Assembly (NCBI GenBank): GCA_007376805.1
Contig: VMGX01000001.1
Coordinates: 1,034-65,033, forward strand
Reading direction: 5' to 3'
Source of the DNA: Parcubacteria group bacterium Athens0714_16
GTDB taxonomy: Bacteria; Patescibacteriota; Minisyncoccia; Phycocordibacterales; 21-14-all-36-13
Length of the DNA: 64,000 nt
Shown here: piece after piece, positions 1 through 64,000 of the stretch
Layout of the letters: every line of letters begins with the position of its first letter
How positions within the stretch are numbered: the first letter of the stretch is position 1
Position numbers and translations under genes: made by a program
Notes under the pieces: generated by a model
What the model was told of the DNA's origin: nothing
Databases searched by the model: none
The model's input: the letters and a program-made list of their open reading frames with translations, nothing else

Positions 1-298
1 GTAAAAAATCATTCGTCTTAAGTTTTTTTGCGGCGTCAGAAATTGTATTTGTGTTTACAAGTGCTGCTCTAATCGCAGTTAAATCTCCCTCTGGTTTTTC
101 GGGGTATTTATTATATAAAAATCTAGTTACAGCTAGCTCGAGAACGGCATCGCCTAAAAATTCTAATCTTTCATTGTGCCCAGTATTTCCTTTTCTATTT
201 TCGTTTAAATATGAACGATGGGTAAACGCTTGTTTTAGAATATCTTTATTTTTAAATTCTACTTTTATTATTTTCTCAAATTCTGCAAAATCAATCAT
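1..298 (-). CDS. rnc: Ribonuclease III, N-terminal part (3' end cut by window edge)
   Basis: Minus-strand reading from ATG at 296-298 gives MIDFAEFEKIIKVEFKNKDILKQAFTHRSYLNENRKGNTGHNERLEFLGDAVLELAV, which contains the RNase III signature ERLEFLGDA. The + ORF 51..374 in the track is its antisense shadow. Confidence 0.85.
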   Translation of the reverse strand, partial: MIDFAEFEKIIKVEFKNKDILKQAFTHRSYLNENRKGNTGHNERLEFLGDAVLELAVTRFLYNKYPEKPEGDLTAIRAALVNTNTISDAAKKLKTNDFL

Positions 299-306
299 AT
301 TTATGC

Positions 307-1221
307 CTATTTCTTGCCTAATAATATATTTATGGCCTTTGTCACAATTGGAAGAATATCATCATAAAGATTAAGGTCAACTATCTCTTTTAATTTAAAC
401 CATTTTGCATTATCAAGCCCACCGGATTTTCCAAGTTTTAATTCTTTATATTTTGCTTCTCCAAGAAAATACATAACCTGTTTTCTTATCTTTCCTTTTT
501 CTGGATCTGATGCAATATATTCATTGCTTCCTAATTTTTCTTTTATTTTTATATCAACACCTATTTCTTCTTTTATTTCTCTTACAGTCGCTTCTTTTTC
601 ATCTTCTCCTGCCTCTATTCTTCCTTTTGATAATGTCCAATGCCCAAACACATCATGCACAAATGCAAGATATATTTCATTTCCGGCCTGCGCGGGCAAA
701 TCTTTTTTGGCATAAACAACCGAACCACCAAGTTTTTCTATTGGCATTTCTTCATATGGAATATCTTTAATTTTTTTCTTTGTAGTTTCTTCCTTCCCTG
801 GTTCACCCAATTCTTTATATACAGAACCCAAAACTCCATTAACAAATCTACCACTACTTTCACCACCAAATCCTTTTGCAAGTTCTATGGATTCATTTAT
901 AGCAACCTTCGGAGGGACTTCTTTTCTACTAGAAAAAAGAAGTTCATACAAACCAATTCTTAAAATATTTCTATCAATAACCGCTATTTTTTCAATAGGC
1001 CATTCTGGGGCAGCCTTTGTTATGATACCGTCAAGTTTGGGTAAATTTTTAACAACACCTTTTGCAAGGTTTTTTATAAATTCACCATCATCAACACCAG
1101 GAGCAAACTCTTCTATATTTCGATTAATAATTTCATCCAATTCTTTTGTTTTTTTCCCAGAAAAATCCCACTCAAAAAGAGATTGCATTACTATTGACCG
1201 CGAAAGATGTCTGTTTGCCAT
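307..1221 (-). CDS. nusB: NusB antitermination factor fused to a C-terminal Nudix hydrolase domain
   Basis: N-terminal ~150 aa are NusB-like (RSIVMQSLFEWDF, RNILRIGLYELLF, PPKVAINESIELAK). After a Lys/Glu linker there is a Nudix fold with box GRIEAGEDEKEATVREIKEEIGV. Confidence 0.75.
   Translation of the reverse strand: MANRHLSRSIVMQSLFEWDFSGKKTKELDEIINRNIEEFAPGVDDGEFIKNLAKGVVKNLPKLDGIITKAAPEWPIEKIAVIDRNILRIGLYELLFSSRKEVPPKVAINESIELAKGFGGESSGRFVNGVLGSVYKELGEPGKEETTKKKIKDIPYEEMPIEKLGGSVVYAKKDLPAQAGNEIYLAFVHDVFGHWTLSKGRIEAGEDEKEATVREIKEEIGVDIKIKEKLGSNEYIASDPEKGKIRKQVMYFLGEAKYKELKLGKSGGLDNAKWFKLKEIVDLNLYDDILPIVTKAINILLGKK
683..706. repeat. GC-rich hairpin module H3 inside the nusB-Nudix CDS
   Basis: ccggcctgcgcgggcaaatctttt, encodes KKDLPAQAG on the minus strand. 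Confidence 0.8.
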
Positions 1222-1301
1222 AATAGATAAAGAACAAATTAAAAATTCTATTAAATTTTTTTAATAAATAACTTTTTGAAAAAAATTGTAGATCAAAGCT
1301 C

Positions 1302-1559
1302 TTACTCAGAGAGTTTTGATTTATCAGGCTCTTGTCCAAGTGCTTTTCTTTTTGCTTTTGTTCTTTTTGTTTTCTTTGCAATTTTCGATTGCATATCAAC
1401 AACGGTTCTTCCTCTATATTTACCACAGTTTTCACAAGCTCTGTGCATTACATGTAAAGAGCCACATTCTTTGCATTTTGAAAGTTGTGGTGCACTTATT
1501 GCGTGATGAGCTCTTCTATTGCCTGTGTGAGCTCTTGTATGTCTCATTCTTACTGTCAT
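1302..1559 (-). CDS. rpmF: 50S ribosomal protein L32 (with basic C-terminal tail)
   Basis: MTVRMRHTRAHTGNRRAHHAI followed by CKECGSLHVMHRACENCG. This is the typical L32 N-terminus plus Cys4 knuckle. Confidence 0.8.
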   Translation of the reverse strand: MTVRMRHTRAHTGNRRAHHAISAPQLSKCKECGSLHVMHRACENCGKYRGRTVVDMQSKIAKKTKRTKAKRKALGQEPDKSKLSE

Positions 1560-1820
1560 GATTTCATCCTAAAACCCAAAAAGGTTCGGACAAGCAACAG
1601 TATATAATATTCGTTTAAAAATATCAAATTGACTACCACACCACAGCCCCACTTTCTTATAACAAACCATAAATCTTAATTTTAAATTTTGTAACTCTTT
1701 TTCAGTTTTATGATACTTTGTCTTTTCTAGAAAAGTGGAGCTGGATCCTCAAAAAATATAGTCGCTCCGCTCCTTATTTTTTGGGAAATAAAAAAGACCC
1801 GAGATTAATCGGGCCTCCTA

Positions 1821-2405
1821 CTAAGTGTGGGAAAGTATTTTGCCAAGTCGGTTTTTTTGATAATCCGACTTTAATTTTTTTAATCTGGTTAAAAGACCAG
1901 ACATATGCGCTATCTGACAAAACAGCTTATCGTTGATTGAAAGTTCTTCAATCAATCTAATGAAAGCCACTTTGTGTTGACCATAGAGATTTGGTAAAAC
2001 CTCTATCGCCAACTCCCATCTTGGAAGTTCGGTGTCAACGTCAATTTTGGTTGGAGAACCAATTTCTTGGTCTTCTTCAACTAAAAAGAAAAACTGGATA
2101 TGCCCATCTTTTAAAATCTTATGATGAACATATCTTGCTTTTTTTACACGTCGTCCTGTTTCTTCCATCCATTCGTGTTCAAGTGTTTCAAAAGGCGTTT
2201 CTCCTACTTCAAAAGGAGTACCACCGTTTTCACTTTTCCCACCAGGAAATTTTGTTTGACTAAACCAGTTTTTGCCCAATACGGACACAACGAGAACAAA
2301 AATATGGCCGTTTTCAATTTTAAATTTTATTCCGGCCGAGAATGATTCTTTTTTGGCAAATTTCTTTGTCAAAAGTTCACCAATATTTAGTTGATTTAAC
2401 TCCAT
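1821..2405 (-). CDS. Nudix-family hydrolase (divergent)
   Basis: GGKSENGGTPFEVGETPFETLEHEWMEETG resembles an extended Nudix box (GX5EX7REXXEEXG). Confidence 0.5.
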   Translation of the reverse strand: MELNQLNIGELLTKKFAKKESFSAGIKFKIENGHIFVLVVSVLGKNWFSQTKFPGGKSENGGTPFEVGETPFETLEHEWMEETGRRVKKARYVHHKILKDGHIQFFFLVEEDQEIGSPTKIDVDTELPRWELAIEVLPNLYGQHKVAFIRLIEELSINDKLFCQIAHMSGLLTRLKKLKSDYQKNRLGKILSHT

Positions 2406-2480
2406 TATTTAAAGAACTCCATTTATTTTATCTAAGTACAGAATACCATATAATAAATAAAAAGTAAAGGGGGTCAAAAA

Positions 2481-3153
2481 TTACTTAATTTTGAAGTTTT
2501 TTAGGTATGTTTTTCTGTGTATTTTAGAAATTCCATATTTTTTTATATTTTTAATATGCAAAGCAGTCCCGTATCCCTTATGTTTGTGAAATTCATATTT
2601 TGGATATTTTTTTGATAAATCGCACATAACTTTGTCACGAGAGACTTTTGCAACAATTGATGCCAGAGCAATTACCTTTTCTTTCTCGTCACCTTTTATT
2701 ATTGTTTTTTGATTTAAAAATTTTTCAGGAGCTTTTATTCCTCCGTCTAACAAAACTCTGCATGTTTTAGGGTTGATATTTTCCAAACATTTATTAATTG
2801 CCTTTTGAATTGATTTTGAAATTCCTATTTTATCTATTTCTGAATTACTTACGTAAGCAATTTTATAATCAACAATCCCTTTCTTTTTCAGTTCTTTAAT
2901 TTTCTCAAACCACTCCTCTCTTTTTCCTGACGATAATTGTTTTGAATCCTTAACTCCACTAAAAACAGACATTTTAAAATTTTTTGCATTTATCTGCGCC
3001 TGCCCCGTAGCCAGAGCGTAACTCTGTCATCTGCGTTAATCTGCGATTTATTGGAACAATAAATGCACAAACACAAACAGGTCCAGCCAACGGTCCTCTC
3101 CCAACTTCATCAATTCCAATTAGATATTTTATTTTTCTAGAATTTGTGATCAT
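2481..3153 (-). pseudogene. rnhB: Ribonuclease HII split into two frames by a GC-rich repeat insertion and frameshift
   Basis: The N-terminal fragment from ATG 3151-3153 reads MITNSRKIKYLIGIDEVGRGPLAGPVCVCAFIV (catalytic DEVGRG) and then runs through the CGCAGAT-repeat insert to TAA at 2974-2976. The C-terminal ORF 2481..2972 (GVKDSKQLS...HKHKGYGT) is in the +1 frame. The break lies next to an A6/T4 homopolymer. Confidence 0.7.
2992..3047. repeat. CGCAGAT-repeat-containing GC-rich insert inside rnhB
   Basis: atctgcg occurs three times (2992, 3029, 3040) around gcctgccccgtagccagagcg. Confidence 0.75.
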
Positions 3154-3227
3154 ACTTAAATTATAAAGTTTTGAACCAGAAACTCAAAATTAAAAAAAAC
3201 TAACCAACTAAACTAAATATAAATCTC

Positions 3228-3265
3228 GGACCACCTATCTCTGCGATAGCAGAGATAGGTGGTCC
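3228..3265. repeat. Hairpin family H1 (stem N10 + tctctgc gatagc agaga)
   Basis: ggaccacctatctctgcgatagcagagataggtggtcc. Confidence 0.8.
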
Positions 3266-3288
3266 GTATAAAATATTTAAATATCATT

Positions 3289-3314
3289 AAAAAAGCACCA
3301 CATTCGTGGTGCCT
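3289..3314 (-). terminator. Terminator of 3322..3612
   Basis: gcaccac attc gtggtgc, with an A-run on the plus strand (U-run on the minus strand). Confidence 0.65.
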
Positions 3315-3321
3315 TAAAAAA

Positions 3322-3612
3322 TCAAAAAAGGAACTTTTTTCTTTTTACGAAAATAAACACGGAAGAAATAAAAAATAAAATTATACCAGACCATGTCAGA
3401 ATTATTCTGACATTTACAGGTAAATAAAGATTATCTTCTGGATCTTCATAAAAAAATAAGACCAAACAAATTCCAACAAATCCAACAATAACAACAGAAA
3501 GCATTATCCCAAACGTAACGGCAAAAAAGAGAGCCATTGGCTTGTTGTAGATTTCTGAATTGCCATTTTTTGCCAATTTAAAAATTGGCCCTGGCATTGG
3601 ATTAAAAATCAT
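3322..3612 (-). CDS. Small membrane protein, unknown function
   Basis: 96-aa ORF with two long hydrophobic segments, followed by a hairpin terminator. Confidence 0.4.
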   Translation of the reverse strand: MIFNPMPGPIFKLAKNGNSEIYNKPMALFFAVTFGIMLSVVIVGFVGICLVLFFYEDPEDNLYLPVNVRIILTWSGIILFFISSVFIFVKRKKFLF

Positions 3613-3770
3613 AAGACCTCCAAACTTTTTATAGAACTATTTAACTAAATTATACATATATTAAATATCTTGTCAATCTTTTGTGTTTTTAAATTTTGAC
3701 ATTTTTAACTGTTATTTTCCATTTTGATTTTTTCATTTTGAATTTTATTCGTCATGTTATACTATTAATA

Positions 3771-6700
3771 ATGAATCCCAAATTTACACATCTCCACACT
3801 CACTCTCATTACAGCTTGCTTAATGCATTACCAAAAATACCGGAACTTGTTTCTGCTACAAAAGAAAAAAATATGAGCGCCGTTGCTCTTACTGATAACG
3901 GAAATCTTTATGGTGCAATTGAATTTTATAAAGAATGTAAAAAAGAAAACATAAAACCAATTATAGGTGTTGATTTTTATGTTGCACTTCGCACACGGCA
4001 CGATAGACAACCAGGGATTGATAGTAAAAGATACAGATTGGTGTTGTTAGCAAAAAATCATGATGGATATAAAAATTTAATAAAATTAGTAAGTGATTCA
4101 CATCTTACTGGTTTCTATTACAAACCAAGAATAGACAAAGAACTAATGAAAAAATATTCTGAAGGACTTATTGCAATAATTCCATCTTTTAGTGGAGAAA
4201 TAATAGAAAAAGTAAAAAACAGTGATTTTGAAACAGCAAAGAAAATTTTAAATGAGTATGAAGAAATTTATGGAAAAGAAAATTTGTTTGTAGAAATTAC
4301 ACATCACCCAGAAATTGACGGACATAATTTTATAACGAAAAAAACAATTGAATTTGCAAAAGACCTGTCCGCCTCTGGCGGAAGTGGAGCAAATTTAGTG
4401 GCATCACATGATGTTTATTATATACACCCAGAAGATAGAGAGGCACGAAATACACTTTTATCTATACAAACAAATCTTGACTTTGGCTCCAATAAACGAC
4501 TAACAAGCGAAGATGAGGACTTTTCTTTTATAGGACAAGAACAGGCAGAAAAATATTTTGCTGAAATTCCCGAAGCACTTGAAAACACACAAAAAATTTC
4601 TAACATGTGTAATTTAGAAATTAGTCTTGGTGGCTGGATCTTCCCTGAGGCAAAATCTACCAACGGATTAAACCATGATGACGAATTGTATAAATTAATA
4701 TACGACGGTTTAATTGAAAGAAAATTGGAAAAAACAGAAGAAGTTTTAAAAAGAATTGAATACGAGTATGGAATAATAAAAAAGAAAGGATATTGTCCAT
4801 ACTTTTTGGTTGTTAGTGATTTATTAAAATTCGCATTAAAAAATAACATCTTTACAAACACCAGGGGTTCTGCTGCTGGCTCACTTGTTTCTTATTTAAT
4901 TGGAATAACAAATATAAATCCTCTTGAATATCAAATTCCATTTGAAAGATTTTTAAATCCCGATAGGCCTTCGCTCCCCGATATAGATATTGATATGGCA
5001 GATAACAGGCGAGATGAAATGGTTCAATATGCAAAAGAAAAATATGGAGAAGACAGAGTCGCACAAATTGGGACATTCGGAACAATGGCAGCACGAGGAG
5101 CAATTCGTGACACAGCACGAGCATTAGGTTATCAATATGAAATCGGAGATAAAATATCAAAACAGATTCCTCTTGGGAAACAAGGTTTCCCAATGACAAT
5201 AGATAGAGCACTGGATGAAAATTCTGATTTGAAAAAAATGTACGCGACAGATAAAGACGTTAAAAAAATTGTAGATATGGCAAGAAAAATTGAAGGATGT
5301 GCAAGACACATTTCCGTTCATGCAGCAGGTATCGTTATCTCTCCAATTCCAGTAACAGAGTTCACACCAATTCAATTTGATCCGAAGGGTGGAAAATTAA
5401 TAACACAATATGATATGTATTCTATAGACCCCGACTATGGTGGTGTAGGACTTTTAAAATTTGATTTTCTTGGTTTAAAAAATCTCTCAATACTCGCAAG
5501 CTCAGTTGATTTAGTAAAAAAAATAAAAGGTGTGGATATTGATATACAAAATATTCAAATTGATGACAAAAAAACATTTGAGATGTTGGCTCGTGGAGAA
5601 ACTATGGGCGTATTTCAAATGGGTAGTGATGGGATGACAAAATATTTAAAAGATTTAAGACCGACCGAAATAAGAGATATAAACGCAATGATTGCTCTTT
5701 ATCGTCCCGGCCCGATGGCTTTTATTCCTGAATATATTAAAAGAAAAAGAAATCCTAAACTTGTAAAATATATTGACGAGAGATTAAGAAAAATTCTTGA
5801 AAAAACTTATGGGATTTTGATTTACCAGGACGATATTCTACTTATAGTCACAGAGCTTGCTGGCTATTCTTGGGCAGAGGCAGATAAATTTAGAAAAGCT
5901 GTTGGGAAAAAAATTCCACAAGAGATGCAAGCGCAAAAAGAAAAGTTCACCAGTGGTTGTATCAAAAACGGGATGAAACCAGATGTTGCAAAACAACTTT
6001 GGGAAATGATTGAAACATTCGCGGCATATGGTTTTAATAAGGCCCATTCTGTAAGTTACGGCAGAGTTACATATCAAACTGCTTACATGAAAGCTAATTT
6101 CCCTGTTATTTATATGTCCGCACTTCTAACCGCAGATGCAGGAGATGTTGAAAAAATTTCCGAAACAATTAACGAATGTAAAAGAATGGGGATTGAAGTT
6201 TTGCCCCCAAACATAAATGAAAGTTTTGGTAATTTTACTGTTATAGAAGAAGACGGAAAAGACAAAATTCGTTTTGGACTTTACAGTATCAAAAACTTTG
6301 GGGAAGGTATCGCTGATAAAATTATTACTACAAGAAAAGAGAGCGGTAGATTTAACTCGCTGGAAGATTTTTTAAATAAAGTAAAAGATAAAAATGTAAA
6401 TAAAAAATCTTTAGAAGCACTCATAAAATGTGGTGCCATGGATGAACTTGGTGAACGAGGACAAATGTTTGAAAATGTAGAAGATTTATTGTTGTATCAT
6501 CGCGAAGGGAAAAAAACAGACGAATCACAGGAGTCGTTGTTTGGTTTGATGGCAGATAGTTCAACAATACCAAAACTAAAACTCAATGAATCAATGCCCG
6601 CAACACAAACTGATAAGCTAACATGGGAAAAGGAACTGCTTGGTTTATACATTTCCGGACACCCACTTGATAAATTCAAAAACCAGCTCGAAAAAAGACA

Positions 6701-6998
6701 ATATTCCATAAAAAGAGTTCTAGATGGTCTGGAAGATGGTATGCAAGTAGCCGTTGCGGGTATAATAAATGAAGTTAAATACATAAACACGAAAAGCGCC
6801 GAAAAAATGGCTTTTGTTAATTTTTCAGATTTTACGGGAACTATTGAGATTGTTGTATTCCCAAAAATATTTGAAAAATATAAAGAATTTTTAGAACCTA
6901 ATTTATGTGTAGTAATAAAAGGACGAATTTCTTACAGAAATGATTCAATAAGTTTGCTCGCGGAAGCTGTAAAAAAATTAGAGGAAGAAAAAAAATAA
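3771..6998 (+). CDS. dnaE: DNA polymerase III alpha subunit
   Basis: PHP motif FTHLHTHSHYSLL directly after ATG 3771. Conserved GSAAGSLVSY, PDIDID, YRPGPM and HSVSYG motifs are present. The track start at 3696 is an unlikely hydrophobic extension. Confidence 0.95.
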   Translation: MNPKFTHLHTHSHYSLLNALPKIPELVSATKEKNMSAVALTDNGNLYGAIEFYKECKKENIKPIIGVDFYVALRTRHDRQPGIDSKRYRLVLLAKNHDGYKNLIKLVSDSHLTGFYYKPRIDKELMKKYSEGLIAIIPSFSGEIIEKVKNSDFETAKKILNEYEEIYGKENLFVEITHHPEIDGHNFITKKTIEFAKDLSASGGSGANLVASHDVYYIHPEDREARNTLLSIQTNLDFGSNKRLTSEDEDFSFIGQEQAEKYFAEIPEALENTQKISNMCNLEISLGGWIFPEAKSTNGLNHDDELYKLIYDGLIERKLEKTEEVLKRIEYEYGIIKKKGYCPYFLVVSDLLKFALKNNIFTNTRGSAAGSLVSYLIGITNINPLEYQIPFERFLNPDRPSLPDIDIDMADNRRDEMVQYAKEKYGEDRVAQIGTFGTMAARGAIRDTARALGYQYEIGDKISKQIPLGKQGFPMTIDRALDENSDLKKMYATDKDVKKIVDMARKIEGCARHISVHAAGIVISPIPVTEFTPIQFDPKGGKLITQYDMYSIDPDYGGVGLLKFDFLGLKNLSILASSVDLVKKIKGVDIDIQNIQIDDKKTFEMLARGETMGVFQMGSDGMTKYLKDLRPTEIRDINAMIALYRPGPMAFIPEYIKRKRNPKLVKYIDERLRKILEKTYGILIYQDDILLIVTELAGYSWAEADKFRKAVGKKIPQEMQAQKEKFTSGCIKNGMKPDVAKQLWEMIETFAAYGFNKAHSVSYGRVTYQTAYMKANFPVIYMSALLTADAGDVEKISETINECKRMGIEVLPPNINESFGNFTVIEEDGKDKIRFGLYSIKNFGEGIADKIITTRKESGRFNSLEDFLNKVKDKNVNKKSLEALIKCGAMDELGERGQMFENVEDLLLYHREGKKTDESQESLFGLMADSSTIPKLKLNESMPATQTDKLTWEKELLGLYISGHPLDKFKNQLEKRQYSIKRVLDGLEDGMQVAVAGIINEVKYINTKSAEKMAFVNFSDFTGTIEIVVFPKIFEKYKEFLEPNLCVVIKGRISYRNDSISLLAEAVKKLEEEKK
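4368..4382. repeat. GC-rich hairpin H4 inside the dnaE CDS
   Basis: tccgcctctggcgga, encodes part of SASGGSG. Confidence 0.75.
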
Positions 6999-7073
6999 TC
7001 TCCCAACTTGGACACCGAGTGTCCAAGTGACCACAAATTTATTTACTTGCTGGAATAATAAAAGAAATGGAAT

Positions 7074-7104
7074 AAAAAAAGACGACCAAGCGATCGTCTT
7101 TTAT
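7074..7104. terminator. Bidirectional terminator between dnaE and 7113..7739
   Basis: aaaaaaagacga ccaagcga tcgtcttttatttt. Confidence 0.65.
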
Positions 7105-7112
7105 TTTCTAAT

Positions 7113-7739
7113 TTAATGAAAAAAATATGGACGCTTATTCTCAATAAAGCGAGAAAATAAAAAGAAATTTTCTGTTTCTAAAATTTCTCTTGAAATTTCT
7201 ACTGCATCGTCATGTGAAATATGACTCTGCAAAATTGCTAAAGCGAGCATAAGAATACTATCACCCCTATCTCTTTCTGGTAAACCAGAAAAAGAGTATC
7301 TCCGCATGGCTGGTCTTGCAAAAATTGCGCCACCAAATTCATTTTTTTCTTCCCTTTGTGACTCAAAACTAGTTACGTGGCCCTCCGGTAGATGAACAAA
7401 TAACCGTTCTCCTTTTTCTCGAGAATAAAATATGTATTTATTCTCTTTTTCGGGTCGAATAATACCAATTTCTGCCCAAAGTTGGACATCATACTGTTTT
7501 TCACCAAATATACATAGATACCCACCAGCCCTGTTTTCCCAATCTTTTTTTATCTCGTCTGAGAAATTACCATTTTGGAAAAAAAGAACCAATTCTTTCA
7601 AAAGAAAGTACGCCCTTTCTAAAATGAATGTTTCTTCATGTTTTGAATATAATGATTTGATTATCATTTTTATAACTCCCAATTTATTTGTGAAAGAAAT
7701 ATCTGTTTTATATATACACTTTAAAATAAGCCCCGTCAA
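7113..7739 (-). CDS. Hypothetical protein
   Basis: 208-aa ORF with no recognisable motif. Start codon uncertain. Confidence 0.35.
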   Translation of the reverse strand: MTGLILKCIYKTDISFTNKLGVIKMIIKSLYSKHEETFILERAYFLLKELVLFFQNGNFSDEIKKDWENRAGGYLCIFGEKQYDVQLWAEIGIIRPEKENKYIFYSREKGERLFVHLPEGHVTSFESQREEKNEFGGAIFARPAMRRYSFSGLPERDRGDSILMLALAILQSHISHDDAVEISREILETENFFLFSRFIENKRPYFFH

Positions 7740-7786
7740 TCCAGCACTTATTTTATATATTTAAAAAAAATGTTAATATAATTCTT

Positions 7787-9580
7787 ATGGAAAAAGACCA
7801 GAAAATACAAAATATAAGACATTCGCTTTCGCATTTACTCGCGTCAGCTGTTTTAAGCTTATATCCAGATACAAAAATGACAATCGGTCCAGCTATTGAA
7901 AACGGATTCTATTATGATTTTGATTTTACAACACCGATTTCAGACAAAGATTTGCCAAAGATAGAAAAGAAGACGAAAGAAATATTAAAAAAATGGGATA
8001 AATTTGAAAAAATTGATGTTTCAGAAAAAGAAGCAAAAGAAAAATTTAAAGATAATCCATACAAATTAGAACTTATAGAAGACCTAATAAAAGATGGACA
8101 AAAAATAACATTTTATAAATCAGGTGATTTTGTTGACCTATGTGGTGGTGGTCACGCAGAAAGTGCAAAAGATATAAAACCCGATTCTTTTAAATTAAAT
8201 AAAACTGCTGGTGCATATTGGAGAGGAAGTGAAAAAAATAAAATGCTCACTCGTATATATGGTCTTGCCTTTGAAACAAAAAAAGAACTTGATGAATATA
8301 TACAAATGCAAGAAGAGGCAAAAAAAAGAGACCACAGAAAATTAGGAAAAGAATTAGATTTGTTCCACATGGACGATATGGTTGGTTTGGGGCTTCCTCT
8401 TTGGCATCCTAAGGGTGCATTGTTATGGAGAGTTATTGAAGAATTTTGGTATAAAGAACATTTAAAAAATGGGTATGATTTAGTAAGAAGTCCACATATC
8501 GGAAATAGAACTCTTTGGGAAACATCTGGCCATTGGGGTTTTTATAATAAATCAATGTATCCACCACTTGAAGTTGGACAAACTTTGGAAGAAAGACAAC
8601 AAAATAAAAAAACCGAAGTTTCTGAAGAATATCTTTTGAAACCGATGAATTGTCCATTTCATATAGAAATTTACAAAAATAATCCAAAATCTTATAGGAA
8701 TTTACCATTGCGTTGGGCAGAGTGTGGAACCGTTTATAGATTTGAAAAAAGAGGAGAGCTTTCTGGATTAACAAGAGTCCGTGGTTTTACACAAGATGAT
8801 GCACACATAATATGCAGAAAGGACCAGGTAGAAGAAGAACTAAAAAGAGTCATTGATTTTATTTTGTTTATATACAAATCATTCGGTTTTGATATTGAAA
8901 AAGTAAAAGTGTATCTTTCGTTGAGAGACCCAAAAAATAAGGACAAATATGCCGGTGGAGATGCTGGTTGGGAGTTTACCGAGACTATGTTAAGGAAAGT
9001 TGCAATAGATAAAAAATTAAATTTTAAAGAGGAATTAGGTGAAGCTGCTTTTTATGGACCAAAACTTGATTTTAAAATTGAAGATGCTCTTGGACGGGAA
9101 TGGCAATGTTCAACACTACAATTTGATTTTAACTTAACAGAGAGATTTGATTTAACATTTGTAAACGCAAAAGGTGAACCGGAAAGACCTTATATGCTCC
9201 ATAGAGCATTGTTTGGAAGTTTTGAAAGGTTTATAGGTCTTTTGATAGAACATTACGCTGGAGCGTTTCCTGTGTGGCTATCACCTGTTCAGATTGTAGT
9301 TCTTCCTATTTCTGAAAAACATTTAGAATATGCAAAAAATATATTTGAAAAACTAAAAGAAAATGAATTGAGAGCTGAATTAGATGATTCAAATGAGACA
9401 CTTGGCAAAAAAATAAGAAATTCAAAATTACAGAAAAATCCTTATATGATTATTGTTGGCGATAATGAAGTAGAAAATAAATCTGTAACTCTTGAATCAC
9501 GAGACGGAACAGGTATGAAAGATATAAAATTAGAAGAAGCAATTGAAAAACTAAAAAAAGAAATTACCGAAAAAAAATGA
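7787..9580 (+). CDS. thrS: Threonyl-tRNA synthetase (lacks N-terminal TGS domain)
   Basis: SHLLA, CGGGH, class II motifs (FRNE-like YRFEKRGELSGLTRVRGFTQDDAHI), and a C-terminal anticodon-binding domain. Confidence 0.95.
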   Translation: MEKDQKIQNIRHSLSHLLASAVLSLYPDTKMTIGPAIENGFYYDFDFTTPISDKDLPKIEKKTKEILKKWDKFEKIDVSEKEAKEKFKDNPYKLELIEDLIKDGQKITFYKSGDFVDLCGGGHAESAKDIKPDSFKLNKTAGAYWRGSEKNKMLTRIYGLAFETKKELDEYIQMQEEAKKRDHRKLGKELDLFHMDDMVGLGLPLWHPKGALLWRVIEEFWYKEHLKNGYDLVRSPHIGNRTLWETSGHWGFYNKSMYPPLEVGQTLEERQQNKKTEVSEEYLLKPMNCPFHIEIYKNNPKSYRNLPLRWAECGTVYRFEKRGELSGLTRVRGFTQDDAHIICRKDQVEEELKRVIDFILFIYKSFGFDIEKVKVYLSLRDPKNKDKYAGGDAGWEFTETMLRKVAIDKKLNFKEELGEAAFYGPKLDFKIEDALGREWQCSTLQFDFNLTERFDLTFVNAKGEPERPYMLHRALFGSFERFIGLLIEHYAGAFPVWLSPVQIVVLPISEKHLEYAKNIFEKLKENELRAELDDSNETLGKKIRNSKLQKNPYMIIVGDNEVENKSVTLESRDGTGMKDIKLEEAIEKLKKEITEKK

Positions 9581-9598
9581 GGCCATGTTATTAAAAAT

Positions 9599-9632
9599 AA
9601 AAGCGAAGTTGTTAAACAACTTCGCTTTTTTA
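9599..9632 (+). terminator. thrS terminator
   Basis: agcgaagttg ttaaa caacttcgct followed by tttttt. Confidence 0.75.
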
Positions 9633-9857
9633 AACTCTTTGGTATTCAATCCCGTCAATAATGTCGGTAACAGATTTGGGTATTGGGTTATCTTTTATTC
9701 CACAACTTAACTCTTTTCTTAAATCATTTAGAATTTGTGGAATATATTCTTCTGGTATCTCAGTCCCAAGATAAACATTGTTTAATCGGGTTGTTGTTTT
9801 AACAGAACAAACAACTTTTCTCAAGACCCCAGATTTCATGGCCTCAACAATATTCAT
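9630..9857 (-). CDS. Hypothetical small protein
   Basis: 75-aa ORF only. Confidence 0.3.
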   Translation of the reverse strand: MNIVEAMKSGVLRKVVCSVKTTTRLNNVYLGTEIPEEYIPQILNDLRKELSCGIKDNPIPKSVTDIIDGIEYQRV

Positions 9858-9940
9858 AAATCCTCCTTTTTAATTATCTACAATCTAGAATAATCTTTCC
9901 TAATAAAAAGTCAATATATTAAAAATGTGTGCATAAATAC

Positions 9941-9976
9941 ATCAATGGTACCGTTCGTACGAACGGTACCATTGAT
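9941..9976. repeat. 36-bp perfect palindrome
   Basis: atcaatggtaccgttc gtac gaacggtaccattgat. Confidence 0.85.
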
Positions 9977-10030
9977 GGTTATAAACAAAAATTGTGGAGA
10001 AAAATAAAAAAATGCCCTTAAGGGCATTTT

Positions 10031-10156
10031 TTACACCTTTCTTCTATAACTTTGTTTGGTTTTTACTAATTTAAAACCAATAGAATTTTTGAAATTTGAA
10101 GGGGTTCTAAAAGCCGGCTTCCCTTTCTTATTCCCAACTTTTGCATAATTACGCAT
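10031..10156 (-). CDS. Possible small basic protein (41 aa)
   Basis: ATG 10154-10156 to TAA 10031-10033: MRNYAKVGNKKGKPAFRTPSNFKNSIGFKLVKTKQSYRRKV. Highly basic and followed by a hairpin terminator at 10006..10031. Not in the ORF track because it is under 60 aa. Confidence 0.25.
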   Translation of the reverse strand: MRNYAKVGNKKGKPAFRTPSNFKNSIGFKLVKTKQSYRRKV

Positions 10157-10214
10157 ATTTTTTTAATTAAATCTTAATAAACTTTTTGTTTAATATTATT
10201 TTTCGCTAGTAGAT

Positions 10215-10799
10215 TTATTGCTTTGTTGTTTTTTTGCATCTTGTATAACAAAAACAATTTGCTGTATGGTCATTTACCATACCAACTGCTTGCATATGAG
10301 CATACACGACAGTTGGCCCCAAAAACTTAAACCCTCTTTTTTTCAAATCCTTTGAAAAATCTTCTGCTTCTTTTGTAATTGCAGGTAAATCTTTCAATGT
10401 TTTTCTCTTTCCATCAATTTGTTTTCCTTTTACAAATCCCCACATATATTTACTAAAGCTTCCAAATTCCCTCTGAACTTCTAAAAATCTTTTTGCGTTA
10501 TTAATAGTCGATTCTATTTTTAACTTATTTCTAATTATACCTATGTTTTTTAATAATTTATTAACATCTTTTTTTGTAAATTTGGATATTTTTTTCGGAT
10601 TAAAATTTGCGAAGGCTCTTTTATATCCATTTCTCCTGTAAAGTATTGTTCTCCAAGATAGCCCGGCTTGTGCACTCTCTAACACAAGAAATTCAAAAAT
10701 CTTTTTATCATCCTTTATTGGCACACCCCACTCCTCATCGTGATATCTTATCATTAGCAAATCATTACCAGGCCAAACACAACGAGTTTTTTCTTTCAT
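10215..10799 (-). CDS. tag: DNA-3-methyladenine glycosylase I
   Basis: CVWPGNDLLMIRYHDEEWGVP, FLVLESAQAGLSWRTIL and a C-terminal H..C..C zinc site, typical of Tag. Confidence 0.9.
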   Translation of the reverse strand: MKEKTRCVWPGNDLLMIRYHDEEWGVPIKDDKKIFEFLVLESAQAGLSWRTILYRRNGYKRAFANFNPKKISKFTKKDVNKLLKNIGIIRNKLKIESTINNAKRFLEVQREFGSFSKYMWGFVKGKQIDGKRKTLKDLPAITKEAEDFSKDLKKRGFKFLGPTVVYAHMQAVGMVNDHTANCFCYTRCKKTTKQ

Positions 10800-10931
10800 C
10801 CTGTAGTGAAAAATGGCATTGCTCTAAGAGAGCACGGCTATTTTTGTTGTTAATATTGATAAAATTTTTTCTCTTAAATTATACATTTTAATATTTTTTT
10901 TATTAATGCCATTTTCTACTACGGGATTCAT
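10800..10931 (-). mobile_element. Family A inverted-repeat mini-element, copy A1 (abuts tag ATG)
   Basis: Ends cctgtagtgaaaaatggcat ... atgccattttctactacggg plus attcat. Starts at the base after the tag start codon. Confidence 0.8.
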
Positions 10932-10948
10932 AACTTTTGTTGAACATT

Positions 10949-11173
10949 CTACAATTTTCCAATTTCTTTTAAATCTTTATCGGGTATATATAAAACTAAA
11001 AGACCAATCACAATCCCAACAATTCCACTATATAATGGGTTTATATTAAAAAATGAGTCAAAACTATCTAAAATATACCAAACACCACGCCAAACAAGAA
11101 CAAGCCCAATAACTACGGCAACATTTTTAGAAAAATAATTAATTAGAGATATTTTTTTTTGTTCTGTATTCAT
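10949..11173 (-). CDS. Small two-TM membrane protein
   Basis: 74-aa ORF with two hydrophobic helices. Its ATG abuts repeat A2. Confidence 0.4.
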   Translation of the reverse strand: MNTEQKKISLINYFSKNVAVVIGLVLVWRGVWYILDSFDSFFNINPLYSGIVGIVIGLLVLYIPDKDLKEIGKL

Positions 11174-11391
11174 CCTGTAGTGAAAAATGGCATTATTCTA
11201 AAAGAACGCGACCATTCTTACTATTAATACTAATAAAAAACTTATCCTGTGGTAAAATTATTTTTAATATTTTATATTTACGAGCTAATTTTATAAAAAA
11301 TATTACCTGCCCCGTGAAATTTAAAAACTATTTCACTGGGGTGGATTCAAAAGCTCATTCATCGCTTTTGAATTTTTACTACGGGATTCAT
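11174..11391 (-). mobile_element. Family A element, copy A2 (218 bp, carries extra nested hairpins; abuts ATG of 10949..11173)
   Basis: Same left end and the same terminal ctactacgggattcat. The interior has ccccgtgaaat/atttcactgggg and attcaaaagc/gcttttgaat hairpins. Confidence 0.75.
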
Positions 11392-11430
11392 ATATTTTAA
11401 TTATATTAAATAAATAGTTTGAACACAAAT

Positions 11431-11552
11431 CAAAACTCTCTAAATGAGAGTTTTGATCCATAATGCTTTGTTTTTTTGAAACTCTCTAAATGAGAGTTTT
11501 GATCCATAATGCTTTGTTTTTTTGTTTTTTTGAAACTCTCTAAATGAGAGTT
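11431..11552. repeat. Tandem repeat (about 46-54 bp x 2.5) of hairpin plus GATCCATAAT motif
   Basis: aaactctctaaatgagagttttgatccataatgctttgttttttt repeated. ORF 11430..11612 over it is spurious. Confidence 0.85.
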
Positions 11553-11622
11553 ATAAGTATTTAAATTTGATTTGTGTTTAAAAAGAAAACGGCCATTTGG
11601 CCGTTTTATCAATAAAAAAATC

Positions 11623-11910
11623 CTATTTCTGAGATGGTAAAATATTATTTTTTACCAAACTCGCAACAAACACTTCGTTGTCATCATTCCCATTGTCATT
11701 TTGCCCGGGAAAAAGACGAAAACAATTGTTGCTTTTACAATCAATCAAAAAACCTTTTCTTTGGACCAAACAGGAACAGACACAACATTTTTTTTCTTGT
11801 GGAAGTATAGTCCCAGCATTTATAGATTCTCTGGGTTCTCCTAAAACTTCCGAAACAATTCCCATAACATCTCTGAATGTTCCATCAGCAATTGCTTGGT
11901 TCAGATCCAT
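11623..11910 (-). CDS. Hypothetical Cys-rich protein
   Basis: 95-aa ORF with a CCVCSC...C..NNC cluster. Terminator at 11581..11610. Confidence 0.35.
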   Translation of the reverse strand: MDLNQAIADGTFRDVMGIVSEVLGEPRESINAGTILPQEKKCCVCSCLVQRKGFLIDCKSNNCFRLFPGQNDNGNDDNEVFVASLVKNNILPSQK

Positions 11911-12002
11911 AACTCCTCTCCTTGTGTATTTTGGTTTTTAACAAAACAACGGTTCTTTTTGAATATATCACTGTTTTTAAACAAAAACAAACTCTGAAAT
12001 AT

Positions 12003-12033
12003 AAAAACACACAACTTTCTGTTGTGTGTTTTT
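12003..12033 (-). terminator. Rho-independent terminator after the tRNA-Ala 3' segment
   Basis: acacacaac tttct gttgtgtgt with a U-run on the minus strand. Confidence 0.7.
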
Positions 12034-12040
12034 ATATTTG

Positions 12041-12053
12041 TGGACCAGAGAGG
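12041..12053 (-). other. Detached 3' segment of tRNA-Ala(UGC): T-stem 3' strand, acceptor 3' strand and discriminator
   Basis: CCUCU CUGGUCC A pairs with GGGGG (two G:U) and with GGGCCAG, giving G3:U70. A terminator hairpin follows at 12003..12033. Confidence 0.7.
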
Positions 12054-12165
12054 ACTCGACACAGGTCTCTAATTCGCTACGCTCATAAGAGCCTGTCGTC
12101 ACGACTCGGCGACAAGCACTCGCTTTGCTCGTCTTGTATACCGCCTCCGTCTTTCGAGTCCTAAC
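12049..12165 (-). repeat. Repeat X, distal copy (117 bp), ends in the true tRNA-Ala T-stem strand
   Basis: 116/117 identical to 15909..16025; the single difference is 12064 g versus 15924 a. Confidence 0.95.
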
Positions 12166-12312
12166 ACATCATATAAAACTTCAAACCGCTTGAAAAGCTA
12201 TCTTTCTAGATTTTGGATCTATTATAATTCAAGTCCAAAACTACAAAATATGCTTATAAATGCTTAAGGAGTTATTTATGAAAGGGGCACAAAGAGAGTA
12301 TTGAATTATTTA

Positions 12313-14052
12313 TCAACTAATTTTAAGTTTTTCTGCCCAGCAGTTTTTATTTTCTTCGTCTGGCACTGCAATTACCAATAATCTGCTCGGACGAGATATT
12401 GCCACATAGACATTTCTTAATTCTTCCTCTTCAGATATTTTACTGTTAGCTAACATAGTTTTGTAAGATTTCATCACTTTCTTTTTAAGAAATACAAGAA
12501 CTGCTTCAAAAGTTTCTCCTTTCACTTTATGAATTGTGCTAGGTCTATAGTCTGTTGGGACACTGTCAATATGTTCTTGTGGAAAGAGTTGAGAAAATTG
12601 TGCCTCCTTTAGGTTTTGATTTATTTTTAATTCAAATTCGTAATTTTTAGAACTAATGACTAAATTTGCTTCAGCTATCCACGCTCCAAGTCTAGTTGCA
12701 CTAACTGCTTTTGGGAGTAATTTTACAAATTTATATAACTCTTTTCTTAAGTTGCTAAATCCTCGTTCTTCAACAAACATATTAAAATTTTCTTCTGAAA
12801 AGTATGAGATGTTCTGTGTTGCCTTTAAGAAACCTCTTTCAATATATTTCATACCTCTAATAAAATCATTTCTATCATATAGGAACTTACCAAGAGCAAA
12901 ATCTCTGGTAAATGGAGATCCAACTAGCCAAGGACTTTCTCTATTGGGATTAGAGATAGCTTGTGTAAAAAAACTTTTTGACCTAAATAACACAGCTACA
13001 TTTTTAGGATTAAATTCAATACCATATTCCTTACACTTATTCTTGAAACTATTTAAGGTGGATTTTTTACCAGTAATAGTCTCCTCGTATGTCCATATTT
13101 CAGGACAGATATCACAGTCTTTTACTTTTTTATTAGTGGCAATGATTTTTCTTTCTCCTAATGAAGAAAAATTATAGACGACATCACATATTTTTTGTGA
13201 ACTACGCCAACTTTCATCTAGAATAATAGAATTGTTTTTCCAGTCCTGTTCTTTTTCTATGAATAAACTGGGTTTTGCGTCATTCCACTCAAATATAGCT
13301 TGATCTGGGTCGCCCACAATCATTATATTTTCCAAACCAGATTTTACAATAATATCTATGATTTGCATTTGTATTTCGGTGGTATCTTGTGCTTCATCAA
13401 TAATGAAAACAGGAAATCTTAAAGCCAATGATCTAGCAATTTTAGGATACTGCTCTAATATCTTTAATGCAAAATAGTTTGCATCTGCTTGAGTTGCAAA
13501 ACCCTTCTCATTAAAATCTTTCTTCATTTTTTGTAGTTTTTCATAATGACCATTCACTGTTTTTCCATTAGCATTTATTTTATTAGGAAAACCACCGAAG
13601 AAGTATTGAGCATCATTTTTTGGACACAAATCACCGTCTATTTTGTAACTAACTTTATCAAAGTATCTATTATAGTCTCTTTCATAAGCACCACCATTCC
13701 AAATACCGTATGGTTCTCCAACCATTATTGGGCGTTTTTCACAACCCAGAACAAGATGTCCAAACGGGAGAAAAATATATTGATTTATAAAACTATCAAT
13801 CGTGCCTAAAAAATGTGGGTAAGAAATGTGTGTATCAAAATCTTTTATACAGTTATCTCTTATTTCTTGCCAAGCAGTATTGGTAAAAGATATAGTAGCT
13901 ATACCTTTATATTCTTCAGTCCATTCAGATATTAACTTTGAGAATTTAGCTGAAACGCAGTATGTTTTACCGCTACCTGGACAAGCACGAACAACAAATT
14001 TTCCAGTTTTTCCTAAAACCTCTCTTTGTTTGTCTGATAATTTACTGAACAT
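12313..14052 (-). CDS. gajB: UvrD-like superfamily 1 helicase, GajB-like
   Basis: Walker A ACPGSGKTY, DEAQD box (FIIDEAQDT), and C-terminal VHKVKGETFEAVLV. It starts 3 nt after the gajA stop. Confidence 0.75.
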   Translation of the reverse strand: MFSKLSDKQREVLGKTGKFVVRACPGSGKTYCVSAKFSKLISEWTEEYKGIATISFTNTAWQEIRDNCIKDFDTHISYPHFLGTIDSFINQYIFLPFGHLVLGCEKRPIMVGEPYGIWNGGAYERDYNRYFDKVSYKIDGDLCPKNDAQYFFGGFPNKINANGKTVNGHYEKLQKMKKDFNEKGFATQADANYFALKILEQYPKIARSLALRFPVFIIDEAQDTTEIQMQIIDIIVKSGLENIMIVGDPDQAIFEWNDAKPSLFIEKEQDWKNNSIILDESWRSSQKICDVVYNFSSLGERKIIATNKKVKDCDICPEIWTYEETITGKKSTLNSFKNKCKEYGIEFNPKNVAVLFRSKSFFTQAISNPNRESPWLVGSPFTRDFALGKFLYDRNDFIRGMKYIERGFLKATQNISYFSEENFNMFVEERGFSNLRKELYKFVKLLPKAVSATRLGAWIAEANLVISSKNYEFELKINQNLKEAQFSQLFPQEHIDSVPTDYRPSTIHKVKGETFEAVLVFLKKKVMKSYKTMLANSKISEEEELRNVYVAISRPSRLLVIAVPDEENKNCWAEKLKIS

Positions 14053-14055
14053 AAA

Positions 14056-15813
14056 TTATTCATTTTTAGCAACATATTTTATAGCTTTTTCAATATATTT
14101 AGGGATGATAAAGTTATCAAAAGCCGATTGATCATTTTCTAGTCTAACCGCTAATCTGTGAGCTAATTCTGATTTTGATTTTTGATCATCAACTTTGTCA
14201 GCAAAATTCTTTGCATAAATTTTTTCATCTTTGTCTGGTGTTATTACTGTTAATGGATGAAATTCTTTATATATTTCTAATAATAATGTTTGATTATATT
14301 TACTTGCCAAAAAAAGCTCATATTCAAAAGTCATTTCTCCAGTAAAAACTTTTAATAAGCCAGTTTCTAATGTTTTTACTTTTCCTGCTCTTGTAGAACC
14401 ATCATCATTGATATTTTTCCTATCATCATCTGTTATAACGGCACAACGATGATTTATTCTTTTTTGTGAGTCAGATGAATTAAAAAGTTTTGCAAAGTGT
14501 TCAAAAGCAACCCCGTTTATATTTACAACTTCAATTCCAAGATTGTTAAGAAAATAATTTATACCTATCTTTTTACTGAAAATTGGTAATAATAATGACT
14601 CTGATATTCCTTCTACTAGGATTGTTCCATTTGCAAAGAATAACTGTGATTTTGTGACATCTAAAAATTTTTGAAGGAATTTTTTATTATTTTCATTTAG
14701 TTCAGAGTTTATTACAGAAAGAGCAAAAGTTTCATTTGATATATGTTGTAAAACAATCAAGGAGTCTAGACCAGCTTTTGCTGTTATTGTTGGAGAATGA
14801 GACGAAACAAAGGTCTGAAAATTTTGATTAGTAGAAAGTTCTGACAAATAATTAAAAAATAGGTTTTGTAGCTGTGGATGTAAGTGAGCTTCTGGTTCTT
14901 CAATTAAAAGTGAAAAATAAGAGTTTGAGTCTTTTTCTTTTTTTTGTTTTATGTCTCCTAAAACAGTAGCTATATATATTAAATTGTTATACCCCAAACC
15001 ATTCTGCCAAATACTCAAATAGCGTTGTTCGTAAGTAGGGTCTTTATCAAGAATATCTTTATCAAAAACTGGTATTTGTATATGTAGATTGTTAAGTATT
15101 TCCGCAAAACCAAGTCCACTAAAACTAATTTCTATTTTTTGAGTTTTATCAGAAAATGTAGTTTTATCTAAATGTTCACAGACTTTTTCTTTACCTTTAT
15201 TTATAAAATCTTTCCAATTTTCATTTTCTAACACCGTTTTTATTTCTTTTACCAATCCTTTTTTCTGCTCTTCTGTGTATGTTTCAATCTCGGAATAAAG
15301 TCTAGATAATTTACTATCTTTAAATGGTTTCAAAAACTGTTCTGCGTCTCGGAGAGCTCCCAAATGAACATAGTTAATTAACTGTAATACCTCATTAGAT
15401 ATTTGCTGTCCTTCATTTTCTCCACCCCATATTTTATATTTTAACTTTCCTTTTACATCTAAATAATATCTTATATGTAATTGTAGACTTGTTTCTCCAT
15501 TATCCTCATCAATTGTTAACATTTCTCTAAAAATTGCAGTTTCTGACTCATCTTCTATAACAAAAAGTAAATCAAATTTAACTTCATTTGTAATTTGAGC
15601 TGGATTGGTTCTGTCAATGTGAAAATCATTTTCTTTTGAAAAATATATATCTCTTCGTAAACTTCCCCAACCAAGAGATAAGCGTAAAGCATCAACGATT
15701 GCAGTTTTTCCAACATTGTTTTCTCCTACTAAAATATTGAGTCCTTTCTTAAAATGGAGAATGAGGTCTTTTACTGTTCTATAGTTTTGTATTCTAAAAT
15801 CTCTTAAATACAT
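14056..15813 (-). CDS. gajA: OLD-family ATPase plus Toprim nuclease, GajA-like
   Basis: From ATG 15811-15813: MYLRDFRIQNYRTVKDL..LVGENNVGKTAIVDAL (ABC/AAA15-type Walker A), LLIEEPEAHLHP (Walker B/D-loop), and Toprim ILVEGISE ... AVITDDD. The track start at 15924 runs into repeat X and is rejected. Confidence 0.8.
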   Translation of the reverse strand: MYLRDFRIQNYRTVKDLILHFKKGLNILVGENNVGKTAIVDALRLSLGWGSLRRDIYFSKENDFHIDRTNPAQITNEVKFDLLFVIEDESETAIFREMLTIDEDNGETSLQLHIRYYLDVKGKLKYKIWGGENEGQQISNEVLQLINYVHLGALRDAEQFLKPFKDSKLSRLYSEIETYTEEQKKGLVKEIKTVLENENWKDFINKGKEKVCEHLDKTTFSDKTQKIEISFSGLGFAEILNNLHIQIPVFDKDILDKDPTYEQRYLSIWQNGLGYNNLIYIATVLGDIKQKKEKDSNSYFSLLIEEPEAHLHPQLQNLFFNYLSELSTNQNFQTFVSSHSPTITAKAGLDSLIVLQHISNETFALSVINSELNENNKKFLQKFLDVTKSQLFFANGTILVEGISESLLLPIFSKKIGINYFLNNLGIEVVNINGVAFEHFAKLFNSSDSQKRINHRCAVITDDDRKNINDDGSTRAGKVKTLETGLLKVFTGEMTFEYELFLASKYNQTLLLEIYKEFHPLTVITPDKDEKIYAKNFADKVDDQKSKSELAHRLAVRLENDQSAFDNFIIPKYIEKAIKYVAKNE

Positions 15814-15908
15814 AAGATATATTTTACCACATTTTGTCAAAAAAATCTTGAAAAAAATAGAAAAACTTACAAATACGATGTTGAAAACCAAAGAGAGAAT
15901 GAGATCAT

Positions 15909-16025
15909 AGAGGACTCGACACAAGTCTCTAATTCGCTACGCTCATAAGAGCCTGTCGTCACGACTCGGCGACAAGCACTCGCTTTGCTCGTCTTGTATA
16001 CCGCCTCCGTCTTTCGAGTCCTAAC
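15909..16025 (-). repeat. Repeat X, proximal copy (117 bp), fused to the tRNA-Ala T-loop
   Basis: It starts right after UUCGAGU of the tRNA. Its first bases (UAGGACUCGAA) are an inverted copy of the T-loop. It is followed by AUGAUCU, a decayed CUGGUCC. Confidence 0.95.
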
Positions 16026-16083
16026 TCGAACCCCCTACCTCCTCAGTGCAAGTGAGGCGCTCTACCAGGTGAGCTACTGGCCC
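16024..16083 (-). tRNA. tRNA-Ala(UGC), positions 1-60 only (interrupted after the T-loop)
   Basis: GGGCCAG UA GCUC ACCUGGUA GAGC G CCUCA CUUGCAC UGAGG AGGUA GGGGG UUCGAGU, then repeat X instead of the T-stem 3' strand. Confidence 0.8.
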
Positions 16084-16151
16084 ATTTGTTTTTATAACAC
16101 AATAATTCTACACGATTTTATTATAATTACAATAATAAACGTGTAAACAAA

Positions 16152-17147
16152 TTAATACAAAGTAAGATTTATAAGATGATTTATAAAACTTGGTAAACCT
16201 ACCCCAACCTCATTTAATTCTCTAACGAAAGGAGCATTTTCAGACAGGTCTGGCAAAGCATTCGTTTCCAACAAATAAATTCCCCTTCTTGGAGAAACAA
16301 TAAAATCAGATCTTGAGTAGTGTCTAAGATTCAAAACATTATGTGCTTTGTTCGCTATTTTTTGTACATCTTTTTTTAAACTTATGGGCAAACTTGTTGG
16401 ACATGAAAATGTTGTACCACCCGCCTGAGCGGGCAAGTCTTTTTTAGAATAATCAAAAAAATCTTCACCCTTATTTAATATTATTTCCAAAGGCATCAAC
16501 TCATATGTTTCTTCATTTCTAAAATTATCAATTACTCCACATGTGATTTGTTTTCCTTCTATAAATTCCTCAACTAAAATAGTCTCATATTTATTTAATA
16601 AATCTCCTAAAGAGAAAAGTAATGTATCGAAATCTCTCGCAACAAAAATATCATTTGAAGAGCCCCCAGAAACAGGCTTCATAATTAATGGTATACCAAA
16701 TCCCCTAAATATATCCAAAGCAATTTTTTCAACCTCCAAATCATTTTTTACAATTATATATCTAGGTGTTTTTAGCCCCGCATTTTCAAATATTTTTTTT
16801 GCAAAATATTTATTAAAACTCATAAGTGATGGCAACGCCCGAGAACCTGTGTATGGTATAGAAAAATTATTAAGAACTCTCTGTAGAGAACCGTCCTCAC
16901 CAAAATCACCGTGTATAGAATTTATAACTAAATCTACATCTCTCAATATTTTTTCTGGACTTGTTTGAACACCTCTAAGATTCCAAGATAAGTCTTTTGA
17001 AATAATTACATCTTTGACGATGTATTCTTTGGGTATATTTTTAATAAAGGATACGCCTGTATTTAAAGATAGTCCGCGTTCTTTCCCCGGACCACCCCGA
17101 AGAAGACCAATTTTTATTTCTTTTCCAGAATCAATAAAGTTTTTCAT
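16152..17147 (-). CDS. ddl: D-alanine--D-alanine ligase
   Basis: ATP-grasp fold (IPLIMKPVSGGSSNDIFV, LVEEFIEGKQITCGVI) and C-terminal SRSDFIV...YLLETNALP. Confidence 0.9.
   Translation of the reverse strand: MKNFIDSGKEIKIGLLRGGPGKERGLSLNTGVSFIKNIPKEYIVKDVIISKDLSWNLRGVQTSPEKILRDVDLVINSIHGDFGEDGSLQRVLNNFSIPYTGSRALPSLMSFNKYFAKKIFENAGLKTPRYIIVKNDLEVEKIALDIFRGFGIPLIMKPVSGGSSNDIFVARDFDTLLFSLGDLLNKYETILVEEFIEGKQITCGVIDNFRNEETYELMPLEIILNKGEDFFDYSKKDLPAQAGGTTFSCPTSLPISLKKDVQKIANKAHNVLNLRHYSRSDFIVSPRRGIYLLETNALPDLSENAPFVRELNEVGVGLPSFINHLINLTLY
16420..16443. repeat. GC-rich hairpin module H3 inside the ddl CDS
   Basis: cccgcctgagcgggcaagtctttt, 21/24 identical to 683..706, and also encodes KKDLPAQAG. 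Confidence 0.8.
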
Positions 17148-17282
17148 CCTGTAGTGAAAAATGGCATCGCTCTAAAAGAGCGCTGCTATTCTTGTTATTA
17201 ATATTGATAAATTTTCTTTCATGATATTACTTATTTTTGATATTTTCTTTCTCTTAATGCCATTTTCTACTACGGGATTCAT
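17148..17282 (-). mobile_element. Family A element, copy A3 (abuts ddl ATG)
   Basis: Same termini as A1, 135 bp. Confidence 0.8.
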
Positions 17283-17385
17283 CCACAATATTATACAATA
17301 AAAAATTTATTTAAATAAGTCTGCCGGTTGATTTTTCTCTAAAATAGGGATAATATCCAAAACAGAAAATATAGGAGTTTGGAAT

Positions 17386-18111
17386 ATGAACATTATTGAT
17401 TTTAGTACACCATTCAGAAAACAAAAGCGAGTACTTAAATTCATTAGATTTTTACTCAATGTTTTCTATGGTTTTAAGGTGATGGGTTTAGAAAACTTAG
17501 AAAAATTACCTAAAAACAAAGGCGTTATATTTGCGCCAATTCATTCGGTTTTTTTAGATGTTTTCTTTACTCCAGCGGCTCTTTATCAAAATCTTAATTT
17601 ATTACCCTTTTTTCATGTAATAAGAGAAAGAAGAGAATATAAACAAACTTTGCTAAAATGGATTTTGGGTGGAAAATTTATTAAAGGTTGGGGTGCTTAT
17701 TCTCTTTTATCACCTTTCCACAATACATTATTATCTTATTTTGAAAGCCTTAAAATTCACATAGAAATTCTGGAGGCGGGAAAAAGTTTGATAATTTTTC
17801 CCGAGGGTGCAGTGAGAAATGGAAAATGGGCTGTTAAAAACAAGAAAATACTCAAAGCTCAACCCGGCGTAGCAATACTTGCTTTTATTACAGGGTGTCC
17901 TGTTGTTCCAGTCCTTATAAAATTGAAAAACACAAAAAGCACTGGGCTTAAAAAATTTATTCCGTTTTTTGGCAAGGCAAGTGTTAAATTTGGAGAACCT
18001 TTATTTTTTGATCAATTATTTAACGGTGAATCAAATGGTGAAAATTTTGAAGATTTTTTAAATGCTTCAAAATTTATTGTTAAAAAAATTGATGAGCTAG
18101 GCGGTTTATGA
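17386..18111 (+). CDS. 1-acyl-sn-glycerol-3-phosphate acyltransferase family protein
   Basis: HX4D motif (PIHSVFLDV) and FPEGAV motif. SD AGGAG lies upstream. Confidence 0.7.
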   Translation: MNIIDFSTPFRKQKRVLKFIRFLLNVFYGFKVMGLENLEKLPKNKGVIFAPIHSVFLDVFFTPAALYQNLNLLPFFHVIRERREYKQTLLKWILGGKFIKGWGAYSLLSPFHNTLLSYFESLKIHIEILEAGKSLIIFPEGAVRNGKWAVKNKKILKAQPGVAILAFITGCPVVPVLIKLKNTKSTGLKKFIPFFGKASVKFGEPLFFDQLFNGESNGENFEDFLNASKFIVKKIDELGGL

Positions 18112-18126
18112 AAACCGCCTTTTTTA
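18099..18126 (+). terminator. Terminator of the first plsC paralog
   Basis: aggcggttt atga aaaccgcct tttttt. Confidence 0.65.
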
Positions 18127-18221
18127 ATTTTTGTAACACAACAAAAACACATGAATTAAGATGGTTGCTTTTTTCTTCCAAAAGAATAAGATTCATTCCA
18201 GATAATATAGGAGTTTGAAAT

Positions 18222-18968
18222 ATGAATAATAAGGTTAAATATTGTAAATTTTGGCCTTTGTTCTTACAACATTTGATTTGGATACCAACTAGAATTGCTT
18301 TAAAATTTTTTTTTGATTTTAAAGTAATTGGTTTAGAAAATGTAAAAAAGGTACCCAAAAAATATGGAATAATCTTTGCATCTAATCATGCGAGTGGTTT
18401 GGATCCGGTTTTCATTCCATCCGCACTTCCATTTTTATCAAGATTTCTTCCAACATACAATATGACTCGTGGGGAAGGAAAATTTTCATATAAAAATAAA
18501 CTTATGAATTTTCTCCTTGTAACCCTCAGGCCAATTTTCAAGTTGTGGGGTGCATATCCAGTATCGTTTTTAGTACATAAAACATTCGCGGGATATAAAA
18601 ACATACTGAGAACGCACATAAAGATGTTACATGAAAGAAAAAGTGTAATCATCTTCCCTGTTGGAGCAATAAAAGAAAGGAGAATACAAGAAAGGCCTGG
18701 CACCGGTATTTCATTTATTGCTCACACTGTTCAATGTAAAATAATCCCAACGAGAATTTGGATATATGGGCTTGATAAAAATGAAGGTATGACTCTTAAA
18801 AAAATTCTTTTGAGAAAATACAAGGTAAGAGTTTTTTTGGGAGAAATTTTAGAATCTGAAAATATTTTTTCCGGCGATGAAATAACTGAAAAAAATATGA
18901 CAGACGAGTATTTGTATACTGCAAATCAAATTGTTGATGCAATAGCAAAATTAGGCGACTCAAACTGA
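18222..18968 (+). CDS. 1-acyl-sn-glycerol-3-phosphate acyltransferase family protein (tandem paralog)
   Basis: NHASGLDP (HX4D) and FPVGAI motifs. The upstream region is nearly the same as that of 17386 (ataggagtttgaaatatg). Confidence 0.7.
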   Translation: MNNKVKYCKFWPLFLQHLIWIPTRIALKFFFDFKVIGLENVKKVPKKYGIIFASNHASGLDPVFIPSALPFLSRFLPTYNMTRGEGKFSYKNKLMNFLLVTLRPIFKLWGAYPVSFLVHKTFAGYKNILRTHIKMLHERKSVIIFPVGAIKERRIQERPGTGISFIAHTVQCKIIPTRIWIYGLDKNEGMTLKKILLRKYKVRVFLGEILESENIFSGDEITEKNMTDEYLYTANQIVDAIAKLGDSN

Positions 18969-19179
18969 GCCGCCTTTTTTAATCTTTATTGAATAAATTA
19001 ATTTTTTCTCTCATTTCCTTTTCTGGAGTCAAAAATTTAAGAAGATTTGAAAACCTTGTACCAGTTGACCCAACAAACTGAAATAAAAAAAGAACTATCT
19101 TTCTCATTTTTTCTCCCGTTGATTATAATAAATTTCTATTTTGATATTATCATCTAATTACTTCTTTATCAAGAGATGT

Positions 19180-20466
19180 TTAATATTTTTCACCTTTCAA
19201 ATATTTTCCCAAAAAATCTCTTTTAAATTCAAAAAAAGTATCGTCTAAGATAGATTGTCTCATTTTTTTAACAAGATTAACTATAAAATATAAATTGTGT
19301 ATGGAAGCGAGTGTTGCACCAAGCATTTCTTTTGATCTAAAAAGATGTGATAAATATGCCTTAGTGTAGCTTGCCCCGCCATGGCGGGATGAACATGTGT
19401 AACAATCACAATTTTCATCGAGTTTTGAAAAATCATTTTTATACTTAGCATTTAATATATTTATCTTTCCACTCGTTGTATACATAGTTCCATTTCTAGC
19501 AATTCTTGTTGGTGCAACACAATCAAACGTGTCTATTCCATTTTCAACGCCTATAAATAAATCTATCGGTTCGCCTATACCCAAAAGATGTCTAGATTTT
19601 TCTTCTGGCAAAATTGAATTAATCCAAACAAGTGATTTATCTATGTCATTTTTCTCAAATGAACCACCTATACCAAATCCATTGAAATCCATCGCTCCGA
19701 TTGTTTTTGCACTTTCCTTACGTAGTTTTTCATTATTACCACCTTGAACTATGCCATAAATCGCAGATGGACGCGGATCAGACGCAGATTTACGCAGATC
19801 AAAATTTAATTTTTTATGATGTATGAGACATCTGTCTGCCCAGCGGTGTGTTCTATTCATTGCCTCTTCAAGATATTTTTCAGAGTTGTTTGGAGACGTA
19901 CATTCATCAAACGCAAAAATTATATCCGCACCTATATTATGTTGAATTTCAATTGATTTTTCCGGAGTAAAAAAATGTGGACTCCCATCTATGTGTGATT
20001 TAAATTCGACTCCTTCTTCTTTTATTTTTATACTTCCCTTTTGTAAAAATTCTTCGTTTTTATAAATTTTTTTTGCTAATTCATCTACATCATTTGTTTG
20101 GTTATTTATTTTACTAACATCAGAATCAAAACCAGAACCAAGAGAAAATACTTGAAAACCACCTGAGTCAGTTATTGTCGGCCCGTCCCAATTCATAAAT
20201 TTTCCTAAACCACCGGCAGATTTTACAATTTTATCTCCGGGTTCCAAATATAAATGATAAGTATTGGCCAAAACAACTTCTGCACCTAAATCTTTTACTT
20301 GCTCAGGTGTGAGTGCTTTAACAGTTGCCTTTGTTCCCACAACAGAAAAAGCTGGAGTTTTTATTATTCCATGCGATGTTTTTATTTCGCCAACTCTTCC
20401 TAAATATTCTTTTCCGCCAGAGGCGGATCCGCCTCTGGCGGAAATTCTTTTTTCTATTCTAAACAT
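19180..20466 (-). CDS. tgt: Queuine tRNA-ribosyltransferase, enlarged by three repeat-derived inserts
   Basis: TPAFSVVGTKATVKALTPEQVKDLGAEVVLANTYHLYLEPG, FTDSGGFQVFSL, GIGGSF and CDCYTC zinc site. It is 428 aa, against my recollection of ~375 aa for E. coli Tgt. Confidence 0.9.
   Translation of the reverse strand: MFRIEKRISARGGSASGGKEYLGRVGEIKTSHGIIKTPAFSVVGTKATVKALTPEQVKDLGAEVVLANTYHLYLEPGDKIVKSAGGLGKFMNWDGPTITDSGGFQVFSLGSGFDSDVSKINNQTNDVDELAKKIYKNEEFLQKGSIKIKEEGVEFKSHIDGSPHFFTPEKSIEIQHNIGADIIFAFDECTSPNNSEKYLEEAMNRTHRWADRCLIHHKKLNFDLRKSASDPRPSAIYGIVQGGNNEKLRKESAKTIGAMDFNGFGIGGSFEKNDIDKSLVWINSILPEEKSRHLLGIGEPIDLFIGVENGIDTFDCVAPTRIARNGTMYTTSGKINILNAKYKNDFSKLDENCDCYTCSSRHGGASYTKAYLSHLFRSKEMLGATLASIHNLYFIVNLVKKMRQSILDDTFFEFKRDFLGKYLKGEKY
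19375..19388. repeat. GC palindrome inside the tgt CDS
   Basis: cccgccatggcggg (perfect), encodes RHGGA. Confidence 0.7.
19762..19800. repeat. CGCAGAT 10-nt periodic repeat inside the tgt CDS
   Basis: cgcagatggacgcggatcagacgcagatttacgcagatc. Confidence 0.8.
20413..20442. repeat. Two abutting H4 hairpins inside the tgt CDS
   Basis: tccgccagaggcgga + tccgcctctggcgga, encodes SARGGSASGG. Confidence 0.8.
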
Positions 20467-20550
20467 GTTAGTGAATAATATAACAAATCGAGCCCTTTTT
20501 AAAAGGGCTCGATAGTTTTTCTTTTTAACTTTTACTTTTCAAAAAATTTC

Positions 20551-21054
20551 TTATTGCGTATTTTCTGCTGGCAAACTTTCTACACTAATTAATTCAACTT
20601 TAAAATTCAAGTTTGAATTTGCTGGTATTGGACCTAATTCCTGATTACCATATCCAAGTGTTGGAGATATTTTTAATTCTCTTGTCCCACCAACTTTCAT
20701 GCCTTTAACTCCTAAATCCCATCCCTGTATAACTTCTCCTGCTCCAAGCACAAATTGAAATGGTTGATTTCTTTTATATGAAGAATCAAAAATTGTTCCA
20801 TCATCAAGTGTCCCCTCATAATTAACCGTGACCAACATTCCATTTTCTGCTACCAAACCATCTCCAACCTGAACATCTGTGGCTACCAAACCTTCAACTG
20901 TGGGTAAATTATTATTTGTTGCCATATTTTCATTTGTTTGATCATTTAAACCAATACTATTGAAATCAATAAAAGAATTTACTAAAAAAAACAAAACGAA
21001 TACCACAACCACTCCAACCACTATTGCTATGTTTTTATTTAATTTTTTATCCAT
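20551..21054 (-). CDS. Membrane-anchored FKBP-type peptidyl-prolyl isomerase
   Basis: N-terminal TM helix, then YEGTLDDGTIFDSSYKRNQPFQFVLGAGEVIQGWDLGVKGMKVGG. Confidence 0.85.
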   Translation of the reverse strand: MDKKLNKNIAIVVGVVVVFVLFFLVNSFIDFNSIGLNDQTNENMATNNNLPTVEGLVATDVQVGDGLVAENGMLVTVNYEGTLDDGTIFDSSYKRNQPFQFVLGAGEVIQGWDLGVKGMKVGGTRELKISPTLGYGNQELGPIPANSNLNFKVELISVESLPAENTQ

Positions 21055-21396
21055 ATTTTTTTATCTTGTAAGTTAATAATTATTAAAATGATGTTTTCGC
21101 CTGTTATATATTTTAACCCAAAAATGACACAACCTGCAAACTTTTGTGTATAAATGAAAAAGCAATCTAAATTTAAAACCTCTGGGAGAGGTTTTAAATC
21201 CATAATATCTTTGTGAAAGCTTTTTCATCCATAATTGATTTTTTAAATGAAAAAAGCCACCCGAAGGCAACTTTCTTCATGGCATCCGCCTTAACAAAAC
21301 CGAAGTAGTGCAAAGACGAACACCGATATAAATGATACTACGGACAGAGTAGATTACAAGGAATTTAATTCAAAACTGTGGATAACTTTTTATAAT

Positions 21397-21423
21397 AAAA
21401 AAGACGCGTTTTCACGCGTCTTT
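21397..21423 (-). terminator. Terminator of 21436..22365
   Basis: aaaaaagacgcg tttt cacgcgtcttt. Confidence 0.7.
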
Positions 21424-21435
21424 ATGAAATCTCCA

Positions 21436-22365
21436 TTAACTCCAAGAATCTATCTGCTCCTGGAGAGTTTTCGGAAAAATTCTACTCTCTCTAAGCAACA
21501 CGTTTATCATATAAAAACATGTGGCCATTTTATTTCCGCCCAATAGAGCATTCTTAAATGAAACTGGACCATTGTGATCTTTTATAGAATTAGCCAACTT
21601 TTTCATTGTTTCTATATCTTCAAGAGATAACAAATCCCAATTTTTTTGAAGAAAATCCAATTCATCCAGACCCCACAAAATTTTTATAAAATGTTCTCTA
21701 TTTTTTGCAAGAATTTTTGGTGTATGTCTATAATCACTAAAATTACATACCCACGCGTTCGTAGAAAGTTTGTAGAGAAAATCTATTGCAATTTTCCAAG
21801 AATGATTATCGGTACTTCTTCGGGGAATGTTTCTTATAAAAGAAAAAAATTCAATTGCTTTTGATAATATAATATATTCTTTTACATCTATAAGATAAGG
21901 CCACCATGACGGTTCATTGTATGCTTCTTTAAAATCGTTACCGCGTGTGTTATCTTTCAAAAATTTTTGACAGAGAACAGAAAAAGCTTTCATCGCTATT
22001 TTTTGTCTCAAAGATTGACGACTTATACTAACTTTTTTCCCTTCGTGATCGATATCAATTTCATTCTGGTCTTCTCTTGTTCCTGAAGAGAAAGAAGAAT
22101 AATTTGAATATCCGTAAGAATAATCGAAATACAATTTAATTACATCCGAGAAAGAAATGCCAAGATCGTCATACATATCTTCATCTAAACCATGGTGTAA
22201 TAAACTAAGAATTTCTTTGTACTCATTAGACATATTTAGCGTATCTCTCCAAATACAACGATTGCTAGTGTTTGTTATTTTTTTCCCCGGTAAAACTTCG
22301 TTTCGCTCAAATTCAATTTGAGACAAAAGTTCTTGTTTCTTCTGTTCTTCGTTTGTAGTTTCCAT
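21436..22365 (-). CDS. Hypothetical protein (309 aa)
   Basis: Long ORF with no motif recognised. Terminator at 21397..21423. Confidence 0.4.
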   Translation of the reverse strand: METTNEEQKKQELLSQIEFERNEVLPGKKITNTSNRCIWRDTLNMSNEYKEILSLLHHGLDEDMYDDLGISFSDVIKLYFDYSYGYSNYSSFSSGTREDQNEIDIDHEGKKVSISRQSLRQKIAMKAFSVLCQKFLKDNTRGNDFKEAYNEPSWWPYLIDVKEYIILSKAIEFFSFIRNIPRRSTDNHSWKIAIDFLYKLSTNAWVCNFSDYRHTPKILAKNREHFIKILWGLDELDFLQKNWDLLSLEDIETMKKLANSIKDHNGPVSFKNALLGGNKMATCFYMINVLLRESRIFPKTLQEQIDSWS

Positions 22366-22493
22366 TTTAAAAACTCCTTATTTATTTTAATGAACTATGC
22401 CCAGCTATTTAGGGCCTGTTTGAACAATACAGAAAAGACACAACTTTGTCAATTTCTCTATTTTATTATTTACAAGCTTTATTATTCAAAAAA

Positions 22494-22525
22494 CTATCCC
22501 CTTATTCGCTACAATTAGAGAATAG
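22494..22525. repeat. Hairpin family H2
   Basis: ctatccccttattcgctacaattagagaatag. Confidence 0.7.
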
Positions 22526-22569
22526 TTTATCTGTTTTAAAATAACATCTACGCTATAGCGTAGATGTTA

Positions 22570-22625
22570 TTTTTGTTTTCTTGTTTTCTTGTTTTATTGT
22601 TTTTTTTTGCTTTCTTGCTTTTTGA
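22570..22625. repeat. Degenerate 8-bp periodic T-rich tract (ttttcttg-like)
   Basis: ttttgttttcttgttttcttgttttattgtttttttttgctttcttgc. Confidence 0.5.
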
Positions 22626-22628
22626 TTC

Positions 22629-23027
22629 TTACTCCGTAGTTACTCCGTCAAACTCAGGCCCATCTGTATTTGCTTCTTCTTTTGTCGCACGAACAATTCC
22701 GTCTTTATGATGAGCTGGTGAATAAATTGTATAAAGTTTCAAGTTTTTTTTGTTTGATGTGTTTATAATATTGTGTTTTGCACCAGCTGGAACAACAACT
22801 GCAAAATCATCTTCAATCGCATATTCGTTTCTGTCTATAATGCATTTCCCCTTCCCTTTTTCAAATCTAAAAAATTGGTCATTGTCTTCATGAACTTCCA
22901 TACCAATTTCTTCTCCTGGTAATAAACTCATCAAAACTAATTGACTATGTTTACCAGTGTAAAGAACTTTACGAAAATTATTATTTTCTTCTGTTTCCTT
23001 TTCTATGTTTTTTACAAATCCTTTCAT
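22629..23027 (-). CDS. Cupin-domain protein
   Basis: GEEIGMEVHEDNDQFFRFEKGKG ... VVVPAGAKHNIIN matches the two-motif cupin pattern. Confidence 0.6.
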   Translation of the reverse strand: MKGFVKNIEKETEENNNFRKVLYTGKHSQLVLMSLLPGEEIGMEVHEDNDQFFRFEKGKGKCIIDRNEYAIEDDFAVVVPAGAKHNIINTSNKKNLKLYTIYSPAHHKDGIVRATKEEANTDGPEFDGVTTE

Positions 23028-23099
23028 AATTTTTTTGTGAGATTAGTTTTAATTAACTTGTAAAATTATATCACAAGAACCGTGAAAACATAAAAACAT

Positions 23100-23130
23100 C
23101 CCAGTTAAATATGCTTTGCATTTAACAGGG
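23100..23130. repeat. Minimal family B-like hairpin
   Basis: cccagttaaatatgctttgcatttaacaggg. Confidence 0.5.
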
Positions 23131-23162
23131 TAAGTAAAATCAAGAAAATACAAAAAACATTA

Positions 23163-23202
23163 GTGACGCCGTATCTCTGCTATAGCAGAGATACGGCGTC
23201 AC
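23163..23202. repeat. Hairpin family H1
   Basis: gtgacgccgtatctctgctatagcagagatacggcgtcac. Confidence 0.8.
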
Positions 23203-23223
23203 TTCATAAAACCAAAAATAAAC

Positions 23224-23256
23224 CATCCCCTTATTCCATTGGATTAGAGAACGAAT
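23224..23256. repeat. Hairpin family H2
   Basis: catccccttattccattggattagagaacgaat. Confidence 0.65.
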
Positions 23257-23278
23257 AAAAATTGAAAAAAACTAATTA

Positions 23279-23920
23279 CTATTTAATTATATTTTCCCAG
23301 ATATATTCTATATCTTGTTTTTCTTTCCATAATTTCACTATTTTTTCTCTTAATTCTTTATGTTGTGGATATCCTGTGTCTTCCAAATTCTCTGGCATTA
23401 AATCTTTACAAACAAAATTTAAAAGAATAGTGAGAGATTCTTTTATATCGTGATATTTTTGAGACCCCAGTTTATCAACCCAAGATTTTCCCCACCTATA
23501 CCAAGTATAAAAATGCCAAAGCTCGTGCATTATTGAATGTCTCTGAACTCCCTTACCGATACAGGCAAATGTATAATTTTCTTTAATGTTATATGGCAAC
23601 CTTTCATTGACTGTTAGATATATCGTTACATCTTCTTTTAGAAAAACTTTAAAAATTTCTTCTGCTCTTTTTTGAAATTTTTCGGAAATATTATCAAATT
23701 CTTTTTGATATTTTGATACATATTCGTTTACATTAAAATTGTTTTCTTTTAAATATTCATCTATAAATAGGGATGCGGATTTTTCGTCTGGATTTTCTCC
23801 AAATTTGGAAACTAATTTTGTATATGCAATAGTGGGTGATTGGGAAAGAATTGAACTTTTTCCTTTATTTAATAAACACCAAACATCTTTTTCTTTTTCA
23901 TATTTAAATTTTACTTTCAT
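23279..23920 (-). CDS. Hypothetical protein with HEXXH motif
   Basis: Contains HSIMHELWHFYTW (HEXXH). Otherwise unassigned. Confidence 0.4.
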   Translation of the reverse strand: MKVKFKYEKEKDVWCLLNKGKSSILSQSPTIAYTKLVSKFGENPDEKSASLFIDEYLKENNFNVNEYVSKYQKEFDNISEKFQKRAEEIFKVFLKEDVTIYLTVNERLPYNIKENYTFACIGKGVQRHSIMHELWHFYTWYRWGKSWVDKLGSQKYHDIKESLTILLNFVCKDLMPENLEDTGYPQHKELREKIVKLWKEKQDIEYIWENIIK

Positions 23921-23957
23921 ATTTTTTTATTATTTTTAAAAAATTTTTAAATCTTAT

Positions 23958-23989
23958 CTATCCCCCTATTCGCTACAATTAGAGGATAG
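23958..23989. repeat. Hairpin family H2
   Basis: ctatccccctattcgctacaattagaggatag. Confidence 0.7.
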
Positions 23990-24029
23990 AAAACTACAAT
24001 GAAGATAAAAAAAATATTTCAGATAAATT

Positions 24030-24287
24030 TTAATTTGGACAAGGAGCAAAATCGCAATTTGGTCCTGTTCTTCCCACACCCGAGCCGTCAGGGCAAAGTT
24101 TTGCCTCTGTAGTGCAAAAAATCTGTTCTCCACATTGCTCTGTTGGTATTGGAGAACTTGGATTACCGTGTTTAACCCACCCATTTCCTTCACAAATCCA
24201 ATTATCTTCGTCCCCACGAATAATAAACATTACTGCAAGTAATATTAATAAAACTATAATCGTTATAATTTGTTTTTTTGTTGTCAT
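24030..24287 (-). CDS. Small secreted or anchored Cys-rich protein
   Basis: N-terminal TM/signal helix followed by six Cys (CEGNGW...CGEQIFC...CPDG...CDFAPC). Confidence 0.4.
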   Translation of the reverse strand: MTTKKQIITIIVLLILLAVMFIIRGDEDNWICEGNGWVKHGNPSSPIPTEQCGEQIFCTTEAKLCPDGSGVGRTGPNCDFAPCPN

Positions 24288-24294
24288 ATTTAAT

Positions 24295-25263
24295 CTACTT
24301 CTTTAATTCTTTAATGAATAAATCTCTAAGAAGTTTTATCTCGTTATCGTCATATAGTGATATTGCAATAACAATTGGACATTTTTTCTCTAGTTTTTTA
24401 ATAATTTTATCTATTTGTTTTTTATCGTCAATTAAATCTGTTTTTGTTAAGACAACAATTTCTTTTTTATTCAAAAGTTCCTTATCAAATTGTTCAAGTT
24501 CTTTTCTTATTGTTTTATAAGCACCCTCAACATCTTCATTTTCCAAAGAAATTAAATGGACAAGCATTTTCGTTCGTCTAATGTGTTTTAAAAATTTATG
24601 CCCGAGTCCTTTCCCTTCTGATGCACCTTCAATAAGCCCCGGAATATCCGAAATTATATACCCATAAAATTCTCCGAGATTTGGTTCAAGTGTTGTGAAT
24701 GGATGCGCACCAACTTTTGCGTTAGCGTTTGTAATCGCATTCAACAAACTCGATTTGCCAGCATTTGGAAGTCCTATCAACCCAATATCTGCAACAAGCT
24801 CAACTTCAATATAAAAATCAGCTTCCTCTCCCGGCCACCCATTTGTAAATTCTTTTGGACTTCTGTTTGTTGAACTTTTATAGTGTTCGTTCCCGCGACC
24901 ACCGGCACCTCCTTTAAGTAATAATAATTTTTCGCCCTCTTCAAGAAGTGATACTTTTTCACCTGATCTTATATTTGTAATAACAGAGCCAATCGGAAGT
25001 AAAATTTCCAAGTCAGTCCCAACGGCGCCGTGCAAACTTTTTTTCATACCATCACCACCTCGTTCGGCAACAAATTCTTTTTTTGTGCGATATTTAGATA
25101 ATATTTGTGAATCACGAACAGCCGTGGCAATAACATTACCGCCGTAACCACCATCACCTCCCGAAGGACCGGCAAACTCTTTCCCCTTTTCATGACGCCA
25201 ACGAACAACACCGTCGCCACCATCACCAGCTTTCGCATGTATTTTTAATTCATCTATAAACAT
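24295..25263 (-). CDS. obg: GTPase Obg (short form)
   Basis: MFIDELKIHAKAGDGGDGVV Gly-rich Obg fold, then G1 GLPNAGKSS, DIPGLIEGA, TKTD. Confidence 0.9.
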   Translation of the reverse strand: MFIDELKIHAKAGDGGDGVVRWRHEKGKEFAGPSGGDGGYGGNVIATAVRDSQILSKYRTKKEFVAERGGDGMKKSLHGAVGTDLEILLPIGSVITNIRSGEKVSLLEEGEKLLLLKGGAGGRGNEHYKSSTNRSPKEFTNGWPGEEADFYIEVELVADIGLIGLPNAGKSSLLNAITNANAKVGAHPFTTLEPNLGEFYGYIISDIPGLIEGASEGKGLGHKFLKHIRRTKMLVHLISLENEDVEGAYKTIRKELEQFDKELLNKKEIVVLTKTDLIDDKKQIDKIIKKLEKKCPIVIAISLYDDNEIKLLRDLFIKELKK

Positions 25264-25292
25264 AACTTAATATTACATTATTAAATGAATAT

Positions 25293-26411
25293 TTAATAAT
25301 TTGTGATTTTTTCTAAAGTTGGCTTTGTCATCACATTTATAATATTAAAACGTAATCGCCCAACAACATCTCCATGTGAAGTTTCAACATTAACGCGCCA
25401 TTTGCCCGGAACTAACCCTTCTTGCATTGAGTATGTTCTATAGCCATTTTCACGCCCACCAGTGACCTTGAGGTCCACAGTGCTCACAGTGACCCATTTG
25501 CCACTTGTTTCATCATAGTGCTCCCAAACATGGATAATATCTGCATTTATGAGTGTCGGGGAAAATATTGAACTATATGCATAAATTGGAGAATTTGGCG
25601 TTTTGTGAAAATCTTCATAAAATTTAAAATAATCACTCCATTTTTTGTTTTCTTGTTCGGCTAAATAATTTCCACTCACGTCTCTAGTGATTGAGTGATA
25701 AACGCCAGCGTCTTTCAATGAAAGTGGAATTGGTGGAATAAGTTTCAAAAAATATAAAATGTTCGTAATGAAGAAAATTCCAAAAATTGAAATTAAAAGT
25801 ATTTTTTTACTCTTATGAAATTTTTCTCTACCAAAATACCCGAGAATTAAAATAAACAAACCAATCAAAACCAAACTCACGGCACCGCTTAATAAAAATA
25901 CATCCTGACCAATTCTGTGTAATACAACTGGAACTATAAAAATCGCAAACAAGAAAATAGACAAATAAAACAAAGTAATTTGAAAACTAATTCTAGAATA
26001 ATGTTTCTTAAGAGATTCGTTCGCTGTAAACGCCGCTAAAAGAATTAATAAGAATGGCCAGCTCACAAGCAGTGTTGAACTTCTGAAATAAAATACTAGA
26101 AAAACGCTCAACAGCCCACCAAATGTAAACTGTAAAATATTTATGAGCCAAAAATGAATCTTGTCTGGGTCTTTTGGATCAATACCCTCCATTTCCTTAC
26201 GATTTATCATCACTATACAAACCGCAACAACCAAGAAGTGAATTATAATCCAAAAATTTTCCCACAATGTGTCCACGCGTTTTAATGTGATCGCATCAAA
26301 AACGAATCCGCTCACAAGCGAAAAAGATGAAATTGGTCTTTCAAATCTCGTGAAAATTTTTACTGCATATTTAACAAAAAATAAATTTCTGATTTTATTT
26401 AAAAAATTCAT
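25293..26411 (-). CDS. Multi-pass membrane protein with C-terminal soluble domain
   Basis: About 7 hydrophobic helices, then a beta-rich C-terminus (GKWVTVSTVDLKVTGGRENGYRTY..GKWRVNVET). Reminiscent of DUF2914-type proteins, from memory only. Confidence 0.45.
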   Translation of the reverse strand: MNFLNKIRNLFFVKYAVKIFTRFERPISSFSLVSGFVFDAITLKRVDTLWENFWIIIHFLVVAVCIVMINRKEMEGIDPKDPDKIHFWLINILQFTFGGLLSVFLVFYFRSSTLLVSWPFLLILLAAFTANESLKKHYSRISFQITLFYLSIFLFAIFIVPVVLHRIGQDVFLLSGAVSLVLIGLFILILGYFGREKFHKSKKILLISIFGIFFITNILYFLKLIPPIPLSLKDAGVYHSITRDVSGNYLAEQENKKWSDYFKFYEDFHKTPNSPIYAYSSIFSPTLINADIIHVWEHYDETSGKWVTVSTVDLKVTGGRENGYRTYSMQEGLVPGKWRVNVETSHGDVVGRLRFNIINVMTKPTLEKITNY

Positions 26412-26485
26412 GATTATAATTAATAATTATATCATCTTCTTAAAATTTATTTTAAAAACAAAAAGGCATCATTTTATGATGCCTT

Positions 26486-27083
26486 TTATTTAACACATTC
26501 TCTAATTACAGAACAAAATTTTAAAAGTTCTTTTTTATCGTTTATAAGTCTTTCTCTCATACCACGACTTATTTCAATTTGAACACCTTTCAATTTGAAC
26601 ACCTTTCCCGGAGATACATTTGTTACAAATATTTTTAGGTGAATCGCCCATAACATTTTTTGTTGATTCAAGAACTTTAAACCCACCATTTGTTAGAACG
26701 TCTTCAATATCTTTAATAAGTGAGTAATCAAGTCCTCCCAACATAACAAAATCATCTAATTCGTGTTTTCCGTGTATTGAAATTACTTTTTTACTTTTAG
26801 AAACCAAATCAAGACATTTTGGTTCATCAAAAGTAGAACTTGAAACATGAAAAATTGTATTATTTTTTTCTTTTATTCCTTGAAAACTATAAAAAGCAAA
26901 AATGTTTCCAGCCAATTCTCTAGCAATTTCAGTTGTGTGTGGTTCTATTCTCCCGCCATGAATAGCAATTACAACACATGGTGTTTTTATGTCGTTTGTC
27001 TCAATTTGGAAATCAACACCCTCTGTCTCGTTTTCTTTTATTTCTTCAAAATTTTTGTATGTTCCTGACATTTTGTTCTCCAT
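26486..27083 (-). pseudogene. Poly-gamma-glutamate hydrolase-like (UPF0714/DUF867-like) gene, frameshifted by a 16-bp tandem duplication
   Basis: VVIAIHGGRIEPHTTEIARELA resembles that family. The reading frame ends at 26574 just after the duplicated 16-mer. Removing one copy joins it in frame to ORF 26486..26689 (..KGVQIEISRGMRERL..). Confidence 0.55.
26572..26603. repeat. 16-bp perfect tandem duplication (ttcaatttgaacacct x2)
   Basis: Read directly. It explains the frame change between ORFs 26574..27083 and 26486..26689. Confidence 0.9.
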
Positions 27084-27153
27084 TCAATGTTAAAAAACTA
27101 TTTTCAATGGTCTTTATATCACAAAATAATCATAAAAAGCAATTTTTCAAAAT

Positions 27154-27552
27154 TTATTTTTTTATTTTTTCTGCAATTTTAAGTTTACCAAGATAATATT
27201 GAACGCCCAATACGTGATTTGGCACATGCCACACGGCAACAGCTTGACCAGCTGAACGAGCTATAAATTTTGCAAAATCTGATTTAGATTTGCGAGCTGA
27301 CGCATGTGAGTCAAGTGAAAGTTTACGCACAGAGGGCATACCTAATTCCATTTTCCCCTGTGCCCATGCTCTGAGTAATTCTATAGCTTTGCGTGGATGT
27401 TTGTCTTTTGGATATTCCTTTTCAAAAATTGGTAGAACGCGCTCCACTTGTTTAACAACTTTGAGGGCTAATAATTTGTGTTCGTGTGAATTACGCACCA
27501 AAGATTTATAATCTTTAGATTTTGAAGGTTTTGAAAATTTTTTTGCTTTCAT
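27154..27552 (-). CDS. Hypothetical helical protein
   Basis: 132-aa ORF, basic N-terminus, no firm family assignment. Confidence 0.4.
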   Translation of the reverse strand: MKAKKFSKPSKSKDYKSLVRNSHEHKLLALKVVKQVERVLPIFEKEYPKDKHPRKAIELLRAWAQGKMELGMPSVRKLSLDSHASARKSKSDFAKFIARSAGQAVAVWHVPNHVLGVQYYLGKLKIAEKIKK

Positions 27553-27564
27553 TGGTTATTTTTT

Positions 27565-27596
27565 CTATTCTCTAATTCCGTTGGATTAGAGAATGG
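27565..27596. repeat. Hairpin family H2 (overlaps the arsR stop)
   Basis: ctattctctaattccgttggattagagaatgg. Confidence 0.8.
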
Positions 27597-27852
27597 ATAA
27601 AATATGTTTAATAAAAATATCATTTTTATCTGCTATAAAATAATATTGTTCCAAACCAACTTGTTCACTCTCAACAAAACCAGATGTTTTCAATACTTGC
27701 AGATGTCTAGATGTCGCATTGAATGATAGCTTCATTTTTTCTGCAATCACACCAACAGTGGATTTTGATTCTTTCGCCAAAAAATTAATTATTTCTAAAC
27801 GACGACGATTTGCTAATGCTTTGTATTTTCTTTCAACTTCACTATATTTCAT
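27586..27852 (-). CDS. ArsR-family winged-helix transcription regulator
   Basis: From ATG 27850-27852: MKYSEVERKYKALANRRRLEIINFL..STVGVIAEKMKLSFNATSRHLQVLKTSGFV. Its last codons lie inside hairpin repeat H2. Confidence 0.75.
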   Translation of the reverse strand: MKYSEVERKYKALANRRRLEIINFLAKESKSTVGVIAEKMKLSFNATSRHLQVLKTSGFVESEQVGLEQYYFIADKNDIFIKHILSIL

Positions 27853-27906
27853 ATTTAATATTATACAAAAATATATTATTAATAAAACCTTATACACATA
27901 TTATTT

Positions 27907-27938
27907 CCATTCTCTAATTCCGTTGGATTAGAGAATGG
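27907..27938. repeat. Hairpin family H2 (upstream of arsR)
   Basis: ccattctctaattccgttggattagagaatgg, 31/32 identical to 27565..27596. Confidence 0.8.
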
Positions 27939-27953
27939 AGATTTGTATGAAAA

Positions 27954-28415
27954 TCATTTTATAAACCCTCCGTGAAAAATTGCGTAATAAATAAGTTTCC
28001 CATCTTTCAGGATTTCTTCCCTTCCTTCAAATTTACCGAGTGTGCCTAAAGTGTTATTTTTATACTCATAATTCTCAATTTTAAAATTTTTTGGTCCGCG
28101 AACTGGAATAATGTCATCATAGTCTTGCGCAAGTGCTTTTCTTAAAAAAATGTAGATATCTTTCTCGTTCTCCTTTTCATCAATAATATATCCATTGTAA
28201 TTCATACCCCAAATTGGCTTTCCGTTTTCATATATAATTTCTTCGCCAATAAAATCGTGTGAACCGAAATATGTATCATGATATAAAAACTCTCCTTCTT
28301 TATATTCGTAATCTTTTGAACCAGATTTTTGCGAAGTAATTCTTTTTGCTTTTTCAGAAGCATAAGTATTTTTCTTCGCTGTCTTCAAAAAATTTGTTAG
28401 TTTATTTAAGTTCAT
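27954..28415 (-). CDS. Hypothetical protein (DUF5680-like, from memory)
   Basis: Start moved to ATG 28413-28415 (MNLNKLTNFLKTAKKNTYAS). Contains YHDTYFGSHDFIGEEII..GKPIWGMNYNGY. Confidence 0.45.
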   Translation of the reverse strand: MNLNKLTNFLKTAKKNTYASEKAKRITSQKSGSKDYEYKEGEFLYHDTYFGSHDFIGEEIIYENGKPIWGMNYNGYIIDEKENEKDIYIFLRKALAQDYDDIIPVRGPKNFKIENYEYKNNTLGTLGKFEGREEILKDGKLIYYAIFHGGFIK

Positions 28416-28932
28416 GGTTTTTGAGATTTCTGTAACCAATAATTGCAAACGGTATTGATATAATTTGAAGTATTAAAATTGAATAAGTTCCTAAAATGTA
28501 GGCATATGCGATTAAAATTATATGACCTGCTATATAGAGAAGCCAACCAATTGGATTTCGCAAAACTAAAAATACTGCACCAATGACAAACAATACAACC
28601 ATACTGTCTTCCAATACCCAATTTGGCGATCCTAAATTAAATAAAAAGATTACTACAATACCTATAATAGTTATACCACCCATAAGAAATGTGAGCCGTT
28701 TTTCCACTTTTTCAAATTTTTGCCATAAAAAAAATCCAAAAACAAATATAATGCCACTGGTAATTTCCAATATTGAATATGCAAAAGATCCTTTATGTAA
28801 AGTAACTAATGTAAAAGCAATTGAACCTAAAAATCCAAATAACCAACCCAATCTTTTTCCAGAACTCAAGAATACCTTTTGTATAAAATAAAAAATAGAA
28901 CCTAAAATTTCTATAATAACAAAATAATTCAT
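28402..28932 (-). CDS. Six-TM small membrane protein, possibly PnuC-like transporter
   Basis: 176 aa and very hydrophobic. The resemblance to nicotinamide riboside transporters is weak. Confidence 0.35.
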   Translation of the reverse strand: MNYFVIIEILGSIFYFIQKVFLSSGKRLGWLFGFLGSIAFTLVTLHKGSFAYSILEITSGIIFVFGFFLWQKFEKVEKRLTFLMGGITIIGIVVIFLFNLGSPNWVLEDSMVVLFVIGAVFLVLRNPIGWLLYIAGHIILIAYAYILGTYSILILQIISIPFAIIGYRNLKNHELK

Positions 28933-28935
28933 AAA

Positions 28936-29229
28936 CTATATTAGAAAAAGTGAAATCAAAAAGAGAATTACAAAACAAGCGAAAAATCCGACAGTTTTGA
29001 TGAAGAAAGAGAATGCTTCTTGTTTTTGATTTTCCATATAAAGATGAATTGGTTCAGACAGAAATAGAAATCCCATAATTGAAGCTGATAATACAAAAAG
29101 ACTCAACATAATCATAGGAATAATTATGGGGTCATCGTGCACCAAAATAAGGGTCACAATATTAATAACCAAAACAATAACAACAATATATAGTGCTGCT
29201 GCTATCGCATATAAAAATGGTTTCTTCAT
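28936..29229 (-). CDS. Small three-TM membrane protein
   Basis: 97-aa hydrophobic ORF. Its ATG abuts repeat A4. Confidence 0.4.
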   Translation of the reverse strand: MKKPFLYAIAAALYIVVIVLVINIVTLILVHDDPIIIPMIMLSLFVLSASIMGFLFLSEPIHLYMENQKQEAFSFFIKTVGFFACFVILFLISLFLI

Positions 29230-29363
29230 CCTGTAGTGAAAAATGGCATTACTCTAATAGAGTATTACTATTCTTGTTGTTAATGCTAATAAATTTTCTT
29301 TCGTAAAATTGTTCATTTTTTAATATTTTTTATATTCATGCCATTTTCTACTACGGAATTCAT
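29230..29363 (-). mobile_element. Family A element, copy A4 (abuts ATG of 28936..29229)
   Basis: Same termini (right end ctactacggaattcat), 134 bp. Confidence 0.8.
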
Positions 29364-29381
29364 AATAATTTAATTAAATTT

Positions 29382-29861
29382 TTAATCTTTAATAAATAAA
29401 ATTTTTCTACCAGTTTCATTTTGCATTGATTTAATTAAATTTTCTCCTTCTTTTGAATAAATCCAAGCATATAAAGATGCATTCTTAGCATTTGGAATTT
29501 TTTCGAAAGCTTCTTTTATTAATCCTTTTGCATATCCCCTTTGTCTATACTCTGGCAAAACAAAAACAGCGCAAAGATAAAGCGACTCAAACTTTTTTTC
29601 TTCTGTTGCAATATTCAAAAGTTCCTTTTCTGTAATTTCTTTTTTGAGAAATTTATTCATTGTATCTACACTTGTGGGAACAACAACAATCCACGCGATT
29701 GGATCTCCTTTTTCATTAAATTTGAAAATAATAGTGTCTTTGTGTATTAAATGAAGTTTATCTGTCGAATCTTGATTTATTGGAATTTGATTTGGGTCAT
29801 TCTGTGTACCAAAAAATTCTTCTGCAATTTTTCTTACTTTTTCTGAAGTACCTTGGTTCAT
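29382..29861 (-). CDS. GNAT-family N-acetyltransferase
   Basis: Acetyl-CoA motif A-like VLPEYRQRGYAKGLIKEAF. Confidence 0.7.
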   Translation of the reverse strand: MNQGTSEKVRKIAEEFFGTQNDPNQIPINQDSTDKLHLIHKDTIIFKFNEKGDPIAWIVVVPTSVDTMNKFLKKEITEKELLNIATEEKKFESLYLCAVFVLPEYRQRGYAKGLIKEAFEKIPNAKNASLYAWIYSKEGENLIKSMQNETGRKILFIKD

Positions 29862-29961
29862 AAAAATTAATTTCTAAGACAGAAAATAGGGACTCGGTCA
29901 CAAATCACTAATTATTTTTACAACAAAGTTGAAAAAATAAATAAGTGTTTGCCGACCCCAA

Positions 29962-30019
29962 CTCAGCGACAAGCACTCACTTTGCTCGTCTTGTATACCG
30001 CTTCCGTCTTTCGAGTTCC
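29962..30019 (-). repeat. Partial X-like repeat about 60 nt downstream of tRNA-Gln
   Basis: GGAACTCGAAAGACGGAAGCGGTATACAAGACGAGCAAAGTGAGTGCTTGTCGCTGAG matches the first ~58 nt of X with 5 mismatches by eye. Confidence 0.8.
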
Positions 30020-30079
30020 AATCCACACGAGCAATCGAGTGGAATTTTTAACACATAGCTATGTTAAAAATTTCGCTTG

Positions 30080-30150
30080 CTGGGGGATAGGGACTCGAAC
30101 CCCAATACCTTGCGCCAAAGGCAAGTGTCCTACCATTAGACGATCCCCCA
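30080..30150 (-). tRNA. tRNA-Gln(UUG)
   Basis: UGGGGGA UC GUCU AAUGGUA GGAC A CUUGC CUUUGGC GCAAG GUAU UGGGG UUCGAGU CCCUA UCCCCCA G. It has the U1:A72 pair that I recall as typical of bacterial tRNA-Gln. Confidence 0.85.
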
Positions 30151-30183
30151 AAATTCACTAAATCACTAAAACATAAAAACAAT
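30151..30183 (-). repeat. 8-bp phased tract directly upstream of tRNA-Gln
   Basis: aaattcact aaatcact aaaacata aaaacaat; 24 nt (aaatcactaaaacataaaaacaa) are identical to the parB copy. Confidence 0.7.
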
Positions 30184-30319
30184 TGTATAATATCACTATT
30201 TCCCAATTTTGTGGATAACTTTGACTTTTTTTTCTAATTCTTTATACTTATATATGTCTTATGGTTTAGTTATAAACTATAAGGGTATTACATCCAAGAG
30301 TAGCCCTCCGCGAGGAGGG

Positions 30320-30919
30320 CTACTTTTCTTTTTGTTCTCTGTGTTGTAACTCTCTCCCCCATATATCATCTTTTATTTTTAACACATCTTTATATCCATT
30401 TCCTCCAGTTCTTAATTCTTCGGAAATATTATTCTTTGAAGAATAAATATAAACTTTCTTGTTAGCATTTTTTAGATAATTCACCAATGCCAAAAAATCT
30501 GAATCGCCAGAAAATAGAATCGCTTCTTGATAATCTTTTTTAAAATGTAACATGTCTATAGTCATCTCAACATCCATATTTCCTTTTTCTTTTATAAAAT
30601 CTCCAATATTATTATGAATCGGTATTCTTTTCAATTCTTTTTTTCTCACAACAAACTCTAATCCCTTTTTTAAATAAGTATAAAACTTATGTTTCCCGTC
30701 TAAATCATAATCTCTGGTCCCATTTGCTGGATAAGCGGTGTAATAAAAAATTTTGATATTTTTTGCTTTGTGAGAATTTTTAAGAAAAAATTTTAATTTT
30801 TCATAGTTAAAAAATTTCCCTTTAGCCTTTTGTGCTTCCCACAAATTAGATGCATCAATAAAAACAAAAGCTGTTTTGTTTTTATTTTCATTTTCGTCTT
30901 TAGTAGTCACGTGATTCAT
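30320..30919 (-). CDS. NYN/LabA-like domain protein
   Basis: FIDASNLW ... MDVEMTIDM ... LFSGDSDF pattern of NYN ribonuclease-like domains. Confidence 0.7.
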   Translation of the reverse strand: MNHVTTKDENENKNKTAFVFIDASNLWEAQKAKGKFFNYEKLKFFLKNSHKAKNIKIFYYTAYPANGTRDYDLDGKHKFYTYLKKGLEFVVRKKELKRIPIHNNIGDFIKEKGNMDVEMTIDMLHFKKDYQEAILFSGDSDFLALVNYLKNANKKVYIYSSKNNISEELRTGGNGYKDVLKIKDDIWGRELQHREQKEK

Positions 30920-30946
30920 TTTTTATATTTATTTTATGGTTCAATA

Positions 30947-30978
30947 CTTTATTGCTTTATTGCTTTATTGCTTTATTG
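30947..30978. repeat. 8-bp tandem repeat ctttattg x4
   Basis: Read directly, upstream of the NYN gene start. Confidence 0.85.
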
Positions 30979-31006
30979 TTTTTTTGTTGAGCATATTATC
31001 ACAATG

Positions 31007-31102
31007 CTTTGTGCGGGAAAATTCATAGGATATCCGGCATCACTCCGGTTCAATTAAGAGCGGCTGACAACCTGACTCTTCCTTGAATTTTCCCGCACAA
31101 AG
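31007..31102. other. 96-nt element closed by a perfect 19-bp stem, with a GC-rich three-way interior; unassigned structured element or MITE
   Basis: ctttgtgcgggaaaattca ... tgaattttcccgcacaaag. Inner hairpins ccgg-catcact-ccgg and agag-cggctgacaacctga-ctct. Confidence 0.5.
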
Positions 31103-31131
31103 TATTATTTTTTATTATTTAAAATACTAAT

Positions 31132-32166
31132 CTACTCCTTTTGAATTATTTTTACCAGCGCCAACTCTACTGGCAATTGTGCAACTGCCGACTTCCCTAT
31201 CTGATTATAAACATCTATAAACTCTTTCAAAACTGATGACTTTATATTTGTATCTTTGTCATCTGCAATTTTTTTCAAAAAATTATAATCTTCTTCATTT
31301 ACTTCATCTTTAATTTCTTTACTCATTTCTTTTGAAAATCTAAGAAGCAAAATCATTCTCAATTTATGAAGAAGAAGTTTTGTAAAAACTTTCATATCTA
31401 TATTATTATTCACGGCTTCATTTACTGATTTTAAAGCATCACTCAATTTTTCTTCATTAATATTTTTTATCAAATCATTCACAAGCTCGCCCCGTGGAGC
31501 ACCTGTTATTCTTTCAACCTCTTCAACACTTATTTTTTTGTCGTCCGTTGACCTTATTATTTTTTGTAAAATTCCAATCGCATCTCTAAATGAGCCGTCG
31601 CCTAAAAGTGCAATCAAATCTGAAGATGATGGGTCAAGTGTAAAACCTTCCTTCTTCGTAATTTTTTCTATATTTTCTTTTATTATTGTTTGGTTTGGTT
31701 TTTTAAATTGATAAACTTCACATCTCGAAATAACCGTATCGGGTAATTTATACATTTCTGTTGTAGCCAAAATAAAAATCGCATACTTTGGTGGTTCTTC
31801 AAGTGTTTTGAGAAGTGCGTTAAAAGCTTCTTTTGTTAACATGTGAACTTCATCAATAATATAAACTTTATATGGCGATTCAAACGGAAGTGTATTGATT
31901 GATTCACGAAGCTCACGAATATCATCAATCCCACGATTTGAAGCGGCGTCAATTTCATAAAGATCATTTCCTGTGCACCCTATTTCTTTTGCCAAAATTC
32001 TCGCAACGGTAGTTTTCCCGGTCCCACGACTGCCAGCAAATAAATAAGCGTGTGATATTGAGTCATTTTTAATTGCTCCTTCAATTACATCGGTAACATG
32101 CTTTTGACCAAGCACATCCTTAAATTTTTCAGGACGATATTTACGATATAGTGCAATTTCGGACAT
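31132..32166 (-). CDS. dnaX: DNA polymerase III gamma/tau subunit (short, 344 aa)
   Basis: From ATG 32164-32166: MSEIALYRKYRPEKFKDVLGQ, GSRGTGKTT, IIDEVHML, SRC sensor motif. Confidence 0.9.
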   Translation of the reverse strand: MSEIALYRKYRPEKFKDVLGQKHVTDVIEGAIKNDSISHAYLFAGSRGTGKTTVARILAKEIGCTGNDLYEIDAASNRGIDDIRELRESINTLPFESPYKVYIIDEVHMLTKEAFNALLKTLEEPPKYAIFILATTEMYKLPDTVISRCEVYQFKKPNQTIIKENIEKITKKEGFTLDPSSSDLIALLGDGSFRDAIGILQKIIRSTDDKKISVEEVERITGAPRGELVNDLIKNINEEKLSDALKSVNEAVNNNIDMKVFTKLLLHKLRMILLLRFSKEMSKEIKDEVNEEDYNFLKKIADDKDTNIKSSVLKEFIDVYNQIGKSAVAQLPVELALVKIIQKE

Positions 32167-32282
32167 AAAGTAATTATAAAGCACCCTAAGTAAAATTGAA
32201 AGAATCGAAAAATTTTACCGGGCAAGAAAATTTCAGAATTTGGAATTTAAAAAAACCGATTATTAAACCGGTTTTAAAAAAT

Positions 32283-32642
32283 TCAAGGAACAAGATGTTT
32301 ATCAACGATCTGGTTGGGTTTTGTAGGCACAATTGGTTTTTCTTCTGAAAAGCCAAATAAATAATTATCCCACCCAAGTTGTTTGATATATTCGCTTGTT
32401 GCCGAACCATTAACATATTCTTCACGTTGATTTTCATTTTTTATTGAATCCATACGTTTTCGAATTTCATCAGTCACGTGTGGCATACCTCTTACATATT
32501 CTCTTTCTTCGTCTGTAAGTTCAGACCACCTGAGCTCAAAAGTCAAAAAACGTTGTAAACCTCTTATTTTTTCAATTCGTTCTTCATTAACAAATTGATT
32601 AGTATATTTCCTAATTTCTTCAACAATTTTTTCTTCTTTCAT
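32283..32642 (-). CDS. Hypothetical protein
   Basis: 119-aa charged ORF with no motif. Confidence 0.4.
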   Translation of the reverse strand: MKEEKIVEEIRKYTNQFVNEERIEKIRGLQRFLTFELRWSELTDEEREYVRGMPHVTDEIRKRMDSIKNENQREEYVNGSATSEYIKQLGWDNYLFGFSEEKPIVPTKPNQIVDKHLVP

Positions 32643-32711
32643 TTAAATTCTCCTTTTAATGTTAAAAAACTATTTATTTCAATCTCAATATATAGAAAGT
32701 TTTAAGAAAAG

Positions 32712-33698
32712 TCAATTTTTTAAATACTCGTGAATTATTTTTTCAACATCTTTTGCATTCTTTGTTTCCATTAATTTTGTTCTTAATTCTTTTGCGCCAT
32801 CCCAACCGTTTACATACGCTTTAAAATGTTTTTTCATAACATCAAAATGTTTCCTGCCTGCGCAGGCGGGTCCATCCCCAAAAATTTTTACAAAAAGTTT
32901 TGTGTGTTCTAAAAGAATTTTTAACTTTTGTTCTGTTGTCGGTTCAAAATTTTCATTCAAAAGCCACGGTTTACCAAAAAATCCTCTGCCTATCATTATT
33001 CCATCACAACCAGTTTCTTTGGCACGCGCCAATCCTTCTTTTCTGCTTTTTACATCCCCGTTTCCTATTATCAAAGTTTTTGATTTTAAACTATCACGAA
33101 TCTCAACGGCGCACATCACGACAGACCAATCGGCCGGAACTTTTGACATTTCTTTTTTGGTTCGCGCATGAATCGTAATCGTGACAGGATTTTCTGCGAG
33201 TAATTCTGGAAGCCATTTTTCAATTTCATTTTTGTTATAACCAATTCGTGTCTTTATAGACACCGGAATTTCTCCCGCCCCTTCTTTTGCAGAACAAATT
33301 ATTTGGCGAGCGAGTTTTGGATTTTTTATAAGTTCCGCCCCTGCTCCTTGTTTCAAAACACTTTTGTCTGGACATCCCATATTTATATCAATTCCATCAA
33401 AACCCATTTTTACAACAAGTTCACATGCCTTTTTTATTGTTTCTGGTTTTGAACCAAATAATTGTGCAACAATTGGTCTTTCGGTTTCAGAAAAAATTAA
33501 ATGTTGTTTTAAAACATCTTTTCCTTTGCTTAAAAGCCCATCAGCGGAAACAAATTCCGTAAACATAACGTCTGGCCCGCCTACGGACGGGTTAAATTTT
33601 CCATATTTAGCAATAATTTGTCTAAATGGTGCATCTGTAACATCATACATTGGTGCAACACAAAAAAATGGTTTTTTTAGTTTTGTCCAAAAAATCAT
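32712..33698 (-). CDS. dus: tRNA-dihydrouridine synthase
   Basis: APMYDVTDAPFR, GIDINMGCP, ITIHARTK, GNGDV motifs. Confidence 0.9.
   Translation of the reverse strand: MIFWTKLKKPFFCVAPMYDVTDAPFRQIIAKYGKFNPSVGGPDVMFTEFVSADGLLSKGKDVLKQHLIFSETERPIVAQLFGSKPETIKKACELVVKMGFDGIDINMGCPDKSVLKQGAGAELIKNPKLARQIICSAKEGAGEIPVSIKTRIGYNKNEIEKWLPELLAENPVTITIHARTKKEMSKVPADWSVVMCAVEIRDSLKSKTLIIGNGDVKSRKEGLARAKETGCDGIMIGRGFFGKPWLLNENFEPTTEQKLKILLEHTKLFVKIFGDGPACAGRKHFDVMKKHFKAYVNGWDGAKELRTKLMETKNAKDVEKIIHEYLKN
32853..32870. repeat. GC-rich hairpin H3 inside the dus CDS
   Basis: cctgcctgcgcaggcggg, encodes GPACAGR. Confidence 0.7.
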
Positions 33699-33792
33699 AA
33701 TCTCAAGATACTACCACGATAATAGAAGTTGACAATGATATTTAACAGAGTATTATCTTTTATAAATTTTGTTCACTGAGGAGGTTTTAAAC

Positions 33793-34032
33793 ATGTCTAA
33801 AGATAAAACAGTAATACAACTCGTTGATGAGCTGTATAGAAATTTTAACTATACGGTAGGACAATGTATTACAGATATGTTGTCCAATAGCAAAATAACT
33901 CTTGATGATTTGAAAAAAGACCGGAGTTTAAAGAAATTGGACTGGATGTCTGTAGAACAACAAACGGACTCGTGGGAAGTTAAAGAAATAGCCAAAATGA
34001 AAATCGAGGGTAAAAAAGCGGTGCCGATATAA
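33793..34032 (+). CDS. Hypothetical small protein
   Basis: ATG 33793 is preceded by GAGGAGG. 79 aa. Confidence 0.35.
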   Translation: MSKDKTVIQLVDELYRNFNYTVGQCITDMLSNSKITLDDLKKDRSLKKLDWMSVEQQTDSWEVKEIAKMKIEGKKAVPI

Positions 34033-34130
34033 ATCGGCATTTTTTTTATAAAAAATAAGTGCTGGATTTAAACTGTGGCAAAGATCTAAAAATCCACTGT
34101 CAAACATCGAGTGTTTGACATTTAGAAAGA

Positions 34131-34988
34131 TTATTTCAATCGATAAAACACCTTCTTACCAAACCTTAAATCAATATAATCCAACTGAACATTATCACTC
34201 AGCCCTTTTACTAATGTTCTTTCATTTAGAATAGTCATTAAATTATTAAAAATCTCTCCAAGGTTATCATCACTATTAAATATTATTTTTCCGTCATAAA
34301 AATTATAATTTTTTGAATTGTCACCCAAATATATTTCATAATCACCACTATCATTAGCAAAAAATGATATTGGGTTTACGTTGGCATCTTTTATAGATTT
34401 TACAAAAAAAGATATTCCTTTAAATTTTTCACTATTTAAAAAATTACTCCCTATCTGTTCTTTACCTGTTATGTTTCCATAATTTCTAAAAAAAACACTA
34501 CCAGAAAAAGTTGGGGCTTCGGTGTATATAAAACCATCTTCATCCAAAAAATAACACTGCTCTTCTGTATTTATTTTTTTACCACACCATAAACCAGCGG
34601 GGCTTCTTTCTTTTATTGTTATGTTAATTCCGTTAAAACCAATTCTTTCGATGTCTACGTTTTTTATTCTTTTAAATTTTTCATAAATATTTGTTTTTAT
34701 TTTTTCTTTTCCATAAATAAAAATATTTGTTTTTGGATACAAACTTAAATATTTTCCAACAATATTATTATTAGCTACCCCCAATATTTCTTTTTCGGTC
34801 ACAACTGAGCCTTCATTTTTTACAACTATATTTACTATATTTATACTACTAATTTTCGAAACAAAGATTGATGCAACAAAAAGTATCAACAAAATCAAAA
34901 CCACCAAAAGAATTCTGGTTAAAAATTTTTTTCTTCTTATCTCTGTTACTTTGGAGGAACTAATTCTGCTTTTTTTTCTAAATAACAT
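34131..34988 (-). CDS. FtsQ/DivIB-like cell-division protein
   Basis: Basic N-terminus, a single TM, then a POTRA-like segment (INIVNIVVKNEGSVVTEKEIL). Confidence 0.5.
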   Translation of the reverse strand: MLFRKKSRISSSKVTEIRRKKFLTRILLVVLILLILFVASIFVSKISSINIVNIVVKNEGSVVTEKEILGVANNNIVGKYLSLYPKTNIFIYGKEKIKTNIYEKFKRIKNVDIERIGFNGINITIKERSPAGLWCGKKINTEEQCYFLDEDGFIYTEAPTFSGSVFFRNYGNITGKEQIGSNFLNSEKFKGISFFVKSIKDANVNPISFFANDSGDYEIYLGDNSKNYNFYDGKIIFNSDDNLGEIFNNLMTILNERTLVKGLSDNVQLDYIDLRFGKKVFYRLK

Positions 34989-35003
34989 TTTCCTCTTTGT
35001 GTT

Positions 35004-36272
35004 TTACAATTTTTTTATAAGTTTTTTACCTAAATATTTTGCAAGTACATCCGGAATAATTATTGAGCCATCTTTTTGTTGGCCATTTTCAATTGCTGAT
35101 ATTAAAGCCCTGGATGTTATTGCGGTGTTGTTTAACGAATGAGCATATTTCATTTTCCCATCATCGTCTTTATATCTAATATTTAATCTTCTTGTTTGAA
35201 AATCGTGGAAATATGAACATGAATGAGTTTCTCTATATTTTTTTTCAGAAGGCATCCATGCTTCTATATCATATTTTTTAACCTGCCCAAGCCCAAGATC
35301 TCCAGAAGAACAAATAACAACTCTGTATGGGACATCCAAATCCTGCATAATTTCTTCTGAATTTTTTAAAAGCTCTTCGTGCCATTTTACACTTTCTTCG
35401 TGGCTTGCTTCACAAAGCACCACCTGTTCAACTTTATAAAACTCATGAACTCTAAATAATCCTTTCGTATCTTTTCCATGACTTCCTGCTTCGCGTCTGA
35501 AACAAGGAGAAAAAGAAATAAATTTTATTGGGAGAGATTTTTTATCAACAACTTCATTCATATAATAACCCATGGTAGCAACTTCAGCTGTTCCAGAAAG
35601 AAAATCTCCGTCTTGAGTTTTGTATAAATCCTCTTCGCCCTGTGGAAGATATCCCGTGCCAACAAAAGGTTCTCTAGAAACCATTGATGGAACTATCATG
35701 GGAGTAAAACCTTTTTTCGTAACAAATTTATCAATTGTGTATTGCCAAAGCGCAAGGTTTAAAAGAGCTCCTTCGTTTTTCATAAAATAACCACGAAATC
35801 CGGCAACCTTCGCACCTCTTTCAAAATCAACCATGTCAAGATTTTTCATAATCTCAACATGACTTTTGATATCAAAATCAAATTCAGGAATATCACCCCA
35901 TTTTCTTACTTCTTTATTATCTTCTTCTCCCTTACCATCGGGGACAGACATATCTGGTATGTTTGGAACCTGCAACATAATAATTTGCCACGCCTTTATC
36001 ACTTCCCTCATTTCATCTTCTTCTTTCTGCATTTCTATTTTAAGTTTCTGCATGTCTGCTATAAGAAAATTTCTTTCATTTTGATCTTTTGCTACTGATA
36101 TTCTTTTTGTAACTTCATTTTGTTCATTTCTTTTTTTATCAACCGACACAATAAGAGATTTTCTTTTTTCATCAAGACCAATAAGCTCATCAATATCTAC
36201 TTTGATTAACTTTTTCTTTGTGGCCTCTTTAATTAGGTCTTTATTTTCTCTTATAAACTTTATATCTAACAT
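35004..36272 (-). CDS. serS: Seryl-tRNA synthetase
   Basis: MLDIKFIRENKDLI coiled-coil arm, class II motifs FRREAGS and LNNTAITSRAL. Confidence 0.95.
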   Translation of the reverse strand: MLDIKFIRENKDLIKEATKKKLIKVDIDELIGLDEKRKSLIVSVDKKRNEQNEVTKRISVAKDQNERNFLIADMQKLKIEMQKEEDEMREVIKAWQIIMLQVPNIPDMSVPDGKGEEDNKEVRKWGDIPEFDFDIKSHVEIMKNLDMVDFERGAKVAGFRGYFMKNEGALLNLALWQYTIDKFVTKKGFTPMIVPSMVSREPFVGTGYLPQGEEDLYKTQDGDFLSGTAEVATMGYYMNEVVDKKSLPIKFISFSPCFRREAGSHGKDTKGLFRVHEFYKVEQVVLCEASHEESVKWHEELLKNSEEIMQDLDVPYRVVICSSGDLGLGQVKKYDIEAWMPSEKKYRETHSCSYFHDFQTRRLNIRYKDDDGKMKYAHSLNNTAITSRALISAIENGQQKDGSIIIPDVLAKYLGKKLIKKL

Positions 36273-36300
36273 ATATTTTTGTTATAATAAATATTAACAT

Positions 36301-37167
36301 ATGGAAAATAATATACAAAAACTCAACCCGCGCGAATTTCCAGAACTTTTGAAGGAAATTACCGATCCACCAAAACAACTTTTTATAAGAGGTACTTTCC
36401 CGAACGAAAAAGAAAACAAATTTTTATGTGTAGTTGGCTCAAGAAAATATACACCCTATGGGAAAGAGGCCTGTAGAAAAATTATCGAAGGACTCGCTGG
36501 ATATCCAATAGTCATAGTGTCTGGACTGGCGATCGGTATAGATAGCGTTGCTCACAAAACAGCTCTTGAGGTTGGTCTGAAAACAATTGCCGTTCCCGGT
36601 TCGGGATTGGATGACTCTGTTTTGTATCCATCTATGAATAAAATACTTGCAAAAAATATACTAGAAAAAAACGGTGCATTAATTTCAGAATTTGAACCCA
36701 CCTTCAAAGCTACCCCGTGGAGCTTTCCGCAGAGAAACAGAATTATGGCAGGAATGTCAAATGCAGTTCTTGTAATAGAAGCTGAGAAAATTTCTGGGAC
36801 ACTAATAACATCCCGCCTTGCGACTGAATATAACAGAGATGTTCTCACAATCCCTGGTTCTATATTTTCAAAAAATTCAGAAGGACCACACATGTTATTA
36901 AGAACCGGCGCCACACCAATAACATGTGCAGGGGATGTGTTAATCGCATTAAATATAGAAAGTGAACAAAACAAAAATAAAAAAACTTTATTTGAAAATT
37001 TATCAAAAGATGAAATTGCTGTTATAAATTTATTGAAAGAACCACTTATAAAAGATGAGTTGATAAGAAATTTAAATATACCAATCAGTTCCGCAAATAT
37101 ATTATTGAGTACGATGGAATTAAAGGGACTTATATCAGAAAGAATGGGAAAAATATTTCTGGTATAA
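36301..37167 (+). CDS. dprA: DNA-processing protein DprA
   Basis: VVGSRKYTPYG, VSGLAIGIDSVAHK, FPQRNRIMAG and a C-terminal winged helix. Confidence 0.9.
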   Translation: MENNIQKLNPREFPELLKEITDPPKQLFIRGTFPNEKENKFLCVVGSRKYTPYGKEACRKIIEGLAGYPIVIVSGLAIGIDSVAHKTALEVGLKTIAVPGSGLDDSVLYPSMNKILAKNILEKNGALISEFEPTFKATPWSFPQRNRIMAGMSNAVLVIEAEKISGTLITSRLATEYNRDVLTIPGSIFSKNSEGPHMLLRTGATPITCAGDVLIALNIESEQNKNKKTLFENLSKDEIAVINLLKEPLIKDELIRNLNIPISSANILLSTMELKGLISERMGKIFLV

Positions 37168-37209
37168 AAAACCGACCTTTGTTTTTCACAAAAGTCGGGA
37201 TTTAAAAAC

Positions 37210-37464
37210 TCATTGGTTCTCCAATACAAAATTTTTGTCGTCTTTCTCTATTTCTTTGTTTTGATTCCATAAAATAGAAAATATTACGGAAGCAACAAAA
37301 ATTATAAGAGCAAAAACAAGCAAACATATTAAAGAAATAGATGTTACCAAATTTAAATAATCGAGGAGCAAAAATGATAAAAAAATTATTACTCCATCAA
37401 GAATCAAAATTCTTGTAAAGAACCAAGTAAACGAAAACACTGAAACAGACCTGTAATTTTCCAT
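37210..37464 (-). CDS. Small membrane protein
   Basis: ATG 37462-37464 is preceded by TAGGAGTGGGT. Three hydrophobic helices. The track start at 37521 is a TTG extension. Confidence 0.35.
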   Translation of the reverse strand: MENYRSVSVFSFTWFFTRILILDGVIIFLSFLLLDYLNLVTSISLICLLVFALIIFVASVIFSILWNQNKEIEKDDKNFVLENQ

Positions 37465-37527
37465 ACCCACTCCTACGCTATATCTACAATAATTTATACC
37501 ACAAAAATTAAAGCAGAGCAATCATTC

Positions 37528-37678
37528 ACCCTGTTAAATAATTCTTATGTTTTATTTTTATAAAACATAAGAATTAAAAATTAATAATATAAATATGAAC
37601 AAAAATTTAAAAAATAAACTTTTAAAATTGAAAACATTCATAATTTTTTAATTATTTCTAATTTTTATTTAACAGGGT
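37528..37678. mobile_element. Family B inverted-repeat mini-element, copy B1
   Basis: accctgttaaata ... tatttaacagggt termini with an AT-rich interior. Confidence 0.7.
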
Positions 37679-37719
37679 AAAGTTTTGTAAATTTTAAATT
37701 AAGAGTTATACTCCTTTAA

Positions 37720-37762
37720 ACGCAGATATACGCGGATAGCAAACCGCAGATCAATGCAGATA
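37720..37762. repeat. CGCAGAT periodic repeat, intergenic copy upstream of topA
   Basis: acgcagatatacgcggatagcaaaccgcagatcaatgcagata. Confidence 0.75.
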
Positions 37763-37797
37763 TAAAAAATAAAAAAATAATTAACTAATAAATAATA

Positions 37798-37923
37798 TGA
37801 ATCCCGTTAGAGACAGCGGTCACGGGATTAAAAATAAAATTTAAAACAACATGAATTACGGTCGTAATATTATAAAAAATAAAAAGATAGATCGTGGGTT
37901 AACCGCGACCTGTCTCTAACGGG
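37798..37923 (+). mobile_element. Family A-like element with different stem sequence, abutting the topA ATG
   Basis: ATGAATCCCGTTAGAGACAG ... CTGTCTCTAACGGG then ATGAAA of topA. Same boundary logic (ATGAATCCCG ... CGGG|ATGAA). Confidence 0.65.
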
Positions 37924-40107
37924 ATGAAACTTTTAATCGTAGAATCACCAGCAAAATCAAAAACAATTTCAAAGTATCTCAACGATTTACCCGGAGATAC
38001 TGAGTATGTTGTAAAAGCAAGTGTTGGACATATAAGAGATCTACCAAAAAGTAACAAAAAGGCCATCGACATTGAGGCCGGCTTTATTCCTTATTACGAA
38101 ATAACAAAAGGCAAAGAAAAAATAATAAGTGAGTTAAAAAAATTTTCAAAAAAAGCAGACGAAGTTTTGTTGGCGACAGACCCCGACCGCGAGGGTGAAG
38201 CAATCGCGTGGCATATAAAAGAAGTTACCGGTTTAAAAAATCCTAAAAGAATTGTTTTCAACGAAATAACAAAGGAAGCCATTCAAGAAGCGATTAAACG
38301 TCCGCGTGAAATTGATGACGATCTAAGAAAGGCACAAGAAGCCAGAAGGGTTTTAGATCGACTCGTTGGCTATGATTTATCTGGATTAATTTGGAAAAAA
38401 GTAAGATACGGTCTTTCTGCTGGGAGAGTCCAGTCCCCGGCTCTTAGAATTGTAATGGAAAAAGAAAGAGAAATAAGAGCTTTCAAGCCAGAAGATTTTT
38501 GGACAATTACTGCTGATGTTGAAAACAAAGAAAAGTTTACATTAACTTGCGCTGAGGAACCGAGAGATAAAAAAGAGGTAGATAGAATCACCGAAGTCGG
38601 AGAAAAAGGAAAATGGATTGTTGGTGATATAAAAAAAACAGAAAGAAAACAATCCCCGAAAGCTCCATTTATAACTTCAACATTACAACAAACAGCAAGT
38701 AATAGATTGGGATTTTCTCCATCAAAGACAATGGGAGTTGCACAAAAATTATATGAATCGGGTTATATAACATATATGAGAACCGACAGTACTACACTGA
38801 GTTCAACCGCCATTGAACAAATGGAAAAAATAATCAAGAAAAAATATGGTGAAACATATTTTAAATTAAGAATTTATAAAAATAAGAGTAAGGTCGCACA
38901 GGAAGCACATGAAGCAATAAGACCTACAAATTTTAGCCTTGAAAATGCTGGTGCAAATGAAGAACAAAAAAGATTATACAAATTAATTTGGACAAGAACC
39001 GTTTCATCACAAATGGAAGATGCAAAAATATCTAACACAAAAATAATTGCAACAATAAATGATGGTGAAATACCAAATTTCAGTATAAACGGGTCAATCA
39101 TTCTTTTTGATGGATGGATGAAGATAGACAGAGATGATGGAGAAAAAAACAATGAACTACCAGACGTTTCTGTGGGTGAAAAACTAAAACTTCTTAAAAT
39201 AACTCCCGAAGCAAAACAAACACAACCACCCTCAAGATACACCGAAGCTGGCTTAATAAAAGAACTTGAAAAACGAGATATCGGCAGGCCGTCAACCTAC
39301 GCAACAATAATGAAAACTTTAAACGACCGTGGTTATGTTGAGAAAAAAAACAAAACACTTTTCCCCACCGACACTGGTGATGTGGTTAGTTCTTTTATTG
39401 AACAAAATTTTGAAAACTATGTGAGTGATTCTTTTACTGCTGAAATGGAAAATGAGCTTGATGAAATAGCAAACGGAAAAAGAGATTACACAAAAACATT
39501 AAAAGATTTTTATGGGCCATTTAATAAAATAGTTATGTCAAAAGAAAACATAGAAAAAATAACAAATATGGGCGATGCTCCAAGTGAATTTAAGTGCCCA
39601 GAATGTGGGGCTGATATGGTTATAAAATTAAGTAAAAATGGAAAATTTATGAGTTGTGGGAAATTCCCAGAATGTAATGGTGCAAGAACAATCGACGGAG
39701 GAATTATTGATCCACCCAAAGAAACCGGGGAACTTTGCCCTGATTGTAAAACAGGAAAACTGATAGAAAGACACGGCCGTTTTGGAAAATTTATTGCTTG
39801 TTCTAATTATCCAAAATGTAAATTTATAAAAGAAAGTGAAAATAATACTGAAAATCTAAAAAACGACACGGGCGTTGGTTGTCCAATTTGTAAGAAAGGA
39901 ACAATGGTAGAAAAGAAAGGAAAATTTGGAATATTTTATAGTTGTTCAAATTATCCAAAATGTAAGAACGCAATAAAAGCAAAACCAACTGGGGATATTT
40001 GTAAGGAATGCGGTTCTTTAATGATGGAAGGAACAAAAACAATACCGACCCGTTGTAGTAAAAAAGAATGTCCTAATCATAATCCTCATAAGCTGAAAAG
40101 CTCTTAG
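37924..40107 (+). CDS. topA: DNA topoisomerase I with C-terminal zinc ribbons
   Basis: MKLLIVESPAKSKTI Toprim, DPDREGE, active-site region YITYMRTDS, and three CxxC...CxxC ribbons. Confidence 0.95.
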   Translation: MKLLIVESPAKSKTISKYLNDLPGDTEYVVKASVGHIRDLPKSNKKAIDIEAGFIPYYEITKGKEKIISELKKFSKKADEVLLATDPDREGEAIAWHIKEVTGLKNPKRIVFNEITKEAIQEAIKRPREIDDDLRKAQEARRVLDRLVGYDLSGLIWKKVRYGLSAGRVQSPALRIVMEKEREIRAFKPEDFWTITADVENKEKFTLTCAEEPRDKKEVDRITEVGEKGKWIVGDIKKTERKQSPKAPFITSTLQQTASNRLGFSPSKTMGVAQKLYESGYITYMRTDSTTLSSTAIEQMEKIIKKKYGETYFKLRIYKNKSKVAQEAHEAIRPTNFSLENAGANEEQKRLYKLIWTRTVSSQMEDAKISNTKIIATINDGEIPNFSINGSIILFDGWMKIDRDDGEKNNELPDVSVGEKLKLLKITPEAKQTQPPSRYTEAGLIKELEKRDIGRPSTYATIMKTLNDRGYVEKKNKTLFPTDTGDVVSSFIEQNFENYVSDSFTAEMENELDEIANGKRDYTKTLKDFYGPFNKIVMSKENIEKITNMGDAPSEFKCPECGADMVIKLSKNGKFMSCGKFPECNGARTIDGGIIDPPKETGELCPDCKTGKLIERHGRFGKFIACSNYPKCKFIKESENNTENLKNDTGVGCPICKKGTMVEKKGKFGIFYSCSNYPKCKNAIKAKPTGDICKECGSLMMEGTKTIPTRCSKKECPNHNPHKLKSS

Positions 40108-40267
40108 TTTGAAACTTCTAAATGAAGTTTCAAAGAATCGTGCCAGATTTATCCATATTTTAACTTTTCAGCCCATAATTGAGGTTTTTAATCCCTTTTT
40201 CTTTTTTTTATTTTAAAATTTGGTATTTCCTACTTTTTAACAAATGGGGTTATAATCTAATAACCAC

Positions 40268-41788
40268 ATGAACACAGACGTAAAAAAACTAACTGATGGA
40301 TTTTCAGAAGAAGAAAGCTGCATAATAAAGAAAGCTTTTGAATTTGCTGAAAAACACCATAAACAACAAAAGAGACTCTCTGGTGAACCTTACTTTATCC
40401 ATCTATATAAAACCGCCTATATATTAAAAGAACTCGGTATGGGTCCAAAAACAATCGTTGCTGGGTTACTTCATGATGTTATAGAAGATGGTTGGACCGA
40501 TGAAAATATAATAAAAAAAGAATTCGGTGAAGAAATTATTTTTTTAATCGAGGGAGTAACAAAGCTTGGAAAAATAAAATTTGGAGGAGTAAAAAGATAT
40601 GTCGAAAGCTTAAGAAAATTACTTATAGCAACATCAGAAGACATTCGCGTACTCATAATAAAACTAGCTGACCGTTTACATAATATGAGAACGTTGGAAT
40701 ATATAAAAGATGACGAAAAAAGAAAAAGAATCGCAACTGAAACAATAGAAGTATATGCACCGATTGCCCATAGATTGGGTATGGGAAAATTAAAATGTGA
40801 ACTAGAAGATTTGTCTTTTAAATATTTATTTCCAGATGAATACAGCGCTGTAAAAAAAATGTTGGAAGACAAACATGGAAAAAACATCAAATCATTAAAA
40901 GAAATAAATGACGTTTTAAAAAAGAACTTGGAAAAAGAAAAGATTCACATTGAGGAAATGGGCTATAGAAAAAAACATTTGTATAGTTTGTATAAAAAAT
41001 TACAACAAAAAGAAATGGATATAGATAATGTTTTTGATGTTTTTGCTTTAAGGGTAATCGTTCCTACCATTGGAGACTGTTATAAAGTACTTGGTATTGT
41101 ACACAGTATATGGAAACCATTACTAGGAAAAATAAAAGATTACATCGCGACACCAAAACCAAATGGGTATAAAAGTATACATACAACTATATTTACCGGA
41201 AATGGAGATGTTGTAGAAATTCAGGTCAGAACAATGGAAATGCATAAGGAAGCCGAATACGGAATTGCCGCACATATTTCTTACAAAGAAAAAAACAATG
41301 AAAAAAACTCAAAGAAAGATTTGTTGTGGTTTAATAAAATTTCATCTTTGGCAAAAAAAGAAAGCTTAAATACTTCAACTGATGAAATTAAAAAAGAACC
41401 ACCAAAATGGATAAAGGACCTAGCTGAAATCCAAACAGAAATCCCAACATCAGAAGATTTTATGAACACTTTAAAAAATGATTTTTTTGAGAACAGAATT
41501 TTCGTATTTACACCAAATGGAGATGTTATTGATTTACCTATGAATTCGACACCATTGGATTTTGCATATCACATACACTCAGATATTGGAGACCACGCCT
41601 CTGGTGCAAAAGTAAATAATAAATTTGTATCACTTGATACGAATTTAAAAAACGGAGATATCGTTGAAATAACGGTAAACAAAAATGGTCACCCAACACA
41701 AAAATGGTTAAGCATCGTAAAAACATCAACAGCCAAAAGATTTATAAGACAATCTTTGTTAAAAAATTCAAATTCAAAACATTCTTAA
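40268..41788 (+). CDS. Bifunctional (p)ppGpp synthetase/hydrolase, RelA/SpoT homolog (HD-Synth-TGS)
   Basis: HD domain (LLHDVIEDG), synthetase (YKSIHTTI..EIQVRT) and a TGS domain at the C-terminus. Confidence 0.9.
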   Translation: MNTDVKKLTDGFSEEESCIIKKAFEFAEKHHKQQKRLSGEPYFIHLYKTAYILKELGMGPKTIVAGLLHDVIEDGWTDENIIKKEFGEEIIFLIEGVTKLGKIKFGGVKRYVESLRKLLIATSEDIRVLIIKLADRLHNMRTLEYIKDDEKRKRIATETIEVYAPIAHRLGMGKLKCELEDLSFKYLFPDEYSAVKKMLEDKHGKNIKSLKEINDVLKKNLEKEKIHIEEMGYRKKHLYSLYKKLQQKEMDIDNVFDVFALRVIVPTIGDCYKVLGIVHSIWKPLLGKIKDYIATPKPNGYKSIHTTIFTGNGDVVEIQVRTMEMHKEAEYGIAAHISYKEKNNEKNSKKDLLWFNKISSLAKKESLNTSTDEIKKEPPKWIKDLAEIQTEIPTSEDFMNTLKNDFFENRIFVFTPNGDVIDLPMNSTPLDFAYHIHSDIGDHASGAKVNNKFVSLDTNLKNGDIVEITVNKNGHPTQKWLSIVKTSTAKRFIRQSLLKNSNSKHS

Positions 41789-41819
41789 AAAACAAAAAAA
41801 ATATCGTGGATAAAAAAGC
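41787..41819. repeat. 33-bp direct repeat copy 1 containing CGTGGATAA
   Basis: aaaaaacaaaaaaaatatcgtggataaaaaagc, repeated at 41888..41920. Confidence 0.8.
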
Positions 41820-41887
41820 CCAAAATTGATTAAAATCAAGCACGACTCTTTAAAATCTCATTCGGAGATTTTAAAGTCAGAGCTTTA

Positions 41888-41920
41888 AAAAAACAAAAAA
41901 AATATCGTGGATAAAAAAGC
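41888..41920. repeat. 33-bp direct repeat copy 2 containing CGTGGATAA
   Basis: Identical 33-mer, adjacent to the parB terminator hairpin. Confidence 0.8.
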
Positions 41921-41937
41921 TCCCCCGGAGCTTTTTT
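41913..41937 (-). terminator. parB terminator
   Basis: aaaaaagctcc ccc ggagctttttt. Confidence 0.65.
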
Positions 41938-41939
41938 AT

Positions 41940-42962
41940 TTAAATAGAAAAATTTTTTATTGAATATATTTCTTCTTCATTTTCTGAATCGTTGTCTTCG
42001 TTTTTTTCAAAATAGAAATTATCACCAACATCTTTCATTTCTTCTTTTAAATTAATTCCTTCCGCTGAAACAATCTCTTCACCTCCATTTTCATGTATGT
42101 ATTTGTCCAACATATCTCCGACACCTTTTACACCACCAGTTGAATTTATCAAATCCAAAATTGTTCTTAAATCATTCGGAGAAAAATAATCTATAACTAT
42201 TTTCCCACCAATATCTTTTCTTTCTATTTGAACACGGGTTCCCAAAGATTGAGAAAGTTTACTTTCAATTTCAACAATTTCAGGATCATAATCATAATCT
42301 TTTTTACGAACCTTGTCCTGTGCAATCTTTCTCGCAATATGTTCTGCTTCTCTAACGGTAATTTTTTTATACAAAACTTCTTTAAACAACGTCTCTTGTT
42401 CTTCTGGTCTATCTTTTAACATCATCATAGGCCTTGCGTGACCTTCTGAAACTTTTCCGCAAACAATTGCCTCTTGCATTTTATCTGGTAATGAAAGTAA
42501 ACGAATTGTGTTTGAAACATATTCCCTACTTTTTCCTAACTTTCTTGCAATTTCATGATGTTTAAAATTAAATTCTGACGCCAGTTGGAAAAAAGCTCTT
42601 GCTCTATCAATTGGATTCAAATCCTCTCTTTGGAGATTTTCTATTATTGCCATTTCAAGTTTCATTCTTCCATCTTCTTCCCCACTTCTTATAATTGCAG
42701 GAACCTGTGAAAGCCCAGCGATTTTTGCAGCTCGATATCTTCTTTCACCAGCGATTAATTCATATTGGGTCATCAAGCCACCATCGTCTCTTGTAATTTC
42801 TAAACGAGTAACAACAAGCGGTTGAAGAATCCCATATTGTTTTATAGATTCAGCTAAATCATTGAGTCGATTTTGGTCAAACTCAGTTCTTGGTTGATAT
42901 GGATTTGGTCTTATTTTATTTACCTCTATCCAAAATATTGAATTGTCTTGAAAGTTGGACAT
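41940..42962 (-). CDS. parB: Chromosome partitioning protein ParB/Spo0J
   Basis: GILQPLVV, ELIAGERRYRAA, IIENLQREDLNPID, HTH SREYVSNTIRLL. Confidence 0.9.
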   Translation of the reverse strand: MSNFQDNSIFWIEVNKIRPNPYQPRTEFDQNRLNDLAESIKQYGILQPLVVTRLEITRDDGGLMTQYELIAGERRYRAAKIAGLSQVPAIIRSGEEDGRMKLEMAIIENLQREDLNPIDRARAFFQLASEFNFKHHEIARKLGKSREYVSNTIRLLSLPDKMQEAIVCGKVSEGHARPMMMLKDRPEEQETLFKEVLYKKITVREAEHIARKIAQDKVRKKDYDYDPEIVEIESKLSQSLGTRVQIERKDIGGKIVIDYFSPNDLRTILDLINSTGGVKGVGDMLDKYIHENGGEEIVSAEGINLKEEMKDVGDNFYFEKNEDNDSENEEEIYSIKNFSI

Positions 42963-42965
42963 AAT

Positions 42966-43005
42966 AAATCATGAAATCACAAAATCACTAAAACATAAAA
43001 ACAAA
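42966..43005 (-). repeat. 8-bp phased tract directly upstream of the parB ATG
   Basis: Plus strand reads aaatcatg aaatcaca aaatcact aaaacata aaaacaaa. Confidence 0.7.
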
Positions 43006-43074
43006 AATACTATCTAACAGAGTTAATTTTAACATTTTATTTTTGTAAAATGAATAGTGAGTTCAAAATATATG

Positions 43075-43156
43075 TGCCGCGGGAGAGAATCGAACTCTCA
43101 TGAATTACTTCACACGATTTTGAGTCGTGCGCGTCTACCAATTCCGCCACCGCGGC
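43075..43156 (-). tRNA. tRNA-Leu(CAA)
   Basis: GCCGCGG UG GCGGAAUUGGUAGACGC G CACGA CUCAAAA UCGUG, long variable arm, GAGAG UUCGAUU CUCUC CCGCGGC A. Confidence 0.85.
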
Positions 43157-43274
43157 ATATAATCAGATTACTTAATTTTTAACTAAAAATCAATCAAATA
43201 TTGTTTTTACATAAAACCGAATTATAATAGAAAAAGAGCAAAATTTTAAAATAAAAAATCTTGCTCTTATATTC

Positions 43275-43604
43275 TTAATCTTTACTTACTTTTTTGTTGG
43301 TTGCTATGAATTCAACGTCATAATACCAAAAAGAAAAATAGTGGTCTTTTTTAGGATATCCTTTATTTTTCCACCATAGATAAGCTTCTTCATTACTGTT
43401 TTTCAAAACATCCAGCGCTGTTTTCTGGTCTACAAAAAAACAACTCTTTTTGGGTTTTTTAACAGACTTCTTGCTAACAATATTATAGGCTGTTCTTTTT
43501 TCATCATCAAAGAATGATATTGGTAATAAAAGACCAACCCAAGCTTCTTTTACCCACTGTGGCTTCCCAGTTGGTGCTCTTTCTACTTTTATACTTCCAA
43601 TCAT
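43275..43604 (-). CDS. Hypothetical protein
   Basis: 109-aa ORF only. Confidence 0.35.
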   Translation of the reverse strand: MIGSIKVERAPTGKPQWVKEAWVGLLLPISFFDDEKRTAYNIVSKKSVKKPKKSCFFVDQKTALDVLKNSNEEAYLWWKNKGYPKKDHYFSFWYYDVEFIATNKKVSKD

Positions 43605-43674
43605 TAAATCCTCCGGATTATTATTTTAATTTTAAATTTTACAAAATCTGTTTCAGAATATAACATATTCAATA

Positions 43675-44616
43675 ATGACAAACAAGAAACAAAAAATCAT
43701 TGTAATCCTCGGACCGACGGCTTCTGGAAAGAGTGATTTGGCTGTAAAACTCGCTAAAAAAATTAATGGTGAGATTATTTCTGCTGATTCAAGGCAGGTT
43801 TATAAAGGAATGAATATTGGAACTGGGAAAATCACATCAAAAGAAATGGGTAAAATCCCACACCATTTACTTGATATTAAAGACCCCAAAAAACAATTTA
43901 CAGTCGTTGATTTTAAAAAATTAACAGAGAAGGAAATCCAAGAAATATTAAAGAGAAACAAAACACCAATAATCTGTGGTGGGACTGGTTTTTATATAGA
44001 TGCGATTGTTAAGAATATAAATTTCACACAAGTTGGACCTGACAAAAAGTTAAGAAAAGAATTAGAAAAAAAATCTGTTGAAGAATTGTTTAGGATGTTA
44101 AAAAAATTAAATCCAGCTCGTTCTAAAAACATTGATTCAAAAAATAAGAGACGGCTCATTCGGGCTATAGAAATAGCAAAAAATCATAAAATCACAAAAT
44201 CACAAAACCATAAAATCAAAGAAAACAAACTGTCCCCCTATTCGCTACAATTAGGGGATAAACAAAAATATGAGTTTTTAGAGATTGGAGCAAAAACCGA
44301 AAATGAAAAATTGAGAAAATTAATTCATGACCGACTTATAAAAAGAATTAAAAAAGGAATGATAAACGAAGTTAAAAAGCTCCACGAAAATGGCGTGAGT
44401 TGGAAAAGATTAGATGACTTTGGTCTTGAGTACAGATTTATTTCTCGTTATCTTCGTGGCTTATTATCAAAAGATGAAATGATTCAACAATTAGAAACAA
44501 AAATTTGGCAATTTTCCAAACGCCAAAAAACATGGTTTAAAAGAAATAAAAATATAAAGTGGTTTGAATTAAAGGATTATAAAAAGATTGAAAAAGAACT
44601 AAAAGAGTTTCTATAA
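43675..44616 (+). CDS. miaA: tRNA dimethylallyltransferase with repeat-derived internal insert
   Basis: GPTASGKS P-loop, ISADSRQVYKGMNIGTGK, PHHLLD, GGTGFY. Confidence 0.9.
   Translation: MTNKKQKIIVILGPTASGKSDLAVKLAKKINGEIISADSRQVYKGMNIGTGKITSKEMGKIPHHLLDIKDPKKQFTVVDFKKLTEKEIQEILKRNKTPIICGGTGFYIDAIVKNINFTQVGPDKKLRKELEKKSVEELFRMLKKLNPARSKNIDSKNKRRLIRAIEIAKNHKITKSQNHKIKENKLSPYSLQLGDKQKYEFLEIGAKTENEKLRKLIHDRLIKRIKKGMINEVKKLHENGVSWKRLDDFGLEYRFISRYLRGLLSKDEMIQQLETKIWQFSKRQKTWFKRNKNIKWFELKDYKKIEKELKEFL
44181..44220. repeat. 8-bp phased tract inside the miaA CDS
   Basis: aaatcata aaatcaca aaatcaca aaaccata aaatcaaa, translated as KNHKITKSQNHKIK. Confidence 0.7.
44233..44258. repeat. Hairpin family H2 inside the miaA coding sequence
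   Basis: tccccctattcgctacaattagggga, translated as SPYSLQLG. Confidence 0.7.
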
Positions 44617-44695
44617 AACAGTAAGTGTCATTCGGTTTTGAAACTTATTATTAATAAATAAGAGTAAAATAGAATTCTAATCTATATTTTATTTT

Positions 44696-45604
44696 TTATT
44701 TAAGTAATTCGTCTTTCACAAATTTACCCCATTCTGAAAAGTCCTCTGGGGAATAAGAATTGAGCATAACTGGTTGTCTTACTGGATGATAGCACCATGC
44801 AAACCAGCTAAAGCCATTCTCAATAATAAATTTTTTTAAAGGTAGAGCATATTCCTCTCTTGTAGATTTCATCATTTCTTCTTTAGGATTTAATCGTTCA
44901 TAACCACATTCCGTTATAATAATTGCGTGATTCTCTTTTAATTTTTTAACATTTATTTTGTCTAAATCCTTACTCCCAGGATAAATCATTATTCCAAAAA
45001 CAATATTATTTCCTTCAAATTGATTATCAAACAATGCATTAAGATTTTGTGGCCAATTCATGGCAGCAATAACAACAATATTTTCAGAATATTTTCTAAT
45101 TATACTAACAATAGAAGATGCAAACTCAACCCATTCTTTACCATTTATTCCTAAATAAAGAGCGGAAAGGATTTCAAAAAGTACATGGGATTCGTTGCCA
45201 TATCTTTTGGCTAATATCTCCGCAGTTTTTTTAGCTATTTCTGGTCTAGCATCATATTTCATATAACCCTCAATCAAAGTACCAGGCTGTCTTGTCTCTC
45301 CAGTAATAGGATTTCCTTGTCCGTGCCAGTCAAGAAGACAATACATATTGAGTTCTTTACATAAAGACACAATGGGATCCAATATATCTTCACAGTAATT
45401 TTCTCTCGACTGAAAATAGGCAGGACAAATTGGAACAGTAATAGCATTGGCTCCTATTTTTTTGATATTCTTGATATCTTCTAAGAAATCGTGATTCTCT
45501 TGATACTTTAAAACGCACGGGGAATTAATATTAACTCCCTTAAGAATTACCTCGTTGTTAGATTGATTTAATATTTTGTTTAATTCTATGTGTATTTTTT
45601 TCAT
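44696..45604 (-). CDS. Glycoside hydrolase, family 5-like (TIM barrel)
   Basis: LLDWHGQG and IITECGY (candidate nucleophile Glu) resemble GH5. The acid/base NEP motif is not clear. Confidence 0.5.
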   Translation of the reverse strand: MKKIHIELNKILNQSNNEVILKGVNINSPCVLKYQENHDFLEDIKNIKKIGANAITVPICPAYFQSRENYCEDILDPIVSLCKELNMYCLLDWHGQGNPITGETRQPGTLIEGYMKYDARPEIAKKTAEILAKRYGNESHVLFEILSALYLGINGKEWVEFASSIVSIIRKYSENIVVIAAMNWPQNLNALFDNQFEGNNIVFGIMIYPGSKDLDKINVKKLKENHAIIITECGYERLNPKEEMMKSTREEYALPLKKFIIENGFSWFAWCYHPVRQPVMLNSYSPEDFSEWGKFVKDELLK

Positions 45605-45619
45605 TTATTCATTGCTATG

Positions 45620-45690
45620 CGGGTCCACGAGGATTTGAACCTCGATCTTCGGTTTTGGAGACCGAAATTCTACCATTGAACTATAGACCC
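45620..45690 (-). tRNA. tRNA-Trp(CCA)
   Basis: GGGUCUA UA GUUC AAUGGUA GAAU U UCGGU CUCCAAA ACCGA AGAU CGAGG UUCAAAU CCUCG UGGACCC G. Confidence 0.85.
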
Positions 45691-45748
45691 TTATTTAAGA
45701 TAATATCACAAAAAAATAACTTAAAAACCTCTGGGAGAGGTTTTTAAG

Positions 45749-46099
45749 TTATTTTTTTGTTATGTGTTCTAAACGGTCAACACGAGTTTTCAGCAGTTTA
45801 AATTCATCACGAGTAATTTGATTATGTCTTATTATCGATAATTCTTTTTTTACAGTCCCCATATCATTCTCTACATTTTCAAGTCGATTTTCTACACCGC
45901 CAAGTTGATTTTCTACACCGCCAAGTCTATTTTCTACATTTTCAAGTCTAGCCGTATGTTCTGTCACAATTTCTTTAACATCACCCAATACCTCACCAAA
46001 TACTTTAAATTGAGATCTTATATCTTCAAGTACAACAGTATATTCATCTCTAGAATGATGATTTTGAGTACTTTCTTTTTTGATTATCTTCTTCGTCAT
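45749..46099 (-). CDS. Coiled-coil protein with short tandem repeats
   Basis: LENVENRLGGVENQLGGVENRLENVEND repeat encoded by nucleotide tandem repeats near 45880-45950. Confidence 0.4.
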   Translation of the reverse strand: MTKKIIKKESTQNHHSRDEYTVVLEDIRSQFKVFGEVLGDVKEIVTEHTARLENVENRLGGVENQLGGVENRLENVENDMGTVKKELSIIRHNQITRDEFKLLKTRVDRLEHITKK

Positions 46100-46136
46100 G
46101 ATTTTATAATATCATAACTATTAATTACAAAACAAA

Positions 46137-46298
46137 TTACTTCTTACTCTCTTTATGTGGTGTATGTGCCTTGCACCATTTACAATACTTCTTTAATTCT
46201 ATTTTTTCAACAGTAGTTTTTTTATTTTTCCTTGTATAGTAATTAACCCTCTTGCAAGTGGTACATTGAAGTTTTATAAGATTTTTCTGTGAAGCCAT
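46137..46298 (-). CDS. rpmG: 50S ribosomal protein L33
   Basis: ATG 46296-46298 to TAA 46137-46139: MASQKNLIKLQCTTCKRVNYYTRKNKKTTVEKIELKKYCKWCKAHTPHKESKK. This is the L33 CxxC...CxxC pattern. Not in the ORF track (53 aa). Confidence 0.8.
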   Translation of the reverse strand: MASQKNLIKLQCTTCKRVNYYTRKNKKTTVEKIELKKYCKWCKAHTPHKESKK

Positions 46299-46399
46299 AT
46301 CCAAGGAGAATACTATATTTTATCAAATCGTGCAAATATTAAAATAATAAAAAAAATCGAGGCAATTTTAATGCCTCGATTCAAACACAAAGAACTTTG

Positions 46400-47392
46400 T
46401 TAATTAAATGTCAATCTCAATGAACCAAAAACAGCCCAATCTTTCTTTTCTTCACCGAGAGGTGTTTGATAGTCAATAATTAATTTATTATTGACTAAAT
46501 CCCCGACGTTGAAATTAAACGAAACACCGGTAGTAATAAAACTTCTTTTCCCAGTGGAACTCTCTAAACCATTTTCAGCTTGAACATGCCAATCAAAATT
46601 ATTAAATTTTAATCCAGTAGCCATTCTATAGCTAAAAAGAGCTTCTTCAAAAAAAACATCCCCGTTGAAAAAAAATGGGCCACTTTTTGAATTGTACAAA
46701 TCAAAACCAGCTCCCCATCTTAATCTTTCATTTGAATATTCAAAAGAAGATTCAATGGTTAAATCATAGTTAATAATATTAACTATGAGTAGCCCAGATG
46801 TTTGGAGATTCGTATTTTTACCTTCACCATAAAAAGGTTTTTGCCCTATTGGATATGCAAGATTTGTTACATCAAATATAAATTTGACATTTTTCTGTGC
46901 CTGTAATTCTATCTGAACTCCGCCGGCATAAAGACCAAAAAATGGTTCTCCAACTCCCAACCCTTTCGCTGTGTATGTTTCGTATTCATAAGGAACAGAC
47001 AAAGCAGCTGCGGTTTTAAATCTACCAATTTTTATACTAACTGGTAATTCAACAGCAAAACTGGTTTGGATATAAATTTGATTTACAAAATCTTGAGAAA
47101 GAATTTCCATTTTGTCTTCACTTTTTTTAAGTGAAACATCTGTTTTCAATTCCAAAAAATTATATTTCAATCCAACAAGTACTCTTAATTCATTGAATTG
47201 AATCGATGCCGAATCGTTCTTTATTTTTTTAAAATCAGCCACTAAAAAACCAGCCGACGAAACAGAAAATAAATCTTTAGAAAAAAGAATATTGTGTTCT
47301 TTTCCGTTTAAAATTTGTTTCTGTGAAAAAATGTTTGACGAAATAAATATCGTCAAGAGTAAGAAGTGGGTTAGAAAAATACTTTTTTTCAT
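46400..47392 (-). CDS. Secreted protein with beta-barrel-like alternating pattern
   Basis: Signal peptide MKKSIFLTHFLLLTIFISSNIFS, many amphipathic beta-strand-like segments rich in G/Y/F, and a C-terminus ..GSLRLTFN. Confidence 0.45.
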   Translation of the reverse strand: MKKSIFLTHFLLLTIFISSNIFSQKQILNGKEHNILFSKDLFSVSSAGFLVADFKKIKNDSASIQFNELRVLVGLKYNFLELKTDVSLKKSEDKMEILSQDFVNQIYIQTSFAVELPVSIKIGRFKTAAALSVPYEYETYTAKGLGVGEPFFGLYAGGVQIELQAQKNVKFIFDVTNLAYPIGQKPFYGEGKNTNLQTSGLLIVNIINYDLTIESSFEYSNERLRWGAGFDLYNSKSGPFFFNGDVFFEEALFSYRMATGLKFNNFDWHVQAENGLESSTGKRSFITTGVSFNFNVGDLVNNKLIIDYQTPLGEEKKDWAVFGSLRLTFN

Positions 47393-47602
47393 TTTGAAAC
47401 TCCTATATTGTTTTTGGTTTGTTATTTTAAAAAACTCAATCTAATGAAAAAGTAATACAAAATGAGAAGCTAGTCAATTATAATTTTAAAAATTATTTTT
47501 TTATAACAAAAATAATCATATTTAGAGCCATTTTTTTAATTATTATTTAATTTATAAAAAACGCGTGTAAAATTTACACGCGTTTTTTATTTGTTTTCAA
47601 AA

Positions 47603-47674
47603 CCCTGTTAAATCCTGCTTCACTCAACATAGACAAAGCAGTAATCCGACCAACTGGCGGATTATTTAACAGGG
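47603..47674. mobile_element. Family B-like short element, copy B2
   Basis: ccctgttaaat ... atttaacaggg termini around two small GC hairpins. Confidence 0.6.
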
Positions 47675-47678
47675 CGAG

Positions 47679-47927
47679 TTATTTAACAAGATAAACAATC
47701 GCCCCCTCCTTGGTTTCTTCAGATAATTTTATAGCGACATCATCCCCTTTCTTCGCAGAATTTACATCCTTATGATCTATTTGCATTGAATCTATGGTTT
47801 CCTCAAACTCTATATCTCCTTTCATAATTTTTATCTTGTCGCCTTTTTTAAGAGAACCATTTAGTTTTATCACGGCAACATTTATCTTATCAAACCAGTG
47901 TGTAATTACACCTATTTCTTTTTCCAT
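47679..47927 (-). CDS. Small beta-barrel protein resembling translation-factor domain II
   Basis: GVITHWFDKINVAVIKL..LKKGDKIKI...KKGDDVAIKL pattern. Confidence 0.4.
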   Translation of the reverse strand: MEKEIGVITHWFDKINVAVIKLNGSLKKGDKIKIMKGDIEFEETIDSMQIDHKDVNSAKKGDDVAIKLSEETKEGAIVYLVK

Positions 47928-48348
47928 ATTAAAATTTTAAAATCCAATAACTTCTATTAAGTGAGGTTGCCCATGTCGACCATAAGCATGGAAACTGCAA
48001 TTAATTATATCAGATACAAAAAAGGAGTTAAGCAAACAATTTTATTAACTATTTAAATGGCTTTAACTGGGCTTAAAATATATCTCAAGAAGAGACTTAT
48101 TTAAAAAAATATTGTGGATTAAAATTCTCTAATGGAGAGTTTTTTAAAAAAAAATAAAAAATTATGGATGAAAACTCTCCAGTGAAGAGTTTTCATTTGT
48201 GCAGTATATTGAAATTAGTCCGAACGCATTTTTCCGAAAAATCCCCCCCGCGAAAATCCGAAAATACGGCGGAGCCGTATCGCTAACAATTTTCACCCTA
48301 CGGGTGATCTGCCTCTGGCATGACAAGTTTTTCTTTGGCGGCAATCAA

Positions 48349-49059
48349 TTAATTACTCGGAGCAATACCAACCCGTTCAGGATTATCAAAAATGACATTC
48401 TCACAAAATTCAACAAATTTTTTTTTAATCTCCGTCGTCTCCGGACTACTCGAAGGAAAAGGCGGACGAGAATCCATAAATGGTTTCTCAATCCATTTTT
48501 GTCCGCCTCTTACAAAATTTTCTCTCAATCCGGCAGACCCCAAATCCCACTTATGTCTTTTAACCGAATTCTCTAACTTGTTAGCTTCCGTATATATTTC
48601 ATTTATGTATCGGCTATATGCATCTATGAGTTTCTTCTCAGAATACATTTCTCCAAATTCGTGGGTGCTGTCTTCTACTTGTTTTTCGGAAAGTTTAGAA
48701 AAGAAGCCGGCTCTCCTTGCCAAATCCATTGCCCCAGCGTGTTTCTTGAACAGGGCGAAAATTTCATTTTTGTGTTCCGCTAAAAATCCTTTGGCAATCA
48801 ATACACGATCTCTTTTTCGAATTAGTCCGATATCAAAAATTTTCGATAGTATTCTGAAAATAAAACTTAAGGCAAAATTGATTATAGCGCCGACCACAAA
48901 AATACCGATTAACAAACCCCATATGCCGAAAAACAAAAATCCAAAAATACCAACGACCAACATTAAACCCCAAGGAAAAGCGTCATAATCCCAACTTTTC
49001 TTTATGATAATTAAAGAAATAACTGTCGCAATTATGAATATCCAAAGTCCAGTTTCCAT
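48349..49059 (-). CDS. Hypothetical membrane protein (3 TM plus cytoplasmic domain)
   Basis: The N-terminal 75 aa are hydrophobic and the rest is charged. The antisense ORF 48392..48988 is rejected. Confidence 0.4.
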   Translation of the reverse strand: METGLWIFIIATVISLIIIKKSWDYDAFPWGLMLVVGIFGFLFFGIWGLLIGIFVVGAIINFALSFIFRILSKIFDIGLIRKRDRVLIAKGFLAEHKNEIFALFKKHAGAMDLARRAGFFSKLSEKQVEDSTHEFGEMYSEKKLIDAYSRYINEIYTEANKLENSVKRHKWDLGSAGLRENFVRGGQKWIEKPFMDSRPPFPSSSPETTEIKKKFVEFCENVIFDNPERVGIAPSN

Positions 49060-49068
49060 AAAAATAAA

Positions 49069-49320
49069 TTAAGCTAACGCTGGGTATGAGCCATTACATT
49101 TTATATCTAAACAACTGTTACAAATCTGATGGAAAATTCCGGTTTCTACGGTTTTTTCATCGCAGAACTTTTTCTCCATTTCGTTTAATGGCTTTTGGCA
49201 AAATTCGCATTTTTCAAATATGAAACCGGATTTTGATTCGTATATCATAGGATTAAAAAATTTTCTTTCCCCAAAATGCGAAACCGCCAATTCGTTTTTG
49301 CCCCCAAAATTGAATACCAA
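49069..49320 (-). CDS. Hypothetical Cys-rich (zinc-ribbon-like) small protein, start uncertain
   Basis: CEFC..17 aa..C..then CNSC..C. The track start is a TTG; an internal ATG (MIYESKS, 49246-49248) is an alternative. Confidence 0.3.
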   Translation of the reverse strand: MVFNFGGKNELAVSHFGERKFFNPMIYESKSGFIFEKCEFCQKPLNEMEKKFCDEKTVETGIFHQICNSCLDIKCNGSYPALA

Positions 49321-49397
49321 TTAGTAGCCGAGTCCGCCGAAATGGCGGATAAACTCCGCGAGGCGAACCTTCAAAACTTGCAATTTCCTCAATGGTG

Positions 49398-49464
49398 GAA
49401 CCTACGTAGCCCAAAGGGCGACAGATTTACAGTCTGTTGCGATTGACCGCTCCGCCACCGACGC
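49398..49464 (-). tRNA. tRNA-Tyr(GUA)-like gene, canonical to T-loop position 56 with no matching 3' end found in the window
   Basis: GCGUCGG UG GCG GAGCGGUCAAU CGC A ACAGA CUGUAAA UCUGU CGCCCUUUGGGCUAC GUAGG UUC, then unrelated GC-hairpin sequence. The D-arm, anticodon arm and long variable arm closely parallel bacterial tRNA-Tyr. Confidence 0.55.
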
Positions 49465-49473
49465 AACAGGTGT

Positions 49474-49501
49474 ATAATAACAAAAAAAAATACATTTTCA
49501 A
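49474..49501 (-). promoter_or_regulatory. Promoter for the tRNA-Tyr-like gene
   Basis: Minus strand TTGAAA-N16-TATTAT. The predicted start is 3-4 nt before G1 of the tRNA-like sequence. Confidence 0.5.
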
Positions 49502-49518
49502 AATATAAATAATTATTT

Positions 49519-52224
49519 TTACACTCCGACTTTCCTTTTCTGGGGTTCTTTCAAAATAGGGCTTTTTTTCTTTGAGATATTTTTGCTCTCTTTTTTAACA
49601 TCAAAAATTAATTCATTTTTATCATCAATACCAATAGCAACCGTTCCCCCCTCTGCAACACTCCTTGATACCATTATATTGGCCATAGGAGTCAAAATCT
49701 TGCTTTGTATGAGCCTTTTTAGTGGTCTAGCACCATATTGTGGGCTATATCCTTCACTGGCAATAAATGTCAAAACTTCTGGTTTTATTTCCATATTTAT
49801 ATTTTTATCAAACAATCTTTTTTGAACCATACCAATTTGAATATTAACAATTTCTCTTATTGCTTCTTTGCTCAAAACATTAAATACAATTATTTCATCC
49901 AAACGATTTAAAAATTCTGGTCTAAAATAATCTTTCAGTGCGTTTGTTACTCTTTTCTTTGCATCTTCGTATTCTTCACCGTCGTCGCTATTATCAAACC
50001 CTATGGTCTGCATCTTATCTATAAATTCACTTCCAATATTTGATGTCAAAATAATAACCGTGTTTTTAAAATTAACCACCCTTCCCTTTGAATCGGTTAA
50101 TCTTCCGTTATCAAGAACCTGTAAAAGAATATTAAACACTTCTGGATGTGCTTTTTCTATTTCATCAAATAAAATAACAGAATAAGGTCTATGTCTAACC
50201 ATCTCTGTTAAAATTCCACCCTCTTCATATCCAACATAACCGGCCGGCGAACCTATCATTTTTGAAACGGAATGTCTTTCCATAAATTCAGACATATCCA
50301 CACGAATAAGTGCCTTATCATCACTAAACAAAAATCTAGCGAGTGTTTTTGTAAGTTCCGTTTTCCCAACACCTGTTGGTCCAAGAAACATAAAAGAACC
50401 TATCGGTTTTTCTGGGTCAGAAATTCCAACACGAGATCTTTTAATTGCATCTGTAATTTTTCTCACAGCTTCGTCCTGACCAATAACACTTTTTTTGAGT
50501 TCTTCTTCCATTCTCGAAAGTTTTTGAACTTCCCCTTCAAGCATCTTCGTAACAGGTATCCCGGTCCACTTTGAAACAACCTCGGCTATATCCGATTCAA
50601 CAACTTCTTCTCTAAGTATTCTTCTTGAACTTTGTAGTTTTTTTAATTTTTTTGTTTTTGTTTCAAGTTTCTTTTCTAGTGCGGGAATTTCACCATATCT
50701 TATTTCTGCAACACGAGAAAGGTCGGATAAAATCTCCGCATTATCTGCATTGATTCTTGACTTCTCTAAATCTTTTTTTATTTCTTTTATTTCTGAATAT
50801 GTATCTTTTTCTCCAAGCCACTTTAATTCAAGTTCTGAAGTTTTTTCTCTCAAATCAGCAATTTCTTTTTCAATTTCTTTTACTCTTTCTTTTGCTTTTT
50901 TACCACCCGAAGAAGTACTGGCTTCTTTCTTAAGAGCTTGTTTCTCTATTTCTAAACGAAGAATTTTTCTATGGGTTTCTTCAAGAATTGGTGGTTTATT
51001 TTCCAAAGACATTCTTAGTGAAGAACATGCTTCGTCTATGAGATCGACAGCCTTATCGGGCATAAATCTATCACTTATATATCTGCTACTTAAATTAACA
51101 GCAGAAACTATTGCTTCATCTAAAATTTTAACTCCGTGAAAAATTTCATATTTTTCTTTTAAACCACGAAGAATTGCAATTGCATCTTCAAGAGATGGTT
51201 CTTGAACATAAACTGGTTGAAATCTTCTGGTTAGTGCTGGATCTTTTTCTATGTGTTTTTGGTACTCCTTTAATGTCGTTGCCCCAACGGCTCTAAGTTC
51301 CCCCCGAGAAAGTGCTGGCTTTAACATGTTTGAAGCATCCATGGCTCCTTCGGCGGCACCCGCACCAACAATCGTATGAATTTCATCAATAAATAATATT
51401 ATTTTACCTTTTGATTTTTCGATATCTTTTATTATTCCCTTTAATCTTTCTTCAAACTCGCCTCTGTATTTTGTTCCTGCAATAAGTGAACCTAAATCAA
51501 GAGAAACAATGTCTTTGTCTTTTAATGATTCCGGCACGTCTCCACTGCTCATCCTTTGTGCGAGTCCTTCAATAATTGCAGTTTTGCCAACTCCCGCTTC
51601 TCCTATCAATATAGGATTATTTTTTGTTCTTCTGGATAATATTTGTATTATTCTATTTATTTCTTTATCTCTTCCGATAACTGGGTCAAGTTTATTTTCT
51701 GAAGCAAGTTTTGTTAAACTTCTTGTATATTTACCAATAGATCTTAATTTTTTAGGTGCTTCAACTTCTGTATCTTTATTATTTCTTATTTCTTCAAGAG
51801 CTTTTAAAACCATTTCTTGAGTTATTTTAAAACGAGACAAAACAGTTTTTGCTGAACTTTCAACACTAAACATTGAAAGAAAAATATGTTCCGTAGAAAC
51901 AAATTCATCATTCAATCTTTGTGCAACCTTTGATGATTCTTCAAGAATTCTTGCAAACTCTGGTGTTAAATACATTTGATATGATGGGGATAAAACAGTT
52001 GAACTTTCTGGCCTATCAAGCATTTCAATGACAGAATCAGTTAGCAATACGATATCAACGTCCAAAATTTCCAATATTGAAAAAACCATACTTTCTTCTT
52101 GTAAAATCAGAGCAGCCAAAAGATGCGCTGGATTTACACTGTTTTGACCACGTTCAATAGCTAGCTCGTGAGCTCTTTTGATTGCTTCTTTTCCTTTTGT
52201 TGTAAAATTATGAAATGGTGGCAT
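49519..52224 (-). CDS. clpB: Chaperone ClpB (two AAA+ modules plus middle coiled coil)
   Basis: [24 protein letters not shown], sensor motifs, and a long coiled-coil M domain. Confidence 0.95.
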
Positions 52225-52303
52225 AACAATAAATGATTTTAATACTAAATTTAAAACTAGTCAGATAGAAATATTATACGACAATTCTAAATTGTAGTCA
52301 ATT

Positions 52304-53209
52304 CTATTTTTTTACAGAATCTTTTGGGTCGGGCAATTTAACAAGACCTAATTGTTCTATTATATAATCTGAGGGAATAATAATAAATCCATCTTTTGAA
52401 ATTACATTTAAACCAACGACTTCTCCAAAAAGATTAAGTAATGGGACTCCCATAATTTTTATTGGTTGTATAGATGTTTGAATTTCTGACGTTATTGTTT
52501 TTTTAACTTCCGGTGTTGCATCCTTACCATTTGCTTTCTCAACAGCTTCTTTAACTACAATATTTTCCTGTAAAATACTTGAAACAATTCCTTCTGTAAC
52601 AGAATCTCTATCTTCCCCGCCTATGGCAATCACCGTTTGCCCTAATTTCAAATTTTTTGAATCTGAAAAAGACACTGGATTAAATACATAATTTTCTTTA
52701 TCTTTTACACTTGTTATATCTCCTATAAAAATATTGCTCCCATCGTTACTTTTATCTTCTATAGAAAATGTCCTGTTATCATATGTTGAAATAATATAAT
52801 TTTTTTGTTTATTAAAAAAACTACCATCCGAAATTATTCTTCCGTCTTTAGATACAACAACACCTATTGATACAAAAGCTCCGAGTTTATTATTTTCTTC
52901 TTTGGTGCCCGTGTCTAATTTTTCATATATTCTTACAATACTTTTTGAACCATTTTCAATAGATTTTGTTATTAAATCTTCCTCTTTAACAACAACGGTT
53001 TTTTCTGAGGTTATAACTGATGCGCCCTGTTTATCTGGAACAATTTTTTCAATAGTTCTTTCCAAAATTCTATTAACGGTTTGGGTGGTGCCTGGAGGAG
53101 TTTGGCCTAAAAGAGTGACGGTCACTATTCCGGTTGCAATAGAAGTAACAAAGCTTACAAGTAGTGTAAGAAGTATTATTTGTTGTTTTGTTAGTTCTTC
53201 AAGCTTCAT
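52304..53209 (-). CDS. Membrane-anchored trypsin-fold (HtrA-like) protein, catalytic residues not evident
   Basis: LKLGQTVIAIGGEDRDSVTEGIVSSI and IQTSIQPIKIMGVPLLNLFGEVVGLNV align by eye to the HtrA core. The GNSGGP serine and the TNxHV histidine are replaced. Confidence 0.45.
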   Translation of the reverse strand: MKLEELTKQQIILLTLLVSFVTSIATGIVTVTLLGQTPPGTTQTVNRILERTIEKIVPDKQGASVITSEKTVVVKEEDLITKSIENGSKSIVRIYEKLDTGTKEENNKLGAFVSIGVVVSKDGRIISDGSFFNKQKNYIISTYDNRTFSIEDKSNDGSNIFIGDITSVKDKENYVFNPVSFSDSKNLKLGQTVIAIGGEDRDSVTEGIVSSILQENIVVKEAVEKANGKDATPEVKKTITSEIQTSIQPIKIMGVPLLNLFGEVVGLNVISKDGFIIIPSDYIIEQLGLVKLPDPKDSVKK

Positions 53210-53259
53210 TGGAACTTATTGTATTTTATTATTTATAAAATATCAAGCCCTTTCTTGGT

Positions 53260-54459
53260 TTATACGAATTTTTTGAGCTTTTCCACAACAAAATCCAAAT
53301 CCTCTTTCGTTGTTTCTTTTCCTAGAGAAAATCTCACACCCCCCATTTTTACTTTATCTCTATTTATGGCATTTAAAACATAAGAATCGCCATCCTTATT
53401 ATTTAAACAAGAGCTTTTCGTTGAACAAAAAATTTTGTTTTCATCAAGTTGAACCACAAGAAATTCGTGGTCTACATTTTTAAATGAAATATTTATATTA
53501 TTTGGAGTTCTTTGTTCTATGCTTCCATTTAATTTAGAATCTGGAATTTCTTTTAAGATTCTATCTATAAAATATTCGCGTAATTTTAAAATTTTATTTG
53601 AAATCTCTTCTCTTTCGTTTGATGCAATTTCAAGAGCTTTAGATAAACCAACAATGAGTGGAATATTTTCTGTCCCGGACCTTAACCCAAATTCTTGAGA
53701 GCCACCAAAAAATAGTGGTTGAATTTTTATTCCATTTTTAATATACAGAGCACCAACTCCTTTTGGCCCGTATATCTTTTGCCCATCTATGGTTAACATA
53801 TCAACGCCAAGTTTTTTAACATCCAAACCAAAAAATAAAGGTGCCTGACTTGCATCTGTGTGAAATATTGGAAATTCTAAATTTGGGAATATTGAATTTT
53901 TAGAATTAATTTTTCTGTGTTTTCTGATTATTTTTGCAATTTCTGAAATTGGTTGTATTGTTCCTATTTCATTATTTACCATCATTATAGAAACAAAAAT
54001 TGTTTTTTCTTTAATACTTGCTGTAAATTCTTTTAAATCAACAAGTCCTTGCTCATTAACTTTTACATAACTCACGCTAAGCCCATCTTCTTCCAAATGT
54101 TTAAAAGTTTTTAAAACTGATGAATGTTCAATTTCACTCGTAATTGCATGATAACCATTTAATGTTCCTGTCTCTTTTTTTATTTGATTAAAAAATCCAA
54201 GAATCGCTAAATTATTTGATTCTGTCCCGCCGGATGTAAAAATTATTTCTTTCGCGTTTGCACCAAAAATTTTAGCAATTTTTTCTCGTGATTCATCAAG
54301 TGTTTTTTTTGCATCTCTGCCAAACTTGTGATTTTCACCAGCATTTCCATATTTTTCATTCCAGTATGATTTCATTACGTCTAAAACCTCCCTGCTTACA
54401 GGTGTTGATGAAACATAATCTAAACATATTTCTTTTTCTTTTTTGCTAAAAAAATTCAT
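53260..54459 (-). CDS. Cysteine desulfurase / class V aminotransferase
   Basis: From ATG 54457-54459. Motifs FTSGGTESNN, HTDASQA, DGQKIYGPKGVGALY and GTENIP. Confidence 0.85.
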   Translation of the reverse strand: MNFFSKKEKEICLDYVSSTPVSREVLDVMKSYWNEKYGNAGENHKFGRDAKKTLDESREKIAKIFGANAKEIIFTSGGTESNNLAILGFFNQIKKETGTLNGYHAITSEIEHSSVLKTFKHLEEDGLSVSYVKVNEQGLVDLKEFTASIKEKTIFVSIMMVNNEIGTIQPISEIAKIIRKHRKINSKNSIFPNLEFPIFHTDASQAPLFFGLDVKKLGVDMLTIDGQKIYGPKGVGALYIKNGIKIQPLFFGGSQEFGLRSGTENIPLIVGLSKALEIASNEREEISNKILKLREYFIDRILKEIPDSKLNGSIEQRTPNNINISFKNVDHEFLVVQLDENKIFCSTKSSCLNNKDGDSYVLNAINRDKVKMGGVRFSLGKETTKEDLDFVVEKLKKFV

Positions 54460-54544
54460 AAATAATATATTATCAAAATAACACATTAATAACTGTTTTA
54501 AAAATAAAAAAAACACGCTCAATGGAGCGTGTTTAAACATAAAC

Positions 54545-54910
54545 CTAGTGGATTTTTTTATCTTTTAATAACTTTGTATCCACCGCCACAATATCAATAG
54601 AAATTTCATCTTTTATTATAGGAAAATTTCCGTCCGACTGAACAAACAAAAGAAAATTTTTATTTTCTCTTTTTGCCAATACTACGTAATCAAAATATTC
54701 TCTTTTCCCATTATTTTCCTTTACAAAATATGCCGAGATCGCGGAGGGAGGTTCTGTTTTTACTTCAACAATTTTAGTAATATCAGAGTATCCCTTACCA
54801 TTCAGAAATACTTTAATTTCATCTTCGTTTTGATCAGGTGTGGTCCCACATGCCTGGAACAAAACTAGTGAAGAAACTAACAAAACAAACAAAACTGCTA
54901 ACTTTTTCAT
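54545..54910 (-). CDS. Lipoprotein, unknown function
   Basis: Signal peptide plus lipobox LFQAC. Confidence 0.5.
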   Translation of the reverse strand: MKKLAVLFVLLVSSLVLFQACGTTPDQNEDEIKVFLNGKGYSDITKIVEVKTEPPSAISAYFVKENNGKREYFDYVVLAKRENKNFLLFVQSDGNFPIIKDEISIDIVAVDTKLLKDKKIH

Positions 54911-55002
54911 TTGAATACTCCCTTTTGTGAATGAATTTTATTGAACTATTTATATATATAATATACCTATTTAAAAATTCTGTCAAGCTTTTATTTCTTA
55001 AA

Positions 55003-55042
55003 CTGACGTCCTATTTTTGCTATCGCAGAAATAGGACGTCAG
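55003..55042. repeat. Hairpin family H1 (variant)
   Basis: ctgacgtcctatttttgctatcgcagaaataggacgtcag. Confidence 0.75.
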
Positions 55043-55070
55043 TTCTTTACTTTTTACTTCGCTGTTTCTT

Positions 55071-55118
55071 TGATTTAGTGATTTGGTGATTTAGTGATTT
55101 CCTGATTTTGAGATTTTG
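55071..55118 (+). repeat. 8-bp phased tract (TGATTTNN x6) upstream of infB
   Basis: tgatttag tgatttgg tgatttag tgatttcc tgattttg agattttg, then tggtattat (extended -10-like). Confidence 0.7.
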
Positions 55119-55163
55119 TGGTATTATTCTTCATATCAAGCACTATTGTGCTTGTTTTATTTT

Positions 55164-56675
55164 ATGCCAAACAAAGAAGAAAAAAACATAACCGAACGAC
55201 CCCCTATTATTGTTGTAATGGGTCATGTTGACCATGGAAAATCAACTTTGTTAGATTACATAAGAAAGACAAATATTGTCGCCTCAGAAGCCGGTGGTAT
55301 AACCCAACACATATCTGCCTATGAAGTCGCTCATAAGAACAAGCAAGGTGCAGAACAAAAAATAACATTTCTTGATACTCCCGGGCACCAAGCATTTTCC
55401 GCAATGCGTTCAAGGGGGGCAAATGTTGCAGATATGGCAATTTTAGTTGTTTCAGCAGAAGACGGTGTAAAAACACAGACAATGGAAGCATATGAGGCAA
55501 TCAAAAAAGCTGACGTTCCGTTTGTTGTTGCAATAAACAAAATAGACAGACCACAAGCAAATTTAAATAAAGCAATATCTGATTTAATTGAAAATGGAAT
55601 TTATATTGAAGGATATGGTGGTGATATTCCATATGTTCCAATTTCTGCTAAAACAGGCGAAGGCGTTGATAAATTATTAGATATAATTTTATTGGTTTCT
55701 CAAATGGAAGAATTAAAAGGTGATAATTCTAAAAACGCAGAAGGTTTTGTTATTGAAACAAATGTTGACCCCAAAAAAGGTATTTCAGCAACTTTGATAA
55801 TAACAAATGGAAAAATAAAAAATGGTATGCACATAGCAGTTGGAGAAAGCATGGCACCCGTAAGAATAATGGAAGATTTTTCTGGTAAAAAAATTACAGA
55901 GGCAACATTTTCTTCTCCAATAAGAATAACTGGTTTTACAAAAGCACCAGAAATTGGATTACCTTTTAAAACATTTGAATCAAAAAAAGAAGCCGAACAA
56001 TATGCAGTCGAACATAAGGAACTAATTTGCAAAGAAAATAATAGTGGCATTCAAAATCAAAATTCATACAAAACAATTGTTCCCGTAGTTATCAAAGCCG
56101 ATGTTCTTGGAAGTGTTGAAGCGATTAAAAATGAAATAAGTAAATTGGCTAACGAAAAAATTTGTATCAGATTTGTTCAAACCGGTGTTGGTTCAATATC
56201 AGAAAACGATGTAAAAAACGTTGGTAATGACAAAAACACGTTGATTATAGGTTTTAATGTTTTAGTTGAAGACCTCGCAAATCAGATAGCAGAAAAATTT
56301 GAAACAAAAATAAAAGTTTTCAACATAATATATGAACTCACAGATTGGGTTAAGGGTGAAATAGAAAGAATCACACCAAAAATAAAAACTGAGGAAATTA
56401 CGGGCGTTGCAAAAATAATTAGAGTTTTCAGTAAAACAAGAGATAAACAAATTATAGGAGGACGAGTTGATGAAGGCACTTTGAAAATAAAAGAGAGTGT
56501 GAAAATTTTGAGAAGAGATGAAGAAATTGGGACTGGAGTCATTATAGAATTACAACAACAAAGAGCTGACATAAAAGAAGCTTCTGTTGGTACAGAGTTT
56601 GGTGCTAAAATAGAATCTAAGATTACAATCGCTCAGGGAGATAAAATAAAATCTTTCAACATCGTTGAAATTTAA
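55164..56675 (+). CDS. infB: Translation initiation factor IF-2 (short form, G domain onward)
   Basis: From ATG 55164: MPNKEEKNITERPPIIVVMGHVDHGKSTLLD, DTPGH, NKID. Confidence 0.9.
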   Translation: MPNKEEKNITERPPIIVVMGHVDHGKSTLLDYIRKTNIVASEAGGITQHISAYEVAHKNKQGAEQKITFLDTPGHQAFSAMRSRGANVADMAILVVSAEDGVKTQTMEAYEAIKKADVPFVVAINKIDRPQANLNKAISDLIENGIYIEGYGGDIPYVPISAKTGEGVDKLLDIILLVSQMEELKGDNSKNAEGFVIETNVDPKKGISATLIITNGKIKNGMHIAVGESMAPVRIMEDFSGKKITEATFSSPIRITGFTKAPEIGLPFKTFESKKEAEQYAVEHKELICKENNSGIQNQNSYKTIVPVVIKADVLGSVEAIKNEISKLANEKICIRFVQTGVGSISENDVKNVGNDKNTLIIGFNVLVEDLANQIAEKFETKIKVFNIIYELTDWVKGEIERITPKIKTEEITGVAKIIRVFSKTRDKQIIGGRVDEGTLKIKESVKILRRDEEIGTGVIIELQQQRADIKEASVGTEFGAKIESKITIAQGDKIKSFNIVEI

Positions 56676-56814
56676 ATTCAAAAGCCCTGGGAGGGCTTTT
56701 GAATCCATAATTATTTTTTTGTGTTATGCCCTGACTTTAAAATCTCTAAATGAGATTTTAAAGAAACGTGTTGGTTTTTAGACCGTTATGGGCTTTTGAA
56801 TCCATAATTATTTT

Positions 56815-57141
56815 ATGACATTAAGACAAGAAAAAGTAAGGGGACTTATAACAGAGCTTTCTGCTGAATTTATACAATACCAAGCAAACACAAAATCAAT
56901 GATAACAGTTACTGATTGTAATGTTTCTAGTGATTTGAAAAAATCTACAATATTTGTAACTGTCTTCCCTGCTGAAAATGAAAAAGAAGCAATGGATTTT
57001 TTAAAAAGAAAACGAAGAGAGTTTAGAGAATTTATTAAATCAAAAATGAAGTTTATGAGAAGTGTTCCATTTTTTGATTTTGAAATAGATAAAGGGGAAA
57101 AGAACAGACAAAGAATTGATGAAATCTCAAATAAAATATAG
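56815..57141 (+). CDS. rbfA: Ribosome-binding factor A
   Basis: 108 aa, in the conserved position after infB, with the ITVTDCNVSSDLKKSTIFV pattern. Confidence 0.8.
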   Translation: MTLRQEKVRGLITELSAEFIQYQANTKSMITVTDCNVSSDLKKSTIFVTVFPAENEKEAMDFLKRKRREFREFIKSKMKFMRSVPFFDFEIDKGEKNRQRIDEISNKI

Positions 57142-57166
57142 AATAGATTGTGTTTCTTTGATAAAC

Positions 57167-57241
57167 GGCCGCGTAGCCAAGTGGTAAGGCGAGAGTCTGC
57201 AAAACTCTTACACATGGGTTCGATTCCCGTCGCGGCCTCCA
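57167..57241 (+). tRNA. tRNA-Cys(GCA), CCA encoded
   Basis: GGCCGCG UA GCC AAGUGGUAA GGC G AGAGU CUGCAAA ACUCU UACAC AUGGG UUCGAUU CCCGU CGCGGCC U CCA. Confidence 0.9.
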
Positions 57242-57256
57242 TAGCATGTTGAAATT

Positions 57257-57338
57257 GCCCGGGTGGCGGAACTGGTATACGCGCACGACTTAAAATCGTG
57301 TCCTGTATGGGATGCGGGTTCGATTCCCGCCCCGGGCA
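57257..57338 (+). tRNA. tRNA-Leu(UAA)
   Basis: GCCCGGG UG GCG GAACUGGUAUA CGC G CACGA CUUAAAA UCGUG UCCUGUAUGGGAU GCGGG UUCGAUU CCCGC CCCGGGC A. Confidence 0.9.
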
Positions 57339-57507
57339 CAAAGTAATTGGGGAATAAGCAAATTTCCTCCAGAGACGGACAAGTATTTGCTTATGTCGGG
57401 AATCGAATGATTTTTTATGTTGAGCGTAGCGAAACAAAAAATCACGGGTGAGCAAAGCGAAATTCCCCCTGCCTGCGCAGGCAGGGCCCCGGGCACAAAG
57501 TGATTGG
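57339..57507 (+). repeat. tRNA-Leu(UAA) 3'-flank element ending in a duplicate of the tRNA 3' end
   Basis: 57329..57350 (gccccgggcacaaagtaattgg) recurs at 57486..57507 with 1 mismatch. The interior has stems ATAAGCAAAT/ATTTGCTTAT, TGATTTTTT/AAAAAATCA and GGGAAT/ATTCCC. Confidence 0.8.
57467..57486. repeat. GC-rich hairpin H3 (perfect 7-bp stem) inside the tRNA-Leu(UAA) flank element
   Basis: ccctgcctgcgcaggcaggg. Confidence 0.75.
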
Positions 57508-57562
57508 AGAGAAAACAAATTCAAAATGTTTTTTTGATTTTTTAATTAAAAACTTTTTATAT

Positions 57563-57635
57563 CCGCCCGTAGCTCAGTTGGTAGAGCAGCTGCCTCTTAA
57601 GCAGACGGTCGTAGGTTCAAATCCTACCGGGCGGA
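57563..57635 (+). tRNA. tRNA-Lys(CUU), C1:G72 acceptor
   Basis: CCGCCCG UA GCUC AGUUGGUA GAGC A GCUGC CUCUUAA GCAGA CGGUC GUAGG UUCAAAU CCUAC CGGGCGG A. Confidence 0.85.
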
Positions 57636-57778
57636 CATGAAGTGTCCTGCGCGAGAAAACAAATTTATTTGTTTTTGTGTAGGATTTGAAAGGAATTTCG
57701 TTATTGAGTCCGAGTTTTTGCAAGGACGAAATCGAAATTCACCAGCGACCGTTGGGCGAAAATCCTACCGGGCGGACA
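57636..57778 (+). repeat. tRNA-Lys 3'-flank element ending in a duplicate of the tRNA 3' end
   Basis: 57619..57637 (aaatcctaccgggcggaca) recurs exactly at 57760..57778. Confidence 0.85.
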
Positions 57779-57838
57779 AAAAATAGTATAGTGGTCATAA
57801 AATATAAGTTTATTTTCAATTATTTTTTTAAATTAATA

Positions 57839-57868
57839 TTGGCAAACGCTATGTGTCTTAGGTATAAT
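57839..57868 (+). promoter_or_regulatory. Promoter of the LAGLIDADG gene (TTGGCA-N18-TATAAT), probably giving a leaderless transcript
   Basis: ttggcaaacgctatgtgtcttaggtataat. The ATG is 6 nt downstream of the -10 element. Confidence 0.55.
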
Positions 57869-57874
57869 ATAAAT

Positions 57875-58507
57875 ATGGAAAGATTAAAAAAAGTAAAAAT
57901 AAAATGGAGTGCAAATTTCGCTTATGCAATTGGTTTAATTACTACTGATGGTAATTTATCGCCAGATGGAAGGCATTTAAACATCACATCAAAAGATTTA
58001 AAATTGATTACGGATTTTAAAAAATGCCTCAATATCAAAAATAAAATTGGAAAAAAAGCACGAGGACATAGTAAAGAAAAAAAATATTTTGTTGTACAAT
58101 TTGGAGATGTTAATTTTTATGAGTTTTTGTTATCTATAGGATTAATGGCAGCAAAATCAAAAACATTATCTAAAATAGATATACCTAAAAAATATTTTGT
58201 TGATTTTTTAAGAGGATGTATAGACGGGGATGGGAATATTAGTATAAGTTATCATCCAGAAAGTAAACACCCGCAATTAAAAATAAGATTGGCTTCTGCA
58301 AGTTTAAATTTTCTTGAGTGGATTGAGAATGAAGTTTATAAACATATAAAAACAAACGGTGGTTGGATTTCTAAAGATAAATCAGTGTTTACTCTAAATT
58401 ATGCTAAAAAGGACTCTGTTAAATTATTAAAATTCATGTATTATAAAGGAGATTATTATTATTTAAAAAGAAAGTATCGGATTGGAAGAATGTTCTTAAA
58501 TAAATAA
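57875..58507 (+). CDS. Free-standing LAGLIDADG homing endonuclease (double motif)
   Basis: FAYAIGLITTDGNL and FLRGCIDGDGNI motifs. ATG 57875 lies 6 nt after TATAAT (57863-57868), so the mRNA is probably leaderless. The track start at 57686 overlaps tRNA-flank sequence and is rejected. Confidence 0.8.
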   Translation: MERLKKVKIKWSANFAYAIGLITTDGNLSPDGRHLNITSKDLKLITDFKKCLNIKNKIGKKARGHSKEKKYFVVQFGDVNFYEFLLSIGLMAAKSKTLSKIDIPKKYFVDFLRGCIDGDGNISISYHPESKHPQLKIRLASASLNFLEWIENEVYKHIKTNGGWISKDKSVFTLNYAKKDSVKLLKFMYYKGDYYYLKRKYRIGRMFLNK

Positions 58508-58526
58508 TTGGTTTTTAATGTTTTAT

Positions 58527-58607
58527 GCCGGGGTGGCGAAATGGTAGACGCGCTACGCTTAGGACGTAGTTTCGAAAGGAGTGGAGGTTCAAGTCCTCTC
58601 CCCGGCA
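58527..58607 (+). tRNA. tRNA-Leu(UAG)
   Basis: GCCGGGG UG GCG AAAUGGUAGA CGC G CUACG CUUAGGA CGUAG UUUCGAAAGGAGU GGAGG UUCAAGU CCUCU CCCCGGC A. Confidence 0.9.
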
Positions 58608-58758
58608 CATGAACGAAGTGAGAGTGACGAGAGTAAACAAATTTATTTGTTTGCGAGAGAGGATTTGAAAATCTTTTCGTTATTTATGAAGAGCTTTGCT
58701 CTGAATAAATCGAAAAGATGAACAGAATCTGTAAGATTCAAGTCCTCTCCCCGGCACC
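58608..58758 (+). repeat. tRNA-Leu(UAG) 3'-flank element ending in a duplicate of the tRNA 3' end (distal copy followed by CCA)
   Basis: 58588..58608 (ttcaagtcctctccccggcac) recurs exactly at 58738..58758. Homologous to the Lys element. Confidence 0.85.
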
Positions 58759-58811
58759 AGTAGTAACTTGTTGAAAATTGAAAATTAAAAAATTAAAATA
58801 AGAAATTTGCT

Positions 58812-58834
58812 TTGGCAAACGCTATGTGTCTTAG
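58812..58834 (+). promoter_or_regulatory. Second copy of the 23-nt promoter-like box, with no gene behind it
   Basis: ttggcaaacgctatgtgtcttag is identical to 57839..57861, followed by catatag. Confidence 0.4.
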
Positions 58835-58898
58835 CATATAGAAACAATCTTAGCAAAAAATAAGCTTAATTGAAAGATTTGAATGTTCTTTAAAAAAC

Positions 58899-58925
58899 AA
58901 AATCCGCATAATGCGGATTTTGTTT
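58899..58925. terminator. Hairpin terminator between the tRNA cluster and the pilin-like array
   Basis: aaaatccgcat aa tgcggatttt with flanking A/T runs. Confidence 0.65.
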
Positions 58926-58949
58926 TTAAATTTCAAATTTAAATTTTGT

Positions 58950-59186
58950 TTATGCTCCTATTGTATTTTTTATGATTCCTATAATCCCATAAACAGCAAA
59001 CATGATAAACATCCCGACTATTCCCCATATCATATGTTGCTTACCCTGTTCTCTTTGTTCATCACTATCAGCCTTTATAACATACTGGGTAACTCCCCAG
59101 ATGAAATAAATCAGCGCAAAAACAAAAAGTAAGAGTATTATCGGATTTATTATTTGATCACTTATTTTATTCAATAGGTCTGTCAT
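58950..59186 (-). CDS. TrbC/VirB2-like small two-TM protein (paralog 1, no signal peptide)
   Basis: Shares ...A.SDEQREQGKQHMIWGIVGMFIMF with the five genes upstream. Confidence 0.5.
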   Translation of the reverse strand: MTDLLNKISDQIINPIILLLFVFALIYFIWGVTQYVIKADSDEQREQGKQHMIWGIVGMFIMFAVYGIIGIIKNTIGA

Positions 59187-59226
59187 AAATATATAATTTC
59201 TATAAGCCTAAGACTTTTATACTTTT

Positions 59227-59583
59227 CTAGTAGGTTGTGCCTGGAAGTGTAACAGTTGTGTCTGCGTCTCCTGGTACTTCAAGTGTTCCTTGTAGTAAGT
59301 AAACTACTCCCCAGACTGAAACCATAACAAACAAAGCAATTATCCCGTATATCATTATGCTTTTTCCTTCCTTTGCTTTTGCTTCATCTCCCGCATTCAA
59401 GATATATTGTGCAAGGCCGTAGAAGAAATATAGAAGAGCCAATGTCATAATTATAGGAACAAGTGTATCAATCCATCCTCCTACTTTTTCAATTATAGTC
59501 AATGGAGCATTATCATTAGTAACAGCAAGAGTAACAAATGGTAATAAAAACGCCATTGAAGATATTGATAGTATTTTTTTCAT
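59227..59583 (-). CDS. TrbC/VirB2-like small membrane protein (paralog 2)
   Basis: Signal peptide, TM, NAGDEAKAKEGKSIMIYGIIALFVMVSVWG. Confidence 0.55.
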   Translation of the reverse strand: MKKILSISSMAFLLPFVTLAVTNDNAPLTIIEKVGGWIDTLVPIIMTLALLYFFYGLAQYILNAGDEAKAKEGKSIMIYGIIALFVMVSVWGVVYLLQGTLEVPGDADTTVTLPGTTY

Positions 59584-59656
59584 AATTATTATTATTTACT
59601 AATTGTTAATTTAAATTTTACGACCTTTTTTATTTTACACAATAACGTGTTAATAA

Positions 59657-60004
59657 TTAATCGACTTGTATGGTTGGAACTGTCGGCGATATTGATTCTG
59701 TTACTCCAAACGTTCTCTGTAGAAAACCAACCAATCCCCACACTGAAATCATAACAAACAAGGCAATTATTCCATATATCATTATGCTTTTCCCTTCTTT
59801 TGCTTTTGATTCGTCCCCCGCATTCATAATATATGTTGCAAGACCATAAAAGAAGTATAAAAGGGCTAAGGTCATAACTATGGGAACAAGCGCTTCAACC
59901 CATGCTTGTAATTTCCCAATCAAAGTTTCGGCCGTTGTTGAATCGGCTGCAAATAAAAATAATGGAGCTAAAAAAATTGATGATACTAAAGCTATTTTTT
60001 TCAT
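59657..60004 (-). CDS. TrbC/VirB2-like small membrane protein (paralog 3)
   Basis: From ATG 60002-60004 (MKKIALVSS). NAGDESKAKEGKSIMIYGIIALFVMISVWG is nearly identical to the core of paralog 2. Confidence 0.55.
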   Translation of the reverse strand: MKKIALVSSIFLAPLFLFAADSTTAETLIGKLQAWVEALVPIVMTLALLYFFYGLATYIMNAGDESKAKEGKSIMIYGIIALFVMISVWGLVGFLQRTFGVTESISPTVPTIQVD

Positions 60005-60177
60005 AATATTTTTGTGTTTTTTTAACACATTTTTGATTAAAATCTCCTAATTTTTTTATCAAAAGATTATATTAATAATAATGTAATAAAGCCCTTTAAT
60101 CAATAATAAACTGTGGATTAAACAGACATAATTCTTTAAAATCTCATTAAGAGATTTTAAAGTCAAAGATTTTCAAA

Positions 60178-60492
60178 CTAAATACCAAATGTTTTTCTGA
60201 GAACACCCACCAGCGCCCAAATCGAGAAAATAACAAACAAACCAACTACCCCATAAAGCATTTTATTTCTACCCTCTTCTAATGCCTTCGTATCTCCTGC
60301 AGAACGAATAAATTCTGTAAGACCAAACAAAAACCATAAAAAAGAAAGACTGATTAGCAATGGAACAATAGAATTAATTAAAAGTTCTGCCGTGCTGTTT
60401 GCTATCTCTTTAAAATTACTTCCCGTTATAGTTGCCGCGCCAACAATCGAAGGTATCGTAAAAGAAAAAATGAGTAAGATTATTTTTTTCAT
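60178..60492 (-). CDS. TrbC/VirB2-like small membrane protein (paralog 4)
   Basis: Signal peptide, SAGDTKALEEGRNKMLYGVVGLFVIFSIWA. Confidence 0.55.
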   Translation of the reverse strand: MKKIILLIFSFTIPSIVGAATITGSNFKEIANSTAELLINSIVPLLISLSFLWFLFGLTEFIRSAGDTKALEEGRNKMLYGVVGLFVIFSIWALVGVLRKTFGI

Positions 60493-60562
60493 GATTTTGA
60501 TATATTGTAAATATTAAAAAATTTAACACCCTCCTTTAAAAGCTCTGGACGAGCTTTTAAAG

Positions 60563-60937
60563 TTATTTAAGATTATTAATAGTTCCACTAACAACAGCAG
60601 CTATCAAATTTGCCCCCAAAATAACAGCCGCGCCAATAACAACATAAAGTAATATTTCTTTTGCTTTTGTTATTTCTTCTGGCTTCCCCTGGGCCTTCAC
60701 AAACAAAAAACCAGCATAAATTATAAAAAATATAATTACCACACTACCTATGGGTGTCACTATATCTGTCAAAATTTTTGTTATTAGAGCCGGAACGGTT
60801 TTGGTTGTGCCCAGCGGATTAGTTAATTGTCCTGTCACATTTACATCCTCAGCATTAGCCCAGTATAAAGGAAAAAGCAACAAAAAAGATGCCATGCCCC
60901 ATGCTACTATTTTAATTTTTTCTATTTTAAAATACAT
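60563..60937 (-). CDS. TrbC/VirB2-like small membrane protein (paralog 5)
   Basis: AQGKPEEITKAKEILLYVVIGAAVILGA. Same architecture, more divergent. Confidence 0.5.
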   Translation of the reverse strand: MYFKIEKIKIVAWGMASFLLLFPLYWANAEDVNVTGQLTNPLGTTKTVPALITKILTDIVTPIGSVVIIFFIIYAGFLFVKAQGKPEEITKAKEILLYVVIGAAVILGANLIAAVVSGTINNLK

Positions 60938-60989
60938 ATTTTTTAATTGTTAAATCTATTAATTTAAATTAAATATTGTGAGTTAAATA

Positions 60990-61415
60990 TTATTTTAAAA
61001 CTTTTAAATAACTACCATCAATAAGTAATGCGTTCGCAATTGTATTAACGATAAGCCACGCAGCTAAAACTATAATAAATCCTATTAAAACATTCAAAAA
61101 AATTGTATGGGCTTTTTCTATTTGTCCCGGTTTCCCGCCGGCTGTTAAATATAAAACACCTGCATATGTAAACATTCCTACCGCAATTGGAGCAGCTATA
61201 TAAAAGGCAAATGTCATTATATTTTGAACAAGTGTTATCATGTCATTAAAACCACATCCACCGTTTGCATTTGTGCAAGTAGAAGCATCAATTATACCAT
61301 TTGGTGGTGGCGGAGCAGTTTCTGTCGCAAATAAGATAACTGGACTAAGTAATATAAATAACAAAACCAAAAACATTGGCAAAAAAAAGAGAATTTTTTT
61401 ATTTTTATTTATCAT
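60990..61415 (-). CDS. TrbC/VirB2-like small membrane protein (paralog 6)
   Basis: TAGGKPGQIEKAHTIFLNVLIGFIIVLAAW. Same architecture, with a Cys pair in the exposed segment. Confidence 0.5.
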   Translation of the reverse strand: MINKNKKILFFLPMFLVLLFILLSPVILFATETAPPPPNGIIDASTCTNANGGCGFNDMITLVQNIMTFAFYIAAPIAVGMFTYAGVLYLTAGGKPGQIEKAHTIFLNVLIGFIIVLAAWLIVNTIANALLIDGSYLKVLK

Positions 61416-61438
61416 ATTTTTAATTTATTTTGTAAATA

Positions 61439-62776
61439 TTATCGGCTTATGGGCTCTCCAGAAATTTTTGATGTCAAATTTTGTATCTCCATACTTGCTC
61501 TTTTAATAGAATCACTCACTCTAAATCTACTGGAAGTAACATTTTCAATCATATCTTTAAATATTGTGTTTGTCTCCGTAGAACTTGGATCCAACCAAGC
61601 CTTACCAATTATAGCAGAATCATAAAAAACACCCCTGTATGCATCTACCTGTTTTTCAGCAAGCAATGTTCTTTTTACTGGAGGCAAATTAAAATATTTG
61701 CTAAACAATAAAGAAGCATCGTCTCCAATTAAATAGCCGGCCACATTTATAACACTAGTTACATTAGCAGAACTTTTTAAAGCCGCTATGGCATTCATAT
61801 TTGCAAATGTTTTGTTTATTTTACTATTTCTTATTTGTGGTAATTTTGCTACATCAAAATTAAGGTTTGGATTTTTTTGTCTTAACACATTCAACTCGCT
61901 TGAAAAACCAAAATAAAATGCAAGATTACCAGCCAAAAATTCTTTTGAAGAATTACTGATTGATCTATTCCACGTATACATTTCCTTTGATGGATTTGAA
62001 AACTCGGTATAAAATCTAATTGCTGATTCTGTCGCGGGTACAACATTTCCTGTTTTTTCATCCAGCGCACTCTGAACTTTATTGTTAATATTTCTTGTTG
62101 TTACTAAATTACCGGCTTGCATAATTAATGCAGAAATAATTTCTTTAGCATTGTTAACATTGCTAAATTCACCGAATGCAATTGTTTCTCTCTGTAAATT
62201 TTGTGCATTATCTTTTAGAGTAATTTTTTTGACCATTGAATAAATTTCATCCCAATATACCGGCGGTTTAACAATTCCCGCATTTGATAACATATCTCTA
62301 TTCCAATACATAACCAGTGGGTCAATCGTAATTGGAAATGCTATAACGCCTTCATTGTTTAAAAAAATCTCTGCACCTTCTACAAAACTATCTTTAAAAT
62401 TTCTTTCAGAAAAACTAGAAAATGGAATACTAAATATTTTATTTTCGTATTTTAAAATTTTATCCTGAGAAAGAATAATCGCGTCTGGCCCAACACCTGA
62501 GGCAATGGCCTCTATTAATTGGCTATCAAAATTTTCTTTATCAATTTGTTTGTAGTTTATTTTAAATGGTGTTAAATCACTTGATCCAATTTCATTTGAA
62601 ATTTGATTGAATGTGTTTTTGTCCATTGTACCCCACAAAGATATTTCTGCCGTAATGATGCCCGAGTTTGGTTTTTGTGTCGCAAAGAAAATAACGCCAA
62701 TGACGGCAAAAACTGCGAAAACTGCAATTACTATTGTTTGAAAATTTTTCACCCCGTTAGAGATAGAGAGCCCCAA
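61439..62776 (-). CDS. Membrane-anchored extracellular solute-binding-protein-like protein
   Basis: N-terminal TM anchor, then a ~400-aa periplasmic-binding-protein-like sequence. Assignment is by overall pattern only. Confidence 0.5.
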   Translation of the reverse strand: MGLSISNGVKNFQTIVIAVFAVFAVIGVIFFATQKPNSGIITAEISLWGTMDKNTFNQISNEIGSSDLTPFKINYKQIDKENFDSQLIEAIASGVGPDAIILSQDKILKYENKIFSIPFSSFSERNFKDSFVEGAEIFLNNEGVIAFPITIDPLVMYWNRDMLSNAGIVKPPVYWDEIYSMVKKITLKDNAQNLQRETIAFGEFSNVNNAKEIISALIMQAGNLVTTRNINNKVQSALDEKTGNVVPATESAIRFYTEFSNPSKEMYTWNRSISNSSKEFLAGNLAFYFGFSSELNVLRQKNPNLNFDVAKLPQIRNSKINKTFANMNAIAALKSSANVTSVINVAGYLIGDDASLLFSKYFNLPPVKRTLLAEKQVDAYRGVFYDSAIIGKAWLDPSSTETNTIFKDMIENVTSSRFRVSDSIKRASMEIQNLTSKISGEPISR

Positions 62777-62876
62777 GCTCTCGTTGATTAATTAATAAAT
62801 TGCGACTTTTTAATTTAATTTTATATTTATTCATTATATTTGATAAATTATTACTCTGTGCAATCTCTAGCGGGGT

Positions 62877-63407
62877 TCATTGATTTTTTCTCAAAATAAA
62901 CCCGTAATGATATTCTCCAGCAGAAATCTTTTTTTCAACCAAAAAACCAGCTTCTTCTAAAAGTTTTTTCGCTGTTTCTTCTAATACAATACTTTCTTCT
63001 GAGGGGCCTATACCACCAAAAGAACCACTCCATTCTATAAAAAGTAGTCTTCCTCTTGATTTTATTATTCTAAAAACTTCTTTTAAAAAAGATTTCTTAT
63101 TTTCTACTTGAAAAAAAAGATTTGAAACAATCGCCGCATCGACTGATTCATTCCCCAAACGAGTACCATTTTCCTTTTCTGCATCACCCCAAATTATTTC
63201 TATGTTGAAAATATTGTTTTTTCTGGATTCGTTTTTTATTTTTGACAATAAATCGTTTTGAATATCAATTGCATAAACAACTCCGAGCTCTCCAACTTCC
63301 TTTGCTGCGGCAAAACTATTAAAACCAGAACCGGCACCAATATCAGCCACCTTCATTCCGTGACTTAAATTAAATTGTTTTATGTTGTTCTGTGGATCTA
63401 TAAACAT
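62877..63407 (-). CDS. Class I SAM-dependent methyltransferase
   Basis: Motif I VADIGAGSGFNS, motif II AIDIQ, post-I acidic residue. Confidence 0.75.
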   Translation of the reverse strand: MFIDPQNNIKQFNLSHGMKVADIGAGSGFNSFAAAKEVGELGVVYAIDIQNDLLSKIKNESRKNNIFNIEIIWGDAEKENGTRLGNESVDAAIVSNLFFQVENKKSFLKEVFRIIKSRGRLLFIEWSGSFGGIGPSEESIVLEETAKKLLEEAGFLVEKKISAGEYHYGFILRKNQ

Positions 63408-63555
63408 TTACCCTGTTAAATAAAATTTGAACTTTTTTTCAAATTTTAATTTTAAATTTTTAATTATTAAAAATATGACCATTGTGTTCTCCTGTCTTTC
63501 TTTATTACACTCATAAAAATACCACTTTTTATTTAAAATTATTTAACAGGGTAAA
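63408..63555. mobile_element. Family B element, copy B3, between SD and ATG of the methyltransferase gene
   Basis: tttaccctgttaaataa ... ttatttaacagggtaaa perfect termini. AAGGAG at 63556..63561, ATG at 63405..63407. Confidence 0.75.
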
Positions 63556-63608
63556 CTCCTTAATTATAAACCAAAACAAATCTTTTGGGTTAAAAAGTGG
63601 GGAAAAGA

Positions 63609-64000
63609 TTACAAACAAATTAAGGATACAATACTATCTCCTTCTCTAAGTTTCATTATTCTGACTCCCTGTGTTTGTCTCCCAAGTGTTGGAATTTCTT
63701 CAATATCTATTCTTATAACTTGGCCTTTTTTTGATATTGATATTATTTCTTCTTCTATCGTAGTAACAAGTTTTGATGACATCAATTCACCCGTTTTTGG
63801 GGTTATTTTTGCCGTTTTAATGCCACTTCCTCCTCTTTTCTGTACTTTATACTCTTTTAGTGGGGTTTTCTTGCCGTAGCCATTTTTTGTTATAACGAGC
63901 AAATTAATATCTTTCAAATCTTTCTTAGCAATATCAATACCGACAACTTCATCCTGTTTCCCAAGTTTTATAGCACGAACTCCCGCTGCGGTTCTTCCCA
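63609..64000 (-). CDS. gyrA: DNA gyrase subunit A, C-terminal beta-pinwheel (5' part beyond window)
   Basis: The frame stays open to the window edge (..GRTAAGVRAIKLGKQDEVVGI..). GyrA CTD repeats: TKNGYGKKTPLKEYKVQKRGGSGIKT, GRQTQGVRIMKL. Confidence 0.85.
   Translation of the reverse strand, partial: GRTAAGVRAIKLGKQDEVVGIDIAKKDLKDINLLVITKNGYGKKTPLKEYKVQKRGGSGIKTAKITPKTGELMSSKLVTTIEEEIISISKKGQVIRIDIEEIPTLGRQTQGVRIMKLREGDSIVSLICL

Follow-up and report, generated by a model that had tools for sequence, protein, structure and literature searches.

A methyltransferase gene, a gene for a membrane-anchored solute-binding protein (SBP) and an array of small pilin-like genes form a chromosomal operon that is conserved across the class Paceibacteria. 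The operon was analysed in Parcubacteria bacterium Athens0714_16, a member of this class with a 632 kb genome, in which six pilins (p1 to p6) are encoded after the SBP. The best reading of the data, with a probability of roughly 55%, is that the pilins make up a heteromeric module, the pilus or stalk of an MPF-FATA-type T4SS, with the SBP attached as a ligand-binding component.

Results

The pilin array

The window, i.e. the whole 64-kb stretch of DNA that was analysed, contains seven confirmed ORFs (the SBP and p1-p6), all on the minus strand and at the coordinates of the original prediction, including the six consecutive pilin genes of 78-141 aa. That prediction had listed the array and then the binding protein; both are real, but transcription runs from the SBP into the array. 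All six products score above the 26.6-bit Pfam gathering cut-off of PF18895 (T4SS_pilin) at 31.7-51.3 bits, which upholds the proposed relation to TrbC/VirB2-type pilins. Pfam based this T4SS pilin family mostly on Patescibacteria, the group to which the source genome belongs, and the proposed resemblance to a Patescibacteria T4SS-pilin-like pattern is supported. HMMs made from p1-p6 detected no other pilin-like ORF in the 64-kb window.

The common architecture that had been described (leader, two helices and a loop) is seen in p1-p5, each with a Sec-type signal peptide, a hydrophobic helix, a short charged loop and another hydrophobic helix, and in p6 without the leader. The loop had also been described as exposed, but it is rich in K/R and, judging from the positive-inside rule and from solved VirB2/TraA pili, is more likely to be cytoplasmic in the membrane and to face the lumen in a filament; it would instead be the N- and C-termini of the pilins that are exposed and variable. 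PDB profile searches with the pilins found no pilin structure, and Foldseek searches with pilin models returned only generic helical hairpins, e.g. ATP synthase subunit c. With hhalign, the alignment to a bona fide VirB2 profile was colinear, yet its probability was only 0.7-4.4%.

The first pilin, p1 (type g1, 141 aa, 60990..61415, PF18895 51.3 bits), consists of a signal peptide, an ectodomain and a two-helix hairpin, modelled by AF2 as helices 56-91 and 96-132 with a core pLDDT of 78-91. C47 and C54 form an ectodomain Cys pair that is invariant across the orthologue alignment; at least two Cys occur in 65/65 g1 orthologues, and most other pilin types have none. The most TrbC/VirB2-like member is p2 (type g2, 124 aa, 60563..60937, 38.9 bits), which matches TrbC (PF04956) at 25.1 bits (E 2e-5), under the 27.9 cut-off; its orthologues give the same weak match. 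An NP(L) motif precedes helix 1 of p2, with NP kept in 64 of 68 orthologues, and the segment between the signal peptide and this motif is hypervariable in length. The middle types comprise p3 (g3/4/5 clade, 104 aa, 60178..60492, 31.7 bits), which has 1:1 orthologues at loci L002 (63% identity) and L005 (52%), p4 (59657..60028, 48.2 bits; 123 aa from a GTG, or 115 aa if translation begins at the ATG at 60004) and p5 (118 aa, 59227..59583, 41.8 bits). The near-identical core and different termini noted earlier for the second and third paralogs apply to p4 and p5, which have the core NAGDE[AS]KAKEGKSIMIYGIIALFVM in common and are 83% identical over 60 core residues, while both ends differ. By sequence, p4 is a lineage-specific duplicate of p5; L002 and L005 each have just one 'p4' gene, which is the best match for both. 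Finally, p6 (type g6, 78 aa, 58950..59186, 44.9 bits) closes the array and passes the cut-off of NCBIfam NF045849, the Mbov_0395 family pilin-like conjugal transfer protein (41.8 bits, cut-off 40). Its identity to orthologues is 92% at L002, 74% at L005 and 47% at L009. The missing leader of this most promoter-distal paralog, already predicted, is a conserved trait, as 52/55 p6 orthologues have only two hydrophobic segments.

Operon layout and the binding protein

The unit opens with a conserved gene (62877..63407, minus strand) for a class I SAM-methyltransferase of 176 aa with matches to Pfam Methyltransf_31/11/25; no specific NCBIfam family matched, every score being far under its cut-off. 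Between this gene and the SBP gene there is a 124-nt gap with a promoter-like site, and p1 starts 23 nt past the SBP stop. A terminator scan found two intercistronic hairpins, which, like the operon's terminator, are on the minus strand. Hairpin 1 (12 bp, 60534..60562) follows p2, lacks a U-tract and folds at -16.1 kcal/mol (z -4.2), and may act as an mRNA stabiliser or attenuator. Hairpin 2 (60134..60162; -13.4 kcal/mol, z -3.8) follows p3 and its stem resembles that of hairpin 1 in sequence (CTTTAAAA.CTC...GAG.TTTTAAAG). The operon ends in a Rho-independent terminator (58887..58927), made up of a 16-bp hairpin and a trailing U-run (-19.4 kcal/mol, z -6.5), and none of 200 shuffles was equally stable. 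Immediately downstream of the array are a homing-endonuclease ORF and tRNA genes with duplicated 3' ends; a tRNA 3'-end-duplicating element adjoins the operon.

The predicted membrane-anchored, binding-protein-like gene upstream of the array (ORF of 445 aa, 61439..62776, minus strand) was borne out by a single N-terminal TM segment (residues 8-36) and by matches to SBP_bac_8 (51.2 bits) and SBP_bac_1 (45.2 bits). Its true start is likely the GTG at 62752, giving a protein of 437 aa that fits the orthologues better. The AF2 model (pLDDT 89.8) has a MalE fold and matches MBP and sugar SBPs in Foldseek at E of about 1e-22. The closest solved sequence relative is 4r9f 'MBP1' (E 7e-16), the Caldanaerobius mannan-oligosaccharide binding protein; the alignment is full-length and both proteins contain the SBP_bac_1/8 domains. 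The type II periplasmic-binding fold is shared with carbohydrate-type ABC SBPs such as MalE, but identity to these is only 15-18% and, unlike them, the SBP has no adjacent permease or ATPase, has pilin genes directly after it and is fused to a pilin in one species. ABC permease and ATPase genes are absent from the operon, the 64-kb window and the conserved flanks of related loci. The family has 1036 cluster representatives (50% identity) at E <= 1e-30, those listed spanning 419-460 aa.

Conservation across Paceibacteria

The SBP is encoded in at least 519 GTDB species genomes, and the best 80 loci of these were examined. Among these best 80, the SBP gene is directly succeeded by a pilin gene in 74 of the 75 loci with downstream room, and a methyltransferase homologue lies directly 5' of it in 59/74, often with a 4-nt overlap; overlaps of 4 nt are frequent among the unit's genes in related loci. 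The original prediction had linked the array to a binding protein, and because the adjacency is conserved across the class, the link is much stronger than could be told from a single stretch of DNA. It spans several Paceibacteria lineages with candidate-phylum names, namely Zambryski-, Taylor-, Wolfe-, Campbell- and Kaiserbacteria. The 53 complete arrays among the best 80 of at least 519 loci contain 4-8 pilins (mode 6) in a fixed order, i.e. the Cys-pair type (g1), the TrbC-like type (g2), 2-5 middle types and the leaderless type (g6); g1 opens 48 of them and g6 closes 48. The order gyrA, methyltransferase, SBP, pilins is kept even in relatives whose pilins are no more than 39% identical, and distant species have the same housekeeping surroundings, with gyrA upstream and IF-2, RbfA, cysteine desulfurase and ClpB downstream of the unit.

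Several loci carry fused or added domains. An in-frame fusion joins the SBP to a g1 pilin in L089, with no signal peptide between the two, an arrangement that is topologically consistent; the fusion scores 470 bits with the SBP HMM, 63 bits with a purpose-built g1 HMM and 22.4 bits with PF18895. It is the one case among the best 80 of at least 519 loci, and no SBP::pilin fusion was present among the 150 best SBP family representatives. Elsewhere, a g1 pilin bears a Peptidase_S8 (subtilase) ectodomain (L070), p1 and p2 have N-terminal ectodomains of 200-300 aa (L077 and L082) and two pilin hairpins are fused (L064).

Each array position has 1:1 orthologues with hallmarks by type (the g1 Cys pair, the g2 NP motif, the leaderless g6). 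Orthologous pilins are 45-92% identical, compared with 17-46% between paralogs of one genome, and orthologue dN/dS is 0.07-0.30, with the SBP in the same range (0.11-0.19). The paralogs are ancient and are kept at fixed positions under purifying selection. Near-neutral evolution is confined to the p4/p5 pair, and there to the tails at both termini (dN/dS 0.89-0.98, compared with 0.09 in the core at a dS of about 1).

Proposed link to a T4SS

As had been predicted, searches of the window ORFs found no VirB4, VirD4 or pilus ATPase. No T4SS ATPase stands beside the unit in any of the best 80 of at least 519 loci, and no T4SS gene was found in the 64-kb window or within about 9 kb of the unit at any examined locus, so the proposed coupling to VirB4 is based on co-occurrence. 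VirB4 is recorded as present in the source genome GCA_007376805.1, outside the window (table, PMC12102498), and six of seven cross-referenced operon-bearing genomes, this one included, are listed as VirB4-positive, although most Patescibacteria have VirB4 regardless of the operon. The draft genome Greene1014_15 (L076) carries the operon and is listed as VirB4-negative. A literature search found no visualisation of a T4SS pilus for any Patescibacterium.

Discussion

The array itself is of a known kind, since published Patescibacteria genomes contain tandem VirB2-like arrays of 2-11 PF18895/PF04956 genes with ~25% mean within-array identity (Quinonero-Coronel 2025, PMC12102498) and Southlakia epibionticum ML1 has a six-gene PF18895 array, SEML1_0014-0019, in its T4SS cluster that is essential by Tn-seq (Wang 2023, PMC10633639; review PMC12857230). 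The former study includes the source genome in its dataset but centres on genes near virB4, and its main text has 0 occurrences of 'solute-binding', 'substrate-binding' or 'SBP'. The Southlakia (Saccharimonadia) array likewise encodes six proteins of similar size (104-186 aa) with divergent sequences, one common fold and weak TrbC matches in some, and it too is chromosomal and without a relaxase. However, it adjoins VirB6-, VirB4- and PrgI-like genes and is not reported to have an SBP or methyltransferase partner, whereas the array described here is away from virB4 and joined to both; essentiality has been demonstrated for the Southlakia array only. Agrobacterium VirB2 and RP4 TrbC (PF04956) are also small proteins in which a leader precedes two hydrophobic helices joined by a short loop, and a motif before helix 1 is colinear (VirB2 NNICTFILGPFG vs p2 TKILTDIVTPIG and p6 NKISDQIINPII), but scores against these Gram-negative pilins are under the family cut-off and profile-profile probability is <5%. 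Moreover, a canonical Gram-negative T4SS has one major pilin and a VirB5 tip protein within the virB operon, whereas here five to eight conserved paralogs are encoded away from virB4 in a monoderm host and with no VirB5. A counterpart of p6 is the Mbov_0395/MMCAP2_0565 protein of Mollicutes ICEs (NF045849), also leaderless, ~80 aa and from a monoderm; p6 residues 2-76 align to positions 6-80 of the 80-position model. This agrees with the proposal that Patescibacteria VirB4 is of MPF-FATA ancestry. Only p6 passes this model (p1-p5 score 15.6-25.7 bits), and the Mollicutes gene is on a mobile conjugative element, whereas that of p6 is chromosomal core without a relaxase.

The original prediction suggested a multi-variant repertoire under diversifying selection, a reading of Patescibacteria VirB2-like arrays also offered in PMC12102498 and akin to the antigenic or host-range variation proposed for VirB2 paralogs of Bartonella and Anaplasma. 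These are likewise host-associated bacteria with tandem VirB2-like paralogs (cited in PMC12102498), and their arrays are interpreted as antigenic variants. The low within-array identity, in line with the arrays of that study, the range of 2 to 5 middle-type copies among species, the near-neutral tails of the recent p4/p5 pair and the hypervariable length of the p2 stretch before the NP motif would all suit such variation. Nevertheless, it is very unlikely here: the 1:1 orthologues at every position with low dN/dS over deep divergence indicate that the array is not a fast-varying repertoire, paralog order and type-specific motifs are fixed, opposite to the published interpretation, and S. epibionticum needs each of its six genes individually, which is unexpected for interchangeable variants. 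It is extremely improbable, and already contradicted by synteny, that an integrated conjugative element beside a tRNA cluster left the array behind or carries it as cargo; p6 does match an ICE protein family, and the tRNA genes with duplicated 3' ends and the homing-endonuclease ORF are immediately downstream, but distant species share the gyrA and IF-2-RbfA-cysteine desulfurase-ClpB surroundings, no relaxase, integrase, coupling protein or VirB4 is nearby and GC content is uniform over the 64-kb window.

TM-anchored SBPs are normal among monoderm bacteria and mixed operons are frequent in reduced genomes. Together with its sugar-type fold and sequence, this would allow the SBP to be an ordinary ABC-importer binding protein, with permease and ATPase encoded elsewhere, that shares a transcript with the pilins by chance and has no functional coupling to them. 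The adjacency with overlapping stop and start codons, kept in 74 of the 75 loci with downstream room among the best 80 of at least 519, the in-frame fusion to p1 and the lack of a permease in all conserved flanks make this a distinctly doubtful explanation. The SBP and the two-helix proteins might instead work without a T4SS as a machine of the envelope, for example a sensor or an uptake channel that depends on the SBP, with 'pilin' a mere family name. Six hairpins would total twelve TM helices, membrane hairpins (e.g. ATP synthase subunit c) are among the nearest Foldseek shapes and the resemblance to real VirB2 is statistically weak; the unit never adjoins virB4, one operon-bearing draft genome is listed without it, and the SBP has no nearby ABC partner and is better conserved than the pilins, with which it shares translational coupling. 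Such a machine is nonetheless unlikely, given that Saccharimonadia hold the PF18895 family inside a T4SS cluster and the two are essential together, that p6 exceeds the cut-off of a conjugation-system family, that the unit encodes no energising component and that VirB4 is present in six of the seven cross-referenced genomes.

In the preferred reading, that of a heteromeric module of pilins to which the SBP is attached, p1-p5 would be translocated by Sec and processed by signal peptidase, while p6 would insert into the membrane without a leader, so that all six become N-out/C-out hairpins with the basic loop in the cytoplasm. The pilins would then assemble into a single heteromeric structure, every paralog occupying a place of its own instead of being one of several interchangeable variants. 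This structure would serve the MPF-FATA-type T4SS of Patescibacteria as its pilus or stalk module and would be powered by the distantly encoded VirB4. In this assembly p1, and in some species p2, could be the base or anchor that displays extracellular domains, and the SBP would sit physically beside p1 as the ligand-binding part. The ligand is most likely of the carbohydrate type, on or from the host cell, and the methyltransferase may modify some component of the assembly.

Pilin arrays have already been published, and it is the fixed partnership with an SBP across the class Paceibacteria that is new. This partnership offers a testable clue to the role of the enigmatic Patescibacteria T4SS.

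Results

Composition of the operon

Eight genes run in the same direction on the minus strand between 58950 and 63407, encoding a 176-aa SAM-methyltransferase (MTase, 62877-63407), a solute-binding protein (SBP, ORF 61439-62776, 445 aa) and six small proteins designated p1 to p6 in order of transcription, i.e. p1 (60990-61415, 141 aa), p2 (60563-60937, 124 aa), p3 (60178-60492, 104 aa), p4 (59657-60004, 115 aa), p5 (59227-59583, 118 aa) and p6 (58950-59186, 78 aa). Translation of the SBP most likely starts at the GTG at 62752, giving a product of 437 aa, because its orthologues begin with MxxFQ. The intergenic gaps from the SBP through p6 are 23, 52, 70, 173, 73 and 40 nt, and the unit ends in a strong hairpin followed by a U-run (58887-58927, -19.4 kcal/mol, z -6.5). 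Near-identical 12-bp palindromes (CTTTAAAA.CTC ... GAG.TTTTAAAG) lacking a U-tract lie at 60534-60562 and 60134-60162, directly 3' of the p2 and p3 stop codons; they may serve to stabilise or attenuate the RNA between cistrons or may belong to a small repeat family, and such hairpins may produce unequal mRNA levels between promoter-proximal and promoter-distal genes.

The original prediction described six paralogous TrbC/VirB2-like proteins belonging with the T4SS pilins, and HMM classification bears out both the six paralogs and the pilin assignment. Membership of PF18895 (T4SS_pilin) is solid, with p1 to p6 scoring 51.3, 38.9, 31.7, 48.2, 41.8 and 44.9 bits, all above the Pfam gathering cut-off of 26.6 bits. 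To PF04956 (TrbC/VirB2, cut-off 27.9 bits) p2 has a sub-threshold match (25.1 bits, E 2.1e-5; 21.5-22.8 bits for p2-type orthologues) and p1 and p3-p6 have none, such that no member of the array reaches the family cut-off. Against NF045849, the Mbov_0395 family of pilin-like conjugal transfer proteins (cut-off 40 bits), p6 matches over its full length at 41.8 bits, while p1-p5 score 15.6-25.7 bits and fall under the cut-off. No other pilin-like ORFs were found in the window, and the six consecutive genes, 40-173 nt apart, constitute an array as defined in PMC12102498 (at least two PF18895/PF04956 genes, in tandem or one gene apart).

By hydropathy scan and alignment, p1-p5 consist of a Sec-type leader with an AxA-like site and two hydrophobic helices separated by a short loop rich in K/R and D/E, and p6 consists of the two helices only. 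In its AlphaFold (AF2) model p1 folds into a helical hairpin (residues 56-91 and 96-132, core pLDDT about 80-90); Foldseek comparison of this model with the PDB returned nothing at E <= 0.001, all hits being generic helical hairpins, a fold too simple to discriminate, and HMM searches detected no solved pilin relatives of the p2 and p6 types among PDB sequences. When the p2, p6 and p1 types were compared by hhalign with a VirB2 profile built from 20 retrieved bona fide VirB2 sequences, a narrow set from the Rhizobiales, the similarity was not significant (P-values 0.083, 0.0094 and 0.011, probabilities of just 0.7-4.4%), and the alignments were colinear across the pre-helix motif and both helices. 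That the array proteins work like a VirB2 pilin is suggested by their architecture, these weak HMM links, the match of p6 to a Mollicutes ICE protein and the genetic context in Saccharimonadia.

The gene upstream of p1 had been predicted to encode a membrane-anchored, binding-protein-like product, which agrees with a single N-terminal TM helix and with SBP_bac_8 and SBP_bac_1 domains scoring 51.2 and 45.2 bits (cut-offs 27 and 26). The structures that resemble its model (pLDDT 89.8) are maltose/sugar-binding proteins of the MBP type (E about 1e-22), and among solved proteins its closest relative by sequence is 4r9f, which binds oligosaccharides. The family is large and uniform: at least 1944 matches were recovered, the best 120 of which are 45-100% identical (45-76% without the query's own copy), and 1036 representatives of 50%-identity clusters were found at E <= 1e-30 in a library of 1.84 billion proteins.

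Conservation across species

The arrangement of gyrA, MTase, SBP and five or six pilins recurs around p1 relatives of 63%, 59% and 39% identity, where the downstream neighbours IF-2/RbfA, cysteine desulfurase and ClpB are also kept. With each GTDB species represented by a single genome, at least 519 genomes carried an SBP relative, and the best 80 loci were analysed using HMMs derived from the window plus three relatives. Among these 80, the SBP is followed directly by a pilin gene in 74 of the 75 loci with downstream sequence, often with a 4-nt overlap, and is preceded by the MTase in 59/74. Where at least 4 kb of downstream sequence is available (n=53), loci contain 4-8 pilins (five in 14, six in 20 and seven in 17) in a largely fixed order, the p1 type standing first in 48/53, the p2 type second in 46 and the leaderless p6 type last in 48. 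Neighbouring families across related loci are housekeeping or variable (SPFH proteins, MurJ, IS200-like transposases), and no T4SS components occur among the flanking gene families of the best 80 loci. A full-text literature search found no report of a link between SBP and pilins, and solute-binding proteins go unmentioned in PMC12102498. Pilin arrays as such are a known feature of Patescibacteria; within the literature that could be searched, the variant in which an MTase-SBP-pilin operon keeps its paralogs in a fixed order has not been reported.

Several further features of these loci were observed. The first opposite-strand gene past the array encodes an SPFH/Band-7 membrane-scaffold protein of ~390-430 aa in ~30 loci (within L012-L090), and an IS200-like Y1 transposase lies upstream near the SBP, at about the MTase position, in 11 loci. 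The gyrA gene upstream of the operon contains an intein (PF14890) in one relative (L002 3897-7538 and L003 3951-7592, 1213 aa), and that of L005 is intein-free (819 aa).

Orthologues of individual pilins are conserved across genomes, with identities of 65%, 72% and 45% for p1, 76%, 67% and 39% for p2, and 92%, 74% and 47% for p6, and paralogs within a genome share 17-46%. Subfamily HMMs point to two clades, {p1, p2} and {p3-p6}, and the types carry distinct hallmarks: each of the 65 p1-type proteins contains two or more cysteines, which do not vary in the close alignment, and most other pilins have none; an NP motif precedes helix 1 in 64/68 p2-type proteins; and the leader is absent from 52/55 p6-type proteins. 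Nei-Gojobori dN/dS is 0.07-0.30 between pilin orthologues, at dS values (0.6-2.4) so near saturation that only the direction is firm; the SBP (0.11-0.19) and the MTase (0.15) lie in the same range. The p4/p5 pair is a lineage-specific duplication of one middle-type gene, i.e. of the types between p2 and the last, leaderless p6. Its hairpin core has a dN/dS of 0.09 with dS about 1, and the likeness of the two is therefore not due to recent gene conversion, while dN/dS is about 0.9-1.0 in the N-terminal parts and C-tails.

Domain fusions occur in the same operon of related genomes. In a Tayloriibacteriota MAG (L089, 8986-10668) the SBP runs in frame into a p1-type pilin, in the order SBP domain, short linker, Cys...C-DF motif and two helices (SBP HMM 470, p1-type HMM 63, PF18895 22.4 bits); the fused protein has no second signal peptide and is thus consistent with an outside-outside topology. 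A 541-aa protein at the p1 position of L070 (4722-6347) comprises a signal peptide, a subtilase (Peptidase_S8), the p1 motif and the hairpin, in L077 and L082 (about 10285-12341) both p1 and p2 are lengthened at the N-terminus by 200-300 aa that match no Pfam family, and a single ORF of L064 (11559-12290) encodes two pilin hairpins. Judging from these fusions, the N-termini of p1 and p2 are probably extracellular and able to display functional domains, and the SBP probably works beside p1, for which the SBP fusion is supporting evidence rather than proof because it is a single case; none of the 150 best family representatives, all 419-460 aa, is another SBP::pilin fusion.

Secretion ATPases

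The absence of VirB4/VirD4 and pilus ATPases from the window, also part of the original prediction, agrees with a Pfam scan of nearly all ORFs of at least 110 aa un-nested in larger genes (an RbfA-like ORF at 56815-57141 was left out), which found no VirB4, VirD4, VirB6, pilus ATPase or ABC permease/ATPase in these 64 kb. The matched ORFs are mostly housekeeping (DnaE, ThrRS, SerRS, TopA, RelA, ClpB, ParB, Obg, DnaX, TGT, DprA and IF-2, among others). Likewise, no VirB4, VirB6 or VirB3 was found within about 9-10 kb in the related loci. The p1 sequence is identical to that of a protein from Parcubacteria group bacterium Athens0714_16. Table S1 of PMC12102498 lists Athens0714_16 (class Paceibacteria, 632 kb, 649 CDS) under 'Presence of VirB4: Yes', and the ATPase must therefore be located elsewhere in the genome.

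tRNA 3'-end duplications and other features of the window

Just downstream of the operon, on the plus strand, the tRNA genes Leu-taa, Lys-ctt and Leu-tag are each accompanied by an exact second copy of their 3' end 123-146 nt further on (57257-57510, 57563-57861 and 58527-58834). Taking an exact repeat of at least 14 nt as the criterion, 32 of the 179 tRNA genes in the window and 90 loci have such a copy, including the window tRNA-Cys, whose repeat was excluded because its T-arm seems to match the adjacent tRNA-Leu by chance. Copies lie 98-201 nt downstream, with the repeat beginning in the T-loop, and occur also in L002, L005, L013, L019, L032, L038, L063, L068, L084 and others, with apparently two tandem units in L002 and L005. 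Leu-tag is affected in 14/43 cases, and Lys, Leu-taa, Ser, Cys, Glu and Trp genes as well. Each copy tracks the species' own tRNA sequence, and the spacers are homologous across tRNA types and distant species; they contain a box complementary to the T-loop/T-stem of the host tRNA, co-varying with tRNA type, together with two hairpins, the second of them long, and a conserved stem-loop (GTAC.GAxxCTGTAAGxxTC) that shows compensatory changes. The spacers match no Rfam family at E <= 1, and the published study of Patescibacteria tRNA introns covers group I introns in the anticodon loop only, with this element absent from it. Either a structured 3'-trailer RNA or a small mobile element that inserts site-specifically and duplicates its target could account for these copies. 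A free-standing LAGLIDADG homing-endonuclease ORF (57876-58507, plus strand; listed as 57686-58507) lies between the tRNA-Lys element and tRNA-Leu(tag), directly preceded by a box of 23 nt (TTGGCAAACGCTATGTGTCTTAG) found again at 58812, behind the tRNA-Leu(tag) element, and L002 has a LAGLIDADG ORF at the equivalent place.

Elsewhere in the window, a complete Gabija anti-phage system is encoded on the minus strand (12313-15924) of this reduced 632-kb genome, comprising GajA (622 aa, AAA_15 and OLD-type TOPRIM, PADLOC E 1.8e-153) and GajB (579 aa, UvrD-like helicase, PADLOC E 3.5e-184). Clustered genes for poly-gamma-glutamate hydrolase-like, Imm5-like immunity and DUF5680 proteins (26574-28448, minus strand) may form an immunity or toxin-related islet. 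Tandem paralogous PlsC-type acyltransferases of 241 and 248 aa (17386-18968, plus strand) are notable for an organism presumed to scavenge lipids.

Discussion

Arrays of 2-11 VirB2-like genes have been catalogued in Patescibacteria (441 arrays in 383 assemblies, mean within-array identity 25%; Quinonero-Coronel et al. 2025, PMC12102498). In S. epibionticum six PF18895 genes, SEML1_0014-0019, lie inside a T4SS cluster and were all scored essential (Wang et al. 2023, PMC10633639), a result highlighted by a 2025 review (PMC12857230), whereas the Athens0714_16 array has no T4SS gene in the window. The reading preferred here, with a probability of roughly 0.55, is a heteromeric stalk or pilus-type assembly served by a distant VirB4 and carrying the SBP at p1. 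Under this model, p1-p5 would be exported by Sec and then cleaved, p6 would insert without a leader, and the hairpins would adopt an N-out/C-out topology with the basic loop in the cytoplasm. The pilins would come together in a single stalk or pilus, heteromeric in composition and driven by the VirB4 cluster encoded far away; the SBP, placed at p1, would recognise the ligand, probably one of carbohydrate type from the host envelope, and the MTase would act on a component of the assembly.

The main rival, though an unlikely one, is a T4SS-independent machine built on the SBP. Of the seven operon-bearing genomes traceable in the table of PMC12102498, six are listed with VirB4, the exception being the draft genome Greene1014_15 (L076); this co-occurrence fits VirB4 dependence and is weak evidence, because most Patescibacteria have VirB4. 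Rather less probable is that the MTase-SBP-pilin unit is a substrate-capture organelle and not a secretion or conjugation pilus, with the SBP on the first pilin feeding a heteromeric VirB2-like conduit. The cargo would be a host-derived glycan, or possibly a glycerophospho-lipid head group or other scavenged building block, and the conduit either a T4SS in import mode or a T4SS-independent channel of six two-helix subunits. Paceibacteria lack most biosynthesis, and if true this would give them a dedicated uptake route from the host surface. It is unlikely that the SBP, for all its likeness to sugar-binding proteins, is the binding protein of an unrelated importer; neither the operon nor the window as a whole nor the conserved flanks of the 80 loci contain an ABC permease or ATPase gene, although a partner may be encoded elsewhere in the genome.

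The original prediction also raised a multi-variant surface repertoire, which is not supported; diversifying selection across the array was rejected on the purifying dN/dS among orthologues, only the p4/p5 tails coming near 1. An antigenic repertoire of the Bartonella/Anaplasma type is improbable, as the pilins have position-specific 1:1 orthologues with approximate dN/dS values well below 1. The age of these paralogs, their 1:1 orthology, their fixed hallmarks and purifying selection argue for a heteromeric assembly, with exposed tails free to vary, as opposed to an interchangeable repertoire. That the array is a remnant of a mobile element is barely credible and this origin was likewise rejected, given conserved housekeeping synteny and the lack of any relaxase, integrase or ATPase near the unit.

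That five to eight pilin types keep their order and their orthologues also argues, at the level of sequence, for a heteromeric structure, which to our knowledge would differ from every characterised VirB2 pilus. Such arrays would then have to be interpreted as parts of an assembly and not as antigenic variants. The role of the Patescibacteria T4SS has been called 'completely unknown' (PMC11665869). In the single species examined so far, epibiotic growth requires both the T4SS and the pilin array. The SBP link spans a Patescibacteria class that ranks among the best represented in the published dataset, and in occasional cases the SBP is fused to a pilin. An SBP co-transcribed with the pilins is a concrete handle on this essential, unexplained system and offers a practical way to learn its function: knowing which ligand the SBP binds, and how it contacts p1, would show what is recognised or moved by the machine.

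Follow-up and report, generated by a model that had tools for sequence, protein, structure and literature searches.

In the 64-kb stretch of DNA analysed here (the window), the start codon of a methyltransferase gene adjoins one copy of a palindromic repeat family, designated family B, whose terminal stem is predicted to clasp the AUG. The explanation that best accounts for the locus as a whole, to which we assign a probability of roughly 0.45, is that this copy sits at the start of an ancestrally leaderless gene and that translation of a short upstream open reading frame (uORF) within the repeat would be the favoured route of ribosomes to the clasped AUG. The element now appears to constitute essentially the whole 5′ leader of the gene.

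On the gene strand (−) the region reads TATAAT-T-AAGGAG-TTTACCCTGTTAAATAA, a further 115 nt, and TTATTTAACAGGGTAAA-TG (Table 1). The two 17-nt arms are 100% complementary and lie between AAGGAG and the methyltransferase ATG (63407-63405), base 63407 being both the end of the 3′ arm and the A of the ATG. Depending on the boundary chosen, the element measures 141 nt, counting the core CCCTG...CAGGG, or 149 nt if the 17-nt arms are included in full. An earlier note on this DNA had described an inverted-repeat element at this position, and its perfect arms do exceed shuffle expectation: block-shuffling the 64-kb window 30 times gave longest perfect inverted repeats of only 13-16 nt, against the 17 observed. 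The 14-mer ACCCTGTTAAATAA, with up to two mismatches, occurs 10 times in the window versus 1.4 expected, a count reached in 0 of 100 shuffles, and the 159 nt spanning the repeat recur with 100% identity in L001, a second, independent assembly of this organism. Exact family arms occupy 63411-63421 and 63541-63551. The copy is intact, with a stem that exceeds the family norm in length and in perfection of pairing; its 5′ arm is flanked by TTTA, where TTCA is usual in family B, and its 3′ end, GTTCAAATTTTATTTAACAGGGTAAATG, fits the family pattern (T)TCAAAT(C/T)TTATTTAACAGGG-TAA-ATG. Its architecture is that of copies L103 and L052, with the long arm in P2, a helix assigned here by homology with the like-built copies L103, L052 and L073; this AU-only pairing is absent from the MFE fold.

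Table 1. Features of the methyltransferase leader and other family-B copies in the window (unpaired probabilities are predicted).
Feature	Position	Strand	Remarks
Class I SAM-dependent methyltransferase gene, 176 aa	62877..63407	-	Pfam
P1 3′ arm TTATTTAACAGGGTAAA	63407..63423	-	inverted-repeat arm
24-codon uORF MVIFLIIKNLKLKFEKKFKFYLTG	63408..63482	-	stop TAA (63410-63408) abuts methyltransferase ATG
Family-B element core CCCTG...CAGGG, 141 nt	63411..63551	-	gene-sense orientation
P3 hairpin AAAAUUUGAA-AAAAAG-UUCAAAUUUU	63422..63447	-	counterpart of family AAGAUUUGA/UCAAAUCUU stem
P2: AAUUUUAAAU (63540-63531) pairing with AUUUAAAAUU (63457-63448)	63448..63540	-	encloses 73-nt variable insert
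Internal AGGAG, 6 nt from ATG	63489..63493	-	P(unpaired) 0.88
P1 5′ arm TTTACCCTGTTAAATAA	63539..63555	-	family core CCCTGTTAAATAA
AAGGAG, candidate split SD at stem foot	63556..63561	-	overlaps predicted transcription start
TATAAT, -10-like box	63563..63568	-	fixed 28-29 nt past block TCTTTTCCCCAC, itself after gyrA stop
Second family-B copy, TTCA-CCCTG...CAGGG-TAAA	37524..37682	+	arms 37528-37541/37665-37678
Third family-B copy	47602..47675	-	minimal three-way junction: P1 and two short hairpins; arms 47602-47615/47662-47675
Fourth family-B copy, arms only: CCCAGTTAAAT-9 nt-ATTTAACAGGG	23100..23130	.	arms 23100-23110/23120-23130

The window repeat very probably belongs to a MITE-like family of palindromic repeats that is widespread and oriented. 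In family B, a three-way junction bearing a short arm and a long arm is closed by the invariant sequences CCCTGTTAAAT(AA)/(TT)ATTTAACAGGG; the pair CCCTGTTAAAT ... ATTTAACAGGG was found in at least 118 stretches of species-representative genomes, mostly of Patescibacteria, this sampling being of copies of the 100-130-nt gap class only. An nhmmer profile built from 35 canonical copies of other genomes matches the full length of the window copy at 63555-63405 on the minus strand (model positions 3-151, E=9.9e-9), and the opposite orientation scores E=0.017 with the same profile. The P1-closed two-branch junction fold was recovered in 88 of the 122 copies listed. Compensatory changes occur at 13 P2/P3 pairs, a score reached in 0 of 500 shuffles and far above that of slid controls; no variation is seen in P1 or at the base of P3, while the distal stems covary. 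A sense-strand excess of G-U pairs was rejected as proof of RNA-level structure, being only modest (122 vs 82).

Three further copies lie in the window. Those that the earlier note had placed at 37528..37678 and 47603..47674 are real, and the minimal fourth copy is added here. The second copy lies 240 nt upstream of topA with no start codon adjoining, its 5′ part being matched by the family profile (E=1.7e-4), and the third directly follows the stop of an 82-aa ORF (47679..47927). Local alignments of the interiors of the window copies were no better than those of shuffles, save for a marginal 4/300; because these interiors are not significantly alike, family B is defined by its arms and architecture. 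The family is apparently new to the literature and to Rfam: Rfam 15 at gathering score returned tRNAs and rRNA only from the window and 16 loci, the element itself had no match better than E 1-1.7, in unrelated families, and literature searches by exact sequence and by topic yielded primer coincidences only.

The taxonomic labels of some copies call for care. The 'Gammaproteobacteria' and 'Bdellovibrionales' MAG labels of several copies are doubtful, which bears on any claim of cross-phylum spread; L062 shares 96% identity with the Patescibacteria locus L111 over the first 360 nt of a response-regulator coding sequence and 150 nt upstream, and a Simkania copy and a Paceibacterota copy share one interior. 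Copies from Desulfobacterales appear native, with GC-rich interiors, and one of them lies on a 5.57-Mb chromosome.

Family B is closely tied to gene starts. A long ORF begins within 25 nt of the 3′ end in 63 of the 122 listed copies, compared with 9 at the other end, and the exact CAGGG-TAA-ATG ORF start seen in the window occurs in 46 of the 122, with diverse housekeeping genes downstream; start codons 3 nt past copies include those of IF2, RRF, aaRSs, L9, L25 and PDF. Nucleotide identity between orthologous copies is 0.90 where that of adjacent coding sequence is 0.70, and 0.94 where it is 0.80. Hexamers resembling a -10 box are enriched about 3-fold in the 20 nt preceding family copies, and after in-silico excision of the copies they fall at the modal leaderless distance, in genomes where many genes look leaderless. 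A promoter inside the element is unsupported: the spacing between the -35-like TTG and -10-like AAAAT varies, and no acceptable -10 stands at the 3′ end.

The mobile-element-like origin suggested by the earlier note is supported. Family B has terminal inverted repeats, small size, non-coding content and many copies, all traits of MITEs. A sister repeat family, which clasps the start codons of topA and of the solute-binding-protein (SBP) gene, is demonstrably mobile: it shows 4-6-bp target-site duplications and one empty-site ortholog, and in a filled/empty pair a 4-5-bp duplication regenerates both the stop and the start codon. For family B, no consistent target-site duplication was found when boundaries and lengths were varied (best 24% of true vs 14% of shuffled pairs); exact 4-bp direct flanks (TCAA, TTGA, TTAA) occur in a few copies, and the window copy has GTTTA...GTTTA alone, at non-equivalent positions. 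A search of about 0.9 Mb of loci for a cognate transposase or autonomous element found no arm pair enclosing a gene, and a 1.4-kb arm pair in L087 was dismissed as chance one-mismatch matches within long ORFs. Other identities were discarded. A phage-borne element is contradicted by IMG/VR, from which the element is essentially absent (0 and 1 matches among 2.9 million viral contigs). An integron attC site needs 5′-RYYYAAC ... GTTRRRY-3′, and the element has GTTAAAT on its 5′ and ATTTAAC on its 3′ side, in reversed order. The XerD arm of dif, which we take to have TGTTAAAT in common with the repeat, is joined here by neither a XerC arm nor a 6-bp spacer.

Comparison of orthologous loci points to the state of the gene before the repeat arrived. 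The synteny gyrA-MTase-SBP-pilin is kept in all of them, the methyltransferase (MTase) gene is intact and conserved, and all orthologs read share the start ATGTTT(A/C)TAGA(C/T)CC.... The TATAAT box stands at its 28-29-nt spacing in the window, L002, L006, L009, L010 and L131, and TATAAT is present also in L132 and L134; it is missing from the consensus promoter scan owing to a poor -35 in the window, and the methyltransferase promoter is placed by the conserved TATAAT alone. At the same gyrA-MTase junction the distant orthologs L131 and L134 read TATAAT-TTAAATAA-ATG and TATAAT-ATCTGTAT-ATG, the box lying 8 nt from the ATG. A Shine-Dalgarno (SD) sequence was sought at seven orthologous methyltransferase loci and found at none, AAGGAG being confined to the window lineage. 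The TATAAT-N8-ATG arrangement of the two distant orthologs therefore suggests that the gene was ancestrally leaderless, without an SD. In L002 only the 5′ third of the window element survives, at the corresponding site after TATAAT (profile E=8.9e-6), with TTAAGTTCA in place of the TAAGGAGTTTA of the window, which makes AAGGAG most parsimoniously a later gain. The orthologous sites thus range from empty (L131, L134) through a decaying remnant (L002) to the intact window copy, and the leaders are hypervariable. These sequence comparisons suggest that the element probably inserted into the gap of a few bases that separated the -10 box from the start codon of an ancestrally leaderless, SD-less gene. 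The earlier note had pictured the insertion as splitting an intact SD-ATG site; with no SD at the seven loci and two of them leaderless, that part of its account is not supported. Transcription is predicted to start at about 63557-63554, at or past the last bases of AAGGAG, which begins 1 nt past the conserved TATAAT and may for that reason lie outside the RNA from that promoter. No terminator was found after gyrA in a scan of the window, so read-through from gyrA is possible.

The terminal stem invoked in the earlier note has predicted pair probabilities of about 1.0 (0.84-1.00 over 14 pairs of P1), and the methyltransferase AUG has a predicted P(unpaired) of only 0.20-0.29. Opening positions -20 to +13 at this AUG was computed to cost 19.2 kcal/mol, against 5.0-9.0 at three SD-led genes. 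By these computations the stem would form almost quantitatively and bury the AUG, and ordinary 30S loading would cost about 19 kcal/mol.

For the window copy, we tentatively favour ribosome entry by uORF translation and re-initiation, while granting it less than even odds. The earlier note had named a start elsewhere with its own SD as grounds against its reading; this is borne out in part by an accessible AGGAG-N6-ATG inside the element, which opens the 24-codon uORF ending TAA|ATG. The uORF AUG has a predicted P(unpaired) of 0.83, and opening -20 to +13 around it would cost 5.5 kcal/mol. We hypothesize that ribosomes load at AGGAG-N6-AUG (63493-63480), the sole open canonical ribosome-binding site (RBS) of the leader, translate the uORF through P2, P3 and the 3′ arm and thus unzip the stem, and upon terminating at the UAA re-initiate at the abutting methyltransferase AUG, a route that would be independent of which promoter makes the RNA. 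As family traits, both a uORF ending at the TAA and an internal SD with ATG were rejected (6 of 49 copies, and 5 of 45 vs 4.6 in shuffles). The combination is not inherited family sequence, because other family copies lack it, and it is known from one genome only (two assemblies, identical). It may have arisen by chance: a rough estimate places the chance occurrence of an SD, an ATG and an open in-frame run to the TAA at 0.03-0.5%, for a feature noticed after the fact.

That the stem instead bridges a discontinuous RBS, as the earlier note had proposed, seems to us rather doubtful. P1 would hold out a 141-nt side domain so that the ribosome sees AAGGAG-UUUA|UAA-AUG. In addition to the stem being predicted almost quantitatively, the distance from AAGGAG to ATG, 148 nt in linear sequence, becomes an effective 7 nt with the family boundaries (AAGGAG-TTTA|TAA-ATG), which equals the 7-8 nt of the genome's SD-led genes. 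The window has six occurrences of AGGAGTTT, a motif common to SD-led genes; apart from the one here, four of the five serve as RBSs, 7-8 nt ahead of the ATG of their gene. The copy-specific TTTA (family TTCA) both lengthens the stem and completes AGGAGTTT, AAGGAG is predicted to be mostly unpaired in a read-through transcript (0.74), the lack of a detected gyrA terminator being consistent with such transcripts, and purine runs stand at the same place in a few copies (GAGG-TTCA in L012 and L047, AGGG-TTCA in L103). The precedent of T4 gene 38 is as the earlier note described, and gene 25 provides another (PMC3014915). However, a transcription start 6-8 nt past the TATAAT, which is conserved in all orthologous loci, would exclude AAGGAG from the RNA, and with no ortholog carrying an SD there, nothing was 'split'. 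SD-like 4-mers upstream of the 5′ arm occur in 6 of 62 copies, the same as in the control window (10% vs 10%), so an SD upstream of the stem was rejected as a family property. Full pairing of all 17 positions would leave a spacing of 0, so the outer A-U pairs must open; moreover, known precedents bridge 16-22 nt, compared with a 141-nt three-way junction here. Alongside the favoured uORF route, the stem-bridged AAGGAG may contribute on gyrA read-through transcripts, and the SD would then have evolved next to a pre-existing stem, at its foot, rather than having been split by an insertion.

Neither feature can serve the family at large, which must work without a uORF and without a foot SD. Since copies before essential genes lack both, a further family-level route exists, and it is perhaps the sole route of the window copy. 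We regard it as unlikely that such an intrinsic route, by RNase cleavage of the terminal helix or ribosome docking by it, explains the window locus. In one version, a double-strand-specific or tRNA-processing RNase would cut P1/P3 to leave a very short, leaderless-like mRNA; in another, the helix 3 nt from the AUG would rest on the ribosome platform, replacing the SD duplex and positioning the start codon. The 46 copies exactly at -3 of housekeeping start codons without foot SD or uORF are in keeping with either version, as are the invariance of P1 and the P3 base beside covarying distal stems, the slower evolution of orthologous copies than of coding sequence, and the many leaderless-looking genes of these genomes. 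RNase III is known to cleave Correia-repeat hairpins and to process the lambda N and T7 leaders. Both cleavage and docking are nevertheless conjecture. A ribozyme is unlikely because the junction has no unpaired conserved nucleotides, P1 (13-14 bp) is no tRNA acceptor stem and no two-turn RNase III substrate unless stacked on P3, and the sense-strand G-U excess, again, is modest. It is still more improbable, in our estimation, that the repeat is a tolerated selfish insertion that lowers or abolishes translation of a dispensable methyltransferase, with AAGGAG and the uORF coincidental. The demonstrable mobility of the related family (target-site duplications, empty site), the decay of the element in L002 amid hypervariable orthologous leaders, the unrelated interiors of the window copies and the predicted strong occlusion of the AUG would all suit such an insertion. 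Yet the window copy is intact, with its unusually long and perfect stem, and two RBS-like features, independent and of low probability, either flank the AUG or end precisely on it. The methyltransferase gene is intact, conserved and syntenic, and family copies before essential genes cannot be silencing those genes.

A broader possibility, which we raise only as a long shot, is that family B and its sister family are mobile elements specialised for the start codons of leaderless or SD-less Patescibacteria genes, domesticated as a modular 5′ leader whose invariant terminal helix, at a constant 3 nt from the AUG, acts as an SD-duplex surrogate or as an RNA-processing mark regenerating leaderless mRNAs. 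If this is true, a major bacterial radiation would have a novel means of specifying where translation begins. Patescibacteria (CPR) hold a large share of bacterial diversity, and their transcription and translation initiation are almost unstudied. A repeat at -3 of IF2, RRF, aaRS and ribosomal-protein starts that is better conserved than nearby coding sequence is either a cis-acting expression module of a new kind or a mobile element with an unusual means of sparing a gene at its most sensitive point. The window leader offers a compact natural test case, with two alternative rescue routes, the stem-bridged SD and the uORF ending on the AUG. The repeats also matter for annotation as a cause of start-codon miscalls, such as the 261-aa call for P0004; the longest-ORF list gives a TTG start for the window SBP gene, a miscall caused by the repeat.

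Split RBSs of phage T4 were reportedly described by Nivinskas et al. in 1999 and by Malys and Nivinskas in 2009. In T4 genes 38 and 25 the SD-AUG distance is reduced from 22 nt to 5 and from 27 to 11 (PMC3014915). The candidate arrangement in the window is similar in that intervening RNA structure would close the SD-AUG gap, here to about 7 nt. Unlike the small T4 hairpin over 22 or 27 nt, the structure here is a repeat-derived 141-nt three-way junction, its SD is perhaps not transcribed, and neither the orthologs nor the family as a whole keep the arrangement; T4 bridging was tested by mutation, whereas bridging here is predicted from sequence.

MITE-like palindromic repeats that are co-transcribed with genes include the Neisseria Correia, enterobacterial ERIC/IRU and Rickettsia palindromic elements. 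The repeats described here resemble them in being non-coding and about 70-150 bp long, in occurring in many copies, in the terminal inverted repeats through which the RNA folds as a long hairpin, in their sites within 5′ UTRs and intergenic regions, in presence/absence between related genomes and, for the sister family, in 4-6-bp target duplications. Family B differs from these elements in its arm sequence, its three-way junction instead of a simple hairpin, the lack of a consistent target duplication, its strict gene orientation with the start codon fixed at 3 nt, the conservation of orthologous copies above coding sequence, and the absence of a cognate transposase from the roughly 0.9 Mb searched.

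Coupling of termination and re-initiation is familiar at UGAUG or UAAAUG operon junctions, as is leader-peptide unmasking in ermC-type leaders. The window uORF is comparable: it has its own accessible RBS, would melt the structure over the start, and has a stop abutting the AUG. Here, in contrast, a 24-codon frame lies inside a repeat element, in one genome, with no sign of a stalling peptide. The E. coli rpsA leader combines helices with A/U-rich single strands and achieves efficient initiation without a canonical SD. Although it is a single-gene leader rather than a dispersed repeat, and its hairpins are not paired with the start codon, it provides a possible analogy for the canonical family-B copies.

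The inverted repeat between AAGGAG and the start codon of a methyltransferase (MTase) gene is real: its 17-nt arms are perfectly complementary, exceeding the longest perfect inverted repeats (13-16 nt) in 30 block-shuffled copies of the window. The surrounding 159 nt are identical in an independent assembly, and the host is a Parcubacteria/Patescibacteria MAG of about 31% G+C. The 3' arm runs into the start codon: its final A also serves as the A of the ATG that opens ORF 62877..63407, a class I SAM methyltransferase. This start codon is secure because all orthologs start ATGTTT(A/C)TAGA(C/T)CC or close variants, and gyrA-MTase-solute-binding protein (SBP)-pilin synteny is conserved among the orthologous loci. 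The arm 14-mer is strongly over-represented in the window (10 matches vs 1.4 expected), where the arm core CCCTGTTAAAT forms four inverted pairs with gaps of 9, 50, 119 and 127 nt and unrelated interiors.

Table. Features of the MTase leader and sister-family copies in the window
Feature	Position	Strand	Context
gyrA stop TAA	63611-63609	minus	
TCTTTTCCCCAC block	63597-63608	minus	directly after gyrA stop; then 28 nt to TATAAT
TATAAT	63568-63563	minus	then single T
AAGGAG	63561-63556	minus	
5' arm TTTACCCTGTTAAATAA	63555-63539	minus	then 115 nt
Internal AGGAG	63493-63489		in long arm; 6 nt ahead of AUG
uORF AUG	63482-63480		in long arm
3' arm TTATTTAACAGGGTAAA	63423-63407	minus	then TG
uORF stop UAA	63410-63408		abuts MTase AUG
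Sister-family copy at SBP	62748-62880	minus	between MTase stop TGA (62879-62877) and SBP start; arms CCCCGCTAGAG / CTCTAACGGGG
Sister-family copy clasping topA	37797-37928	plus	perfect 16-nt inverted repeat 37801-37816 / 37910-37925

At least 118 stretches matched the arm pattern CCCTGTTAAAT-N(100-130)-ATTTAACAGGG in a scan of one genome per species. The matches listed come mostly from Moranbacteria, Paceibacterota, Nomurabacteria, Saccharibacteria and other Patescibacteria, with some in Desulfobacterales and a few other groups, several of the MAG labels being doubtful. The pattern is essentially absent among 2.9 million viral contigs, no Rfam family matches this family (family B), and no paper was found to match it. 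The copies have a clear polarity, a canonical one reading aAAATTCA-CCCTGTTAAATAA-(short hairpin P2)-TTAAGATTTGA-(about 66 nt)-TCAAATCTTA-TTTAACAGGG-TAA-ATG. When folded, 88 of 122 copies from the matches listed have a terminal stem (P1) closing a junction from which exactly two arms branch, a short one and another of about 85-93 nt, with either inner stem (P2 or P3) able to serve as the long arm. No variation occurs in P1 or at the base of P3, while P2 and distal P3 hold 13 pairs with compensatory changes; the observed score was reached by none of 500 shuffles and was far lower in slid controls. A profile trained on 35 canonical copies, all from other genomes, matched the whole length of the window copy, on the gene strand (E=9.9e-9), and in the ortholog L002 it matched the 5' third of a decayed copy in the same place (E=8.9e-6). 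In architecture the window copy matches L103, L052 and L073: P2 forms the long arm, and P3 is a short hairpin. The window feature belongs to this apparently undescribed family and is a conserved leader element, Y-shaped and MITE-like.

Tandem and nested copies occur in L041, L065, L077, L084, L088, L089, L096, L101 and L124, the tandem spacer being exactly 4 nt (TCAA, TGAA, TTCA, TAAA); in L088 one copy lies inside another at the P3 position, which suggests that the three-way junction can arise by nesting. At L037 (842-987), family-B arms surround a TATAAT box and a complete tRNA gene in place of the usual interior. In Desulfobacterales copies the inverted repeat reaches outward as CCGCAGATTCA ... 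TGAATCTGCGG, and these extended arms may be linked to short (A/C)CGCAGAT repeat clusters in the window (2992-3046, 19761-19799, 37720-37751). L062, labelled 'uncultured Gammaproteobacteria', is 96% identical to the Patescibacteria locus L111 over the first 360 nt of a response-regulator coding sequence and 150 nt upstream, and the 'Simkania' contig L069 has the same element interior as the Paceibacterota contig L013; from these sequences, the taxon labels of some MAG records look wrong.

The position of the element at the MTase start is meaningful. Among the 122 copies from the matches listed, a long ORF begins within 25 nt of the 3' end in 63, vs 9 for the other end, and in 46 an ATG lies exactly 3 nt past CAGGG, giving TAAATG. 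Housekeeping genes of varied kinds follow the element (infB, frr, def, rplI, L25, several aminoacyl-tRNA synthetases, pyk, atpF, parB, trxB, response regulators and solute-binding proteins), and the upstream gene ends 3-61 nt ahead of the element or within its 5' arm (stops TGT-TAA or AAA-TAA). Between species, element copies at orthologous genes resemble each other more than paralogous copies do, and their identity exceeds that of adjacent coding sequence (0.90 vs 0.70, 0.88 vs 0.77, 0.94 vs 0.80). Given this positional bias and conservation, placement right before the ATG is the family norm, kept by selection, and no accident of the MTase gene. A route to the start codon at the level of the family, which ranks third among our explanations for MTase translation, seems unlikely for this copy.

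Thirteen upstream genes in other genomes terminate within the 5' arm (...HPVK* or ...SPC*). In the window, an 82-aa ORF (47679..47927) ends ...YLVK* on CTTGTTAAATAA (47676-47692, minus strand), a degenerate 5' arm copy 4 nt ahead of the real arm. A subfamily (L015, L022, L025, L038, L053, L099, L107, L117) starts 7-8 nt past a conserved AAGGAG-N(5-8)-GCGACTATAAT, which from its sequence looks like a promoter starting transcription at the element's first base.

The orthologous loci point to the probable state before insertion. TCTTTTCCCCAC is conserved at the nucleotide level in L002, L006, L009, L010 and L131 (63-83% protein identity), always 28-29 nt ahead of TATAAT, and all orthologous loci retain TATAAT after the gyrA stop. 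In the distant orthologs L131 (TATAAT-TTAAATAA-ATG) and L134 (TATAAT-ATCTGTAT-ATG), this box lies 8 nt ahead of the ATG, a leaderless geometry that is common among other genes of the window, of which only about 8 in 52 carry a Shine-Dalgarno (SD) sequence and many show TATAAT within a few bases of the ATG. In the closer orthologs L002, L006, L009 and L010, 80-330 nt of hypervariable sequence separate TATAAT from the ATG, with no SD upstream of it; in L002, TTCA-CCCTGTTAAATAATTTTAA still adjoins TATAAT on its downstream side, and tandem repeats of a 7-mer come next. Therefore the element probably inserted between the -10 box and the ATG of a leaderless gene lacking an SD, before the L002 lineage parted from that of the window, and it now clasps the start codon of that formerly leaderless gene. 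Family-wide, the 20 nt upstream of the element are about three-fold enriched in -10-like hexamers, and in-silico excision lands these hexamers at the modal leaderless distance.

CCACTTTTT, a part of TCTTTTCCCCAC, has its complement within the element at 63530-63522 (AAAAAGTGG). The gyrA products of L002 and L009 are 1213 aa long and contain an intein (PF14890), those of L006, L010, L131 and L134 (818-825 aa) have none, and the window ends within its gyrA. The 261-aa database protein P0004 (L009 3001-3786) was called with too early a start: the conserved ATGTTTCTAGATCC start lies about 255 nt further downstream, and the extension spans a repeat-rich leader in which a GC-rich inverted repeat brackets AATCACA tandem repeats.

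The earlier note had proposed that a normal SD-ATG site was split by an insertion and would be bridged by the stem, as in phage T4 gene 38. The split is at odds with the SD-less orthologs and with the family. Bridging itself is possible: AGGAGTTT is the ribosome-binding site of four SD-led window genes; this 8-mer occurs five more times in the window, four of them at these genes, and the family boundaries give flanks AAGGAG-TTTA/TAA-ATG with the 7-8-nt spacing of SD-led genes. However, AAGGAG is absent from every ortholog and L002 reads TTAAG-TTCA where the window has TAAG-GAG-TTTA, so the motif is most simply a window-lineage gain after insertion; if bridging is real, the SD was added at the base of a pre-existing stem. 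Across the family, SD-like motifs at this position are not enriched (6 of 62, as in the control window). Since AAGGAG begins 1 nt past TATAAT, transcription starting 6-8 nt downstream of the -10 box (63557-63554) would exclude it, but no terminator was found between gyrA and the element, so read-through transcripts could carry it. We rank this route second and regard it as tentative.

We place first, at a probability of roughly 0.35, re-initiation after translation of a 24-codon frame (uORF) inside the element. P1 is predicted to form in promoter-derived and read-through transcripts (pair probabilities 0.84-1.00 over 14 pairs), and the MTase AUG is predicted to be paired (probability unpaired 0.2-0.3), with a computed cost of opening -20..+13 of 19.2 kcal/mol vs 5.0-9.0 at three SD-led genes. 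An insertion that is merely tolerated, and repressive, would fit such a closed start codon; we consider this the least probable explanation. The internal AGGAG and uORF AUG are both predicted to be open (0.88 and 0.83; 5.5 kcal/mol), and the uORF crosses P2, P3 and the 3' arm. A ribosome on the uORF would have to unzip the clasp and would then terminate atop the MTase start codon, a classic setting for re-initiation; re-initiation at the MTase AUG would make the transcription start site immaterial. The uORF is specific to the window copy among the family and is either an adaptation or a coincidence. This copy has two specific candidate ways of letting ribosomes past the clasp.

Family B showed no consistent target duplication, although a few copies have exact 4-bp direct flanks, and no autonomous partner was found among the loci fetched. 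A sister family (arms CCC(C)GTTAGAG/CTCTAACGGG(G)) also lands on start codons in the window. Its SBP copy reads CA-ATGAA-(CCCCGCTAGAG...CTCTAACGGG)-GTGAA-AAATTTTCAAACAATAG, flanked by ATGAA and GTGAA, and ortholog L006 reads GT-ATGA-AAAATTTTCAAACAATAG, the usual uninterrupted 4-nt stop/start overlap. The two loci form a filled-site/empty-site pair, and the 4-5-bp target duplication restores the stop codon as well as the start codon; the true start of SBP is the GTG at 62752, vs the TTG at 62776 of the longest ORF. The topA copy is flanked by direct ATGAA repeats, the second of which supplies the topA ATG, and has a fold z-score of -5.4 and an AUG-region opening cost of 24 kcal/mol; its upstream ATGAA opens a 15-codon frame. 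Among 53 gene starts in the window, only those of MTase and topA are overlapped by a perfect long-range stem of at least 16 nt; at 300 random window positions the longest was 12. Further sister copies at L030 (~715-830), L061 (~4650-4705) and L099 (~4610-4735) carry the target-site duplications TTGA, CAAG and ATACAT, and these differing duplications show ordinary MITE behaviour. The sister family behaves as a textbook MITE.
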